From assembly GCA_010356995.1 (NCBI GenBank), contig ML996699.1, positions 713,697-777,696 of the forward strand: a stretch of DNA of 64,000 nt, in the 5' to 3' direction. The translations under genes were made by a program, and so were the position numbers. Numbering within the stretch: position 1 is the stretch's first letter; the number at the start of each line of letters is the position of its first letter. Origin of the DNA: Trichodelitschia bisporula (Eukaryota). The notes below the pieces were generated by a model, which was not told where the DNA came from, did not search any database, and worked only from the letters and a program-made list of their open reading frames with translations. Positions 1 through 64,000 of this stretch are shown piece by piece.

Positions 1-1709
1 GCAGGCTCCGTCCTGCGCCCCCCCAACTCCGCCCAAAAATGGCGCGACGCCGGTGCCCGCTTCGTAGGCGGCACCCTCGCCGGCGTCCGCTCGAAACTCG
101 GCTACCTATCCCGACTCGGCGTCGGCGGCGTGTGGCTCGGCCCCGTGTTAAAGCAGGTCCGCGGGCTGGAAACGTACCATGGGTACGGGGTGCAGGATTT
201 TCTGGCCGTGGAGAGCCGGCTGGGGACAAGGGAGGAGTTAAGAGAGGTGGTGAGGGAGGCTCATCGCGTGGGGATTTGTGTGGTGCTGGATGTTATATTG
301 AATCATGCGGGGGATGTGTTTGCGTATGAGAAGGAACGGCCGGTGTATGATGGGAGGGAGTATAAGGTGAAGGGGTGGTATGATGCGCGGCGCAAGGCTG
401 AGATTGCGTTCGGTCGTGGGGAGGTCGGGAAGGTAAAGGGGGTGTACCCGGATGGTGCGGTCTGGCCGGTGGAGTTGCAGGATCCGAGTTGCTGGACGCG
501 AAAGGGGCGGATTCGCGACTGGGATAAGGCGCCAGAGTATCTTGAGGGGGATTTCTTCGGGTTGAAGGCCTTGAGCCTGGGGGCGCACGCGGTGGATAAA
601 TTTGTTCCTACGCCCACGCTCAAGGCCTTGGTCGAGGTGTACAAGTTTTGGATCGCATACGCTGACCTCGATGGCTTAAGGATCGATACTGTCAAGCATA
701 TGGGCCATGGGCCGACGCGCTATTTCACCTCTTGTATAAAGGAGTTTGCGCAGGCGCTGGGAAAGGACAACTTTCTCATGGTAGGTGAGATTGCCGGTGC
801 AGGCGCGTTCGAGACCGTCGAAGTGACAGGTCTGGATGCAGCGCTGGGGATTGGGCACATGCAAGAAGCGCTGTGGAAAGTACCCAAGGGGCTTGAGGAC
901 CCGTCAGTAAGTGCGCTTCAGCCTCCCCCACCCGTCTGACAGCGTAGAAATACTTCTCCCTGTTCCGCAACGCCCCCTACAAGGAAAAGGGAAGCGGCCC
1001 TTGGTTCCGCAACAAAATCGTCACCATGATCGACGACCACGACCAAATCTGGCGTCTTACATCCAAGGGCCGCTTCTGCTCCGATCCTGTCGGCCAGAAA
1101 CTCATCTGTGCCGCGCTGGCGCTAAACCTGTGCACGTTGGGCATCCCATGCATATACTACGGCACCGAGCAGGGCTTCGACGGGGCCGGTGGATCTGGCA
1201 GCCAGGGACATCACTCGGACCAGTATATCCGCGAGGCGATGTTCGGCGGAGAGTTCGGAGCGTTTCGCACGAGGGATGTGCACTTCTTCCTTGAAGATAG
1301 TGAGATCTACCGCTTTATAGCCAATATCGTCAAGCTGCGCAGCGAGCACATTGCATTGAGGCGCGGGAGGCAGTTTCTGCGCGAGGTATCGTCGACAGGT
1401 ATTCGGTGGGGCTACCCAAAGATCAAAGGACAGCGGAGACGAGGCATTGTTGCTTGGTCCCGGGTGTTCAATGAGGTGGAGCTGCTGTGCGCGATTAGCA
1501 CTGACCCGGATAAGGCAACGGTGGCTTGGGTGGAGGTTGATCCTAGAATGAGTGCGGAAGGAAGTACCTTGGGTTGCTTGTATCCGGGAGGTGACGATGT
1601 CACTGTTCAGCGTAGGGGAGGCAGAGCGATGGTGAAGTTGATTGTTGAGGCGGGCAAATTCGTGGTGTATGGGCAGTCGAGCCATGTCGCAGTTTCATCC
1701 AAAATCTAG
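1..1709 (+). CDS. Glycoside hydrolase family 13 (alpha-amylase-like), 5' end outside the window; intron 907-947
   Basis: Open from base 1 (GGTLAGVRSKLGYL...VWLGPV...YHGY...DVILNH). Catalytic motifs DGLRIDTVKH, GEI and DDHD. The GTAAGT...CTGAC...TAG intron joins ORFs 130..939 and 1026..1709 in frame. Confidence 0.92.
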
Positions 1710-2600
1710 ACACAACTTGATAGATGACGAATGCGCAGTTCTCCGCGTGCTTGATGGGGCTTCGGCTTTAACAAAGCGTGACGGCATACTTCAAGTGGAT
1801 ATCGGTTAGCCGGGGATGATCGATCAGAATTTACGATGGCCAGAGATGAGTCGGAGACATAAAATGATCCAGACCCTAATGTGAGGATGCGTGGGCGCAC
1901 ATTCCTGTCTCAACGCTCTCCAATGAAGCTCCGAACCTCATCACCACAACCAGCACCAACGTCAAGATAGACTCTTTTATGGCGCTTCCCAAGCGGCAGC
2001 CCTTGGAGAGCGCCGGCACGTACCGGACGGCAGCGAATCATAACCCCAGACGCTGCAGATCTGTCAAATCTCGCTGGCTAATATCTCTTCGGATCAAGGA
2101 CTGGTCCAATTCGGCCATCGTAACACGAATGGGACGACAGTCCCTTCAGCTGAAGGCTCAAGAGCATCAATGTCTTGCAGCATGCGCTGCGAAACTCCAC
2201 TCATCAAGCTGCTCCGCATCCGGAGGCACCAGGAAGAAGCACCAAACACGTCGAAGATCAAGCTGCATGTGCAGGGATAAAAGAGGATAGAAAGTGTGGA
2301 GTTTGAAGCCACTATTCAGTTGTGCGCGCTCTCACTGGTTGCTTCGCTATCCCCTCGCCAAAAGTTGACCCGTGCTGTGCAGGCCACCCTGCGACGCCTC
2401 TTTCTCCAAGCAAACGGTAGCAACCGCGTCCTAACCTTTTCTCCTTCCCTGACAACCTTTCATTCAACCCCTCCACTCCTCCTCGAATCCATCGTTACTC
2501 CTCCTTGCAGGTGTTGTCCAAGCTCTTCACATTCTACCTCACCTCCTCTTGGATTAATTGCCGCTTCTTCCCCCACCCCTTTTCGAGTGCCGCCTTCGCG

Positions 2601-5600
2601 ATGGCAGACTCCACCGAAGAGACGACTCCGGTCAAGGCTCCGACCGTCGCCTCGGACAGCGACACAGCTCCCGCAAAGTCGTCTGCCATTGCTGAGCGGC
2701 TCAAGCAGTTCGAGAACAAGCACCCGAGTCAGAAGCCTGCGACGGCGACGACCGCACCTCCGAAGCGGGTGACCACCGCGTCGGCCTCGAAAACAACCCC
2801 TTCAACCACCCAGCGCTCGCCAACAGCCCCGAAGACAGCCAATGTGGCCCCTAAGTCATCCCTGGGTAGCAGCCTGAACAAGCCGCCCGCGCGTCCCACC
2901 GCAGGGACCACAGCCGCACGCCGTGGAACCGTCAACTCGAAGGCGTCAGCGTCGGACGCGGAGCTCCAGTCGCTCACATCGGGGGATGAGAAGAAGACTT
3001 CCAATGGCCTGAAGCGTCCGGCCGGAGCCGCTGGTACGCCTGGTTCTGCGGCTGCGGCTCGTGCTGCTGCTGCTAAGGCTCCTAGTACCGATCGGCGCAC
3101 TACACTCGGTTCATCGACCACTACTCGTCCTGCGGCATCTCGTCCGGGTGTTACGAGCCCAAGCAAGCCTCGTCCTCTGGTCGGTTCGACTGCGCGAGCT
3201 CCTCTGGCCTCGTCTACTCGCACTGCTCGGCCGGCTCCGAGCTCCACGGGGGCTAAGACAGCGGCTGCACCTGTCCGGAAGCCTACCACTGCGGCGGCGC
3301 CGTTGAAGACATCGTAAGTCTCACTTTACTGCATCTGTCCTTTTCGCCCCTTTAAGCTTGAAACGTCCCGTTCCGGGCTTGCAAACGGCATATCATCAGC
3401 GACGTTTCTTGCTCTGCATGTCCTTGTGCCGTCAAGCGCGAATAGGTACTAACCATACGTAGGACGTCCAAGTCGCTTGGGAAGGCCCCTGAACACTCTG
3501 GAGATGAGGCGGTTAGCAAGACAACCCATGGCTCGGCTGAAGAGTCTGCCCATATCGCAGAGCTGGAAACTAGGGTCAAGGAGCTTGAGGAGAAGAGCGA
3601 AGCCGAGAAGGCCAAGTACGAGGAGGCTGTCCGTGAAGAAGTTGAGGCCAGAACCAAGGATCTCAAAGAGCAGCTCGAAGCCCAGAAGGCCAAGTATGAC
3701 GAGGCAGTCCAGGCTCGCGAAGATGACAAAAAGGTTTTTAACCATCGGCTCACTGCTGCTGAGTCTGAAGTTGCTGATTCGGTTCGCTGCCAGTACATCG
3801 ATGACATGAACCAGCAGATCAACGAAATCAACAAGCTAAAATCGGCCATTAAGTCACATGAGGAAAATGCCGCCAGTACCGAGGAAGAGCGCGCCAAAGA
3901 GCGCGCCGACACTGCCGCGAAACTCAGTTCGTCCGAGGAGGAACTGTCGTCCTTCAAGGCTACACAGGAGTCAAAAGTCAAAGAACTCCAATCCGAGATC
4001 GAGAAGCTCCGTGAGGCTGCGAACGAGACCGCAGAACTTCGTGAAAGCAGGGATAAATCGGAAGCGACTGCTTCGAAGACCATCCAGGAGCTCGAGGCTA
4101 AGCTTGACAAAAAGGTTAGCGAGCTTGAGACTGCGAAGAAGGCGGCCGCGGAGTCTGCCGAGACGCAGAGCAAGCTGCAAGACAATCTTAAAACCCTGGA
4201 GCAGGAGAAGCAGGACCAGTCCAATGCCGGCAAGCAAGCCCTGGAAGACCTTCAGCAGGAGCTCATTGAGGAGAAGCGGAAGGGATCCGACAACCAACAG
4301 GTCATCGATGTGTTGCAGGCCAAGATCAAGGAGTTCGAGCAGGTTGAGGCCGATACAGCTAAGGAGCACGGCATGGAGGTCGAAACGCTTCAAAAGAAGC
4401 TTGAAGACACCAAGCAGCAGCTTGCGACGGCCACCGATGAAAAGACGGCAAAGGCTGATGAACTCAAAGAACTTCAGCCGATCATCAGTAAGCTGCAGGA
4501 TGATCTCAAGCACCGCGAGCAAGAGAAGGCCGATTCGGATGCGGTCATCAAAGAGCTTCAGGGGGATTTGGCCGGCCTCAATCGCCATGAAACGGACCTG
4601 AACGCCGAACTTGAGGCTAGCAAGGAAGTGAACGCTAGCCTCGAGGCTCAGGTCAAGGAGGCGGAGCAGAAGCTTGCAGTGGAACAGAAGAAGCGATCTG
4701 ATCTCCAGGCTAACCTGGAGTCATCCGAGGGTGCGCTTGCAGCTGAGACCCAGCGTCTGAAAGCGGAGCTTGAGCAGTTGACGGAGAAGTACAACACCGC
4801 CCAAAAGGAGCATCAGGCTACGTTGGCGAGCCTTAAGGAGGAGCACGAGACTCAGATCGCCAAGCTCAAAGGTAAGCACCGGACCCTGGGAGGTGGTCGA
4901 AAAGGCCTATGATACGCTTGGGTATTGTTCTAACATTGCTAGATCAACTTGAAGCTGCTACTAAGAACTGTGCCGAGCTGGAGAGCAAGACTTCCGCCCT
5001 TGAGAAGGAGATCGCCAATGTGAAGGAAGCTCGTGCATCTGACGTTGATAAATTTGCCACATCGGAATCTAAACTTGCCGATGCTCTCGCTGCCAACGAC
5101 AAGATTGTGAGCGAACTCAAGTCTAGCCATGCCGAGGAGCTTTCCACCGCGCTGAAAGAAACCGAAGCCCAAAAGGATGCACTTGAGGCATTGAAAACCG
5201 ATCTTGGCTCGAAATTCGAAACTGCCGTTGGTTCTTTGAAGGCCCAGATCGCTGAGCTTGAGGCAGCCAAGGGTAACCATGAGTCTGCCCTCCAGGATGC
5301 TAAGAAGACCCATAGCTCCGAATTGGCAGTCCTCCAGTCCGAGAAGGATTCCTTGCTTGCCGAACTCAACGCACTCAAGTCTAAGAGCGCGGAAGTCGAA
5401 AAGACGCAGTCTGCCTCGGAAGCCCAGCTCGCGGAGGCCCTCGCTGCGAAGGCCACTCTTCAGGACAAGCTCGCCACCGCTAAAGCCGGTCAGCGCTCCA
5501 TGGAAGACAGCCATGGAGAGTCTCTCCGCAAGCTGGAAGAAAAGCTGGCTGAGCAGGCGAAGCTTCACGAAGAAGAGACCATGGCTCTCAGCAGCAAGCA

Positions 5601-6491
5601 CACCTCCTCCCTTTCTGAGTCTGAAAAGAAGCACGAGACCGAGGTTGCCGCTCTTCGCTCGGAGCTCGAGGCCCAGGCATCTCAGAACGAGTCGCAGTCC
5701 AAGGCCGCCCACGCCAAAGCTGTGTCCGAGCTCGAGGAGAAGCTCAAGGCTAGCGAGACGAAGGCTAAGCAGGCCGAAGCCGAGTGTGAGAAGGCACGCA
5801 AAGATGCTAAAGCCGAGCTCGAAAAGCTCCGCAAGGAGCGTGATGAAGCCAAGGAAGCTGCCGAAGAGATTGGAGAGAAGGTCGTTGAGATCGCTACGCT
5901 TAAGAACGAGTTGGCGGAGAAGACCCAGCGGCTCAAGGACGCGAACGAGAAGCTGGACGCACGTTCCGTCGACGCGGAGCGCCTGGCGAAGCTTGATCTC
6001 GCCGCGAAGGAAGAGAAGGATCAGCTGCTCTCAAAGTTGTCGAAGTCGGAGACGACTTACAAAGCCCTGCAGCAGGAGCTGGCGAGCAAGAAGGAGGAAC
6101 TTACAAAGCTCTCCAGGCGGTCCCCGTCTCCGAGTCTCAAGGCCAGCAAGTGGGCCCAGAGCGAGGCCGGTCCCGACGGTTCCACGACCGGCGAGTCCGC
6201 TGCGGACGCGAGCGTTGCGTCTTCTCAGGTGGGTGACGATGAATCAGATGCATTCGAGGGAACTGTTAGACTCCCTCCCTATGTGGTGTCATTCCTCTGA
6301 ATTTTGAGTTCTGTTGCTGACCGGTGGTGTTTGCAGATGAATGAGGTGCTCGAGCAGATGGAAGCTCTGGAGGATCTTAATCTCCGTGCTCAAGCCGAGA
6401 ACGAAAAGTGAGCTTACCGTTGTTTGGCCCCAGACGCTGTGAACTGAAGCTAATGTGATGCAGCATGCTTCGGATTCTTTCGACCATGTAG
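2601..6491 (+). CDS. Large coiled-coil protein with an S/T/P/A-rich basic N-terminus, function unknown; introns about 3314-3462, 4872-4942, 6265-6336, 6408-6463
   Basis: ATG at 2601 (MADSTEETTPV). E/K/A/L heptad-rich ORFs 3806..4912 and 4909..6300 are joined by canonical splice sites; TAG at 6489-6491. Confidence 0.8.
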
Positions 6492-7668
6492 ATGCGGGTG
6501 CCTGAGTTCGGGGAGGCCTGCCTCCTCACAGTGATTCGCTACCCCGTGTCACGATGCTCAGCGCAGGTGAGTTTGGTATTCCAACAGAATATGGAACACA
6601 TCGGCAAGTCTGGTTATTTTTTTGTTCTTCTCTAAATCGCATCCGATTTTGCCTACAGGCGCGCAGGATGACCTGTCGTCGCCTTGGTTTGCTTTCTGAT
6701 GCTCTGTATCGTGGCCTTCGGATTTGTAGCGTTGCTCCAACGCCTGCTCAGATACCCCCTTAACTGCGCGCTGAATTACCAAAAGGAGATTGTTTTTCAA
6801 CTTGTGTGAAAGGTGCACGTACCGGTGTATAGGAATTGTACTGCTCTCATGCACGATGTCGTCTGCGCCGCGGTGCTTCGGTTTTGATGCTGATGCCCTG
6901 CTCACTGTGCCGGCTTCGCCGCCGCTTCTCTCACCGTCGTGTCAGACTACCTTTGTATTTGACCTCGTCGTCGAACGATACCTAAGGCATTTTCAACCTG
7001 TCATTGTGGCTCGACTACACTGTCCACCGTCGGTCCAAGTCGCCTCACCCATACCCGAAGGTGGTTCTTCCAGCAGCACCCAATGCTCCCCACCGCTCAC
7101 AGCTCCCCCACCTACCTGCCGTCCGCCGCACTGGACAGCCAACCAACGCCTCCTATTACCACCACAGTCCTCTCCACGTCTTGCTCCTTCCTCCCCGCCG
7201 TCTGCCCCGCTTCTGCTCCTTCCCTCCCTCCCCACTACCGCCCCCGTTGTCATCCGCGCCTTCCCCCACTTCCCCATGCTCCTTCCTCCCAACGGTGCCA
7301 TCCGGCCACCATTCAGCCAGTCTCCGTCCGTCGTGCCTTCCAACTCTGCACCTGGAATGCGTCACAATGACTGTGTTCCATTGCCCCGCATCCCATTCGA
7401 GTCGCCGATGACGCAAGTCTCCCTGTCGGAAAGTTCTCGCTAGCGCGAAGCCATGGGTATAAAAGGGTTTGCTCGCTGGTCTTCTTCTCCGTTTCTTTTC
7501 ATCATCTGTCAAACACTTCGCTGCCATCATCTCTCAATCCACGTCTCTCAATCCCACTTTCAATCCTCTCAATCCTCATCTCTCAATCCTCACCTCTCAA
7601 GCTCTTCAAGCAACCTTCCCTCAAACCCTTTGAGGCATCATCATCTCAAGCTCTTCGAGCTATATACG

Positions 7669-8841
7669 ATGCGGACCACTCCACCGTTCTATACCGCCAC
7701 ATGCCCTTGAGCGGCTTGCAAGGCTGTCCACTGTGTGGTCGTCCAACCTGCCCGAGAACCAGGCGGATAGTCCGGTTCGCATCATCGATCCAGACAGCCT
7801 TCGGGGGCCGGAGCCAACCGATCGTCCTTCAACAGCCACGGCCAACGACGAGGTTATCGCTTTCGACTCCCTTCATCGCCGCACACCCCTCGAGCCGCTT
7901 TTGCAACGCTTCGAGGCAGTCGGCGGCTTGTGCCATTTGAGAGCAATCGACGTCTTCTTTCCAGTCGACAACATAGACTCCATCAAACCGGGCGCCGCGC
8001 TGCTTTGCCGACATTTGGATGTATGCCTGTCACCCATACCGGACGGCTGACGCCCTCTGGAAGCGCGTGCTCACCCTGGCACCGAAGATAAAGCTGAAGG
8101 AAGCCGTGGAGCCTTTCGGTATCATCCGCATTGAACATTTCAATCTGTGGCCGAACCCGACCCATCCGAGCCTGTCCGACACGCCAGATACAAGCATGCC
8201 GCCTAGCCACGTGGGCTGGCTGCCTGGCTTCAACCCCAGCAGCGACGGGCCCATGGAGCTTGCCGTGTGGCATATGTGGGGTGATTTTTGTCATGATCGA
8301 TGATGTTGTCGAGTGAGAGCTTGCCAGCGCGGCGCCTCCCGCTGTCAAAGCTGTAGTGCCCATGCTCATAGATGTCGGAGTCGGAGCACCGCCGCAGTAT
8401 CTTGCCGTAATCCAGCTCAAGAACGGGCTGATGCGCGCCCTCCCTCTCATCCTCGACGTCGCCGGCCGAATGACCCACCGGGAACTGCAGCAAACTTTCA
8501 GCATTGGCTCCATTCACTATGTGATTCGGAATATGTGGGAGCGCAACAAACCGACCATCCTCGCCCGCATGGGGTGGCACCTCTGTGGACCTTCATATCC
8601 CGGCCTGGACGACGCAGCTTTGAGTCGAATGGCGATGCGCTCCATCAGCAACTCGCGTTGTGTCTGCCTCATCATCATCTGCCCGCTTCTCGCTCCCGAG
8701 TGGAGCACTTGCTGGTGCGTTCGGAGCCGCTGCCGAGGACCGGGACGAGTCTGTGGGCGTGCCTGCGCCGTCGGGAACACCTGTTACTTTGCCGCTGGCC
8801 GAGGCATTCGCGCTCAACAGCGTGCTTGCAGACGCTGGTGA
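7669..8841 (+). pseudogene. Disrupted arylamine N-acetyltransferase (NAT)-like gene
   Basis: Ordered motifs IAFDSL (cf. IPFENL), GGLCH (cf. GGxC), WHM..VIFVMIDD (cf. HMxxxVxxDG) and LIDVGVG (cf. LVDVGFG). Probable intron 8021-8063, frameshift near 8280, in-frame TGA 8314-8316, TATAAAAG at 7458-7465. The start position is uncertain. Confidence 0.55.
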
Positions 8842-9638
8842 CAGCGACGGCCCCGTCCTGCGACTGTCAACTCCCACCGACAGACCTACTACTGCTCGGT
8901 ATCGCGCCTCCACACATCACCTTGAATTCTATATACTCATCGCCCGATACCTCCGCATTCGGTTGCTCGGTTCTCAAAGCTCTCTGTAAATCGCTACCTT
9001 CAGTCGGTTCCGCAAAACGATATAAATGGATGGAATGGTGGAGCCATCTACCATCAAGCCTACCTGCGTCCATGCGGTGGAGCAGGTACAACTCGTGAGA
9101 CGTCTTTGCCGGTCGGCGGGCCTATGAAGCTATGCATGAGGAGATGGAGTATAATATTTCACAGGCTGGCAACCGCGAACCCAGGCGTCGGCGAACGACG
9201 TCACCTGGAGCTTCGTCAGCCGGCTGCCGCAGCTAGCCAGGACAACTAGATAGAACAATGAAAGTTTCACCCCACCAATCTCCTGCGTCACTCTCACAGC
9301 CGAGGCTCCAGAGATCCTTGGTATCATAATTGAGGAGAGAGTCCCGGTGAAGGGCATCGATGAGGTACTCACCCATGCTATCGTCGACGGAGCTCCCGCG
9401 GAAGGGGACGAGGCTGTATATAGAGTTTGACTGCTAGCTCGAGAGAATTGACTCAGTTGCTGTGGCTTTAAATCTGCTCTGTTGATGTGATATCTGCAAT
9501 TCTTCACGTATACCTTGATTTCATTACACGGTGTCAATCTTATGCCCTGTCTCACGTTCAAGGCAAGCTGTAGCGGCCTCTAGATTGTTTTAACATAACG
9601 ACACGACCTTACATTCGCTTGGTCTATCCCGGAAGCAC

Positions 9639-10859
9639 TCACTCCACTCTCTCGATCTCCTCAGGATACACCAACCCGCCCTGTTTGCGTACCTCATCCA
9701 TAACCTCCATAATCAACACACTCTCATCCCAGCCCTCCAACGCCCCCTCCTTCCTCCCCTCAATCACACACCTCGCCGCCTCATCCGCCTCCCAGAACAT
9801 CCCATGCCCCTCCCCCTCCGCATTCGTCGGCCCCCCAAACCCATTAAACCACTTACTCCCGATCCCCGGCCCGGGCTGCGCCCAATCCTTCTCCTCCACC
9901 GTCCCATCCAGCAGCACCACGCGCGTCTTGGTCGGCCGATACGTCGGCGGAAAAACCTGCACTTCGCCCTTAGGCCCCTGGATCCGCACGGACGGCGCAC
10001 TCCCCCGGCCCCCCGGGTCCGTGTCCACGCGCATCGAGGTAGTAGCGATGCCATGCGCGTCGCCGCCTGCGTCCTGCGCTCGGGGGAATACGACTACAAC
10101 GGTGCACATTTCGTCCGCGCCCGTCGGGCCGTAGTGCGCCATGGCACTCACGACGCGCGGCGGGGTTTGGCCCGTGCCTGCGCGCCAGAGGGCTGTGAAC
10201 ACCCAGGTTAGACTGTAGATGCCCATGTCGAGCAGGGCGCCGCCTGCGAGCGCGGGGTTGACCATCCGGTGCGCGCCGTCGGGGAAGGAGGTGTGCGGCT
10301 CGGTGGCTACGCTGCAGTCGGCTAGGACGCGGGTTACGGGCCCAAGGCGACCGGATTGAATAACCTCGCGCACGTACGCAGTGAGGGGGAAGTACCGCGT
10401 CCAGACTGCTTCCATGAGAAGCACGCCGCGCTCGCGGGCGGTCTCTACCAGGTGCCGGGCTTGCGCGGCGTTGACGGTTAGGGCTTTTTCGCAGAGGACG
10501 TGTTTCCCGCCGCGGAGGGCGAGGAGTGCGTTGGTGTAGTGGTGGCTGTGGGGCGTGGCGATGTAGACTATGTCGACGGAGGGGTCGGCGATTAGGTCTG
10601 CGTAGGAGCCGTAGGGTTTTGCGGAGGGGGGCGCGTTGACGGTGCGTAGGAAGGATTCGGCTTTGGATTGCGAGGAGGAGGAGGCGGCGGCCACCACGGT
10701 GTGGCGTAGGTTGGTTACGCCCCGCGTCGTGGGGTCGGTGAGTAGGTCGCGGGTGCTGGTGGGTTAGTGGGGTGTGAGATGGGGAAGGGGGACGTACAAG
10801 GTCAGCGCGATGCCGCCGGTGGCGAGGATGCCCCAGCGGATGGTTCTGGGCTCGGTCAT
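9639..10859 (-). CDS. Gfo/Idh/MocA family NAD(P)-dependent oxidoreductase (dihydrodiol/D-xylose dehydrogenase-like); intron 10756-10797
   Basis: MTEPRTIRWGILATGGIA Rossmann start, DIVYIATPHSHH, HVLCEK, MEAVWTRYFP, GGALLDMGIY. Confidence 0.92.
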
Positions 10860-11648
10860 TGCGATGGTGAGGTAGGCTGCGAGGTGATGGATACTGAGGG
10901 GAGGACGATGGCGAGAGAGAGGCTTTCACGATATCTTTTGAAAGGAGGGGAAGGTGGGGGGTCAAGGTGGGGTGAAGGGGAGCTCGGCTACGGTTTCGTC
11001 ATCGCGGGGGTAATCCTAGCTCTGTGCGATGCAACCCTCATCTTGCTTCCTCGCCTAGAATTGCCGATCTGATTCCATCGGGACGGAGCAGAGAGCCCTC
11101 AAACCTCCCTCACGGTATCTGAGCTGAACATAAGGTTTGGAAAGGCGGACCACAACAATGTGGCAGCTCTTAGATCCATCCTTGTGTTCTCACACCAACA
11201 GGTTAAGCATACTCGTATGCCTGAAGCAATGGATTGCAATTTGAACTGGCGCTGAAACTCCAGTTCAGTGAGGATGCCGCTTTGAAAGTCCCTAGAGGGG
11301 AGAGTCTGTCGAGAATTCGCCCTTTCTACGAATTGGATAGAACCAGAAACTTTGAGGAGAGACGCTACGTCCCCTAAATTCAGCAACACCGGTGGCACGA
11401 TACGCGCGGCCGCCGCGGCTTGGGCGCATACAGCGCCCAAGGACGATGCGTGGTGGGGCCGGATGCTGAGCTGAAGCGCGGCTGCATCGTGAGGCTGAAT
11501 ATTAGCGCGCTGAGTTTTCCCACCGAGTTTTCATACTGTGCTGGAAGTGCTTTTGAACATCGGCGATTTCGTCCCAGCTCGTCGTGACGAATGCTCCAAG
11601 CAAAAAGAAAACTCCCCAGCCACGGAATGGAAGGGAGAAAAAGATATG

Positions 11649-11729
11649 CGACAGTGACAGGATTCGAACCTGTGCGACCGAAGCCATATGATTTCTAGTC
11701 ATACCCATTAACCACTCTGGCACACTGTC
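11649..11729 (-). tRNA. tRNA-Ser (anticodon AGA), intronless
   Basis: The reverse complement GACAGTG...TATGA-CT-AGA-AA-TCATA...GGTTCGAATCC...CACTGTCG has a paired acceptor stem, D-loop (AGTGG), long variable arm and T-loop. Confidence 0.96.
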
Positions 11730-11957
11730 CTTTGATGAGAAGAGAAGCTTAAAAGCAGTTCATGCCCGGGAAGGCAAGCTCGTCCGGCGACAAGCTGAAA
11801 GGGAAGCAGTTCACGATATGCCATGAGTTGAACGTCAGATTGGCTCTGTCAAGCAGTTAATGCATTCATTTCATCGTAAAACCGCAATACCAGATATCTT
11901 CAGCAACCGAAATAACGCCCGCATTCAGCACTCTATCCACCCGTGCTTAATAACCCT

Positions 11958-14900
11958 CTACCTGCGCCCATAAACCGGATGCTCCTCCCTCCTCGCCTTC
12001 TCCGGCTTGCGCTGCTTCCCGCTAGACGACTGACTCTCCGACCGCGGCGGCGCCGATTTACTCGGATTCAGCACGCTGACTATCTCGTGATTGAAGCTGT
12101 CGTCATCCGCATCGCCGCGATAATCGCGCTTGAACAAGTTCATCATGTCCTTCATGCTCAGCTTACCCATCGCCTTCCCGCCCTCGATAGCGGCGGCGGC
12201 GATCTTGCGCTTCGATTCCTGGAGATCGATGATGCGGTCTTCGACTGTGTCGGCGATGGTCAGGCGGTAAATCACCACGTCGCGCGTTTGGTTGAGGCGG
12301 TGGACGCGGTCGATGGCTTGTTCCTCCACGAACTAGATGGTTGTTAGATAGAGGTCGAGAATGGGAGGGGGAGGGGGAGGGGGGCAACTTACGGGGTTCC
12401 AGAACGGCTCGAGGATGACGACGCGCGAGGCAGCGGTCAAGTTCAGGCCCAGACTGCCACACTTGAGCGAGCAGAGCAGGACGCGCGTTTTCTTATTGTT
12501 GCGCAGCCGCTCAAGGCTGGCTTCGCGGTCATCGTTCTTCATGCTACCGTCGTAGCGCGTGAACACGTAGCCTTCGGCAATGAGGTAGGGTTCGATGATG
12601 TTGAGCATGGTAGTGAATTGGGAGAAGACGATGACTTTGTGGTCGGGCGTATCCTTCTTGAGGATGTCGAGGAGGTAGCGGATTTTGGTTGAGGGCGCGG
12701 ACATGCGCTGCAGGCCTTTGAGGCCGTTGCGGATGTCGCTGTCGTCCTCTGACTCGTCCTCTTCATCATCGTCATCGTCTTCATCATCCTCATCGTCGTC
12801 CTCGTCGTCCTCGTCGTCGTCGTCCTCATCGTCCTCGTCACCATGTTCTTCCTCGGCGCCATCGTCTTCTTCGCCCGAGCCGACCTTCTTGAGACTCTTA
12901 GCCTTTAGAGGCCGAGATCGATCTTGCTCATCATCATCATTTTCCGGGTCCGAGGTGATCCACTCTCCACCGCCCTCGGCATTTTCATCATCAGTGTCAC
13001 CGGCAACGCCCAAGTCAGACACGTTCCGCTTGTCCTCGGCAACAATCCACTCGCCCTCGTCCTCTTCGTCGCTGTCGTCAATGACACGACGGTTACGAGA
13101 GGCCAGCGGGCGAGCAACAGCCTTCTCAGCCTTAGCCTCCTTCTTCTTCTTCTTCTTCTTCTTCTTCTTCTTTTTCTCGGAGCTGAGAGACTGTCTCCGT
13201 TGGTTCCGGATATCCTCCTCGCACTCCTGACAGCGAATGGCCCCGGAATCGGCTTCCTCTGGAGAGAGAGTAATCTGGCAGACATCGCACAGCTTGGACT
13301 TGATGTCCAAGCCCGTCATCTGCGCGACAATATCGTCCAGATCATCTTCGGGCCCTCTGGCCTTCTTCTTCGAGTCCGCAGTTTGGCCAGTCGTCAGTGC
13401 TTCCTTATCTGCCTTGACGTCGCCTCCAACCAGCTCGGGATGGTTACACGCCTGGCGAAGCCGCAGCAGCAGTACCAAAGCCTGGATATACCCGGTCCTC
13501 TGACCGCTCATGAGGTCCTCGAGCCGCGACTCCGCGCGGTCCGCAAGGCGATCGTAGAAGCGGCGCTCGTAGTCGCTAAAGTCGGCCTTGATCGTCTCAA
13601 CCTTGCGCTCGACGATCTTGAAGCCCGTCGACGCCTCGCCTTCCTTAGCCTTGCCGCCATGGGTCAGCGCGCCCTCCTGCTTGAGCACATCCTTGGTACG
13701 GCGCTTCATGCAGCCGCGGAGAAACAGCTGCAAGCGGCGCATAGCAAGCCCACCACGACCATTCTTCATCGGGCCCATGATCTGCTCCTTCCACGAGCTG
13801 AGCTCTTTGTAGGGCGCGATGCGCAGGAAGCGAATCAAGCTCTGCAATTCGTCGAGGTTGTTCTGCATCGGTGTGCCGGTGAGGCACCAGCGGTAGTGGC
13901 TGCGCAGGGCGTAGCATGCCTGCGTCGACTTTGCGTTGCGGTTCTTGATGCTGTGGGCTTCATCGAGGATCACGCGGTACCAGTGCACGCCGAAGCAGCC
14001 GGTTTGCAGGCCGATGGCTGATTCGGAGCTGGTGCTGTGCTCGGAGGCTAGGATCTGGTATGTCGTGATGACGACGTCGTATTTCTTGAGTGCGTCAAAG
14101 CTCTTGGTGCGGGAGGGCCCGTGATGCACGAGGACGCGGAGGCTGTAGTCGCTGGTGACTTTGTCCTTGATTTCCGCTTCCCACTGCTTGATGAGCGCCA
14201 ATGGGGCGACAACTAGAGTGCCCTTGCCGCACACCGAGGGGATCTTGTGCTTCTTCCGCTCCTCCTCCTCAGTAGGGTAGGGATTCGTCAGTATGAGCGC
14301 AACAGACTGTATGGTTTTGCCGAGACCCATCTATGCATGTCAGCCGCGTTCGCCTGCCGTTATGCTTGTAGCAAACCGGTACTGAGTAAACTTACGTCGT
14401 CGGCCAGAATTCCGCCTTTGGCGAGAACCTTGTTCTTCTTCTTCTTGCCCACTTCCTTGTCGATCATCCAGGCGACACCTTCAACCTGGTGAGGCAGAAG
14501 CTTGACTTTTAGGCCCTCAACCGAGCCGTCTTCAACATATTCTTCTTCTTCCTCAGCTTGTGGTTTTTCTTTAACCTCCAGGGTTGCCAGCTTATCCGCC
14601 AGACTCTTGCCCTGCAAGTTGGGCTTGGGAGGCCTAAGTTTCCGTTTCGGCAGACGCGGCTGCTCGCCGTCTTCGTCGAAGGCACCCTCCAGGAGCCCCT
14701 TGATGTTCTCCAACGCTCGTGAGCCATCGACATACTGGTATGGGTCGGCGGCACCGAAGCCTTCGTCCGCGAGTACTTGATCCGGGTTGAAATCGTCATC
14801 GTTGTCCTCTCCGGTCAGATCGACGGGGTTTGTCGGCGGGGCCGGACGCGGAACGTAGCCATTAACTGTCGTAAAACCGCTCGGCCGAGCCGAAAACACT

Positions 14901-15199
14901 GGCTGTGCAGGAGGCAGCACCGTCTTGGGTGGCGTGTCCTCGGGAATGAAAATCGGAACGGCACCCGGAGGCAGAGGGTTCGAAGCTATCCGCTGCGGCT
15001 CACGGTGGTGTTCTGGACGGGATCTTCCTTTCTCCGGAATATTGAAGATGTTGTAGTGCTTTTGGAGGGGATTCCGCATCGGGCTGGGTTTCCCAAACTG
15101 AGGCGCGCCATCGCTAGGCTTCTTTGTCACGTCGGAATTGAAAGAAACAAAGCCAGACTGAAAGGGTTTGCCGCCGGGCGGATCTCGCTCGTTAACCAT
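11958..15199 (-). CDS. SNF2-family ATP-dependent helicase (Rad5/Rad16/Ris1-like group); introns 12333-12392 and 14331-14395
   Basis: GGILADD|MGLGKT (Walker A, across the intron), ILDEAH, LTGTPMQN, LRLRQACNHP, VFSQFT, GLNLTAA, EPFWNP|FVEEQAIDRVHR; Cys4 insert, poly-K and poly-D/E tracts. Confidence 0.93.
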
Positions 15200-15453
15200 G
15201 ATTTTGCGTTGCTAGAAAGCAATGTGGCGAACGGAAAAGCGTGAATAAATGCGAGAACGCGATCAGTAGAAGTGCTGTTCTATTGATGTGTTGTCGTCGT
15301 CTCGGCGGCGTAGGCGGCAGTATCCCCCACCTATCGATTGTTGCGTAGGCGACCAATAACGCCAACCACGTGACACCGCGACCTCCCTGAGCAGCCTTCC
15401 TCCACACAGGCCCGGGCTTCTCACCAACCCGAGAAACCTCGACCACCGCAACC

Positions 15454-16855
15454 ATGTCCGTGCCACTCAACGTCACGAAGCGCAAGTTCTACAAACTCCT
15501 CGATAACCTCAGCTCCTCGAAGCTTCCCACCGAAGACTCTCTCAAAGAACCCCCTTCAAAGCGCTCTCGCGTCAGCGGCGCCTCCTCGCGCCAGTTCGAC
15601 CGGCCTTCCAGCTCGGCCTCCGACCGGCCTGTCTCAATGCCTGCCGGCGACCGATGGACCGTCTTGCCTGTGGGCGACAGTCCGCTGAGGAGCCGGTCGT
15701 TCAGTGCGTCTAAGGATCCCGGTCGGCCGTTGCCTAACTTCGCTCCGTGGAGCCAGGACCAGTTCCTGGCGCGCCTCAAAACCTTTTCCGATGTCCGGAC
15801 CTGGACGCCCAAGCCTGCGGATATTGGCGAGGTCGAGTGGGCGAAGCGTGGCTGGGTTGTCGATAGCAAGGACAAGGTCGCCTGTAAAGGCGGATGTGAG
15901 AAGCGGGTTGCGTTGCAGCTGACGCCGCCCACTGACTCCGATGGTGAAGCCATTGAGGAGTCGTGGTGGGTGGGAGACGTGGAAGACGAGGTCATCGCTC
16001 ATTACAAGGCTTTGATTGTCGATGGCCACGAGGAAGACTGTTTGTGGAGAAAGAGCGGCTGCAAAGGTAGGCCCCTCTCTTTGACCCACGCACTTTTCTA
16101 ACCGATGCACAGAGGACATCTATCGCATCCGCATGAGCGAATCTGTTATCTGGCAACACGAACTTAAGAGCCGCATTTCGTCGCTGTTGACCATCAAAGA
16201 TGAACTTCCCGTGCATCTGGTCATGCCCAGCTCCGACCGTGTCAACTTCGACATCGACGACTTTGCAGCCACCCTCCCACCAGACATTACACAACCGGAA
16301 GAGAAGTCTCCCCTCCTCGAAGCGACTTCCAACACGGTGCCTACACCTAGTACCAGCAACGCCTCCCTGACACAACCGGTCAACAAAACTGCTCTCACGA
16401 TGGCAATGTGCGGTTGGTCTGGTCTGCAGGTTAGCGGTGTCAAGATGGTGCATTGCACTCGATGTTTCCAACGCGCGGGTCTGTGGCTCTACCGCAAGCC
16501 GGTGGCACAGGACACCGGGTCCGAACCTGAGGACGCGATGAAGTTTGACCCCGTAGAGCTACACCGCGAACACTGTCCCTGGAAGAACGTCGTCAACCAA
16601 AACTCTACCGGCATTTTGGAGGGCCTGTCAGGCTGGGAAGTGCAGGCGGAACTGGTGATTCGGAGCAGACATCGCACCGACATCATCCGCAAGGCTCGCG
16701 CTCAGGAGGCTGTGGACTCCCCGCCACCTCCTAAGAGCAGGGAGGAGATCCAGAAGGAGGACAAGGTGCGGGAGTCTAAGCTTGCCAAGCTGCGACGGGC
16801 TTTTACTGTGAAGAAGAAGCCGGACAAGGAGAAGCCGGATAATACTGATAAGTAG
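15454..16855 (+). CDS. rsm1: zf-C3HC/Rsm1-like (NIPA/Pml39 family) nuclear protein; intron 16067-16112
   Basis: FAPWSQDQFLARLKTF, WAKRGW..C..C...H...C.W first module; LTMAMCGW...C..CFQRAGLW...FDPVELHREHCPW second module. Confidence 0.8.
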
Positions 16856-17959
16856 CTAGGGCCTTTCGTCATTCCGTCTTTCTATCGGTTCTCTCTAGCG
16901 TAGGTTGGCTGGAGTTATGGGTGTTCTAACAGCGGACTGATTGGAGTTATGTGTTCCCAACGGTAGTCCAGCCTGTAGAACTAGTCTACTGTGTGCTTTT
17001 AGTGATTACAAGGCACCTGTAGCGGAGTCTTGATGGCGTATAAGGAGAAATGAAGCTCCTTTCAGATGACATTGAGTTTGGCTTTCATGCACCGTTCACA
17101 CCCGGTTCTTTACATCTAGCGAAGGTAAACAGACCAATAGCTGTCTGCAGCGCTACCACGCCCGAACGTCGGGAGACTGCGGGTTTGCAAGTGCGGCGAT
17201 AGTGGGTTGAAAGGCGGGGGCGGGGTAGTCGCTTGGTTGCACCGAAGGGACCAGCGTGCGGGGAGCAGGAGGCTTTTCGTGCTCGAAGTGCGAGCCGTGA
17301 TTCGCATATGAAGCTAAGCGTCAAAAGTGGCATCAACTTGTCATATGTTGTGCATTGCAGGTGTTCGTCATGATGCACCCACCCATTTCAAGGTTTGGAG
17401 CCTATGTGTCTTCAATTCGCTTGATTGAGTCACCAGGTTCGTGTAGGCTCGGAATGGTCCCGTTGCGATAATATCGACAAGCCGAGCGGGAAAGGAAAAG
17501 GAATGCACCCAGAAAGGCCCCACGACCCCTCAAATCTGTGGAACATCCAGCATCATCGTCCTCAACCCTCTCCAACTGCAACCTCGCCCTCTATTTCATC
17601 ACCCTCAAGCTATTTGGGCCGCTGTCAACCAGCTTAAAAAGCCTCTCGCTCTCTGAATTGCTCCCAGCAGCAAAGCATCAGCACCTCCACCCATAACCCA
17701 AGTCCCCGTTATCGCCACCACTCGACCGCTGACTAAAATCACCTCCGGCTCCCACATCCATTACCGAACCTCGCGTCCATTTACCGGCTCATTTCCCCCA
17801 TACACGCTTCACTATCTACCTGTCCTTTTCGGTGTTCGCCTTCCGTGTCCTCTGTACACTTACCATCTCGCACCCCGACACGTCTCGATAAGCTTGGTCG
17901 CGGCGGTCATAACGAGGTTGCACGCTTGCTGGTGGCAAGTGTTCCGTTACTCAGGTTCC

Positions 17960-20900
17960 ATGAGTGCGATACTCTGGAAATATTTCCTCGAGGATGATGT
18001 CGAATCCTTTGGGCACTTGCTGAAAACAGCACCCTACACTACACGCCAGGGCGCACAGAAGGGCCATGGCAGCTCCGCCGATGCGACGAGCTTTAGCACA
18101 TCTCCCACGCACACCAAGGGCAAGGGACGCGAGTCTGAAGCGCGCAACATACCGGCCGGTCTTACACTGACCCGCGCTGACGTCAACTACCGCGATGCCT
18201 TTGGGCGCACGCTCCTGCATCTCGCTGCCGCGTCGACGGCGGCCACGGCCTACGAATTCGCAGTGGCGCTGCTTGAGCACCCGCTCACGGATATCTTTCT
18301 CCAGGATGCGGAGAACGGTTGGACGGCACTACACCGTGCGCTGTACGCGGGCAATGTCGCCATTGCGCGCTGTATACTCGCCCGCGATGCGCAGGACTCG
18401 CCGGGATACGGGTCGGGGTCGACACAGCGCGCTGGCGGGTTGATCAAGGTCAAAGACCGAGAGGGAAATGGGCCGTTCGATGTGTACGAATTGACGCTCG
18501 AGGGACATCGCCACCAACATGATCGCCGGGAGCCGAGGTCATATGTTGTGGAAAGTTCCAAAGAGGAGAGGAGCGATGATGAGTACGACGTAGACGCCGC
18601 CAAACGATCCATGCTGAGGCCGAACACCAGGCTCTACGGCGACGAGCTTTTCACCTTCGGGAGCAACAAGAACCTCACCTTGGGGTTTGGTGACGAGGAT
18701 GACCGACAGTTTCCTGAACGCCTTCAGCTCAAAAGAGCAGAGAGTGCCTACGAGCATATGCAGGACCGAAACAGCCACAACAGGATTGACCCTGTCCTGG
18801 TCTTCAGTGTGCATATGGCCAAGTTACATACAGCCGTCCTAGTCCACGACAAAGGACCGAATTTGTACGTCTGTGGACACGGCCCCGGTGGCAGATTGGG
18901 GCTCGGTGATGAGCGGACACGCTTCCAGCTACAGCTCGTCGAGGGCGGCACGCTGGCTTCTAAATCAGTTAGGGCAGTTGCGCTTGGTCAGAACCACACG
19001 CTGGCCATTGATACGTCTGGCAGTGTTCATTCATGGGGGAGTAACGATTTCGCGCAGCTCGGGTACTCGCTCTCGAAGGGAACAGTTCAGACGCTTCCCC
19101 GGCAACTGTTCGGCCCCCTGAAGCGGGAGTACGTGATAGGGGTTGCGGCTTCTCGGATCCACTCCGTCATCTATACGGAATCTGCCTTGTTCACCTTTGG
19201 CAAGAACGAGGGCCAGCTTGGCTTGATGGATGCGGACGCCCGGTCGCTCGAGATCCAGGACACACCGCGGCGCGTCGCACCTTCGCTGCTCACCGCGGAC
19301 ATACGTTGTGTGACGGCGACGGACCGCGCGACATGTTGCGTTCTGCAAAACAAGGAGGTCTGGGTGTTTGCCAATTACGGTTATGCGAAGGTGCATTTTC
19401 CAGTGCCTGGACTTAACAACAAATTCCTCAGCTCTTACAAGCATCTGAAGTCCATACGTCCGGACATGGCTACAATACGTAAAGTTGTCTCGGAAGGCGA
19501 TACTATCTGCGCGTTGTCCGAGGCTGGTGACATATTCAGATTTGGCCTGACTAAGGCCGAGGGTACATCCAACTCAGGGGCCTCCACAACGAACCCTCGA
19601 ACGCTTCGGTCATCGCTGTCGAAGCCCCAGCGCATCTGGTCTATGAATAAAGGCCACATGGCGGCCCGAGACGTGGCTATGGATCAAAACGGTTGCATCA
19701 TTTTGGCTACCCAAGCCGGCAGCGTGTGGCACCAGCGCAAAAAAGCCCACGACTCCTCGACAGCTGATCGCAAGAACAAAGACTACAAGTATTCGCGCAT
19801 TCCAGGGTTGACGCGCATTTCCGCGATATGTGCGTCAGGCTTTGGGGCATACGCTGCTGTTCGCGAAGATTGCGAGAAGATGGACAAAATTTATTGGCAC
19901 AGGGGGAAGTATGATGACGATGGGGTTGAGTGCCATTACAACGACTGGTTTCTTGCACAGGACGGGGATGAATTCTTTCGATACGATCATCACTCTTTCT
20001 GGGTCGAAGATGTTCTGAAGTCAGATGACCCGGACAGCTGTCTTCGGTCAGCGATAGACGACATGCGGAAGCCAGACATACCCTTCGACGCGATCATGTA
20101 CTCTGTCGGCTCGAGCGTCAGGATTCCTTTTCATAAAGTTCTCCTTGCTATGCGCAGCCCCGTGGTGAGGAATATGATTCACCAACTGGAACTCAATGGC
20201 ATGGGCAGCATTTGCCACCGGGGTCGCCTTGAAATCAGCAAAGTCGACGGACTGCTCCATGTCGTCTTTACTGACGCCAAACGTTGTGATCCGCTCACGC
20301 TTGCGAACTTGGTGATGTTCCTGTGTGAATCGAGTGTTAGGCATATCTGGGGCCATTCCTATAAAGGCCTCTGGCATCATGAGCATTACCGTCGGACTCG
20401 CGCAGAACTCCTCGACTTTGCCAAACTGCTTGAGATTAGGCCACTAGAGCGTTGCATCAAGGGGGGAGAGGATGGGGGGATCGCCAAGGCGGACGACATT
20501 GTCGAAGCCTTAAGCGACTTCCCTGCCTTTGGCGCATCGGCAGACGTCGTTGTGCAGCTAGCCGATGGCGAGGCTTTGGTTCACTCCTTCATCGTCACCC
20601 GCAGGAGTCGCTTCTTCGAAAGCCTCATTTTGGGGAGTTCAGGCACTTGGTTTTCTGAGCGGCGTAGACCTCGCGATGACTTGGGCCGCCAGACGATCGA
20701 TCTCAGGCATATTTCGTGCAGGGCTTTCAAATATGCTCAGCGCCACATGTATGCGGGCTTGTACGAAGACACCTTCGACTGGTTCTTCGACGATGTGGTG
20801 GCCGACACGGCGGAGGAGTTCCTGGAAACAGTGTTAGATATTCTAGGTGCGGCAGATGAGCTCATGTTGGACGAGCTTTGCGGCGATTGCCAGCACGCCA

Positions 20901-22773
20901 TCGGTCATTATGGTATGTTTGTCATGTTCCCGCTTAACCTTTACTAACCGTCCCAGTGACGGTGCGTAACGTCTGCCAGCTCCTCGGCAAAGTCTCGCAA
21001 TTCTGCATGAAGGGTTTCCAGAGAAGCGCGCTGAAGTACATCTGCTTCAACCTCGAGGCAGTGCTACAGTACGGGCGCTTTGACGAACTGAGCGAAGACA
21101 TGCTCTTTGAGCTAACGAAGACATTACGCCATCTTCAGACTAAATGCCTACCGATCCGGGGACGGGAGCCCGACGTTTTGGCCGCGCTCCACGCTAGGCA
21201 CCCCGGCCTTCAGCGCCGCATAGATCGCGAATGGCGCGCGAAAATCGATTCCATGGTCCGGCAGGGTGCTCGCTCTGTCATCGATGGTAGCCGCTTCGCC
21301 ACGGTCAATCCTCCCCACCCGGTTGCCGACAGTCCCCGCCCAGCGGTCGACAAACGGCCAGCTGCCAATGATACAAACGCAAGGGACTATCCGTTGGTAC
21401 TGGACGAAGACTTACTGGCTAATAAAAAATCCAGGTACGGAGGAGGAAGCGGATTCGTCGCAACTAGCCCCGGAGAGGCGTTCCTAGGCAGGCCCGACTC
21501 CCCGCCCCGCCGACATGCCTCGCTGAGCGATAGCCCGTATGGTCCAGCACTCCGCGCCAGCTCGTCCGCTTGGGATGTGTTCCATGAAGCTCCGCCTCAA
21601 GCAGATACCGATGCCAGGCGCCTTACGCCCGTTATCCAGGATCCGTACATCACCCCGGAGTCTTCCCGCACCCCACGACTACCGCCTCACAATGTAGGCC
21701 CCTCTACCCCCGTTCCAACCCCATGGCAACAAGTCCGGAGCAAAAACAGTCCTCTCCCAGTTTCCGGCTTCTCTCCTGCCCGTCAACCCGCCAAGCCCAT
21801 CACATCCAAACTTCCACCTTCTCTCCCCATCTCAACCGACGGTCTCGCCTCCTCCCAGTCATACCCAGACCTACCAGTCCTCCCCAAACTCTCCCAAAAG
21901 GAACGCAAACGCCTCCAAGCCGAGCGCGCCAGCGCACCACAACCTAACCCCGACCCTTCTTCTTCCTCCTCCAAAAACCCCTGGCAACAAGTCCCAAAGA
22001 AAGCATCTAAGCTCACCGAGCTTTTCGCCCAGGCCGGCACCTCACCCCGCCCGCAGCTTACAATGCGCCAGACGGTGGCCAATCCCGCGGCGTCGGGTGC
22101 CAGCGTCAGCGGCGGGAAGGCTGCGGTGGTTGCAGTGAATAGGCCTGGCTCGTCGGGCGCGGGCATCAGTTCTTCCCGTGCCGTACCGCTTGCTACCTCT
22201 GTGGGCACGCCCCCGGCGAACGGCAAGGCACCCGCGATAGGACCGGCCCCGGTGCCATCTGCGCCGCGTGGCTCGAGCACGCCCGCGAAGGCGACGGGCG
22301 GCATCCGCTGCGGCGCGCCGGGGATGCCGTCTGCGGCCGGGGTGGCCTCGACGCCGATGTCGAGCTCTCACCCGTCCGCCTCGCACCCAGCCGCTTCGCA
22401 CCCATCCGCCTCCCACCCGCCCGCCGCTCACCTCTCTCCCGCGCCAATCCAATCCATCCGACATACGCCCAAGCCCGGCCCATCGACGACGCCGTTCTCG
22501 AGCTACCAGCTGAGCATGGCTGCCATCCTGACGTTGCAGCAGGACGAGAAGGACGCGGCGGCGGCCGCGAGGGAGAAGCGCGATTTGAGGGATATACAGG
22601 CGGAGCAGGAGTTCCAGGAGTGGTGGGATAAGGAAAGTGCGAGGGTTAGGAGGGAGGAGGAGGAGAGGGAGGGGGGTGGGAAGGGGAAGGTGGGGAAGAG
22701 GAGGGGGGGGAGGGGGAAGAGGAGGGTTGATGGTGCGGGTGGTCGGGAGGGGGCTGGGGTGGGGACTGTTTGA
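17960..22773 (+). CDS. btb1: Ankyrin + RCC1-repeat + BTB/POZ protein (Btb1/IBtk-like Cul3 adaptor); intron 20913-20956
   Basis: Ankyrin motifs GRTLLHLAA and ENGWTALHRALYAGN; RCC1 repeats (FGSNKNLTLG, GGRLGLG, WGSNDFAQLG, FGKNEGQLG); two BTB-like segments; C-terminal KLSQKERK and IQAEQEFQEWWDKES. Confidence 0.88.
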
Positions 22774-23559
22774 GTATTGTAGTGTTCGTGGAATTGGGTC
22801 GGGATTGTGGGTGGCTTTCTGGGATGGTAGTTGGGGGATACATGTAAATGATAGTTTAGAGCGGATACTGAGATATCTGGTGCATGCTTTAGCTCATAGT
22901 AAGAGAAGAGCTAAGCTGCTTCTACCAGGAAAATGTCCAAGCCCGCAACATGGTGATTCCATGTGAGACCGTCTAGCACATAAGTCTGCACGCTCTGCAT
23001 GAAGAGAGAGAACAAAAAGTCTACACCATTTACGATCCGTAATGGCCGCTCCTCCCCCCCCGGCCCACCAGCCACAGTATCCCCCAAATCAGCCCACCTC
23101 AGCCTCGCCACCGCACCTGCAAGGCTGCGCTCGCAAGTTCCATCCGTACTCCTTCCCCCAACCGCCAGCCCAGCCATTCAGGATGCCCATCCCATCGGGC
23201 CGACGGGTCGATATCCGGATCGGGGCCCTCGGGATGTGCACCATCACCGGCTTTAAGGTTCCATTCCTGATGCTTATATACATGGCCATGATTAAGTTCC
23301 CCCATCCCCGTCCCTAACATCCCCAACGCTAACCTTACCGCTAAAAGGCAAATCATATACTCGTAACGTCGTACCCAGGGCGCCGATATACCTGGCCCCC
23401 GTCCCAGAAAACCCACGCGCTAAGAAAAATCCCCCTCGTGGCCGTCAGGCCCATGTTGCCATTCCCCTACCCTCCCTTCACATCTCACACCAAAGAAAAG
23501 GCTCTCGTCAAAGAACGCCCCCCCCCCCCCCTTTCCAACCTCTCCCCCCCCCCACCCCC

Positions 23560-25656
23560 CTACCGCACCCCCCTCGGACTCCCCGCTCTCCCCTCGATAT
23601 ATGGCAAAGCCCTAAGCCAAACCTCAAACGGCTTCTCCAACCCCTCCTGCACCGCAATAACCCGTAACGTACTGCGACTCTCATCCCCATGCAGGTATCC
23701 AAACCCCCCTCCTCCCCTCCCCAGGGAGACTACACTCCCCCTCGCCCCCGCCGGCCCACTCGACACGCTGACCATACTCTCAGGCCGCGTCTGCTGGGGC
23801 TTCTTCCCCCTCCTCAATACCAAGCGTAACTTTTCCGTCGCCGTCGGCGCGCGCGGGAGGGGCTTGCTCTTGAGCGCAGAGCGCAGCTTAGGCGGTACTG
23901 GGGGCGGCGCATCCGATCCCCTCCCCGTACTCACACCGCTCATCGCGCTCAACGCGCCCATGCTCTTGCTCGCGCCGCTGCGCGCATACTCCGCCAGTGC
24001 GGTGACCCCTGCGCCGCTAGCCCCAGCCCCGGTCGTCGTACCCTCCTCGTCGAACTTCGGCAGCGGCGGCGGTTTCTCCCTCGTACTGAATATGGACCGT
24101 TTACTCCGCGTACTACTAGCACGGGATTTACTCGTGCCGGGGCGCTCGGCGATGGCGCTGAGCGGGCGCGGGCGTGGCGATTTAGGTGCTAGGGCAGAGA
24201 GGCGCTGCTTTGCCGTCCTGCGCGGCGGCACGGGAGCGTCAGCGACCGGGCCGGGCGGCGCTTTCGCGGGCACCGGAACAGGCACGGGCGCCGGGCGCTG
24301 CTGCGGCGGCGTGCGCTGCGGCGAAAGGCGCGGCGATTTACGATCTAAGCTCGTCTCGCTCGCGCTGCGCGGTAACCCGAGCCGCAGCTGCGGCTGGTCC
24401 ACGCCCGCGAGCCGGCGCGCCTGCTCGGCGACGCGGCTGTCCAGACTGGCGAGGCGGCCTGCGGCGTAGGCGCGTGTTTCGGCGGCGCTCATGTGGCGCG
24501 TTTCGCGGACGATGTCGGCGCGCGCGGCTTCGATTTCGGGGTGCGCGATAAGGGGCGGGTCGGGTTGGGGGTGGGAGGGGAGGCGGATGAGTTGTTGGTG
24601 GGGGGGGGTGGGGGTGTAGCCGTTGCTTGGGGGGCGGGGGTAGGGGGGGGAGAAAGTGGTGGGGGGTTGCGAGGGTGCGGCGCCGGCGGATGAATTTGAG
24701 GTTATGCTGCTGCGGCGCGAGCGGGTGAAGGAGCGTTGCATGCTGCCTTGGACTTGGCCTTCCCAGGTCGAGGAATAGCGCTGGGGACCGTCTTCGCCGC
24801 GGCGGTAGGAGGCGTAGGAGAAGGTGCCTTGGGGTTGGGCGGGCGACTCGGGCGTGTCTGAATAGCGCGTTGACAAGCGCCGTGTCAGCGGGTCGGAATA
24901 GCTTGTGGATAGGCGCCGGGTTAGAGGGTCTGCTGGCGCGAGGCTCGCGGCGTATGTATCCGCGTAGTCGAAGTAGCGCCTGAGACACAGTTCCCAGTCC
25001 ATTTCGTCGGTGCGCTGGCGCGTGAGCTTTGCGTGGGAGGGGGTTGAGGGCTTGGTTGCTGCGCGCTCGTAGTGTATGTGCCGACGTTCGACGGAGCGGA
25101 GGATGAAGGTTAGGGTTTTGGAGTGGGCGGGGGAGGCGCGTTGCATGTCGAGGGTGGTGGTGCTGCGTTGGTTAGCTCTTTGCTCTCTTTTTTTTTGGGA
25201 ATGTAGGGGCGCGGACTAGATTGCGTTGGTGAGGACGAGGGACAGCGTGCGCTGGTGGGCGGTGAATTCATCCGCCAGCGTGCGGATCTGCTTGCGCTTC
25301 CAGGTCCAGCGGCTGCCGAAGAAGCAGCCGGCCTCTGGGCCGGCGCCAAAGGGGGCGAGGATGTAGTTGAGGGCATTGCAGGTGGTGATGAAGCGGTCGA
25401 GGCAGTCGCGGAGGTCAAAGGGGTCGTCTGCTTCGTCTGCTTGGCCGGCGCGGATGCGGGACTGGACCTGGTGGATGCGCTCGAGGTTGCGAACTGCGCG
25501 GTGGCAGTGGACTAGCGTGCCGGTTAGGGTGTCGACTGTCTCCGGACACTCTGAGATTTCGTCGAGGATGCGGTAGACATCGCGGAAGAGGGACTCGATG
25601 GTGGAGGGGGCGGGGGGGGTGGAGGGGAAGGTCGAGAAGGCGTTTGGGAAGTCCAT
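23560..25656 (-). CDS. Hypothetical protein: N-terminal helical domain resembling fungal STAND-associated (HeLo-like/SesA-like) domains, then a long P/S/R-rich disordered tail; intron about 25164-25216
   Basis: ORFs 25216..25704 and 23560..25146 join in frame through a GTCCGC...GCTAAC...CAG intron. RWTWKRKQIRTLADEFTAHQRTLSLVL resembles the end of that domain type (inference). Confidence 0.6.
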
Positions 25657-28292
25657 GTATCTGGCGATTGGAGTGAGGATTATGGTACGAAGGTACGGAT
25701 GCAAGGAAATGGCAAGAAAATCAGAGAAAAGACATTAGTGAGGGAATATACGAGGCAACAAGAGGCTACAACGGACAACAAGAAGCAGCAAGAAGCGAAC
25801 GATCAAGGAGAAGATTGTCGTGACGTGTTCTGTCGAGGTGGAGGTGGAGGTGGAGGTGGAGGCTGAGGTTGAAGAGGTGAGGTGAGGTGAGGTTCGGAAG
25901 AGAAGAGACAAGTCCCTTCGATCTCGCGTGTTGCCCTTAGGTTTCGCCAGTGCCGAGCGGGTCTCTTAGCAGCTTTGCGGGTCACTGACCATTAAACGCC
26001 ATCGCGACCTCGTCATTTCAGCCTAAGGCCCTGATGGCGTTGATAATGGGCGCCAGCAAAGAAAGCACGGACAGTGATATGCAGCGATGCAGAAAGTGTG
26101 CAGATGATAATGAAAGGCAGGCAGCTCGTATGCAGAACCTGCACTGTGCCTCCGGCTCACCCAGTGCATTAGGGCCCGCATATGTCAATCTTCCATGAAG
26201 CCGGTTTCCTGACATCCATCGCCATCGCCTATCCTATCGGACGCCATTCCCCAGCCTGGCGAAAAGCTGGCCAACAAACAAAAATAAAAACCGGCTGATG
26301 AGAGGCTGGGAACGATGTTGACGGACGCCACACAGGATATCCGCCATGATACACCACCCCGCATTTGTGTAATTGGCGCAATACCCCCCGTCCTCTGCAC
26401 CGCCAGTCCTCCCCGCGCTGTCCCTCGCACTCCGAGACCTCACAGCAAACATATCAAGTCGCGTCGCACGCACCGCGTAGCCGCGCAGCTAACCCGCAGC
26501 TAACAGCAAGGCAAGCCGCCGATCCCACTCACCTCCTCTCGATCCCCGCTTCCTTCATCCCCATCCCAAGCAACCGCCGTGTGAGATAAACCGACCTCAA
26601 CATCTCGATCTCGATCGAATAATGCCAACAACCGAGAAACAGGCGTCGATCCCCTCATGCCATTCCATGTCCGCCTTAATTAGCATTGACAACGCCCCCC
26701 AAACCAGGCACGCCAAGCATCCCAAACCGGCTTCCACACGTCTCCTTTAGGTTGGCGTCAGATCGACGTGCCAGGATGTCCCATGCAGTGCTGGCTGCCG
26801 AATCAAGCGGGGATCACGGCTGCACGGTCTCGCGCGGTAAAGTATCACGGCTTCATTTCCCCAGCGAAGGGCCCGAGAGTCGGTATCGCGATAATGACTT
26901 CATACATCGCGCCTCGCGTCTCGCACGGCCAGCATGCTGCCCGAACCTCGAGCTTCGAAACCTTGAGGCTAGAAACATATTTACCATGCCCTACCGGTGT
27001 ACCCTCAAAGTCCGATTGTGGCGGCCCCAAATGTCTCGCATGCACCTCGTACCCGACCACCAGTGACGCGCGCCGTGGCATGCCGGGACACGCCGTCGCC
27101 GCCGCCGCTCTATTCCCGCCGGTTCAATATCAACGCCGTGCCATGCGCGCTCGACTGGCTGGCAAGTCGTTGCGAGAACGAGAAAAAGGGCTCAAACCAC
27201 GGCGCCGGAGGGAACTGCCACGGTCGTCGAAACGGCGTCGTTCGCAGTGGGTTTCAAACGCCAAACTCCAGGCCATGCATCCCATCGTATCCCCTTCGTC
27301 GTGCAGCGCCGACACGTTGAATCCCACCTCCCATCTGATCTCCTTCCTGTCAGCGTGACTTCGTGGCGGAGACGCCCCCGCTCGAGTCCACTGCGTGTTG
27401 TACGGATAGCCAGACGTTTTCGCCACGGCGCGCAATGCTGAGGCACGCCGCTGCTGAGAAGGCCAAAACATCATCACTGAGTGTGATGGCGGTTGGAGCA
27501 GGTGCAGTGTTTAATTCGCAGCTGCGCTCCATTCCATCGCCACTCAATATCATCGCGCGTCGTTGGATGTGCACAGCTGTTACCATGTATTGCCCCTTAG
27601 GAGTGCAGTCGGGCAGTGCAGCAGCGCTCATTCACGGCGAACGCTGGGAAGAGGGAGGTGGCCACGAATGCCACAACCCAACGTCGAGCCTCGAACCGCG
27701 AACCAAACGCGCTCCAACCGTGAACTCACAAAACACCATCATCACAATTCACCGGCACGCCCGTACAGTAGCATCCTCCGCAGGTCCCCGGTATCGGGAA
27801 CAAAGCCTTTGTCCACAGCCCATTGTTCGGCATCCATCGTCACGGCATCCCCGCCCACCCCTGAAACCGACCTGGAACGCGCGCCAACCCCCCAGCGCCA
27901 ATCACCCGCTTCACCCAAGGGCCACCCGAAAATATCGTAGCCGCGCCCGTCCGCAAATATGCTAGGCAAGGCAGTCATGACTTTCTCAAATAGGCTTCAA
28001 CCCCCCTCACCCCCGAACCACCTCATAATGCGCGGCCGCGCTCCCGCCGCGCGTGCGGTTCGCTTCTCCTTTCCTCATCCCCATAGTCCTTCGTGAATAA
28101 CGTCAAGCCCGTGTCTTTCTCCCCTCGTCCCAAGCAGCCGGTCTGCCTTTTCCGCCTCGCATCTTCCAGCCGGTTCTGCATCGTCCTCCACAGCGACTAC
28201 ACTCCCTCAGCCAGAAACCAACCCCCTAAAAAACCGCGTCAGCAGCGCTTCACACCTCCACCAAACCTCACCACCCCTTCGCAACCGCAACA

Positions 28293-28559
28293 ATGGCCTG
28301 GGAATTCCTCCGCCCGATCCTGACGCCCAACGCACTGGCAACCGTGCAAGCACGCCCCATGCTCCTGGCCTACTTCCTCGCGGGCCTCGGCGGCATGATC
28401 AGCATCATCTGTCTCGCCTTCTACATCAGCTTCGAGACGGGCAAGGCGTACCGCAAGCCCAAGACGGACGCTAAGGGTGGCGCGCCGGCGCGTGGACCGC
28501 CTCCTGCGACTGGATTCAAGGGGTTTGTGGGGAGGGTGAGGGGTGTTATGAGGGTTTAG
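28293..28559 (+). CDS. Small (88 aa) single-pass membrane protein, hypothetical
   Basis: ATG in CAACAATGG context, hydrophobic LLAYFLAGLGGMISIICLAFYISF followed by a basic tail, gene-like codon usage. Confidence 0.6.
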   Translation: MAWEFLRPILTPNALATVQARPMLLAYFLAGLGGMISIICLAFYISFETGKAYRKPKTDAKGGAPARGPPPATGFKGFVGRVRGVMRV

Positions 28560-29430
28560 GGGAGATGGATATGGGGAGGAAGGATGAGGGGAAATGGGGA
28601 TGAGGAGGAACACTGAGGATGGGGGCAGAGGACGGCTGGAGATGTTGGATGCTGGACAGAGAGGGGTCAGAGGTTAATCGAAAAAGTCATGTCACCCCCA
28701 GCGACTAGACCTCTGCCAAAAATCCGGAGGGGCGAGGGCATGACTTTTTCGGGTAGCCCTTGGGCCCTTTGGGCATTCGAGGTATATGTAGATGGAATGG
28801 AGAAGCGGGGCGCTGAGCCGACCTGCTGGACAAACAATGCGCATGGATATGATGAGCGCTCTTGCCCCAATTCCCTCGTTCCTGCCTTCACCCCTGACGC
28901 GACTTCCATTCAGTTTCGCCGCTTCTTCCACTTCTTCCACACGTGACAATCGCAAGTATCTCCACGACGAGCTCTTATCCGCCAACTTTCACGCTTCAAT
29001 GTCCCCTCAGCCGCAGTCCCCACACATCTGCTCGCTGCTAATACGAACAGGCGGGACGTCACACTACCATGCCAAACTGAACTGCAGAAAGAGCTAAGCA
29101 TACGATCTATGTTGTAGTGCCTCAATATTAACGCACAAAACAGATGTCCGGCCCAAGCTGGCTGACGTTCGGATCGGGGTCCGTTCGGATCGGATCTTCT
29201 CAACTGCGAATCCCCGAATTAAGAACCGCTTCCAACCCGCTTCCACACCCATTCAAATACCGTAGCCGTCTGAGCTCCATGCCCTCACGCCTCTCCCTTG
29301 CCCTTCACCGACCGCACTACCGTCGTCCCAGCCTTCTCTACCACTCCAACTCCGGCCCCCTACCACACATCCCCTCGCCTCCCACCCCAGACTCGAGCTC
29401 CCGGCATACTATTCTCATCAGGACCGCCTG

Positions 29431-30781
29431 TCAAAGGCAGAGGACCAACTCACCTTTCTCCGCAACCCCATTCCCAACTTCCTCGCCGCCCTTTCCGACC
29501 TCATGCGGCACCTGCTGCGCCGCCTGGAAAATCTCCGCCCCGGCCCGTCTCTCGCGAGCCGCATGCTCACGGAGCAGCGCCGCAATCTGCGGATCCTGTC
29601 GACCTATCCCTTTCAGCCCCGCCGGCAGGCCGGGCGCCGTGAGCACGGCATAGTTTCTCTCCAGCTCCCTAACACGGGCCCGAAACCCCGCCTCCAACCC
29701 CGCATCATCCCCTCCTTGCCCCTCGGGGGCATACACATCCATCCTAACCTCAGTCTTCCCAGGCTCAAGTGGGTTATACACCGTCATGCTCCACGCCCCG
29801 CTGGGCAGGGCTGCTAGATGTGCGAGGGGGAAGACGTATATTTCGGGGTCAGGGTGCGGGGGCCGGAGAAACGAAATCAAGCGGATGAGGGGTGAAATGG
29901 GTGCCGCGGCCGGTTGAGGAGGGACTAACGGTCAGGTTTATGGAGGTGGAATAGACGGAGGGCGGGGGGGGGGGGGGGGGGGGCTACCGGCTAATTTCCA
30001 GTTGAACGCGCCCTTGGCCTCGAACCGCGCGACGGGCCGGCTGCTTGGGTCTGCGAACGCAGCCGCCCAGGCCGCAAGCTCCGCCTCGCTCCTCCCTTTC
30101 CCACTCTCACCCCTCTCGCCGCCCGAGAAATTAACGCTCACAACGCCATCCAGCACACTCAACCCAACAGGCCACAGCCCCATGCCCTCCTTCCTGAACC
30201 CAGGAAGTGCATCGAAGTGTGGCGCCTTAGTCAGACGGCCACGCGCATCGTAACTCCACCCGTGGTACCGGCAGCCAAGGACGAGGCTTGTGCCGGACTC
30301 CTTGCGAGCAACGGTGTATGCGCGGTGGCGGCAGACGTTGTGGAAGGCACGGATGTTTGCGTCCCGGCCTTTGATCAGTACGATGGGCAGCGAGGAGGGG
30401 GTGAAGGTTGTGTATGAGCCGGGGGAGGGGAAGTGCGAGGTGTGGGTTAGGGGGAGGGAGTGCTGCGGGGGTTAGCTGGGGGTGGGGATGGGAGGTGGGA
30501 CGTGGGGGCGGCAGTACAGTGGTGAAAATCGCGCGCCGCTCCAGCGCAAATTGCCGCGCGCATGTCCACCAGCCTTCCTCCTTGCCCACCCGTGGAACCG
30601 GCTCCTCGGGCCCGGAGAAGGGTCCGGCGGGGCGGGTCTGTGGGGTCGGCCCGGTCGCGACAGCCCCGCCATTGAAGGCTTCGGGCCGGGCTGGGCGACG
30701 GGAGAACAAGGACGCGAGCAGAAGAAGAGCAACGGCGACAACGATGACGGGGAAAGGAAGCATAAGCGCGTCTCGGTCCAT
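29431..30781 (-). CDS. Rieske [2Fe-2S] oxygenase-like protein A (choline/carnitine monooxygenase-like): Rieske ligands intact, mononuclear-Fe motif absent; introns 30463-30517 and 29925-29987
   Basis: The spliced product reads ...WWTCARQFALERRAIFTT|HSLPLTH...RAFHNVCRHRAY...LGCRYHGWSYDARGRLTKAP...FNWKLA|VPPQPAAAPISPL...IYVFP...KTEVRMDVY. N-terminal hydrophobic segment PVIVVAVALLLLASLF. Confidence 0.85.
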
Positions 30782-32908
30782 TGCTGCCACACAACTCCAA
30801 AAATAAAATCCAAAATGGTCTCTAGGGCGGAGACACAACAACGACGGACGAGGTAACCTCACCAGCGGGGCGGCGCATATATCGCAAATGGCATCGCCGC
30901 CTCGGCGGCAGTGCCCGCGGGTCCGCGCATACGCATCCCAAAACACGGATTGCGTTCCTGTGTTCCTGGGTTGGCTTAACCCCGCGGACTGCATTCGTGT
31001 ATTTCCCAACCGGCGGCTGCGAAGCCATTCCCTCTCTGCATATCGAACCCAGGCGCCCGTGTCGGAGTGCGTTTTGCAGGTCGGTTTCGCGGGCTCGAGC
31101 TTCACTTCGACTGCCTGACTTCCCAATGCGGCAAAAGGTTCCGCACCCGCGTTGCTCGGTCCTGCATCTGCCGGCCGGCTGGGCGCGTGTAGCGCGCCGC
31201 CACGAGGGGTTGCTGCGAGGCTGCCAAGAGGATGGCCCTGCCTGCTGGGGTGATTTGCGTGGATGGGAGTGCCCTGCTTGGGCTTGTGTTACAGGAGGTG
31301 GGGATGATAAACTCCCATTGGGATAATGGGATGGGTTTTGGATCTCGCGGTGCGGCGAAGCCCCCCGCTGCTGCCCCACTTTGGGCCGTTTTGCGGAGGA
31401 GATGCGGGCGTGCAGAGGAGATTTGCGGTTGGAATCGGAGTTCGATGGCACGATCAGTGCGGATTTAAATAACGGTGGGCGGGTCTGGAGCGGATATGTT
31501 TGGGGCAGTGACGAATGGACTGCTTGGGGAGGGGAGATGCAGTTCAAGTTCACCCCTCCATCGGCGAGGTTTTGATAAGATCTGATGGCTTGTTGAAGTG
31601 ATTGCCGCCTTTTTCTGTCTTATTGGCCTGGGAAGCGGCAGCGTCTTTATTGGCCCCTCAGGACCGGGTAAGCGCATCCTGCCCAGACCCGAACTCGGGA
31701 CGACGAGTGACAACCACGAACTCTCAATCTACCCTCCGCTCGCTACCTGCAACGCATTGCAGCATCTTACTCGCAACATTGGCTGCATGACCTGTCACGA
31801 TCCAGTAACCTAGACAGCCTCTGCCGCGCAAGCCGGAACCGCCGTCAACCAGACCCTCAAGTCGATAGCCGTGCACCACGACAAGGCGCTCCAAAAGCCT
31901 CAAACCTCAACCCGCAGATGGTTGAGACTCGAGAACATCGTCAAACGCGGCTGAGCACACTTCATGATGTCGCACGAAAACCACGCCTGCCCTATGTCAA
32001 GGAGCTTCTATAGTAGCACAGAGCAAGGAGACCCTTCTCCCCACCACCGACACCGGCCGTAACTTACCCTGAGCAAGAGGTCAAGGGCTACCAAAAACAA
32101 AGTCATGTCCCTACTGGCGACTACACCTCTAACACATTTTGGTGGGGGGGAGAAGGGACTTTTTCGAGTAGCCTTTGAGCCCTGTTCGTCGCTCCGCACC
32201 GTCATCCGGGACTTCCAGAGTCGTTACGGCCCCATCCTGTGCTCGCTGCTCGTTATCATGGTGCCAAGCTGATACCGATATCTACCGATATCTTCCAGTT
32301 CACTCCAGCCAGTCGGATGTTTGCCTGGGCTGGGGAAATGCTGCGTTGCATCAAGGCGCGTGTGATGGTGCACAGGGCTAATCGCGAGTAGGACTGGATG
32401 GTATGCGGTGAGGAATACTGGAAAGGCGGAGATTGGTCTAATCGAAGAAGCATGAAGCAGCCTTATCATGCTGGCTTTCCAGCTTCCGCCGCGAGCAAGA
32501 GGGTTCTCACTTGGGGTGCGAAGATAGGATCCGCGAGCCTTTCCTGAGGAACGAACGCGCGATGATATGCTTATGATCGATCTTTTGCTGTGGTGACGAG
32601 GGCTGTCCCGGTATCGGTCGGCTTGTCATGACGAACAGGGCTCTCCACCGTTATTCCAGGTCACTTGGACCATCGTACCGGCCTATGATGGTAATGGGCA
32701 TGGGCTGTGGCTTCTCCGCTGCAGATAAATCAGGGAGGTCTTTAAAGTTATTCACGTACTGGATTCTTAACTCACTGTTGCATAGGGATATGTTAGATTG
32801 CGTAATGTGATTACATTTATCTCAAGTTTCCTCAAGGTCGGAGGTCGATTCAAGTTCAGACAGTCCATGATTGTGGATTGTGAACTTTATGTCAACACCG
32901 TAAGGGAT

Positions 32909-33095
32909 GAACTCGTGGTCGTATACGCCTGACTCAAGTTCCATTACAGATGCCAAACTCGTGGTCGTATACGCCTGACTCAATCTCCATTACAGATGTC
33001 GAACTCGCGGTAGTCGATGCCTGATTCAAATTCTATACTATATAGAACCAGAAGTCGAACTCGTGGTCATCAACGTCTGGTTCAACTTCAATCCA
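32909..33095. repeat. Tandem repeat, unit about 46 bp, about 4 copies, progressively degenerate
   Basis: AACTCGTGGTCGTATACGCCTGACTCAA... starts at 32910 and 32956; diverged copies at 33002 and 33058. Confidence 0.85.
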
Positions 33096-33120
33096 AGAGG
33101 TCGGGGTCCATGTACTCGTT

Positions 33121-33363
33121 TTACGCAAACGGTACATCCTCTCCATCCAACTTCGGCCCCAAATACTTATTCTGATAAAAGTTCTTGGGATTGCGCTTCG
33201 GGTCAGGCTCCTGCGACGCCTTGTACTCGCAGGGAGGACAGAGATTCTCGGAAGTCCCGCTGACCGTAGTGCGCTTGTGACCTGGCTGCCCTATTGCTTT
33301 ACAGTCGGACGCCTTGATCTTGGTGTGTCCGCACGCGGACTTGGTTTCGATAGTCTTACACAT
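33121..33363 (-). CDS. Small CxH...CxxC protein g1 (80 aa)
   Basis: MCKTIETKSACGH...LCPPC; intronless; same ligand pattern as its neighbours. Confidence 0.65.
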   Translation of the reverse strand: MCKTIETKSACGHTKIKASDCKAIGQPGHKRTTVSGTSENLCPPCEYKASQEPDPKRNPKNFYQNKYLGPKLDGEDVPFA

Positions 33364-34035
33364 ACTGACGGAGGATTTCCTGAATCTGAGATCTCGAACT
33401 TAGAACTGAAGGGAGAATGTTCTTTAAAACTGAAGCGAGAATCTTTGGAACTGGATGGGAGAAGATTCGAAATCAGATCCAGTGGATGTTTGAGCTCGAA
33501 GCTTGGGGTTGGTGGTGGGATGAAAGAGGAGTCTTTCATGGCGTTATATATGTGGATTCTCATCAGCGAATGTGAGTTCAGGAAGAAGATTGTGATCTCT
33601 GTATTTCGATATTCACTAATGCTTCAACGCACTTGGGAACACTTTACTTGCCTATGTGATTTGCGTATATGGTCAGCGAAGTCGGTGAGTGACTACATTT
33701 AGCTAATTGTAACCTTCTCAGTCCAGCCGCACCAAGTGTGATGGCCGGCGGAGGTGGAAGGAGAGGCAGGGTGGTAAATGTGAGATCGAAGGAGACTGAC
33801 GCTTAGCAGTATACACACCATCTTGCCTTCTCTCCATCATGCACTTGCGTTCTGGCGCCATGTAAGTCCTATACGTCTCTCACTCACCATGCAATACCTC
33901 ACTTTCACCCGTAGGAACCTCACTCACGAGTCGCCCAGATGCCTTATAAGCCTCGTACCTTCCCACTAGAAACTCTCTTTTCTCGTCCGTTACTACTTCC
34001 CTCATCTTCGCGCTACATCTTCACGCTGCAGGAAG

Positions 34036-34320
34036 ATGTGTATCGTCAAGAGAGTCAAGTACGCATGCTACCACCCCGAGTGGGAGGCCACCAACCGGCG
34101 CGAGAAGGCCGAGCTGCCGTTTACGCACCCGGATCACGCTGTGCTTTGCGAGGGCGGGATTGAGGAATCTGGGGACAGATGTGCCGTGTGCTTGCGTCAC
34201 CGGGCGATGCTATTGGTGCTTTTGGTCTTGTATGTTTGGTATAGGATGCTTATGGCTGAGTACCGGGAACTTACGTTTTTTGTTTTCAGAATCAACATTT
34301 CGCTTACTTGGTACTTGTAA
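34036..34320 (+). CDS. Small CxH...CxxC protein g2 (94 aa) with a hydrophobic C-terminal segment
   Basis: MCIVKRVKYACYH...RCAVC, then MLLVLLVLYVWY; TATAAG about 90 nt upstream. Confidence 0.65.
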   Translation: MCIVKRVKYACYHPEWEATNRREKAELPFTHPDHAVLCEGGIEESGDRCAVCLRHRAMLLVLLVLYVWYRMLMAEYRELTFFVFRINISLTWYL

Positions 34321-34779
34321 GCTTGTCATCTCCACGGCCATCATCACGCTCATTTGGAACTTTCCTTGGTAAACTCCCCATCTCCACGGTCACCACCTAG
34401 CATAATCAATATAAACAACGATTGAACCGACTATCCACCCTTGACCCCCTTGACTGTAATGTGCCATGTCCTTGAAGTGAAATACTCCCGCTCCCTCAGT
34501 CTACCGGGATAGCCATCCCATGTTCGAACTGGAACTGTCCTGATCTGCAGCACGAAGACGCCTTGCACGGCGGTGTTCCAGCAATTGACCGTGCCCACAG
34601 TGAACGAACCGATGAGGACAGCTATGGTGATTGATGCGAGCCATCCACCTAGACGGGGGTGACGAAGGTAAAAGGAGTCACTGGAAAGGTAGTATAAAGC
34701 CTCGTTTTCGAACTGCACTCCTTCCTCGCCATTAACAAGCACACCAACTAGCCTTTTCAACCCAGTATCACAGTCCAAA

Positions 34780-35232
34780 ATGCCCAATACCAAGATTGGT
34801 ATCACGCGTACCCACTACGCCTGCCACCACAGCACTCTGATCATAACCCCGCCCGACTCCTGGGATTCTATGGCTTTGGGGGACCGGCAGGTTACTAGGC
34901 ACCACGTGTTTAATGACGACAAGTGCCCGGCGTGCAAGGCCGGGGTGGAGGAAGCTTCAAAGCAAGAGACCTTGGATCGCAAGGTCTCGAAACAAAAGGT
35001 CTTCGACCAAAAGTCGGACTACAAGGGTTCGATTCACGGGTCTGCGGACCCCAAGGCTTCAGACCACAAAGATTCGGATGATAAGCCATCGGACCACGAG
35101 CCCTCGGAACATGAGCCCTCGGAACATGAGGCCACGGAACACAAGCCCTCGGACCACGAGCCTTCGGATGAGTGGGTGAATAAGAACTGCGGGACCGAGA
35201 CCAAGAAGAATGATGAATCTCACCCAGAGTGA
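34780..35232 (+). CDS. Small CxH...CxxC protein g3 (150 aa) with SDHEP-type pentapeptide tail; inverted copy of the array unit
   Basis: THYACHH...KCPACKAG; 15-bp repeats; TATAAA at 34693; flanks are reverse-complement homologues of the 37.3-41.4 kb units. Confidence 0.75.
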   Translation: MPNTKIGITRTHYACHHSTLIITPPDSWDSMALGDRQVTRHHVFNDDKCPACKAGVEEASKQETLDRKVSKQKVFDQKSDYKGSIHGSADPKASDHKDSDDKPSDHEPSEHEPSEHEATEHKPSDHEPSDEWVNKNCGTETKKNDESHPE

Positions 35233-36077
35233 TATCCATGCTACGTTAATCAGTCGTGTAATAGCTGCAAGTCTGGAAGCTTAACGGTCAGAGGCCGAGG
35301 GCCGGACGAGGCTGAGATGCAGCATGGATCAAGAGATTAGCCTAGTTCTAGTTTGGATTCAATGAAGGTCCATGAAATTGATCATCCGTGCCGCGTGCTC
35401 GCTGCTCTGCTTCCATAGTGCAGAGTGATGACGTTCTTCCGCATCCCAAAAATATCATCCACCTTAACACACAAATCGGACCGATAAGCCTTCACAAAAC
35501 ACTTTTCAAGCCGGGGACGAAGGTGTGTAGCGAAAGATCACCTTATCAGGCAAAGCCCCACCACAAGGCTGTCATCACATGACAAGCAACCCGCCCCAAT
35601 CGAACCTCGCGCCACAATCCACAGACGGACCACCACGTCAACGGTAACACAAACACCTCACCCCAACAGCTGGAGCCCAACAGCTTGAGCTCCGCCTAAC
35701 GCGTTAACATGGGGCCATACCCGCTATCACCCACGGAATCGGACACCTCCAACACGTGTAGCATCGCGCTCGGAGAGCTCGGGGGAAAGATCTCGACGGG
35801 CACCTCGCGGCGTTCGTATCCCTCCCAGCTATGAACAACCTCCCTTCGCCGCAAGCAACAAAACCGGATATACCGCGATCTAGCCCCTCCTTGCTCATTC
35901 CTATCCCCAGCTCCTGCGGGGCACGCGTTCTCATCACACGCCTCCATCCCCGCGTCAGGTTTTATCGTCCATCACTCAGAGCGGATTCCTTGCCCGCATT
36001 CGGACAAAAGTCCATCCCGCTTCCGGCCCCGCGATCCACCGTCGCGGTCAGACCGCGTCAGCATCGGTGCTTCAGAC

Positions 36078-37289
36078 ATGGCGCTTGAGTTTCTCGCCGC
36101 GCTCGCGAGGTGGGGCGTCGGTGCGGGCGGGTTAAATACTAAGCTCCGTACCGCTGGTGGCCCGGGTGGGACGGGCGGCAAGGCTGAACGCCGTGACGAC
36201 GACTGCACCGCCGACCCCGATAACGACCCAGTTATGGATCTGCCCAAGACGCTTCCTGCGAGTTGGTACCGCAGCGCGCCGCTGTATGCGCTCGAGCGGC
36301 GGGCTGTGTTTCTCAAGGTGCGTGCCCTGCTTCGGGATATGAACGTATGCTGATCCATGGGCAGGCGTGGTACCTCCTCGGCCCTGTGACGCGCTTCCTT
36401 CCCGACGAGCCGGTGCGGTATGAGATTGCGCAGGTGCGGTTGTGCGCTTCGCGCGGGGCAGGCGGGCTGAGGGACGTGAGCGTCGTGGACGAAGACACAG
36501 GCTTGCCGCTCCGCAGCTACATCACATCCTCGGGGCTAGTCTTTAGCACCATCTCGGGCGACGCGCCAAGTTTCGTCGAATTCTTCCCCGATCTCGAGCC
36601 GTTGCTCGCGCGGGTGGACTTCACCAGACTGCCGCACCGGCGGAGTATACGCTACGAGGGGAAGTTCAACTGGAAGACGATGGTGGACGGATACCAGGAG
36701 TGTTTGCACTGCCAATATACGCACCCGTCTTTCAGCGTCAACTACCCGCCGACCTTCTACAGCGTGTCGAACCACTGCAATTTCAGCCAACACATTGCCG
36801 ACCCGGCGAAGCCGGACGATGGGCTGTTTCTGTACTTCTTCCCCAATTGCACACTCAATGTGTACGGCGGTGGGATGAGCAGCTTCCGCGTGTGTCCTAC
36901 GACTGAGCCTGGTGTCACGCGTATGGAATTCGATTACTACCACGTGGCGGACGGGGCGGAGTTTGAGTCGTATTTTGCGTTTGTGAGACAGGTTGCGCAG
37001 GAGGATTTTGAGCTGTGTGAGAAGGCGCAGGCGAATCTGGAGCAGGGGGTTTATGTTGAGGGGGTGTTGAATCCGGATAAGGAGACGGGTGTTGCGTGTG
37101 AGTTGTCTTCTTCTTCCCCGTGGGTGCCAACTGACGTATATAGTCTACCAACAGCAGGTCCTCAAGCTGGTGGTTGCGCAGCACGAGGCGGACAAGCAGC
37201 GCGCGGGCTTGATGAGGGAGGCTGGGCCGATGCCCGTGCGGGACGGGGCGGGGAGGCATGCGCTGTGTGTGCAGAAGGCGACGGCATGA
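36078..37289 (+). CDS. Rieske oxygenase-like protein B: catalytic domain intact, Rieske cluster-binding subdomain missing; introns 36318-36364 and 37098-37143
   Basis: LPASWYRSAPLYALERRAVFLK|AWYLLG..., NWKTMVDGYQECLHCQYTHP (36698-36724), FLYFFPN, QEDFELCEKAQANL, GVLNPDKETGV. No CxH/CxxH pair in the expected interval. Confidence 0.88.
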
Positions 37290-37703
37290 TGCGGGCGCCG
37301 AGGGTGGCGGAAGGTAGGGTAGAGGTAGAGGTTTGATTGGCATGTACCATATCACGAGAAGTGCTTCAACCAATTCAAATTCCGTTCATTCATTGAATCT
37401 AAGCTAGGCTATAATACTATCGCACCCATGCGACATCCGAGCCTGTTCAAGCCCTTGGCCTTGGGCCATGAGCCTCGGGAATGCAGTTCTTACACGGCTC
37501 GTTGACTTAGTACGATGTCACTTTCTTGGTGGACTAAGCGTCAGCCGTCTTTGCCTCGGTTCCGCAGTTCTCACCATTGAGCCTAGCCTGGAGAAGGGTT
37601 GACGAGGAGTCAGAGGGCGTATGATCCGAAGACTTGTGGCCTGGGACTTTGTACTCCCGAAGGCTTATGGATACGAAGCCTCCGGGTCCGAACCCTTATC
37701 ATC

Positions 37704-37904
37704 CTAGGCCTCCTGGTCTGAAGCGATCTGGCCCGTCGTCGCCATGCGCTTCAGGAGCTCCGCACGGTGCTTACATCCCGGACACATGTCGTCCCTAAAC
37801 ACGACCTGTGAGAAAGCCTCGTCTGCTTGAAGACTAGGATTTGCGGTGTCAGTAACGGTTGCGACTTGGTGGTTGCAAATGAAGATGATACGCGTGAGAA
37901 CCAT
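37704..37904 (-). CDS. Small CxH...CxxC protein g4 (66 aa), truncated by a premature TAG; decayed tail continues to about 37535
   Basis: MVLTRIIFICNH...DDMCPGCK; the relic SSTLL...ENCGTEAK downstream of the stop matches the g6 C-terminus. Confidence 0.65.
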   Translation of the reverse strand: MVLTRIIFICNHQVATVTDTANPSLQADEAFSQVVFRDDMCPGCKHRAELLKRMATTGQIASDQEA

Positions 37905-38381
37905 TTCGGGTGGCTAGTTTGGGTTGGGGTGCTAGGTTGAGAAGGGGATGACTGATGGAGGTGGTTAGGGACAGAGAGGAGGGATCACGGCTCAAGCGGA
38001 GCTTTTATACTACCTTTCCAGTCACATCTCACCTCAGTCACCCTTCGTCTAGGTGGCTCGCTTGCATCAGTCACCATACCTCCATTCCCGGTTCATCCTG
38101 TGGGTACGGTCACTCGCCGTGACACGGCTAGAGCGGAGTGTCTTCCCTATCATGAGAGTACTTGATCAAGCAATCCGGACTTTGTCCTTTCATTAAATCT
38201 AAGCTAGGCTACTACTATCCGACCTATATAGCATCTTAGCCTCGTGCGGCCTTGGGTCTGAGGCCGTTGAGCCTTCGGACGTGTAGTTCTTTTACAGCTC
38301 ACTGATATAGCGCGGGCATCACTCTCTCGACGAGAACTGAGCTTTGTTGTCCTTCATCTCGGTCCCGCGGTTTGAGTCCAC

Positions 38382-38645
38382 CTACTGGTCCGTAGGCTTA
38401 CGATCCGAGGGCTTGTCATCCGATAGCTTGAGTTCCGAAAGCATATGGTCCAGGGACTTATGATCCGAGCTCTCCTGATTCGAGGACTCATTCGTACCGG
38501 CCTTACAGTGGCGACATTTTTGCTCGGCGAAAATGTGCTGTGCACGCGTCCGCAGGTCCTCATGAGTAATTGAGCCTAGGCGATTGGGCAGGATTATGAT
38601 TATGGCGTCGTGGGGGCAGCTGACGTGGATTTGCAAGATAGGCAT
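38382..38645 (-). CDS. Small CxH...CxxC protein g5 (87 aa)
   Basis: MPILQIHVSCPH...KCRHCKAG; the TAG stop aligns with Trp (TGG) of g3 (PTDQ*VDSNRGTE vs PSDEWVNKNCGTE). Confidence 0.7.
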   Translation of the reverse strand: MPILQIHVSCPHDAIIIILPNRLGSITHEDLRTRAQHIFAEQKCRHCKAGTNESSNQESSDHKSLDHMLSELKLSDDKPSDRKPTDQ

Positions 38646-39057
38646 TTTGGGTAAAGGGAAATCGGGTGATACTTGGGTTGGCTGGTAAGTGGGCTTTTAT
38701 ACTACCTTTCTAGTCACTCGTCACCTCTATCACCTCCGTCTGGGTAACTGGCTGGTAGCAATCACTATACCTGCCGTTCCCGGGTTTACACGCGCTCGGC
38801 ATGGTGTCTCGTCATGATACTGCCCAGACAAATTATTTTACCATATACCGAGAAGTACTTCGCTTAATAAATCAATCAATTCAGATTCATTCATTCATTC
38901 ATTCATTCATTTATTCATTGAATTTAATCTAGACTACATTACTATCCGGCCCATACTACCATCTCAGCCTTGTCTGGCCTCGGGTCTTAGGCTATTGAGC
39001 TTCGGACTTGCAGCTTCTTAGACAGCTTAAAGTACAACCATCAGACTCTTGGTGATA

Positions 39058-39489
39058 CTAAGCACCGCTCTTCTCCGTTTCCGTTCCGCAGTCCTCATCC
39101 TTAAACTCAGTCCATAGAAGGGTTGACGAGGGTTCAGAGGGCTCGTGGTCTGAAGCCTCATGCTCCGATGACTTGTGGTCCGAAGCCTCGTGGTCCGATG
39201 ATTTGTAGTTCGAACCCTCATGCTCCGATGGCTCGTGGTCCGAACCCTCGTGCTCCGAAGCCTTACCCTCCGGAGCCTTATCATCCTCGGCCTGGTAGCC
39301 TGAAACATTGCGCCTATACTCCACAGCTACGCGGTTCAAGAGCTCATGGAGCTTGCACATGGGACAGATGTCTTCGCTGTACACGACCTCCGTAAAATGT
39401 GACTCGTCCCTAAGCAACCTAGGATCCTGACCGCTATCCATGCTTACGATCATGTGCTGGCAGCCGTAGAAGGTGCGATTGATGTCCAT
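39058..39489 (-). CDS. Small CxH...CxxC protein g6 (143 aa) with SDHE/SEHE pentapeptide tail
   Basis: MDINRTFYGCQH...EDICPMCK; tail SEHEGSDHEPSEHEG...DCGTETEK. Confidence 0.75.
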   Translation of the reverse strand: MDINRTFYGCQHMIVSMDSGQDPRLLRDESHFTEVVYSEDICPMCKLHELLNRVAVEYRRNVSGYQAEDDKAPEGKASEHEGSDHEPSEHEGSNYKSSDHEASDHKSSEHEASDHEPSEPSSTLLWTEFKDEDCGTETEKSGA

Positions 39490-39886
39490 TTTGGGCGATA
39501 GATATTTGGGTTGTGATGCTGAGTAAGGAAGGGGATGGTGGAGAGGAAGGATTGTGGGGGGAGAAGGAGGCTTTTATACTGCCTCTCCAGTCACTCCTCG
39601 CTTCTTGTCAACCTCCGCCTGGGTGATTGGCGGGCATCAGTCACCATACCTGCCATTTTACCATATCACGAGAAGTGCTTCAATCAAACAGTTCAGACTT
39701 CTTTCATTCATTAAATCTGAGCTTCGCTACCAGACTGCTATCTGACCCATGCAGCATCTCAGCCACGTGCGGCCTTGGGTCTAAGCCTTCGGACTTGCAG
39801 TTCTTACATAGTTTATTGACATAGTACAAATCTCACTCCGGCGAGACTAAACATTGCTCTTCTTCGGCTCGGGCGGCAGTTCGCAT

Positions 39887-40132
39887 TTACCTACTTTCCG
39901 AGGGCTTGTCGTCGGAGAGTTTGAGTTCCGAGAACATTTGGTCTAAGGATTCATGACCGGATGTCTCTTGGCCTGAGTTTTCCATTGTACTGGTCGTACA
40001 CGCGTGACAGCTGTCGTCGACAATTATGTGCTCTATGTGCGTCCGTGGGTCCCTAATAGAACCTGGGGAATCGGGCGGACCTATGATCGTGAGGCTGTGG
40101 GAGCAGGTGTAGTGGAATTGCAAGATAGCCAT
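39887..40132 (-). CDS. Small CxH...CxxC protein g7 (81 aa)
   Basis: MAILQFHYTCSH...DSCHAC; shares SLD.M.SELKLSDDKPS with g5. Confidence 0.7.
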   Translation of the reverse strand: MAILQFHYTCSHSLTIIGPPDSPGSIRDPRTHIEHIIVDDSCHACTTSTMENSGQETSGHESLDQMFSELKLSDDKPSESR

Positions 40133-40485
40133 TTCGGGTAAGGGGGAATTGGGTGATACTAGGCCGGCTGGTAAGTGTGTCTGATGAGAGAGAGGAAGGC
40201 GGGTGGAGAACGAGGCTTTTATACTACATTTCTCGTCACTCCTTGCCCCTAGTCACCTCCCTCTTGGTCACCTCAATCTAGGTAACTACTCGTATCAGTC
40301 ACCTCGCCCAGGGACGTCACCAATCACTTCAACTTTCATTCATTCATTGAATCTAAGCTAGGCTACACTACTCTCCGACCATCTGGAATCTCAGCCCCAT
40401 CCGGCCTGGGCAGTCGACCGTCAGCTTTTGAGATTTGCAGTTGGTACTGGTTCATCGACGTAGTACGGATGTTACTCGAGTGAGA

Positions 40486-41096
40486 CTAAACCTCGCTCTT
40501 CTTCGTCTCGTGTCCGTTATTCGCATGCAAAAGCTCCCAATCCGCATCCATCGAGTGGTCCGTGGGCTTGTCGTCCGAGGACTTTTCATCCGAGGGTTTG
40601 CCGTCTGAGGCCTCGTCGTCCGAGGACTCGTCGCACACGCAGTGGTGGTGGCGACACTCGCACGAGCACTGGGACCCGCACTCGTCGTCCTCGGTCTTCG
40701 CGTCCTTACTGTACGGACAGTTGGTGTCGATGTGACGCACGTTCGAGATATCCGGCCTAGACCCATTATAGATGAGCTCCTGATCGTCACCAGCGGTGAT
40801 CTTGATGTGGTAACAGTCCTATTTGGTGAGCGTGAGACCCGGTGGCGAGTCTGATGACGTCTTGAAGTCGTCAACTCAGGGCTTGGAGGGTGTGTGGACC
40901 GAGGTCAGGCGCTCCAGATGTCGTGAACCCAGGCATTTTCATGATAAAAGCCCATGCGATGACACTCCGGACACACGTTGCCGATGTTTTCCACCCTAGT
41001 GAAAACCGGCCCTTTCCCGGAATAAACGGGATCAACGCGGTGGCCGGCGTACATCGCGATGTGACCGCAGAGGTAATTCGTGTATGTGAGGCCCAT
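40486..41096 (-). pseudogene. g8: CxH...CxxC gene with an internally duplicated, disrupted second domain and a Cys/His-rich plus acidic tail
   Basis: ORF 40905..41096 MGLTYTNYLCGH...VCPEC; downstream GLTLTK*DCYHIKITAG...NCPYS, then CGSQCSCECRHHHCVC and SDDKP repeats ending NGHETKKSEV. Confidence 0.65.
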
Positions 41097-41724
41097 TTTA
41101 AGTAAAGGGATTTGGATTATGAGGTTGAGTTTGGAAAAAGATGGCTGGTGGAAGAGGATGGCGATGGAGAGGAAGGAGTGTAGCTCGAAAACGAGGCTTT
41201 ATGATACCTCTTCTGTGGCGCCTCACGTTTTGTCACCTCCATCGTGATCACCCCCGTCTCCATCTCCATCACCTCCATCTAGGTGGCTAACTCGGTTCTG
41301 TCACCATACTTGTCGCCGGCAGTTCTAACGCTGTTAACACGGTGCTTCGTCGTGATACCGCCCGGATAAAGTGACTTACCATTTCACGAGAAGTGAATTC
41401 AAGGGATCCAGCCTCCACACATACTCGTAGACATCGAAGACATCGAAGACATCGAAGCATGCACGTAAGGCAGGAGCACTGCTCTGCAGGAGGGAACATG
41501 ATGTAATATGCGCACATTGGGGGAAGGAGCATGCAAGTATACTTGACACCACTGTGTACTTCTTCTCGAGCGTCTTTTGACTCGCTTTTTCTTCTTGTCT
41601 TCCATTGACTCTTCACTTCACTGTAGCCATCTGCACGTGCTAAGCCTATGCTTCCGTTAAGGAAGACATCTCGGACTCAGAATGAACACCGGTGCAAGCC
41701 AAAACGGGTATCAAATTAAGCCGC

Positions 41725-44002
41725 CTACTTGCGTCCCAACATCGTATTCCCACTCGCACTCCTTCTCTCCTTCTTCCGCCACTCACTCTTATCACTCTTA
41801 TCCCTCTCTCCACCCTCATCCCTCCGCGGAGGCTTCTTCCTTCCCTGCGGCATAAACGACACCTCCCTCTCCCCAACCACGCCGCGCTTAACCACCCCCG
41901 CCGACTTATCCTTCAACTTGCCAACCCGGTCACCAAATGCCTTCTCCATCTTTGGCTTGCTCTTCCCTGCGCTCGAAACCACCATCCTCGGGCCCTCCTC
42001 AGCCCGAGCCTTAGCAGCACTCTTCTTCCGATCCGCGATCTGCGTCTTCCGCCTGTACCCACCGCCCTCACTCTCCTCACTCTCACTCCCACTCGAGTCC
42101 TCATTCCCGCGCCGCGCCTCCTCGAGCTCCGCCTCCTCAACGGCAGTAAGGCCCTTCGGCAACCGCCGCGGCTCATCTCGGACCAACGTGCTAGGATTGA
42201 GACTGCGGAACTCAGCACTGCGCTCATTGATCTCAAACGCCTCGTCCTGGAACAGGCGGGCAAAGCGGTCGTCAGTAAGGATATCCGGGCGTCTGGAGTC
42301 GACGGCGTCGCCGCCAACCTCCTCCTCCTCCTCTGCCTCGGACACTTCCTTGGGCTCTGCCGGCTCATCGCCACCTTGCTTGAGGACGCGACGCGCACGA
42401 CGCGCCTCGTTCTTGGCCTCGCGCTCGAGCACGCGCTCCGCCAACCGGCGGTTAACCTTGACAGCAACCTTCTTCGCGCCACGGATGCGAGACTCGCGCT
42501 CCTTGTCGATGCGGGCCTTGATACTCTTCGCGCGCTGGTCGGCCCAGAGGGTAGGATTGGACAGCAGGGCAGCTTCTTCGTAGAGCTTCTGCGCGACGAA
42601 GAAGCCGTGCATGTAGGGGCGGAGGAGCGCGGTTTGGCCCACAAGGTGGTCGATGTTGAGCACGCGCAGCTGGGCGGGGGTCAGGAACTTGAAGTTGTCG
42701 TAGACGGCGCCAGTTTGCTGCGTGGTGCTGAAGGCGGATGGGTCGGTGGGGTCCTCGGCGAGTTCTTCGACGAGGTTGTCGAGGAAGGCGCACCATTTCG
42801 GGGCTGGGCCGAGCTGGGGGATGAAGAATGCGTGCTGTTGCTTGCCTTCGTTGGCTGTCAGTAGCATGCCGCTGTCGGAGCACCATTCGACGTGGTTTAG
42901 GTCGACGGCTGGCTCGACGGCGGTCCATGGGTCGCCGGTCGTCGGGTCCCAGAGCTTGATGATGCGCTTGTCTGCGGAGAGGATTTTGGGGTCAGTGGTC
43001 TGGGCGCGAGTGCGCGAGGAGGACTCTAGGAACTTGAGCGTCTGGATGGGGTATCCATAGCCTTGGTCTTTTTTTAGCAGTGGAACGGGCGAGCGGAGGT
43101 CGTAGAGGTGGATGAGTCCAGTAGAGGAACCGGTGGCGAGAGTTAGCCCGTCACGGCGGAAAGAGAGGGCGGTGACTTCAGTGGCGGCATTCATGCTGTC
43201 GGGTGTAGGGTCACGGGGAAGTGAGAGGATGCCGATCCGGCTGCGCGAGCGCGGGTCGAAGAATTCGACTGTGCCGAGCGACGTGCCGAACGCAAGCAGG
43301 TTGTGGCTCTCCTCCGCTACGGCAGCCGTGTTAACGGCACCGACGCTGAGACTGCCTTGTAGGGTTCCTGAGTTGAGGGCGTCTGGATCGTCGCCACCGA
43401 CGTCGACTTCATAGCCCTTCATGAAACGCCCCAGTTCCAGGTTTAACCGAAACACTTCGCCATTTCCCTCCGCGTTGAGACCCACGGACGGTACCAGGGC
43501 CTCAGCGGATCGCCGGTCGTAGACCAGGTCGCGGCCATACCGCGGGATTCGTGTCTTGTAGTGGCATCCACCGGGGCTTTGGAACTCAAGGTAGCGGTCA
43601 GTCTGGAGATGGAGAGATTTGGAGTAGTCGGAAGAGAGGAGGATGAAGGTTTGGTTGAGAGTGTCGGTGTGGCGGGCGAAGGAGAGGGCGAGGTGGGGTA
43701 GGTAGTGCGTGTGTATTTGCGGCTTGTATGTGCCTGCGTCGTGTCAGTTCTTCGTCCTGGACTTCCGTCGTGCAGCTTAACACACCTGTACTCATCACCC
43801 AGTTTCCATCTTCGCTGACCCGCACGCACGAACTGGACTCTTCAAACTCAAAGTCCTGCAACAGTTCTATGCGGTTCGCAAACTCGGGGTCTTGCTTCAG
43901 ACTGCGTTTTCGTTTGCGGATGAGCCAGTCTGGGAGAGGCCGTGCGGTCGATGACCCGGCTATAGTATAGACCGGAACTGCAGAGTGTGTGGAGAGCTTC
44001 AT
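41725..44002 (-). CDS. ENP2: Ribosome biogenesis WD40 protein Enp2/NOL10; intron 43734-43785
   Basis: LPDWL.RKRKRSLK.D....RIELLQDFEF, STG|TYKPQIH, FFIPQLGPAPKWCAFLDNLVEEL, YDNFKFLT, LRPYMHGFF, NUC153-like DDRFARLF. Confidence 0.95.
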
Positions 44003-44471
44003 TGCAGTGAGGACAGATGCAATGAAGCCGTGATGTTTTCTGTGGATATCAAAGAGGCGCAAAAAGTTGTCCTCGACCCCAGCGTGCAGGGCTGGACGCT
44101 AGTCTTGTCTTGTCCTTAGCGCGACAGCTCGCATAACTAGTTCGAAGTAGGCCTAGACCGGACGCAGGCGATTGCATCAGTCCTCGTGTGCATGTTGTGC
44201 AAGTTGTGCCTGGGACGACAAACCACCAGCCAAACGTCCTTCAGAACTGGTTCAACTCACGGAGCTTCGGTCTAGACGCCTCTTCCCTTCCGCTTAAGTC
44301 GCTTCGGCTCGCAGTGGCTACGAATACCCGCTCATATCTCCCCTTATCACAGCGGCAGCTTCCTCATGACCGCCAGCGCAAAGCGCGAACGCGCCGCGGC
44401 TCTTTATCGTTGATGCAGACAATCATCAAAGACAGTCGCCTTTACCATCTTGACGTTCCGTAACCCCCGCT

Positions 44472-47400
44472 ATGGACTTCTTACGCTCCTGCTACACCGG
44501 AGTCCAGACTCTCAGCGGCTTTACGCATGTCGCCTACAAGATCTACACGCTCGCGAAGAGGCCGCAGGGCACCGAAGATACCCGCGCCAGCTGGGAGAAT
44601 CTCTGGGCCGTGGAACGCCATCTACGCGAGAACAAGGTCATTGGACATTTGGACTACTCGCGATGCACGCTGTGGGTATTTGAGGCCGGAGAGACGGTCA
44701 GCTTCCAGACTGGCCCGCTGGAAGACGCGACAAGCTGTGCGCTGACCCGTATGCTTTCGTAACTCCCCCCCTAAGCGCAACTACTGATGCCCCCCCTAGA
44801 AGTCTTCTTTGGAACCCTAAAAGCAGCTGATCTCTTGTACTGCAATCGTCCGCTTTCTACTCCCACGCCGTCGCCTGGTGCCGGCCCTCATGGAACACCT
44901 TCCAACACCTTGCGTGCCTCGCAGATGGCCAACCTGCGGGCGATGCAGCAGAATGCGGCAGCCCAAACGACCCAGGACAACTCTCCTGTGGCGGATATAC
45001 GTACCGTACACGCAATATTCTGCTCTGGCATCACTTCCATGGTGTTGTACCATCTTGCCCGTTACCAGCAGGCGGTTCCCCTGGACTCTCGCACCTTCGT
45101 GCTTCCGTCCTTACATCCTACTCCCAAACCTGCTCGCTTGCAGCCCGTCGTCTTGGACGTGTATCTCACGAGCAACGGCACGCTCGTCATTGCCAGTAAT
45201 GGAGCGGCCAGCTTTTGCCCATTATCGCCGCTCATTCTTCCAAGGCGCGAAGCCCTTGTCGTCTATGTCGCTCCGTGTGGAACACTGGCTCTCGTCAGCG
45301 ATGAGGAAGTCGACTTTGACGGTAGCGAATCCCGTTTATGGCGTGGGTTAGTCGAAGCGGCGCTTGATCAGAAGGGCATCGTCCTCCCAAATCTGGACCG
45401 CGAGAGTAGCTGGGTGCGCCTTCGGAGTCAATTCCCGCAAGGAGACCAGAGTTTTACGCCGCAGAACTTTCTATGGCCAGCCGAGCTTTGCTTTCAACAC
45501 TCGCCGGATCCTGTTGAAAGACTGGATTCTGACGGTGTCGATGGGCTCGGCAAGCTCCAGTCGTTGCCTCCATCCTCATGGTTCTACAATCCGGATCACA
45601 GCGGCTACATCAGCCCATGGGACTTTGCAGAGAAGTGGTTACTCGGCAAGCCGGAGCGAGATCGCATGCTAGAGGCGCAACGGCAGCGTCAGATCGATAT
45701 GGAAACCGCACAGAAGCACGCTGAATCCGCCGCGGCCGCCTCCTCGCCTCTGAACAACCGCAACGTGAACTACTCCGACATCCACATCAACTCTGGCGTG
45801 TACCCTACCCCACCCGACGGAATCATATCGCAGGCAACGACGGTGGCTGCCCATCCAGACATTCCTGCGCTCTCTGGGCCGTTTGACGGCAACTCCGCTA
45901 TGCAAATTGATTCCAAAGGGCCCGTGGATATGAACTTGACCGATTTCGATTTCGGGTCCCGCGGAAGGCAAGACCACTCTATGGGCGATGATCTGTTTGG
46001 TGACATGGATGAAGATGACTTCGTCGGCAACGACATTACCGATGCGGATTTTAGTTTCTTCGACGAGCCCGACGATGTCGGACACCCGGGTGGAGCCGAC
46101 GCGACCGCCGGGGCATCGGAGCCTCAGGTTGTAGTGGTTAAAGAAGGCCCGGCAGATGAGACTGAAGCGCTGGCTCTGGTCAAGACAGACACGCCTTTCA
46201 ATGACAATCCAAAGCCAGATCTACACTCGGGCGGGCAAGAGCTCGAAGTCAAGCAGCCGCTCAACAGCCCGCCAATAGTTTTGCGACCCATTCTAACGCC
46301 CATCTCGGTCCGCCAAAAGCTCTTCTCTGCAAACTCGCTCAATGACTCTAACGCGCGTCGGCAAAGCGCCTTTGAGCACGTGTCCTTCAGCTCGGAAATC
46401 GACCGCACCGACGCTAAGTACTCGTCTAACGGTCCCTTCTTTGTGCCTGATGACGCAAAGCGAAAGCCGGATGAAAAGGCGACGAGCAAGAGTCTGCCCC
46501 CTAGCAGAGCAAAGCGGCGGAAGGTTACGCAGCCGCAGGGCGTAAAGTTGGAAATAGCGTATGATAGTGACGGAGACAGCGTTACTTCTAGTGCGTCCGA
46601 CGACGATCTCGAGTACTCTTATGACATTGCATCGCCGGCCAACCAGCTGTATGCAGATAAGCGTGTTACAGGCTTGCGGGAGGAGGGCACGGCATCGTTG
46701 GCTACATCGCCTGGTGATTTTATGGGCGATGCTACAACGGCAACGCATCCCAACCAGAAGGTTTGACTCCGTACTTTCGCATATTCCATCTCCCTAACTC
46801 GAACAGGAACTTGTCGAACGCCTGGCCGCCGTCCTTACGCCCGAGAACTCGACCCAACGCACCGGCGTCCCGCAGCCATCATGCATGGACCGTTTCATGG
46901 CCCTCGACCGGTTGTCCGGCACCCGATCGAGGCCGCAAGAACGTGCCAAACCACCCGACAGTCCGCTCAACCCTATGAACAAGGACTTTATCAGCGTTGC
47001 CCAAATTATCGCCGAGCAGGTCATCTTTAGCACTCTCGGTAAGAATTCGTAATGTACTCTCGTACCCTCTAACGTGGACAGACATCTTGCAGCCGCCGCG
47101 CAAGCTATTCGGCTCGGGCAATGCTCAGCAACCAATCGATTATACGGCGCAATATGTCCACGCCACTAACCTGGCCGTGCGCCAACTCTTCCAGAGCGCA
47201 GTTGACTGTGACCTCTTAAAGTTCATCTCCATCCAGGAAGCCACGGAGCAACCATCGAAACAACAGCAACAGACCCGCCAGATACCGCGTCGCACGAATA
47301 GCTCCGGCGGCCCGGTAGACTCCACAAGCTTCCCCCTCAACCACGTCACAGTCTTACAACCACCACACGTCCGGCTCCGCCGCGGCGACGCCTGCTGGGA

Positions 47401-49051
47401 TATTCTACCAACCGCCCTTCCATTCTGGGAGTACCTAGGCCTAGCCCCAACAAGCGGGCCCAAGAACATAACGGCCTACGCCATCTACCCTGGCAACGAC
47501 GACCTGAAGGGCCAGGTCAAGTACTTCATAGATGCACTGGCCAACACATACGAAACCTGCAAGCTGGGCAGCTTCGCCCTGGGCGATGGCATCGGCGGGT
47601 ATGACGACGCGCTCTTCCCCGTGCACATCGGCGAGAATTATTCCATGACCGCGGCGTCCAAAGCGCTCCACCAGCTATGCAACCACGTGGGCCGTGCCCT
47701 CGCCAGCGCCGAAGCCAAACGGCGAAGCGATGACTCGAAAGCTATCGACAACTTCGTGGTCTTCATGATAAATCCCTTCAACACGCGAAACGGCATCGCA
47801 GAGCTGTGCAGCGCCTTCTGGACACTTTACCAAGGGTACCGGCAACCCCCCCGCTCTCCAACCCTCAAATCCACCCGCCCAGACCTGGTCCTGCAAATCA
47901 TACCCATCGCATACGTCGCCGCGCCCTTCACCATGGTGCTCCCAGAGGTCGGGACCATGCAGCGCCTAGCCCGAGAAGTCTACGACCGGTGTCCGCCCGC
48001 CGTGCCCGCCGCCGACCCCTCGCGCCTGCGCATCTACTCCGCCCCCTCCATCCAGCTCGAAGAATCCCTCCCCAAGAGCATCCAATTCAAACTCATCCCC
48101 GACCCCCCATCAGACCTCCTATACGAAAACTCAAAACTGCACCTCGGGTACGCGCGCTCCTGCGACAAAGCCTGGCTCACGGCCGCCTGGACCGATAGTT
48201 CGGGCAAGTACCAAGCTACGGCGAGCTACAACCTCTCCAACCGCCCGTTCTTCGACCTCGCTAAAGAACTCTGGGCCTCCACGCTGGACATCCTCTCCGA
48301 GCGGAGAATAACCTGGCGTCTAGCGATAACCCGCGTGGGTACGATGGAGCGCGACGAGCTGGATGCCTGGATCACGCTCGCCTCGGCCCCCGCCCCGCTC
48401 ACCATCGTCACAGCAATAACAACTATCGATCCCAACCCACAGACGAGCATATTTCACCGCGCCGACCCGACGCCCCCGCCCGCGCCGACGCCCGTTGCTA
48501 CCCCCGGCGCCGCGAGCGGTATTTCCGCCTCTTCCGCCCCAGACGCCCCGCACGCCCTAACCCCGGCGGCAACGCCCTCCGCCTCCGCCGACGGCGCCTC
48601 CGACCCAAGTAGCGACCCAGACGCACATCTCGTCGACCCCAGCGACGAAACATGGGGCGTAGTCCTCGGACACCGCCCCCCTCCCCCCAGCACCTCCCTC
48701 GACACACGGCCCTTACTCGCCTCCGGCTTCCTGCTACACCCACCCCCCGCCCCCGGCGCCCCTATCTCACCCATGGACTGCGACTCGGAGGGGGGAAACT
48801 CAGGGCGGGGAATGGACGTTATGGGCGTGCACCTAGTCTGGGTGGGCAGGGCGGGGGGTGTAGAAGCGGGGGTCGTGCCGAAGGGGACGGCGGAGGGGAT
48901 GTTGAAGGAGTATCTTGTGCTGTGGAGGGGGTTGGCGCTTTTGGCGCGGGTGAGGGGACTACGGGGGGGCGGGGCTAGGGGGTTGCCGTGGCATGTGCTT
49001 GTTGCGCTTAGGGGGGTGGAGGGGTTGGAGGGTGTTCTTGGGGAGGGGTGA
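44472..49051 (+). CDS. MED13: Mediator kinase-module subunit Med13 (Ssn2/Srb9); introns about 44749-44799, 46761-46806, 47039-47081
   Basis: FLWPAELCF, YPTPPDG, ITDADFSFFDEP, ILPTALPFWEYLGLAPTSGPKNI, LHLGYARS..WLTAAWTD, LPWHV C-terminus. Confidence 0.9.
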
Positions 49052-49447
49052 GAGTGCTTTGTAGAGAGAGTGCTTTGTAGAGAAATGCAGTTCATATCTG
49101 TGTCGGTGTGAAGTGAGATGTGGTGATGGCATTGCTGATTTCCCTGTCTTGTTACAGGCGTAAGCTGCTAATGACCGCTCTTCCCCACAAACGGACTGGG
49201 GACAAAGAAAGCAATCTGACCCTCCCTCCCTACCCAGCACACGGCAAGCGGCATATCACATCCCACACATAGCAAACAGACTCATACATAAGGAGCCTAC
49301 AGCAGCTCAAATCCATTCGGCAGAGTCATTAAGCTTTTCCGCCTCAAAATGGTGCGTCTAAACTTTTAGCACAACCTCAAAGCTTCGAAAAATCATATCT
49401 TCCCCCTTCGCCGGGGTATATCCCCCCTACTCCATGCTATAACGCGC

Positions 49448-52400
49448 TTACTCGCGCTCGCCACGCCCACGCCTCTCCCGCTCCCCACTCCCATTCTTAA
49501 CCACCTCAAGAATCGTATCCCTCGCCTGCTCAACCCCCTCCTTGGGCCCCACAATCTCAATAGCCTCCGCCTTCGCCTGATCTTTCGGCACCGTAATCCG
49601 CGTCCCCGTCTTCTTCCGAATACTATTGATCTGCGACCCGCCCGGCCCAACAACAAGGCGATACGTCTTCGGGTCCGGCAGGATGAGATAGCCAGTCCAC
49701 TTCGGCTTCTGCGCGGCCTCGAGGGCGGATTGCAGCGATGCCTTGGCCTTGGCTACGCTCTCGGCGTTGCCGCGCAGGATCCACGGGATTTCGCCTTCTT
49801 CTGTGGAGGCGCCCGCGCTGGTGTCCACGAGCTCCCATGAGTGCGTGTCTGCGGCTTCGGCGGGGTCGTCCGTGATCAGCGGGGCGGCGGCCGTATTGCG
49901 GCCGCGGTTGGCTGGCGCAGCGGGCTTGGGCGGCGGGTGCTGCCCCGCGTGGTCCACGGTGACCTTGTGGTCGTTGCGAAGACGACGGAAGAACTGGCCG
50001 TTATCGGAGATAACGTGGTGGATGCGGCGGGGGACCATGACGGTCTCGCCCTCCTGCTCCTTGACCAGGTTGGCGATATGGACCTTAGCCTTCTCAACAT
50101 CATCCGGATTGCCCGTCAGTTTGATCTGGGAACCTTCGGGTCCAGTGACACCCTGCTTCGGGATGTCGATCCCGACGTTAAGTTGGGACTCAAGGTTGCG
50201 GCGGGTCTCGCCGCCGCGGCCGATGAGCAGGCGATGCTTCTCCGGGGCCACTTCAAGAATCTCGCTGACGTGGCTCTCACGCTGCTTAACGATCGCCTCA
50301 ATGGCGGCGGCGACCTTGTCGACCACATCCTTGTTGCCCTCGAGGCGGATGGCGTTGTCCTTGGAGTCAGGACGGGGGAAGCGCACCATGCGTGCGAGCT
50401 GGTGAGCGTCATCGGGCCCGCCAGCCTCGACCACGATCTTGCGGATGTGGTCGCCTACGAAAGTTAGGGAAAATGCTTCATTATAGCAAACAAATGTACT
50501 GACCTCTAGCGCCAATGAGCGCCTTGTGGAACTGACGGTCCACATCAAGTGTGCGAGTGACGGTCTGGTCAAAAGTCTTGACCCGATCCTCCAGCAGCTT
50601 CTTCGCCTCCTCGACCTGCTTCTTCGTTCCGCGGAGGCGGATCTCGACACGGCCGCCCGAGCCGGCGGACTCCTTCGCGCTAGGAACGTCGATCTGGCAA
50701 CCAGAGGCGAGACGGAGGTTCTCCATCTCGCGCCCACCTTGGCCAATCAATTGGGGAACCTGGTTCTGGGCCACAGAAACGGTGGCGGAGTGCGAGTTGT
50801 CAACGACATACTGCAGCAGGTTCAGGAGCTCCTCACGAGCTTCCTCGGCGCCCCGCTTGGGGCCCTTGATAACGACCTCATCCTGCGGCTGGGTGGCGCG
50901 GGAATTTTTGGCGGGCGCGTCGTTGGAGTCGGCGTCGTCGTTGGGGCTCGCGGACGTACGCGGGAAGTTGATGCGGACATTATAGCGGTCCTGCAGGCGG
51001 TTGACCTGAGTGCCCTTGGGGCCGATGAGGTCGCGGTGATACTGAGGCTTCACCTTGATGATGAAGGTGGCCTCATCTTCAAGCTTGCGGGCAAGCTGCA
51101 GAATGTTCGACTTGCAGGCTTCGCACTTCGCCTTCGGGCCCTTAAGTTCTACCTTGCCGTCAGGGACGCGGATTTCCACGTCAAACTCCTCTTCAAGCTT
51201 GCGTTTGTTTTCACCGCGTTTGCCGACAAGGTATCCAGCGTACTTTTGCGGATAATCAAACAACATGGTGAATCCGCGCTCAACCTCGTCCTTCTTCTCT
51301 TGCTCGATGAAGGCCTCAAGCCTAGCCTGCAGCTCCTTCACGGCATCACTGGGACCGCGCAGTGGAAGAGCACCGCCCTGCTTCCCTTGGAATTGGACCT
51401 GAACCGGGATGCGACCGGCGGGTTGACCAGACTGCTCACGCTCGACGTAGCGCCGAATCTTGTCGTGGTACTTGGGCGGAGCGTCAAAGTTGTGCGAGAC
51501 GATGTCCTGGTACTCCTTGATCATGCTCGCAAGCTGCTTCTGAGCCTGGACAATGGCCTCCTCCATCTTGCGAATGTCAGCCGGCGAGGGTTGCTGACGC
51601 GGCACGTCGTACTCGGACGGCGAGCCCGGCTCCTCGTAGACAAGGAGCAGATCCGATGAATCGCCATCGGGGAAGACAATGTGCACGCCATGCTGCCGGC
51701 GGAGTTGCTGGGCCTGCTGCTCCCGAATATGACGGTGAAAGAAGGGGTCAACATCAACCGGGCGGAGCCTAGCCGGCGGATGAGCGTTAACGTACTGAAG
51801 GATATCAGCACGCGCGTTCCGAGCATTCTTATAGTCCTTGGACCAGATCTGCCACGCGGACGGAGCTTCGTCTCCCCGGGGCAAGACGATGCTCGCATTG
51901 TGCTGACGCTCCAAGGCATCGACAGCCTGGCGCTCCCTCAAATAGCGGGTCACATTGCGCGCGTGCGCCGATGAACCGCCAGGAGCGTTGGCGAACTGCT
52001 TGCCAATATCGACGGAAGTCGACTGCATCTGGCCAGCAAGCTCCTCAACCTTGTCGTGGCCCGAAGCCAGCTTGTCCGAAGGCCCAACGATGTACAGAAT
52101 CTCACTGTCATCACCAGGCGGCGGCCGAACCACAGTGCAGCCGGTCTCAGCAAGGAAGTCGTGGAGGGAAGTGCCCTTGTCGCCAACGATGAATTGGTGC
52201 CGGTTAGGCTCGACCTCGATCTGCTTCACTCCGAGCTGGTTACGCAGAGCACGAGCATGGTTCTCAAGCTCTTGGCGAACCTGCTGAGCGGCCTGGCGAT
52301 CACCCGAGATCTGAATCGGGTATGATGCCTGCGGAGTGAACGTCGGCCGGCCCTGCTCGGACTGCGACGGAGCCTGATCCTTCCACATCTGGTAGTGGGG

Positions 52401-53468
52401 AATCTGGACACGGATGTCACGCCCATTCTCGAGCTTGCTGACACGAGCGTTGTTCGGGCCAGCAAGGAACGGGTAGAACTCGGCCGGGATGTCCCTCAGG
52501 CGGAGGTTGACGGTGGAGGTGCGTTCGTTAACGATGTTCTCAATTTCCTGGCGAGCCATATTCGCCGCAAGGGCGTCGCCCTCAACGATGACATCGATGA
52601 GCGGGTCGTCATCCTCACCAGTAGGCGCAGCTACCTCCTCGGATTTTGGCATTTGGATCTTCGCTCCGGTGCGCTTTTGAATGGCTTGGATGGTGGCGCC
52701 CTGGCGGCCAATGATGAACGGGCGAACCGACGCCGGAATCGGCACCTTGACCGACTGCTTGGAGCCAATCTGGCCCGCAACTTCCTTCAGCGCCTGGCGA
52801 ACAGCATCGACCGGGCCTTTGCCCTCGAAGCCGATGGTACCATTGGCGCCATCGCGAATCTCGATGCGAGCTTTCGACCGCCTGTTGATGTCACGGATGA
52901 TCTCAGGAATCGGCTTCTTGAGCTGGGCACGAGGGGCAAGCTGGTTCGGATAGAAAAGGATGCGCTCCACATGCTGCCCCGGAAGGCTGACAGTCGACGG
53001 CACGGTAGATCCGGGGGTGTTCAGGCCGGGGGTTGAGGCGCGGGACGAAGCTAGGCTGCCCTGCACAGCACCGTTGGTCCCCGCCTTGTTGCCGTTGGTC
53101 GTGACAGAGGCGGGCTTCTTGCCCCAGCCCTGCTGGAAAGCAGCAGGCGCGGCCTTCGGAGCACCAAGAGCGGGGAAGGCTTCCTCCGATTTCGTGTCCA
53201 GGACCGGGGTAGCCTTCTTCTTCGGGGCCTCAGGCTCGGCTTTCTGCTTGCCCTTTGCAACATCCGACTCGGCAGTCGCAGTGGAGGAGTCAACAATGGC
53301 AGGCGAGGTAACCGACGAAGAAGGAGCAGGATGAGCCAGATCATCCTCATCGGGGACGTCTTCAACCTGCACCCGATGAGCCTGATCGTGCACAGCCAGA
53401 AGCTTCTGGGCGGCAGAAGTGGTCTCGGGAGCGGTGGTGCTAGCACCAGCCACAGCTTCGGAAGCCAT
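49448..53468 (-). CDS. SCP160: Vigilin/Scp160 multi-KH-domain RNA-binding protein; intron 50455-50503
   Basis: Many KH GxxG loops (IIGRQGATI, IVGDKG, LVGKRGEN, LIGPKGTQV, LIGQGGRE, LIGARG|DHI, LIGRGGET, VVGPGGSQI); N-terminal SEEAFPALG. Confidence 0.93.
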
Positions 53469-54174
53469 TATGAACGGTAAAAGGTGGCCTTAAGATGTGA
53501 TCACCGACGAGCAAGCGGCAGATGTAGGGCGAAGGTGGAGACGCTTAGGACAGCAGCAGTTGCTGTGAGGCTGTTAGAGTGATGACGAAAGTGGGATGCG
53601 GATGTGAAGAGACAATAGGTGTGCAAATGGGATGATGTGAGATGTGAATGAGATGAGACGAGCGTGTGTACTGACCGTTGTAACTGGGCGAGCAAATTGG
53701 TGATGTTCAGTGCGTGTGGAGAAGTTGTGGGTTGAGTCCAGTGGATGGAGGGAGCTGGCAGGTGCTAGGAAGCAACAAGCATTCCCCGAAAGTCGGTGCG
53801 GGTGAAGGTGGGGTAGGGGCAATTGGGACGGGTGGATGCAGATGCAGAACTTTGAGGAATGGTAATGGGTTCAAGGAGATGTTGTTGAAATCTCCGTGAA
53901 TTGGGGTTGTGGTGTGAGTTGAAGAAGAGGTGGAGAGAGCAAAGGAAATGGGGAGTTCAATGGCCACCTGTTGACTTGCTTAAAACTTTCTTTTGGGTGC
54001 CTGAGGTGGTTGCGGGTCAAAAGGGTGTGAGGCGAGCGAAAGTTCGAAGACGACACTTGTGTCTGCCAAGCCAAGCCGCTCGACATCTGAACCGTGGGAC
54101 AAGTTGGTCTCTTCTCTCTCCTTGTCCCATGGAAATAATTCAAATCATCTTTTAGTTCCATTGCTGGACTTTTT

Positions 54175-54374
54175 GTTCATCGTTCATCGTTCATCGTTCA
54201 TCGTTCATCGTTCATCGTTCATCGTTCATCGTTCATCGTTCATCGTTCATCGTTCATCGTTCATCGTTCNNNNNNNNNNGTTCATCGTTCATCGTTCATC
54301 GTTCATCGTTCATCGTTCATCGTTCATCGTTCATCGTTCATCGTTCATCGTTCATCGTTCATCGTTCATCGTTC
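54175..54374. repeat. Perfect heptanucleotide tandem repeat (GTTCATC)n containing an assembly gap (N at 54270-54279)
   Basis: Directly visible; true length unknown because of the gap. Confidence 0.98.
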
Positions 54375-54981
54375 TTCATTCATCATCTCTTCACTATCTG
54401 TCTCGCCACAACCACTTCTCACAACGTGCACTTTGCCCCGCATCTCCCCCGCTCTCCCTCTTTTCTCTCCCTTCTCTCCCTCTTTTCCCTCCCTCTCTCT
54501 CTCCCTTTTCTCTCCCTCTCTCTCTCCACATCTCAATAATTTTCTCCCTTCATCATTTGCTCAACCCTCCGATTCTCCGCGCCCTTTAGACCCTTGGAGC
54601 CACTCTGTCCAGTTGAATAGCTGGTTGGATGACGAAGCCTTACTAGCACTAAGACGGCTTGAAGTGGATGGCCAGATGCGTCTGGCCCACTGGTTCATGC
54701 AGGGGGCCGTCCCCAACATCCAGACCGCGTCACCGCCAGGTACCGAGTGGTCCTGCTAGGAGTGCACTGTGCCCCTCACAAATCACTGCATTGCAAGATT
54801 GACGGTGCAAGATTGACGGTGCAAGATAATGAATTTCCCTTCATACATCCAAGCTTGCTATCTATTTCAACACATGACATCCCGAGATGTCCAAGCTAAC
54901 CAAGCTAACCAAGAGCTAAATGACAAGCGCACGGTACTTCCAAAGAGCCAGATTCTCAGTCCAAGCTGACCAGATGTCCCG

Positions 54982-56351
54982 TCACTTCTTGCCAAACACC
55001 CAAATGACGCCTTGCTCACGCTCAACCTTCCATCCCTTCCGAAGCTCCCTCTCCACCGCCGGGCCGACCTTAGCCCGCCCCCCGGTGCTGTGATTGCCGA
55101 GTCCAACAATGATCTTGTACGGCGAGTAGTTACCACGAGACATACCCCCGAGCCTCCGCTCCCCCAGACCCTCCCACCAAGCCTCAACCCGCTCACGGGC
55201 GAGCCGCGTAGCCTCACTGACATTGAAATCGTGCAGATCGAGCTCCGTCTTGCTCGTCTGCGCCGCAGCAAACCGCTCGCGCTCGGCCAATTCAGCCTTT
55301 TTGATCGCAGCATTGTATTCGCGCGCCTGGTTGCTGTAGTAACTGGTCGCATGCGCCATGTAGTGGTCGGACTTGCTCCTGCGGGCGTAGAGGCGCGACT
55401 TGTTGAACGCCTCGTCGCGGAGCGCCCGGATGGACTTGCTGTCCTGCCCGGGAGCCAACTGAGACGGTGCCAAACGGGGCGCCGAAGGGGATGGCGAAGG
55501 GGAGCGTGATGGGTGGCTGAGCTTGATCGCCTCGTACTCGGGTACAATAGGACCGTCCGCGTAGATGATGCTATCCAGATCTTCAGACGCAAGATCACGG
55601 CCGAGCTGGCGCGCACCATCTTGATCTTTGGTGAGGTTCACCAATGCAATCGCTTCTGGAAACTGGAGGGCTGGATTGTCTTCTGTTAATTCGATAGCCA
55701 GGCATATGACCGTATCATCGTCGAGATCTTCGACTTGGACGGCTACGAACTCGCCGACCAAGTGTGCGATGGTTTTGGACCTCGAGCGGCCGCACTGTTC
55801 ATAGAGAGATGCGATGGACTTGGCGGGGAACGCAGTGCGAGATGCGATGAAGTGGATATCCTCACCGCTCCTCTGCCACACGTTCCCGAGCTGCGTAGTC
55901 GATGTGAGGTCCGAGGACGACGAGTCCCGTGTCTGGAGGGTCGACCTCCTATTGTGCTTTTTCTTTCCCTTGCCGCGCGGACTTACGATGCCCTCAGCGA
56001 ATCCGTCAACTCCCTTGTGCGCAGCTAAGGGACCGGTGTACGCATCGTCTCCAGCGTAGCTGGTGCTACTCGGTGTGCTGCGGCTCCCAGTCTGCGTGCT
56101 GCTACCCAGTCCGGTCGGATCAAAGCCGGCCGTATCTTGACACATTGCGGCATCCTGGAAAATGCTCAATGTCTCGCGCACGAGGCGTACTTGCTCCTGC
56201 TTGGAAAGGCCTTCGTAATCAGAGAGAGTAGAGCGGATCAGCGATCCGTCCACGAATGGAAATTCCGCCTAAGTGTTGTCAGCACAACTCTCTAGCTTCC
56301 CGGTCCTGCGCGCACCTCAAATTGTTGGGCAAGGGCGTCATGGTCAACCAT
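54982..56351 (-). CDS. Smr-domain protein with DUF1771-like helix and CUE-like segments (Cue2-like endonuclease); intron 56269-56315
   Basis: MVDHDALAQQFE|AEFPFVD...; A..YY...AREY helix; LDLHDFNVSEA and IIVGLGNHSTGGRAKVGPAV Smr motifs. Confidence 0.85.
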
Positions 56352-56752
56352 GCATCTTGATTTTTGGGACGAGACTGGCATCGTGGGTCATGAAGATGAA
56401 AGTGAAAGTGGCGATGATGATACGAGGGGTAGCAAAGGACATAATAATTATGTGATTTTTCCAAGAGAGAATGAATCAAAAAGGGAGCGATGTTCTGCCA
56501 GCAGGTGCTGCGATTTGCGACTGTTTGGAATGTTGATAGTGTTGTAGTGCAGAGGCGTGCGAGGTGCAGAGCACGGAACGTGGGAACCTGTGGGGGATTT
56601 TCAGGCGATCGGGCGCACTGGCCACATGGAGATCGGGTGCACCCGCGCCCAGATACCATAAACGCCGTGGAGGCCCAATGACCTTGCGAGCGTAGAGCGG
56701 GCGTCGTCATAAGCGCCGGTGGATATCTGCCGCGTTTACTAAGCGAGGCTCG

Positions 56753-56789
56753 GCTCCAGCTCCAGCTCCAGCTCCAGCTCCAGCTCCAG
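56753..56789. repeat. (GCTCCA)6 microsatellite
   Basis: Directly visible. Confidence 0.9.
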
Positions 56790-57073
56790 TCTCCGCTCTC
56801 ATAGCCGACATCTCTTCAATGTAGCTTAGCATTCGCTCTCAATTATGACTCTGATCGCACTTCACCTTACCTGCCACTATAGGCAAGAACGAGGGACCAA
56901 GGGCCACCCGGAAAAATGATGAGCTATGAAGCCCCGTAACTCCAGGTGCAGCTTCCCATCAAACGCAAAACACCTTCTTCCAAGTTCACCAGCAACACAC
57001 TTTACACCTTCCTACAAGTTCAACAACACCATTTACACCTTCCTCCAAGTTCGCCAACAACACACTTTCCACC

Positions 57074-58441
57074 ATGGACGAAAGCTCAAGCTCTCCCCCC
57101 ACCATCTCCCTCCTATTGCGCCTCCACCCCGCGCCCTCGTCCCCATCTCCCCCTCGCGAACCCCAACACCAAACTCAATACCCGCCCGACCCCACCGTCG
57201 CCGCCCGCTGCCGCTGCGGCAAGCCTGTCTCCTTCTACAGCTCCAACGACCCGGCCGTACGTCTCAAGCAGTCCGAGCAGCTCTCGGCACCCCACCCACC
57301 CTCGTGCCCCGCCGTCTCCCTCCCATGGCAGCTCCTTCCCACACCCTCCCCCCCTCGCGAATCTGAACACCAAACTCAATACCCGCCCGGCACCCCCGAC
57401 ACCGCTCGCTCCAGCTACGGCAAGCTCACCAGCGACTGGGGCTTCGACGAACCGGCTGTGTTCAGCAGGCTGACCGAAGAACTCTTGGCACCCTTGACGC
57501 CCTCGTGCCATCCTATCACCAAATAACTGCCCGACTCCACCCGCACCCACCGCTGCCGCTACGGCAAGCTCGAGAGCTTCGCCCCCGGCAGCGACCCGGC
57601 TGCTCGCCAGAGGCTGCGCGAGCAGCTCGCGGAACCCCACGCACCCTCGTACGGTCCCACCATCGAATACTTCTCCCCACCCCCCCCTCCGTTCCCTCGC
57701 GAACCTGAGCGCCAAACTCAATATCCGCCCGGCGCCCCCAGCACCGTTTGCTGCAGCTACGGCAAGCTCCTCGGCTTCGCAGGCTTCAACGACCCGGCTG
57801 TTTGCCGCAGGCTGTCTGAGCAGCTCTCGGCGCCCCACGCACCCTCGTGCGGTATCATCACCGAATACCTGCCCGGCTCTACCGTCACCAACCGCTGCTC
57901 CTGCGGCCATCTCGAGAGCTTCACCCAGGGCAACGAACCGGCTGTTCGCTGCAGGCTGTTCGAGCAGCTCGGGAGGCCCCACGCACCCTCATGCGGTCCC
58001 GTCATCGAATACTTCCCCCCAACCCCCTCTCCCTCGCCCCCCTCTCCTTCCTCTCCCCCTCGCGAACCCTAACAGCAAACTCAATACCCGCCCGACCCCG
58101 CGGTCGTCGACCGCTGCGTCTGGGGCCACCCCGTCTCCTTCAGAGCCTCCGACGACGTCGACCCGGCTGTATGCCGCCCGCATTTCGAGCAGCACTCGGC
58201 GCCCCACCCACCCTCATGCCCAGTCCGCATGGAACACAGCGACGACGAGATCCGCTTCCTACGGTCCCTGCTCACAGATCCGAAGTATGCCTCGCAGGTG
58301 ACGAACATCACTGCCGTGATCGAAATGTACCGCACCGGGTACCTGCCTGCGGCGAGCGACGCGACGGGCTCCATAGCGCTGTGGAATGTTCGGGAGGTTA
58401 CATTGAATGAGGTGACGCGCCACCCCCCGCAAGAGGTATGA
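57074..58441 (+). pseudogene. Disrupted gene with six tandem 170-190 bp coding repeats followed by a helical domain (DPKYASQVTNITAVIEMY)
   Basis: Repeat consensus R-C-x-x-G-[KH]-x-x-SF...DPAV..RL.EQL..PH.PSC; stops at 57524 and about 58070; frameshifts in C-runs. Confidence 0.7.
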
Positions 58442-59335
58442 CTTGCGGTGACTTGTCTAAGGGCAAGGTGAGGGCCTGGCTCTCTAATGACATTTGACTT
58501 TTCAAGCCCGGCGTGTACAGGACTCAACTAACAACTTCTGCCTTTGGACTCGTTAAAAATTGAACGCAGGAGCATGGGATGTTTAAGAGCCTTGTCTGTC
58601 AACAAAAGTATCAAGCACACGCAACCTACTGCCATATCAATCCTGTGCAATCACTCTTCGTATGCTTGTCTACGGGAGTACCCACCGGCCCCGTCAACAC
58701 TGTGCAGCCATATCACTGCTACCAATGGCTCAAGGGCACTTTGTGTCAGTGATGGAGGATGAAAGTCGATGGCAGAAGTTGATAGAATCAAGACGAGTGA
58801 GGAAAACAGCAACGGATCCTGTCATGTGAGCTGGCTGTGGTCGAACGTACTCGGTACTCACCGGCCGCGGCGCTCTTTCCTGGTCACTGATGCTCCTCTC
58901 TCTCGAACAGCTGCACCTGCACCCTTTCGTGGTTCAGAAGCTACGCTACCACTTGATGGGGAAGCAACTTCCCTCCGAGCTCGCTGCGCACGAGCCAGTC
59001 CCTGGGGAGATAAAAGGACGGCCTCCGCTCCAACTTCGACCAAACCTCAACATCCCACCATTGTCAACCAGCACCACTCAAGATTCGACCAAACTTCAAC
59101 ATCCATCACTCAAACTCTCTCATTCTTCCATACCAAGTTTACTACAACGTCTTCGTCTGATGCCACATTCTTTGCTACCATCGCATCCTTCCTTGCCCAA
59201 CTCTGTCAGCCCAGCATCACATCCCAAGCTTCGGTCAGACCTCAGCATCCATCAGTCAATGTCAGCCCAGCACCACACCTCAAGCTTCAATCAAACTTTA
59301 GCATTCATCATTGCCAGTCAAACGTCACGCCTCAA

Positions 59336-61735
59336 GTAAGTGTTTCATGTCGCCTGCTGCTGCTGTCCGGTTTGACTAACTCCACCAGGTTTCCGTCGAG
59401 GACTTATTCCCCTGGCACGTCCTTGATCAGTTCATAGCAGCCCCGAGTGCCGCCATGCCACCGCCACCCCACCGCCAAGTCGACGGGGCTATTGTGTACG
59501 ACCGCTGGGGAAACCCAGTGTCGTTCGCAATAGTCCCCGGGCAAGCCGAGGATTGAGCCGGACAACAGCCAAAATGTGGCAGAGCTTCAGGTCGCGATGA
59601 CAATACCTGAACTGGCCTGTCACCGTGATAACGTCACCATCGCGATCAAAAAGTACGGCCTCACGAAGAACGTGCGAGAGCCCTTTGCTCTATGCGAAGG
59701 GGTTATCCTCTCGCTAGAAGAAGCGATGCTGATCAACCCCATGGAACACCCCATCTGGCTTGAGGTATACTGGCATGCTCGGTTCTCTATGATGAGCTAC
59801 TTATTCTTATAGCTCCCTTAGGCGTTTCAGATGCTCCATTACGTGTACCCGCCCCACTCACTCCAACTTCAGCGCATCATCCCAAGCATCGATTATTACC
59901 CATCGCTGAGCATCTTCTCCCATCTAACCTGTATCACCTCAAGTGAGTGTTTCATATCACCTACTACTGCTGTCCGGTTGACTGACTCCACCAGGTCCCC
60001 GTCCAGAACGCCATCGATTACGACGAGCAAGAGCACCCGGTGTCCGTTTTCATCGTGCCGGGTCAGGCAGCCGTTCACCCCCATGCCGGACGCAATTGAC
60101 TACGACGAACAAGGGCAGCCGATCTCCTTCTTCATCAAGCCGGGGAGAGCAGCCGGGCAGACTGCCGCTTTGCGGCAGGCCAAGCCCTACTATGGGCAGA
60201 AGCTGGCAGATTTGCGCTTGTTCACCTTCGCTTGCGCTTCATATTCAACATGCGATCCACTTCTATACGCGTTACGTCAATTGCTTCTGTACCTGGCCTG
60301 ACTCCTGCCAGCTTTTAAAGACCAGCGAGCGAATCTCTCTGCCTGCGTGCGGCTTTACAAGTCGGTCCAAGTCCCGACTGAACCGTTCGCCGTCCGCGAC
60401 GGCGTATTCATCTCTTTGGAAGAGGCTGCCCTCACCAACCCAGCCGAGACGCCGATAAGGCTGGAGGTATACTGGCATGCTTGCTTCTTTACGATGAGCT
60501 AATGTTCTCCTAGGTCCCCGAGGCCTCGCAGCTCGCTCAGTTCACCTACCCGCCCTATCCTCGGTTTCAAAGCTCTGCTGAGGTACATAAGCCGTCCCCA
60601 TGTTTTTTTCGCACGGCATACTCATGCGTTAGGTCTTTGTCCAAATGCGCCTTCCTCGACAGTGGGGCGCGAGCCTCAGCGGCATGTATGTTACGCTCCT
60701 CCGATACGGGGAGCAATCTCGCGGAGGTTACGGACTCGGACCTGAGAGCTCTGGGGCCTCCACCAGCATCCCCCCCGCGGATGTTGCGTGTGCAACATCC
60801 CGGTAACCACACCGAGATGCTACCTTGTGTCCTAGTCGAGACGCGACCTGTGGACGACAAAAACACGCCCCTCTCGGATTGGGTGCCAGAAGTGGCGGTA
60901 AAGCGCCACACGCCCGGCAGGTTTCGGCTGTCGGGCATGGCGGTCAAGGCCGCCCTTCCCAAGAGCCTTGTGCCGGGGCACGGGGCCCTGTACGTTGCGA
61001 GTTCAAAGAGCCAGGTGGGAAGAATGCTTCCAAGTCATTGATGTTTCTTGTGGCGCGTGGAGCGCGCTCTCTGCACTGGCAAGCCGGAATGAAACCCTTT
61101 CCTGGAAAATGGGAAAGTCAAAATACTGGCAGCGCTCAGTGGCAAATCGCAGCCCGCTGTTGTGCGCGCACAAATCTCTGACGTTCGGTTCTCGGAGATG
61201 GCGGTGAAACGGGTGCTCTTCAAAGGCATTACGCCAGGAAACGGAACGTTAAACACCACAGTTCCAACAACACTGCCAGTCGTCACTCCGAACACTCGAA
61301 GTCTCACGTGCATCATATCCAGCTGTTCCGGTGTGCTTCTTCTTTGCACCTGGTGGCTCCTAGACCTCAATGTCCCCTCGCGCCGTTGTACGACACCGGG
61401 AGCGACCTGACCGAAGTCATGGTGACTGAACTGGCCATCCTAGGGATCCCACCGAACGCAGAGCTGCCGCCGGTCTGGGTGGAACTAGTCGGAGGCTACG
61501 TCGAGTACTCATTCGGGGTTCTGGTGGAAACCAGGTTCACCAATTCCTAGTACGAGCCTGTGACAGAGTGGATTCTTGAGTCCGCTATCATGCGCAAGCA
61601 GCCCGTTGAGTGTCGGCCCTCTGGGACGGCGATCAAGGATGTGCTCTTCAAGGGCATGGTGCCAGAAAGCGGCTCGCTGTACGCGGGGACGTTCAAGACG
61701 AATGTGGTTCGCGCTTTACCCAGCAGCCGCTAGTT
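59336..61735 (+). pseudogene. Tandem decayed paralogues of a retropepsin-like (DTGS) aspartic-protease-fold gene family
   Basis: Duplicated 5' intron (59336-59388, 59943-59994); YDxxGxPxSF motifs; paired EPFA..G..SLEEA...NP.E.PI.LE exons; two DTGS domains (about 60703 and 61392) with similar C-termini; multiple stops and frameshifts. Confidence 0.65.
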
Positions 61736-63264
61736 TTTTTTCCTGTACTCTAGTTCAAGACCACTCTCATTTTCCGCTCCTTTTTGTATTCCATTCGACC
61801 ATATGTACCATTCTATCCTTCGCTATACTCAACTACGCCAAATCTCAGTGGTCTGACGCGCCCTCTCAACCCTCCGACACGCCGCCGGACGGATAGAGCT
61901 GCTAGGCTGAAACAATCGACTTCAGCTCATGTCTACACTGGTGGGAGCGTGTGTCGGCGAGGGTGTCGTCGAGCAAGGGTCGTGAAGTCGCTGGAGGGGA
62001 TGGAGGTGAGGTACTCGGGCAAGGTGGTGGGTGGTGGATAAGGATCTTGGGGGCGGCATTGAGAGGGGGGTGGTTGGTGTTGATGGCATAACGGGAGCAC
62101 TGGCATTACGGAAGGGGTATCGGGGTTGATACGGGATGGGTGCACACTGATGGGGATATCGAGGGAAATGTCGGTCTTGAGATCAGTGCGTTTTGCTGCT
62201 GGCCTGAAGCACCGGGCACCTTCCCTTCCGCTGTCGTTCCGCCATTTTGGAGAGGTTTCTGAGCGGATTTTCTCATTGGGGTCACCTTTTTTCATCTCCG
62301 TATTCCTGCTGATGCCCCGACTCCATCTGCTTCGGCGCTTTGTCGGACTGCGAGTGCTATGGACTGACACTGGGACTGGTTCCTGAGCTTTGAATGCATC
62401 GACGTTGATCTCGGATATCACGGGATCTGGCGCTTGAAATCCAATCACGTCCGACGCGTCCGTGGAGATGTCAACCCTGAACTGCTCAATGTCTCGGCAC
62501 AGCCAACGTAAGCACAACACCCGAAGAGCTTATGACCACGAACTCACACTCCAGCAGCTGTTGTTTTCCTCGTGGCGGAGATTTCCTAAGGGCCTTTACG
62601 TACGATGGTCATAATGTCCGTTTCCTGAGGCCTGGAATGATGACAGTTCAAGGTCTCCAATAGCACCACGGCCCCGCTTGTCTCGACCACCTTTTGACCC
62701 GAATTACTCGCCATGACCTGGAAGAATCTCACCGGTGTGGAATGCCGGGTTTGGCGCTGCGGGGCGCTTCGTGTCAGAACTGCGGCTTAGACAATGGCCC
62801 ATGACTGAAACTGGCGTTCTGGAAGGCGCCTGGCATGCAAGTCGCTCCGTGGCGTGTCCCCTCTTTGACTTTTGTCCACTGAATAAGCAGCGTATGTAAG
62901 ACGTCAGCCGCGCCCTGCCTATGCGACTGTGTACGGAGGTAGGCGGGTAGGGTGTCGTGCTCATCTCCTCCATATTTGAGATCCGCATAGCATGCTCTCC
63001 ATTGGAATGAAGATGGACATAGGCTGGACGTCGACCGTCAGCACCAGTTGATGGAGGCGACGGATGTACGCGGCGTGTCTTCAGCCTTTCCCCGGAGATC
63101 TAGGGAGTTGCGAGGATCATATAGAAGACGTGGTGGCCTTACCCCTTGAGCAACTTATAAGCTCCCATTATTCCACCTGGTACTCGAGTCCTCATCAGCT
63201 TGCTCAACATTACTTCCTCCTTCAATCGGCTCAGAAATATCCAGTCCTCGTTCCCATTGCTAAA

Positions 63265-64000
63265 ATGGCTCCCGTCCCAGTTCCAGAGTACATCGAGACC
63301 CGTCTCTTCATCAATGGCGAGGCATGTCAAGCCACTTTCCATCCCCAACTCAGCTAACCATCCAGTTTGTCAACTCCTCCACCGGCAAGACCTTCGACGT
63401 CTTCTCCCCCTACGACCAGCACAAAGTAGCCACTGGTACCAACCCCTCCCCCCCCATCCATCCTCAATCTAACCCCCCCAGTCCAAGAAGCAACAGAACC
63501 GGACATCGACGCCGCCGTCTCCGCCGCCAAAGCCGCCTTCCCCGCCTGGTCTGCCCTCGCCCCCACCGCCCGCGGCACTCTCCTCCGCAAACTCGGCGAC
63601 GCCGTCGCAGCCGCCACCTCCGACCTCGCGGCCCTAGACGCCCTGGTCATGGGCCGGCCGATCAGCACGTACTTCGACGGCCCATTCGCCGCTGAGCTGC
63701 TGCACCACTACAGCGAAGCGGGCTTCGAACCGGCGGGGAAAACCAGCCTGCACACGCCCGGGACTGTGAACTTGACGCTGCGCCAGCCCGTCGGCGTTGC
63801 GGCTGCTATCATTCCGTGGAATGTGCCCATGATCATATTGGCGCATAAGGTTGGCCCGGCTTTGGCGGCGGGGTGCACGCTTGTGGTTAAGAGTAGTGAG
63901 AAGGCGCCGCTTAGTTCGCTCCGGTTTGCGCAGCTGGTGAGGGAGGTTGGGTTTCCGTCGGGTGTTGTCAATGTTGTGAGTGGGTTTGGCAGACCGGCAG
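63265..64000 (+). CDS. Aldehyde dehydrogenase, 3' end outside the window; GC-AG intron 63322-63365 and GT-AG intron 63436-63481
   Basis: ETRLFINGE|FVNS, DIDAAVSAAKAAFPAW, RQPVGVAAAIIPWNVP, GPALAAGCTLVVKSSEKAPL, GFPSGVVNVVSGFG. Confidence 0.95.

Follow-up and report, generated by a model that had tools for sequence, protein, structure and literature searches.

A linked pair of Rieske oxygenase paralogues in Trichodelitschia bisporula with the two metal centres on separate gene products

The window analysed here is a stretch of 64,000 nt of contig ML996699.1 from T. bisporula (assembly GCA_010356995.1, positions 713,697 to 777,696). It contains two paralogous genes of the Rieske oxygenase type, termed A and B. 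Their features are as follows (positions within the window):

29338..30781, minus: gene A, the Rieske-only paralogue (A-type), a protein of 426 aa; splicing in our script gives P0121
30781-30518, 30462-29988, 29924-29454, 29408-29338, minus: coding exons of gene A, spliced to 426 aa
30463-30517 (55 nt), 29925-29987 (63 nt), 29409-29453 (45 nt), minus: introns of gene A, GT..AG, from transcript joints
30713..30769, minus: hydrophobic N-terminal segment of A (residues 5-23), putative membrane anchor, Kyte-Doolittle 19-mer score 2.78
30262..30333, minus: Rieske [2Fe-2S] ligands C132-R-H134 ... C152-R-Y-H155 of A, Pfam PF00355, E 2e-15
29454..30003, minus: NWK motif of A (29995-30003) and the degenerate catalytic half after it, from alignments
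29341..29349, minus: C-terminal tripeptide L-E-W of the spliced A protein, which fits the signal [LIM]-[DES]-[WF]
30782..36077, no strand: spacer of 5.3 kb between the divergent start codons, far longer than in other fungi
36078..37289, plus: gene B, the catalytic-only paralogue (B-type), annotated length 372 aa, spliced product P0001
36078-36317, 36365-37097, 37144-37289, plus: coding exons of gene B, exact match to P0001
36318-36364, 37098-37143, plus: introns of gene B, joints in transcript contigs
36422..36535, plus: Rieske-domain remnant of B (residues 100-137), from alignments with Gonapodya P0229 and CntA
36668..36727, plus: B motif NWK...Y190-Q-E192-C193-L-H195-C196-Q-Y-T-H200-P, 56-sequence alignment
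36998..37021, plus: B motif QEDFELCE with the third iron ligand Asp294, from the alignment

The spliced exons of gene A match exactly a protein annotated as 'ISP domain-containing protein [Trichodelitschia bisporula]'. An earlier note on this DNA had ended the gene at 29431. This was wrong, since the 45-nt intron had been missed; it is removed in the transcript contigs, the protein ends in ...PELEW and the stop codon lies at 29338-29340. The Rieske ligands that the note had called intact were recovered at the same coordinates. They are invariant in an alignment of 53 A-type sequences, and PF00355 is the only Pfam domain in the A exons. After NWK the protein reads LAVPPQPAAAPISPL across the 63-nt intron. 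As the note had claimed, neither an E-C-x-H-x4-H motif (searched as E-x2-H-x4-H) nor an Asp motif was found in the spliced translation or the alignments of A. The His-His-Asp iron ligands and the bridging carboxylate are absent from the sequence and from the A-type alignment, and comparison with CntA and the unsplit Gonapodya protein P0229 shows that the iron-ligand stretch is missing. In T. bisporula the segment after NWK is short, and this A is unusual in composition and has the longest terminal branch among the A rows of the maximum-likelihood (ML) tree.

In gene B the sequence at 36668-36727 is NWKTMVDGYQECLHCQYTHP. Equivalence with CntA identifies in it the Tyr of the substrate cage, the bridging Glu, a Cys pair and two iron-binding His. 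E192, C193, H195, C196 and H200 are invariant and Y190 is nearly invariant in 56 sequences; the Y190-E192-C193-C196 region is equivalent to CntA Y203/E205/C206/C209, as described in passages of PMC7948474 and PMC10952381. The group-V signature Y-x-E-C-x-H-C-x3-H is thereby present in B, and the Tyr of this motif in CntA is tied to quaternary-amine binding in the same passages (PMC7948474, PMC10952381). In alignments QEDFELCE falls on the ED motif shared by CntA and Stc2, and its E293 and D294 are invariant. Thus, the iron motif and QEDFELCE, both read in B by the earlier note, are conserved. The deletion of the Rieske segment from B was also borne out: the C-x-H...C-x-x-H stretch is missing when B is aligned with P0229 and CntA, the cluster-binding loops of the remnant are gone and zero Cys/His ligands are left. 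This N-terminal remnant is strongly conserved in the B alignment. PF00848 is the only Pfam domain in B, so that the predicted division of PF00355 to A alone and PF00848 to B alone was obtained. The first 51 residues of annotated B are missing from 55 of 55 aligned homologues; hence, the true start may be Met52 (ATG at 36231).

A phase-0 intron interrupts each gene two codons past ERRA(I/V)F, which is the common intron described earlier. The genes are divergent with 5,296 nt between the ATGs, in agreement with the 5.3 kb first given. According to the transcript contigs both are transcribed and spliced as annotated, with no other form. A different splicing, which the note had considered, does not bring the missing motifs back, since the contigs reproduce both annotated proteins exactly. 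A Pfam scan of the 75 long ORFs of the window found no FNR-type reductase, as the note had stated; the sole oxidoreductase among them is a GFO/IDH/MocA protein at 9642-10763.

The description of A and B as linked paralogues, each keeping one metal centre, holds for the whole family. The Rieske ligands are present in 120/120 A-type matches and in 0/120 B-type matches. NWK with the iron motif occurs in 118/120 B-type matches, and an iron motif near the first NWK in just 8/120 A-type matches, namely seven merged B-A models (with the motif in the B part) and one unsplit Gonapodya protein. More than 100 intact homologues of each gene were found across classes, with identities of 65-77% for B versus 31-39% for A. 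Compared with a canonical alpha subunit, A has the Rieske ligands, and B and all of its 120 matches lack them; in neither protein are iron site, bridging carboxylate and Rieske ligands united in one polypeptide. As in other split oxygenases, the metal centres sit on separate gene products. Judged from these ligands, neither A nor B would be a canonical alpha subunit, or could singly be a complete oxygenase; the full set appears only in both together. The earlier note had also raised neutral evolution of either gene. It does not apply to B, which is strongly conserved, nor to the Rieske half of A, which clearly is. The dead catalytic half of A, however, evolves 2.3-4 times faster than the Rieske half and dS is saturated, so that constraint on that half is weakly shown.

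The N-terminal hydrophobic helix that had been noted in A is a family trait. An anchor-like segment was detected by Kyte-Doolittle analysis in 83/95 A-type and 3/97 B-type proteins and in 0/8 canonical (unsplit) fungal relatives, so the predicted anchor would have been gained by A. At the C-terminus 93/120 A matches end in a [LIMVF]-x-W tail. The strict form [LIM]-[DES]-[WF] is found in 62/120 A and 0/120 B matches; according to passages in PMC10623007 it is recognised by the cytosolic Fe-S assembly (CIA) targeting complex, and such tails track the Fe-S ligands. The A-only tail matches this rule as given there, and provides an independent natural test of it.

The two genes are not distributed independently; the note had named independent distribution as a finding that would refute its reading. 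In 20 species or samples the A and B clusters report an identically sized longest contig, with consecutive locus tags in 5 of them, and 12 gene models fuse B to A in the order B-A. The arrangement is tandem at 17 and divergent at 12 of 46 distinct metagenome loci. Sixteen distinct loci are informative, having 2.5 kb or more of flank to either side, and in 15 of these A adjoins B (9 tandem, 6 divergent). No third gene conserved beside the pair was found in the flanks of the metagenome loci. Exceptions occur: at L061, a B-like locus with ample flanks, A is missing from the surrounding 8-10 kb, contig L037 has none although its 98%-identical sibling L017 does, and in Leptodontidium the two clusters report different contigs. 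The pair is old and widespread in Pezizomycotina and not peculiar to T. bisporula.

Profile searches matched both proteins to CntA (B: E 4e-24, residues 37-387; A: E 5e-48, residues 39-342), and ESM Atlas models superimposed on the canonical two-domain cluster with TM scores of 0.76 (B) and 0.65 (A). On the basis of these matches and models, both are predicted to retain the full two-domain alpha-subunit fold. CntA (PDB 6Y8J) and the stachydrine demethylase Stc2 (3VCA) are the best solved relatives of A and B alike; in contrast to the fungal pair they are bacterial homotrimers with both centres in every subunit. Passages of PMC7948474 describe CntA as an alpha3 assembled head to tail, in which electrons cross between subunits from Rieske centre to iron via E205 and Y203 contacts the quaternary ammonium. 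In a quick ML tree of 55 proteins all fungal forms fall into one clade (98) apart from the bacterial relatives; A (100) and B (99) are each monophyletic, and A groups with the unsplit fungal forms at 92, a node left unstarred. This clade and the shared intron position point to a common origin of A and B from fungal Cmo1-type (CntA-like, group V) oxygenases. Rieske ligands were lost at least three separate times among the fungal Cmo1 paralogues in the tree, a tentative hint that the head-to-tail alpha3 design itself may predispose this enzyme class to such a division of labour. Rieske-less forms with no known A-type partner occur in yeasts, Gonapodya, Hyaloraphidium and Rhodosporidiobolus, and unsplit relatives have been kept in some Pezizomycotina (Fusarium, Colletotrichum, Leptodontidium).

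The nearest relative known is fungal Cmo1, the 'putative choline monooxygenase' of budding yeasts (Scheffersomyces stipitis CMO1; Linder 2014). It falls with A and B in one fungal clade of CntA-like group-V Rieske oxygenases; its C-terminal tail ending [ED]-W is kept in A and its catalytic motifs in B. Unlike A and B, Cmo1 unites the two metal centres in one polypeptide. According to passages in PMC5816127 (Linder 2017), yeast growth with choline as the nitrogen source requires Cmo1, and the proposed reaction is choline to trimethylamine and glycolaldehyde, which there and in PMC6157903 is a proposal without biochemical test. Some of the choline-pocket residues known from the plant enzyme are missing from the CMO-like proteins of fungi (PMC6157903).

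Split Rieske oxygenases are already known, and the fungal pair would add another version. According to passages in PMC9615114 and bioRxiv 10.1101/2025.02.10.637544, chlorophyllide a oxygenase (CAO) of Micromonas (Mamiellophyceae) is encoded by a pair of genes; the Rieske motif lies in one and the mononuclear-iron motif in the other, and both are reported to be necessary for activity (the same sources, citing Kunugi 2013). It is likewise a eukaryotic Rieske oxygenase split over two genes. It is, however, a plastid enzyme of the CAO/PAO-type family with another substrate, whereas the fungal genes are adjacent, and their products are predicted to be membrane-anchored and cytosolic with a CIA tail. 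In the caffeine N7-demethylase NdmC/NdmD/NdmE of Pseudomonas putida CBB5 the catalytic subunit NdmC resembles B in that it has no Rieske cluster and is served by another polypeptide; in contrast to the fungal pair, that Rieske domain is fused to the reductase NdmD and a GST-like protein is required (passages of PMC4408171). A has the full length of its alpha-subunit paralogues but a dead active site, and it is linked to neither a reductase nor a GST gene. A description of the fungal split pair was not found in the searchable papers.

In canonical Rieske oxygenases the electron crosses a subunit boundary: it leaves the Rieske centre in one alpha subunit and reaches the iron in its neighbour. 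Complementary losses and side-by-side genes in many filamentous fungi make it rather probable that A and B have been functional halves of one Cmo1-type (group V, CntA-like) Rieske monooxygenase since early Ascomycota. Moreover, the bridging Glu, invariant in 56 B sequences, is sensible only with a Rieske partner in trans (compare the passages on CntA in PMC7948474). We infer A/B binding, stoichiometry, electron donor and substrate as follows. Tethered to a membrane through its N-terminus, A would face the cytosol, obtain its [2Fe-2S] cluster from the cytosolic Fe-S assembly machinery via the L-E-W tail and take electrons from a separate reductase. B would be soluble and provide the sole working mononuclear iron site and the bridging glutamate. 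Given the inter-subunit path of the canonical enzymes, placing A next to B in a mixed oligomer would restore one complete route from Rieske centre to iron, with the dead half of A and the Rieske remnant of B presumably retained as an assembly scaffold. Choline or another quaternary amine is the probable substrate and would undergo C-N bond cleavage or demethylation. That most filamentous ascomycetes run an obligate A/B heteromer, as an unrecognised choline-type C-N cleavage or demethylation enzyme fed by a microsomal reductase, is a tentative and still doubtful extension. It would cover major moulds and pathogens, with A as a cluster-only membrane-anchored pseudo-enzyme and B as a cluster-less catalytic paralogue.

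With its odd number of subunits, an alpha3 ring could not hold A and B in alternation, which speaks against one mixed ring. B may instead form its own oligomer, with A as a dedicated membrane-bound Rieske carrier that docks transiently, as in NdmC/NdmD. The much higher conservation of B fits such an arrangement, and NdmC/NdmD/NdmE offers a precedent for a Rieske centre from another protein (passages of PMC4408171). Nevertheless, we regard it as unlikely: A retains a whole catalytic-domain scaffold, which is needless for a mere carrier and makes trimer contacts in canonical enzymes, and B its strongly conserved N-terminal remnant. Less probable still is that A and B are neighbours, maybe co-regulated, that act independently, A having a separate redox or regulatory role. 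The unsplit relatives in some Pezizomycotina could serve B instead of A, and the partnerless Rieske-less forms and L061 point the same way; the donor of B might be an unsplit Cmo1 paralogue, a ferredoxin or cytochrome b5, or none might be needed. Such independence is opposed by adjacency in all but one informative locus across at least two gene orders, by the exactly complementary losses and by the invariant bridging Glu. Decaying pseudogenes or annotation and splicing artefacts could be suspected from the long branch, short post-NWK segment and unusual composition of T. bisporula A and from the N-terminal extension of the B model, seen in no homologue. However, both reading frames are uninterrupted and transcribed, their splicing follows the annotation exactly, intact homologues abound across classes and the motifs are conserved, terminal L-x-W included, so that this explanation is close to refuted.

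In hundreds of fungal genomes B is labelled 'choline monooxygenase, chloroplastic' or 'Bet v1-like protein' and A 'ISP/Rieske domain protein', and papers take these labels at face value. Viewing the pair as a conserved two-gene enzyme would correct this annotation. It would also yield a clean natural example of duplicates that degenerated in complementary ways, in an enzyme whose electrons travel between subunits. The first step of quaternary-amine breakdown is genetically defined only in budding yeasts, and the pair would point to a testable route for moulds (choline, betaine, carnitine).

A and B are usually about 1 kb apart, tandem or head-to-head. The 5.3-kb spacing in T. bisporula makes co-regulation from a shared promoter less obvious here. 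According to the transcript contigs, this spacer contains a separate spliced plus-strand transcript.

Scripted splicing of genes A and B reproduces two proteins deposited for Trichodelitschia bisporula (Dothideomycetes, Phaeotrichales) exactly, with a 100% match:

30781-30518, 30462-29988, 29924-29454, 29408-29338, minus strand: exons of gene A, the Rieske-only paralogue (protein P0121, 426 aa)
36078-36317, 36365-37097, 37144-37289, plus strand: exons of gene B, the catalytic-only paralogue (protein P0001, 372 aa)

All five introns have clean joints with GT..AG ends in spliced contigs from two sequencing runs (one sample of one study, not on record as RNA, yet containing spliced contigs), and no alternative joint was seen among these contigs. 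Therefore, other splicing does not bring back the missing motifs. The earlier note had named such splicing as evidence that would speak against a split oxygenase; the transcript contigs contain the annotated joints only and the motifs stay missing. On the contig joints and the exact match of the splices to P0121 and P0001, alternative splicing and a pseudogene reading of either gene were both rejected. The end of gene A had been misplaced at 29431: splicing removes a 45-nt intron (29409-29453), and the protein ends in ...PELEW at 29338. Intron 2 of gene A includes a long C homopolymer in the minus-strand reading (29950-29991), which read mapping passed over as a repeat and where the contigs seem interrupted. 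Compared with aligned homologues, which begin at a later Met, the annotated gene B has 51 extra codons at its start (36078-36230). Since its transcript contigs begin near 35614-35637, either ATG is possible, and the true start may be 36231.

The complementary loss of metal centres proposed in the earlier note is borne out by motifs, Pfam and alignments. Gene A carries the Rieske ligands at 30262-30333, and no iron ligands were found after its NWK (29995-30003); gene B contains NWK...YQECLHCQYTHP and QEDFELCE. The Pfam scan detected only PF00355 in gene A and only PF00848 in gene B, as predicted. Both align end to end with an unsplit Gonapodya relative, which has both centres in one polypeptide (E 1e-51 for A and 2e-57 for B), and their gaps are complementary. 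Evidence for the folds comes from family-profile alignments to carnitine monooxygenase CntA and from the ESM Atlas's own models. The gene A profile aligns over residues 39-342 with nothing at the E-C-x-H...H segment, and the gene B profile over residues 37-387, skipping the C-x-H...C-x-x-H stretch. The Atlas models have TM values to a cluster of canonical proteins of 0.65 (A-type) and 0.76 (B-type). Genes A and B also have in common a phase-0 intron two codons past ERRA(I/V)F, as expected if they are paralogues.

This division extends over the family. A search with the main exon of gene B returned 401 proteins. The best 120 span Dothideo-, Eurotio-, Leotio- and Sordariomycetes, with Aspergillus, Penicillium and Histoplasma among the genera; all of them have PF00848 as their sole family, most measure 300-330 aa and, the self-match aside, they are 64-80% identical to gene B. 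The whole gene A protein returned 308 proteins, the best 120 being 30-43% identical to it, again without the self-match. Of these 120, 105 have PF00355 only, 12 are long two-family models, one is the unsplit Gonapodya protein and two are merged with an Mpv17/PMP22 neighbour. The last large exon of gene A as sole query matched only its own protein, the whole protein being needed to find relatives. By pattern, Rieske ligands occur in all 120 best A-type and in none of the 120 best B-type matches; the iron motif occurs in 118 of these B-type matches, and near the first NWK of the A-type matches only in seven merged models whose B part is intact and in Gonapodya. In the 12 merged models a B-like part precedes A, and the Met and hydrophobic segment that belong to A lie between the two; they could be true fusions, but look like adjacent genes joined by gene callers. 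In the Aspergillus niger A-type models P0215 and P0220, an Mpv17/PMP22 (PF04117) part precedes the Rieske part. This part probably comes from an adjoining gene merged into the model, a hint that the pair has a membrane-protein gene next to it in this species.

Linkage of the two types is likewise conserved beyond T. bisporula; they are not distributed independently, which the earlier note had named as a refuting result. A and B protein clusters share the same longest-contig figure in 20 species or samples, with consecutive locus tags in five of them (Rasamsonia, Monascus, Polytolypa, A. niger and Oleoguttula). Leptodontidium, however, is a counter-example with A and B clusters on different contigs. 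From metagenomes, 79 loci were retrieved with the B alignment, 63 of which had a B catalytic-domain match; these reduce to 46 distinct ones at 98% DNA identity. A lies directly downstream of B on the same strand in 17 of the 46 (tandem) and upstream on the opposite strand in 12 (divergent); it is absent from view in 17, and 16 of these have flanks too short to judge. Where at least 2.5 kb was available on each side, A adjoins B in 15 of 16 distinct loci (9 tandem, 6 divergent). In the sole exception, locus L061, the B-like sequence is the most distant one. Both A and the 5' part of B are missing from one contig (L037) but present in L017, a near-identical sibling. The gap between the domain matches is 720-1266 nt in tandem and 1062-1641 nt in divergent metagenome loci; the layout in T. 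bisporula is divergent, stretched to 5.3 kb. No third conserved neighbour such as a reductase was found in 18 long metagenome loci, five of which have a multi-copy 2EXR-family gene. As the earlier note had stated, no reductase gene is visible within the 64-kb window.

The partners also differ at their termini. An N-terminal hydrophobic 19-mer is present in 83 of 95 full-length A proteins, but in only 3 of 97 B proteins and in none of eight unsplit fungal relatives. At the C-terminus, 93 of the 120 best A-type matches (of 308) end in [LIMVF]-x-W. The strict [LIM]-[DES]-[WF] tail occurs in 62 of the same 120 and in none of the 120 best B-type matches (of 401); A-type matches without a tail mostly look like truncated gene models. 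According to excerpts of PMC10623007, the cytosolic Fe-S assembly targeting complex recognises its clients by [LIM]-[DES]-[WF], this tripeptide is present in yeast Cmo1 (a putative choline monooxygenase), and it tracks the presence of cluster ligands. Judged from sequence, copy A, which keeps the cluster, is the one that retains the putative cluster-delivery signal, and cluster-less copy B has lost both.

The earlier note had named neutral evolution of either gene as evidence against its reading. The gene B family is highly conserved, and the Rieske half of gene A clearly is too. In A-type proteins, amino-acid change in the dead half, i.e. the catalytic half without iron ligands, is 2.3-4 times that in the Rieske half. 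With synonymous sites at saturation in nearly every pair of metagenome loci, dN/dS was usable for one pair (L017-L042), at 0.09 in the Rieske half and 0.27 in the dead half, a single-pair value that points weakly to constraint on the latter. Gene A shows stronger signs of constraint in its frames, which are open in more than 100 species, and in the conservation of its FNWK, Pro298 and tail motifs.

Among solved structures, stachydrine demethylase Stc2 (3VCA/4QUP) and CntA (6Y8J) are the best relatives of both A and B. In the family alignment the gene B residues Y190-x-E192-C193-x-H195-C196-x3-H200 are invariant or nearly so. Excerpts of PMC7948474 and PMC10952381 describe the CntA Tyr equivalent to Y190 as contacting the quaternary ammonium, the Glu at the E192 position as a bridge between a subunit's Rieske centre and the iron in the adjacent subunit (12 Å across subunits versus 44 Å within one), and the Cys pair at C193/C196 as a group-V feature of CntA. 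In a quick maximum-likelihood tree of 55 proteins, the fungal forms are one clade (98), and A (100) and B (99) are each monophyletic. The sister group of B consists of B-like proteins from two budding yeasts, Priceomyces and Ascoidea (100), A clusters with unsplit fungal forms (92, not starred), and at least three origins of Rieske-ligand loss are required. Since the search was short and the root was placed on three bacterial sequences, any order of events read from the tree is tentative. Unsplit forms are still present in Basidiomycota and in some Pezizomycotina (Fusarium, Colletotrichum, Leptodontidium). Further Cmo1-like proteins that lack the cluster are those of Trichomonascus, Gonapodya, Hyaloraphidium, Rhodosporidiobolus, Priceomyces and Ascoidea (P0272, P0295, P0292/P0359, P0336/P0357, P0255/P0261). 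Gonapodya has one unsplit and one cluster-less copy, a state that may represent a step on the way to the split.

In canonical Rieske oxygenases the electron passes from one alpha subunit to the neighbouring one; therefore, a mixed assembly with A beside B would rebuild the full path, from a reductase through the gene A cluster and Glu192 of gene B to the gene B iron. A ring with an odd number of subunits cannot alternate A and B. The catalytic-domain fold of gene A and the N-terminal remnant of gene B are most readily accounted for as scaffolds for this assembly, since both are retained although otherwise useless. The gene A anchor would hold the enzyme at the cytosolic face of a membrane, and by analogy with other microsomal oxygenases one may speculate that a microsomal reductase is the donor. 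We infer binding, stoichiometry, donor and substrate of the pair, the probable type of substrate solely from family membership. Yeast CMO1 is needed for growth on choline, with trimethylamine and glycolaldehyde as proposed products (excerpts of PMC5816127), and the pockets of fungal CMO-like proteins differ from that of the plant enzyme (PMC6157903).

Split Rieske oxygenases have precedents. Like the fungal pair, Micromonas CAO is split over two genes that each provide one metal centre (excerpts of PMC9615114 and bioRxiv 10.1101/2025.02.10.637544), and NdmC obtains its Rieske centre from NdmD (excerpt of PMC4408171), as B would from A. The pair described here adds an independent case from a different family. 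Its own features are that both partners are full-length paralogues with one half dead, that one partner carries a membrane anchor and the targeting-complex tail, and that adjacency has been kept long-term in two gene orders. Full-text searches found no description of the pair, and an earlier remark on filamentous-fungal homologues may exist, for instance in Linder 2014; two papers simply carry over the label 'choline monooxygenase' for such genes.

No biosynthetic cluster was found in the window (1-64000), and the neighbours are ordinary housekeeping genes:

12336-14330: SNF2 helicase
15391-16852: NuBaID/zf-C3HC protein
17657-20944: RCC1/ankyrin/BTB protein
41728-43743: NOL10
44454-49048: Med13
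49451-53489: multi-KH vigilin-like protein

Gene B is flanked by diverged inverted copies of a segment of about 600 nt (34600-35260, plus; 37500-38100, minus), pieces of which are 71-89% complementary, with 76% mean column identity in a global alignment. These arms could have flipped gene B relative to gene A; such a flip would agree with the occurrence of both tandem and divergent orders in other fungi. Each arm holds a small ORF with a common ...C-P-x-C-K... stretch and no Pfam match; within one of these ORFs (34693-35232) a 15/30-nt tandem repeat (35074-35168) encodes a (P-S-[DE]-H-E)-like run. A separate spliced plus-strand transcript lies between genes A and B at about 30800-33950, with GT..AG joints at 32900-32949, 33131-33180, 33684-33808 and 33862-33938. 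No Pfam family was found in its ORFs, and one assembled contig continues into it from gene A. Tandem Repeats Finder counts 2.7 copies of a tandem 46-nt unit (32910-33033) and another tool four (32910-33103); most of the first unit lies inside the 50-nt intron 32900-32949 of this transcript.

Follow-up and report, generated by a model that had tools for sequence, protein, structure and literature searches.

Eight open reading frames (ORFs, g1-g8) of the 64-kb window, the whole stretch of DNA analysed here, encode a C-x-H motif close to the start codon and a C-x2-C motif further on, and all of them lie inside positions 33121-41096 (Table 1). The pattern M-x(5-16)-C-x-H-x(20-42)-C-x2-C was scanned as a regular expression in the six frames of the window, each ORF being counted from the first ATG that follows a stop; it matched exactly these eight ORFs and none elsewhere, whereas in 50 block shuffles the matches averaged 0.08 and never exceeded one. 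The two motifs are 28-31 residues apart, the second is C-x2-C in all eight ORFs, and C, H, C and C are the sole invariant columns. All eight ORFs of the original prediction are found where it had placed them, and its picture of a shared CxH...CxxC pattern with a divergent remainder holds, with amino acid identities of 15-46% among g3-g8.

Six of the ORFs, g3-g8, occupy clearly paralogous units (U3-U8) of 0.65-1.1 kb that can be aligned end to end, and every unit carries a TATA promoter cassette and an AATGAA 3' block of its own. A profile built from them scores its members at 79-90 bits, g1 at 3.6 bits (E 4.3) and g2 at 5.6 bits (E 1, aligned to profile positions 4-48). Beyond the pattern, g1 and g2 have nothing in common with g3-g8. 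The single family of eight first proposed is upheld for g3-g8 alone, and the cluster comprises six to eight genes. In g1, GC3 is 0.68 against a GC2 of 0.46, and the + strand ORF that overlaps it lacks a coding signature; the RNA contigs over g1 have + strand GT..AG joints, i.e. antisense to it. In g2, GC3 is 0.69 and spliced leader joints are found at 33683/33809 and 33861/33939. The description of all ORFs as intronless is qualified at g2, where a public gene model has an in-frame 60-nt intron (34230-34289) for which no RNA joint is reported and which, if real, would shrink the product to 74 aa.

Table 1. ORFs, units and sequence blocks of the array, in window positions
Feature	Position	Strand	Remarks
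g1	33121-33363	-	80-aa ORF with C-x-H...C-x2-C; doubtful, pattern-only member
g2	34036-34320	+	94-aa ORF; pattern-only member; hydrophobic C-terminus
Unit U3	34621-35366	+	inverted relative to U4-U8 (inverted repeats)
U3 promoter cassette	34621-34702	+	contains GCTATGGTGATTGATGC
U3 CACC-N8-GGTG block	34646-34662	+	
U3 TATA block	34688-34702	+	
g3 CDS	34780-35232	+	intact, 150 aa
g3 15-nt repeats	35084-35168	+	
U3 3' blocks	35291-35320, 35344-35366	+	
Unit U4	37345-38080	-	
U4 promoter cassette	38000-38080	-	
g4 CDS	37704-37904	-	66 aa, N-domain only
U4 decayed tail	37533-37703	-	TAG, TAA and frameshift
U4 CGTE remnant	37553-37569	-	
U4 3' block	37389-37411	-	
U4 junction block	37345-37361	-	
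Unit U5	38189-38855	-	
U5 upstream block	38839-38855	-	
U5 promoter cassette	38692-38771	-	
g5 CDS	38382-38645	-	87 aa; stops at TAG where g3 has TGG (Trp)
U5 tail remnant	38356-38372	-	
U5 3' blocks	38231-38260, 38189-38211	-	
Unit U6	38914-39675	-	
U6 upstream block	39659-39675	-	
U6 promoter cassette	39569-39650	-	
g6 CDS	39058-39489	-	intact, 143 aa
g6 15-nt repeats	39142-39263	-	
U6 3' blocks	38959-38988, 38914-38936	-	followed by (ATTC)n, 38885-38919
Unit U7	39707-40308	-	
U7 promoter cassette	40214-40308	-	
g7 CDS	39887-40132	-	81 aa; tail lost: 2-nt shift, stop, 1-nt deletion
U7 3' blocks	39754-39783, 39707-39729	-	
Unit U8	40343-41393	-	longest unit
U8 upstream block	41377-41393	-	
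U8 promoter cassette	about 41196-41310	-	degenerate TATA (CATAAAGCC)
g8 CDS	40905-41096	-	63 aa
U8 ATG-less ORF	40489-40818	-	degenerate second N-domain (C-Y-H...C-P-Y-S), domain i-E 0.056
U8 15-nt repeats	40558-40633	-	within the ATG-less ORF
U8 3' blocks	40386-40415, 40343-40365	-	

Regulatory cassettes and protein architecture

The upstream cassette includes an inverted element, CACC-N8-GGTG, and a TATA box ~57-107 nt upstream of the ATG, and the 3' block ends in AATGAA(TGAA). Fuzzy searches of the whole window placed all matches of the CACC..GGTG block (six of six), of the TAGCCTAGCTTAGATTCAATGAA block (six of six) and of CTTCTCGTGATATGGTA (four of four) inside the array, and five of the seven matches of the TATA block fall at unit promoters; the remaining ~55 kb contain no cassettes. 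These searches agree with the earlier claim that the flanks of g3-g8 are alignable, with the TATA degenerate in g8. No metal- or stress-responsive promoter element was recognised among the motifs compared.

The intact form of the protein (g3 and g6, 143-150 aa, 4-5 Cys) begins with a CHCC domain of ~48 aa, continues with an acidic tail and closes with W..CGTE. The tail is built of acidic, His/Ser-rich pentapeptide repeats, S-[DE]-H-[EK]-x, whose 15-nt period was confirmed; the two tails have net charges of -12 and -17, eight and seven His, and 6-7 S/T-x-x-D/E sites. It is broken in g4, g5, g7 and g8, which retain the N-domain, and the ATG-less ORF of U8 further holds a Cys-rich stretch and a W..NNGHETKK tail. 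With their lengths, g3 and g6 do not suit the label of tiny genes, and the original prediction had overlooked the acidic repeat tail and had not noted that four of the six copies have decayed. Inspection by eye shows no signal peptide, with 8-13 mostly polar or mixed residues before the first Cys.

An AlphaFold2 model of the g4 N-domain, based on an alignment of eight rows (pLDDT 80.9, pTM 0.52; a first model, of g6 with six rows, reached a pLDDT of 56.5), predicts strands at residues 2-7, 13-18 and 31-36 and a helix at 42-54, with C10 and H12 in the hairpin turn between the first two strands and C41 and C44 at the helix start. In clasps of the zinc-ribbon or treble-clef type, a beta-hairpin knuckle carries the first ligand pair and a helix N-terminus or another knuckle the second, and together they make up one tetrahedral site. 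We infer from the model that the four ligands would form a single tetrahedral metal clasp, most likely for zinc, tying a three-stranded sheet to the helix. The structural neighbours are weak and comprise mainly C-terminal domains with a Zn(Cys)4 site from PerR, Zur and Fur (Z 2.0-3.5) and small bacterial ribosomal proteins; an independent model, from the Atlas, also lists bL31 and Fur. Every fold match has Z <= 3.8 and Foldseek E >= 0.45, a range that the tool rates as a common arrangement. None of the eight ORFs reaches a Pfam-A gathering score (best E 0.019, 15.8 bits against a cut-off of 28.1), and the best match in a PDB profile search has an E of only 0.54.

Transcription and coding evidence

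Sequencing runs X3 and X4, which come from one same sample, are RNA, as GT..AG joints of neighbouring genes are present in them and missing in the DNA run X1. The proposed check for transcription yielded RNA contigs over g4 (37381-37952 in X3, 37384-38009 in X4), g6 (38943-39689 in X3, 38943-39429 in X4) and g7 (39717-40175 in X3). These contigs are unstranded, follow the genome colinearly with no joint in them, and stop close to the TATA and AATGAA blocks.

Several features of the N-domains are those of coding sequence. None of the six has an in-frame stop (0-4 in the other frames), their gaps are multiples of three, and their GC3 of 0.63-0.71 compares with a GC2 of 0.38-0.46 in a region of 50-53% GC where the neighbouring genes have a GC3 of 0.75-0.77. 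The third and fourth ligands, both Cys, use TGT as well as TGC, indicating that the residue and not the codon is conserved. In a neutral simulation with branch lengths that we assumed, the start codon, the open frame and the four ligands survive with p 0.01-0.045 per terminal branch, and with a joint p of about 2e-11 in all six copies. These three features are demonstrably held by selection in every copy.

A search of 1.84 billion proteins returned no matches other than the gene models of this same locus, which are partly chimeric. The expectation that annotation had missed these ORFs fails for g6, to which the public protein P0001 is identical, and holds in part for g2+g3, g5+g4 and g8, which are present as chimeric or mis-spliced models (P0004 at U8); g7 and g1 are not among the public protein matches. 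The family is real, transcribed and orphan.

Divergence and history of the units

The coding part has diverged further than its flanks, a comparison that the original prediction had called for. Mean nucleotide identity over the 15 pairs is 0.72 in the promoter, 0.69 in the 3' region and 0.52 in the N-domain, which is the most diverged segment in every pair when set against the promoter and 3' blocks. The N-domain is also more diverged than the rest of the unit in eight of eight pairs, but significantly so in only three, and not in the two youngest (p 0.33 and 0.14). Its terminal branches are about twice as long as those of the flanks, and its transition to transversion ratio is 457:509, against 199:139 and 402:258 in the flanks. 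Over 43-48 codons with saturated dS, dN/dS (NG86) ranges from 0.37 to 1.58; it is above 1 in seven of the 15 pairs, among them the youngest, g5/g7, at 1.43. The proposed diversifying selection is not borne out by ratios of about 0.4-1.6 with saturated dS and an excess significant in three of eight pairs; drift close to neutrality on a metal-held scaffold would account for the data equally well. The seven pairs with a ratio above 1 leave room for a role in conflict.

Tandem duplication, also part of the original prediction, is supported by the alignment of the six units over their full length. The units are arranged head-to-tail without terminal inverted repeats, and a block duplication is visible in repeat spacings of 1487-1524 nt and in the groupings U5/U7 and U4/U6. 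Flank trees group U5 with U6, suggesting that flanks may have been homogenised between adjacent units. Mutation by RIP was rejected: the indices (0.80 and 1.07 in the array, 0.64 and 1.20 in the whole window) miss both thresholds, TpA/ApT > ~0.89 and (CpA+TpG)/(ApC+GpT) < ~1.03, and the N-domain ratio of 457:509 departs from the transition excess that is the third sign.

Interpretation of the array

We favour, with a probability of about one half, the reading that the array is a lineage-restricted tandem family of real, transcribed protein-coding genes whose products are co-regulated intracellular metal-clasp mini-proteins. Each unit would be its own transcription unit, made up of the upstream cassette, an intron-less ORF and the 3' block, and the ancestral protein would have had the g3/g6 form, with an N-terminal metal-clasp domain, a disordered acidic repeat tail and the W..C-G-T-E end. 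The array may have grown by unit duplication, by copying of a two-unit block (U7-U6 to U5-U4) and by one inversion (U3), in a birth-and-death process that cost four of the six copies their tail. The promoter and 3' cassettes would be kept and the N-domain outside its ligands would change at about the neutral rate; an activity that needs the metal site and the general fold alone, which is our guess, would leave the surface free to drift. Candidate roles could be the buffering of metals or stress, or work as a small adaptor or a dimerisation module, although one metal site per domain makes a poor buffer. The His/acid-rich tail might add low-affinity metal binding in the long forms; as four of six copies are tail-less, it is not essential to the role of the short ones. 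On the whole, what the original prediction had observed is confirmed, and its interpretation is partly supported; most of the outcomes that it named as refuting did not occur.

The most diverged segment being the N-domain, in 15 of 15 pairs against the cassettes and eight of eight against the rest of the unit, also raises the possibility of a conflict or recognition family (allorecognition, antiviral, toxin/antidote or similar), in which a metal-held scaffold would carry a surface under diversifying selection and the conserved cassettes would hold all variants under one regulatory programme. The dN/dS values above 1, the long terminal branches, a transition to transversion ratio by which the excess divergence is not RIP-like, the birth and death of copies and the lack of detectable relatives are in line with this. 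We nevertheless consider it unlikely, given the non-significant youngest pairs, the few codons and saturated dS, and a setting amid housekeeping genes (NOL10, Med13, SNF2 helicase, vigilin-like KH); the flanks, moreover, may simply be constrained, or homogenised as U5-U6 suggest. It is less probable still that the copies are functionless relics, decaying duplicates of a young orphan gene whose transcription is promoter noise. The start codon, frame and ligands kept in all six copies, the gaps in multiples of three, the gene-like GC3 in all copies and the conserved promoter and 3' blocks, which imply purifying selection on expression, argue against relics, whereas the stops or frameshifts after the N-domain in four of six copies, a dN/dS near 1 and the absence of homologues in our searches would suit them.

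Rieske [2Fe-2S] domains (PF00355) have the ligand set C-x-H...C-x2-H, which the array's pattern recalls, its first pair, C-x-H, being likewise placed at the turn of a beta-hairpin, and genes of Rieske-type oxygenases adjoin the array. A ring-hydroxylating-oxygenase-like gene (35637-37359, +), embedded between U3 and U4, has the catalytic domain (Ring_hydroxyl_A, E 6e-23), and the array transcribes toward it from both sides; the ORF covering that part of the gene has no Rieske match, and its paralogue at 29938-30471 (-) has one (E 2e-15). That the mini-proteins serve this gene as metallo-cluster or redox partners is nonetheless very improbable, as adjacency is the sole link. The second pair is C-x2-C in all eight ORFs, caps the predicted helix and follows at 28-31 residues, and the Pfam Rieske profile matches none of them, so that Rieske membership was rejected. 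Head-to-tail repeats with conserved non-coding blocks could also be fragments of a transposon or satellite, or RNA genes, with incidental ORFs. This is scarcely credible beside the evidence for coding selection (GC3, frames, neutral simulation): no ORF reaches a Pfam cut-off, no Rfam family reaches its gathering score over 32500-42000, and no cassette is found in the 64 kb outside the array. Transposable elements are marked by transposase or RT/integrase domains, terminal repeats and dispersed copies. With terminal inverted repeats lacking as well, the transposable element raised in the original prediction was rejected on the evidence of the window.

Fur-family C-terminal domains are recognised by a profile match, an N-terminal winged-helix domain and two C-x2-C motifs. 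The Zn(Cys)4 clasp of these dimerisation domains (PerR 2fe3_A, Zur 4mtd_D, Fur 9ire and 2xig) is among the top-ranked, though weak, neighbours of the domain by two models; like it and small zinc-binding bacterial ribosomal proteins such as bL31, the domain would be a small sheet-plus-helix module tied by two ligand pairs ~30-40 residues apart; the PerR 2fe3_A match has an rmsd of 3.4 A over 47 residues and is weak (Z range 2.0-3.5). Unlike in Fur, the first pair is C-x-H and not C-x2-C, and the CHCC domain forms the extreme N-terminus of a protein that is fungal and has no DNA-binding domain. Sequence similarity is lacking, and PF01475 has no match in the eight ORFs.

Metallothioneins are Cys-dense, with clustered C-x-C/C-x2-C and few His or aromatics, and CUP1 of Saccharomyces cerevisiae is a tandem array of near-identical, Cys-dense metallothionein copies. 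As at CUP1, whole transcription units stand in tandem, each for a small intracellular protein that contains Cys and here putatively binds metal, and the feature likely to vary is their copy number. Under a dosage or buffering model, coding sequences would be expected to stay conserved or be homogenised, as they are in CUP1, against 15-46% identity here, where four of six copies are also truncated. The metallothionein class was rejected on 4-5 Cys in 143-150 aa and the presence of aromatics and His.

Conotoxins and the clustered secreted effectors of smut fungi (PMC4824034) are examples of gene families in which flanks or leaders are conserved while the mature part is hypervariable. The array differs from both in having no visible signal peptide and one putative metal site in place of disulfides, and it shares with them small, fast-diverging, lineage-specific proteins in tandem, whose non-coding or leader parts are the better conserved.

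A tandem array of units with conserved cassettes

The locus holds a tandem gene family that is real and transcribed; it encodes small, putatively intracellular proteins built on a predicted four-ligand clasp domain in which the metal is probably zinc, with an acidic, His-rich repeat tail as an optional part. Every unit carries a promoter cassette and a 3' cassette of its own, both conserved. A six-frame scan of the 64-kb window for the pattern M-x(5-16)-C-x-H-x(20-42)-C-x2-C, with ORFs taken from the first ATG after a stop, returned eight ORFs (g1 to g8), all within 33121-41096 and at the positions given by the original prediction; 50 shuffles of the window gave a mean of 0.08 and a maximum of 1. 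Repeat finding and MAFFT alignment placed g3 to g8 in six paralogous units of ~0.65-1.1 kb each (U3 to U8, Table), and whole-unit alignment thus bears out the tandem duplication that had been proposed. Repeat spacings of 1487-1524 nt, together with the groupings of the units, point to a two-unit block duplication from U7-U6 to U5-U4, and the unit family is evolving by birth and death. The neighbours of the array are ordinary core genes, including NOL10, Med13, an SNF2 helicase and a vigilin-like KH protein.

Read on the minus strand, the anatomy of a unit comprises an upstream block (CTTCTCGTGATATGGTA, four occurrences), a promoter block (GGTATGGTGACTGATGC), an inverted CACC-N8-GGTG element (6/6 window matches at the six promoters), a TATA block (GTGACTGGAAAGGTAGTATAAAAGCC, readily recognised in five units but degenerate in U8), a leader of ~57-107 nt between the TATA block and the ORF, and a 3' region that contains blocks resembling CAGACCCAAGGCCGCACGAGGCTGAGATGC and TAGCCTAGCTTAGATTCAATGAA (6/6 window matches). 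The promoter and terminator blocks predicted for g3 to g8 are therefore real, and in the window they are confined to the array except for two weak look-alikes of the TATA block. A TATAAAGCCTCGT core near g2 was rejected as an indel-shifted resemblance only, not recovered at <=2 mismatches.

Table. Positions of features of the array and its surroundings in the window
Feature	Positions	Strand	Description
U8, U7, U6, U5, U4	41393 down to 37345	-	head to tail
U3	34621-35366	+	inverted relative to U4-U8
Break in g4	37553-37569 (CGTE remnant)		TAG, then TAA, then frameshift
Stop in g5	38382-38384		TAG in place of TGG (Trp) of g3
Break in U7	~39893-39895		same TAG as g5, plus 2-nt and 1-nt shifts
Break in g8			early stop, then ATG-less ORF with degenerate second N-domain, Cys-rich stretch, repeats and tail
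RNA contigs over g4	37381-37952; 37384-38009		colinear with genome
RNA contigs over g6	38943-39689; 38943-39429		colinear with genome
RNA contig over g7	39717-40175		colinear with genome
Transcript antisense over g1	32500-33582	+	spliced, apparently non-coding
46-nt tandem repeat	32910-33103		2.7-4 copies, spanned by that transcript
(ATTC)8.8 microsatellite	38885-38919		prolongs AATGAA block behind g6
(TCGAAGACA)3.7 repeat	41425-41457		immediately past upstream end of U8
Oxygenase-like gene	35637-37359	+	between U3 and U4; introns 36316-36362 and 37098-37143
Distant paralogue of oxygenase-like gene	29431-30471	-	6 kb upstream
17-nt block	37345-37361		identical to 39659-39675

Intact, truncated and doubtful members

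The intact form is found in g3 (150 amino acids) and g6 (143 amino acids) and consists of three parts: an N-terminal CHCC domain of ~48 residues (the N-domain), a linker with 5.7-8.1 copies of a 15-nt repeat encoding the pentapeptide S-[DE]-H-[EK]-x, and a conserved end, W..(N/D)CGTE(T)(K/E)K. The tails of g3 and g6 carry net charges of -12 and -17, eight and seven His, and 6-7 S/T-x-x-D/E sites. The N-domain is kept in g4, g5, g7 and g8, which are broken downstream of it; behind g8, the degenerate second N-domain reads C-Y-H...C-P-Y-S (domain i-E 0.056). The original description of these as tiny genes is only half right, since the short copies exist as truncated derivatives of a longer form.

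Restorative A-to-I editing of UAG has been described in other fungal classes. Where the conserved tail begins, U5 and U7 both read TAG in place of the TGG of g3, g6 and g8, and in g5 the frame past this TAG is open for 21 codons, up to the ancestral stop. Published reports describe such editing in some ascomycetes (PMC11156358, PMC10776026, PMC4817773). It was set aside for the g5/U7 TAG: the local fold places the A in a stem (z -0.65), and the RNA contigs show no other letters, A-to-G differences included.

The remaining two ORFs, g1 and g2, have the four ligands at compatible spacing and a gene-like GC3 of 0.68-0.69. Against a profile of g3 to g8, run over 1248 six-frame ORFs, they score 3.6 and 5.6 bits, compared with 79-90 bits for the members, and they lack the unit cassettes. 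The g2 gene has a spliced leader and, in its public model, an in-frame 60-nt intron. Because two extra occurrences of the pattern so near the array (within 1.7 kb) compare with 0.08 expected per 64 kb, g1 and g2 are unlikely to be chance occurrences and are probably old relatives rather than established members; of the eight members proposed, g3 to g8 are the clear paralogues. A plus-strand transcript runs antisense over g1, with GT..AG joints at 32899/32950 and, in one run, also at 33130/33181, and the plus-strand ORF overlapping g1 has no coding signature.

Several signatures mark the ORFs as coding. In all eight, GC3 is 0.63-0.71 versus a GC2 of 0.38-0.46, in DNA of 50-53% GC, similar to neighbouring genes. 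All six N-domains of the units are free of in-frame stops (0-4 in the other frames), their indels are multiples of three, and the codons of Cys3 and Cys4 vary synonymously. Under neutral simulation, in which terminal branches were assumed from pairwise distances to measure 0.21-0.30 substitutions per site, a copy keeps its ATG, open frame and four ligands with a probability of 0.01-0.045, and the joint probability is ~2e-11. Selection therefore acts on the N-domain at the protein level; in four of the six copies it does not act on the tail.

The N-domain is also the most divergent segment. Mean pairwise nucleotide identity over 15 pairs is 0.72 in the promoter cassette, 0.69 in the 3' region, 0.68 in the C-tail, 0.61 in the 5' leader, 0.57 in the linker and repeats and 0.52 in the N-domain, which upholds the predicted pattern of hypervariable coding sequence set between flanks that are conserved; amino-acid identity is 15-46%. 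Differences in the N-domain exceed those in the rest of the unit in all eight distinct pairs of whole-unit alignments; the excess is significant in only three (p 0.003, 0.003 and 0.03), and the two youngest pairs are not among them (p 0.33 and 0.14). NG86 dN/dS ranges from 0.37 to 1.58 and is above 1 in seven of the 15 pairs, a comparison of only 43-48 codons with dS mostly saturated; the youngest pair, g5/g7, has a dN of 0.46 and a dS of 0.32. Trees of the flanks place U5 with the adjacent U6; in those of the coding parts, U5 pairs with U7 and U4 with U6. Repeat-induced point mutation (RIP) was rejected as the source of the hypervariability, as TpA/ApT (0.80), (CpA+TpG)/(ApC+GpT) (1.07) and the transition to transversion count of the N-domain (457:509) do not fit it. 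Diversifying selection can produce the contrast between coding sequence and flanks, and so, equally, can neutral drift outside a metal-held scaffold that lies beside constrained or homogenised regulatory blocks.

Predicted fold, relatives and possible role

Modelling of the g6 N-domain from a six-row alignment was poor (pLDDT 56.5, best structure matches at Z <=2.1). The g4 N-domain, modelled from an eight-row alignment, reached a pLDDT of 80.9 and a pTM of 0.52; its strands span residues 2-7, 13-18 and 31-36, and its helix residues 42-54. These elements would put C-x-H in the turn of the first hairpin and C-x2-C where the helix begins, the predicted layout of a single-metal clasp. Structure matches of this better model are weak (Z <=3.8; Foldseek E >=0.45, with no Foldseek match at E <=0.001). 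They are dominated by the C-terminal domains of PerR/Zur/Fur that bear Zn(Cys)4 (for example 2fe3_A, Z 3.5, rmsd 3.4 A over 47 residues) and by small bacterial ribosomal proteins; BofC falls outside both groups. The ESM Atlas, using its own model, likewise lists bL31 and Fur below its reporting bar. Its nearest neighbours, also below that bar, are clusters of fungal hypothetical proteins of 66-84 residues (score 0.85, 177 shared features, TM 0.68-0.69 by query). The weak matches would support a zinc-clasp-like mini-fold rather than homology.

No Pfam family was found for any of the eight ORFs, the best PDB profile match had an E of 0.54, and Rfam gave no match. A HMMER profile search of 1.84 billion representative proteins gave six matches at E <=0.001; four are the array's own gene models, and the other two (P0005 and P0006), repeat proteins with a partial profile match and without the motif, were rejected as spurious. 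Word-based searches recovered only the query itself for g6 (one of five candidates), nothing at E <=0.01 for g2 (one candidate) and no candidate for g1, and all four public models are singleton 90% clusters. In a metagenome DNA scan, the 3' block had 0 matches; two matches to the TATA block (39% and 47% GC) share only the 20-nt pattern and were set aside as chance. A description of such a family was not found in those parts of the literature that were covered. The family is an orphan in the sense of having no detectable relative in the databases searched, and the species belongs to a sparsely sampled order.

Our best guess is that the array encodes a co-regulated, predicted metal-clasp mini-protein whose activity would come from the metal site and the general fold, not from a specific surface. 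The original prediction saw a zinc-binding family with a surface under diversifying selection: the tandem family, the conserved cassettes and the divergent coding sequence stand, and the selection is not established by this spread of dN/dS over saturated dS. The most interesting alternative is a new kind of intracellular recognition or conflict system, a minimal metal-clasped scaffold copied as cassettes in which regulatory DNA stays constant while the protein surface diversifies, and we consider it improbable. Under such a system, the truncated N-domain-only forms and the long tailed forms may differ in role, for example as sensor and decoy or antidote and effector. The array may also represent a large class of fungal hypothetical proteins, 66-84 residues long, that share its fold but escape detection by sequence, a class to which the Atlas offers a lead.

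Provided that they are made, the metal-clasp mini-proteins of our preferred reading would form a new, so far single-species family, a compact natural experiment on the minimal sequence that a metal-held fold needs and, within a core region of a fungal genome, a clean example of a family turning over by birth and death. The signature is unusual: conservation is higher in the regulatory cassettes than in the coding sequence, in which only the four ligand positions are fixed. In the Atlas, the weak links to several clusters of small fungal hypothetical proteins point towards a broader fold class not yet recognised.

Transcripts, public gene models and the embedded oxygenase-like gene

GT..AG joints 36315/36363 and 37097/37144 are present in runs X3 and X4 and absent from the DNA run X1; X3 and X4, which are one sample, are taken as RNA from these spliced joints alone. 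Their contigs cover g4, g6 and g7 colinearly (Table), in agreement with transcription, with one end ~45-55 nt past the TATA box and the other at the AATGAA block, a layout consistent with every unit yielding a single short, unspliced mRNA; the contigs are unstranded and cannot prove the ends. Contig cover is absent from the g3 region in X4 and the g8 region in X3 (depth 0-0.17), which is uninformative either way.

Three of the public models are named in the source as hypothetical proteins of Trichodelitschia bisporula (dothideomycete, order Phaeotrichales). Only P0001 matches, being exactly g6. The other three of the four are chimeric or mis-spliced, and the contigs disagree with them: P0002 joins g5 to g4, P0003 joins g2 to g3 and takes the g3 promoter as an intron, and the P0004 intron removes C-x2-C from g8. 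No contig joints were found for the introns of P0002, P0003 (second intron) and P0004, in contigs that drop rare forms. The array thus shows automatic annotation fusing neighbouring units or losing C-x2-C; the expectation that annotation would miss these genes may hold for g7 and g1, which were not among the database matches, and fails for g6.

The oxygenase-like gene has the highest contig depth of the region and matches the Ring_hydroxyl_A catalytic domain (E 6e-23). In a Pfam scan of unspliced ORFs, the ORF covering its N-terminal part gave no Rieske match, and C-x-H / C-x2-H is not visible there. A Rieske domain of the normal kind is present in the distant paralogue (E 2e-15). The convergent oxygenase contigs end at ~37346-37359 and the g4 contigs start at 37381-37384, placing the two 3' ends ~20-40 nt apart, on the 17-nt block that recurs within the array.
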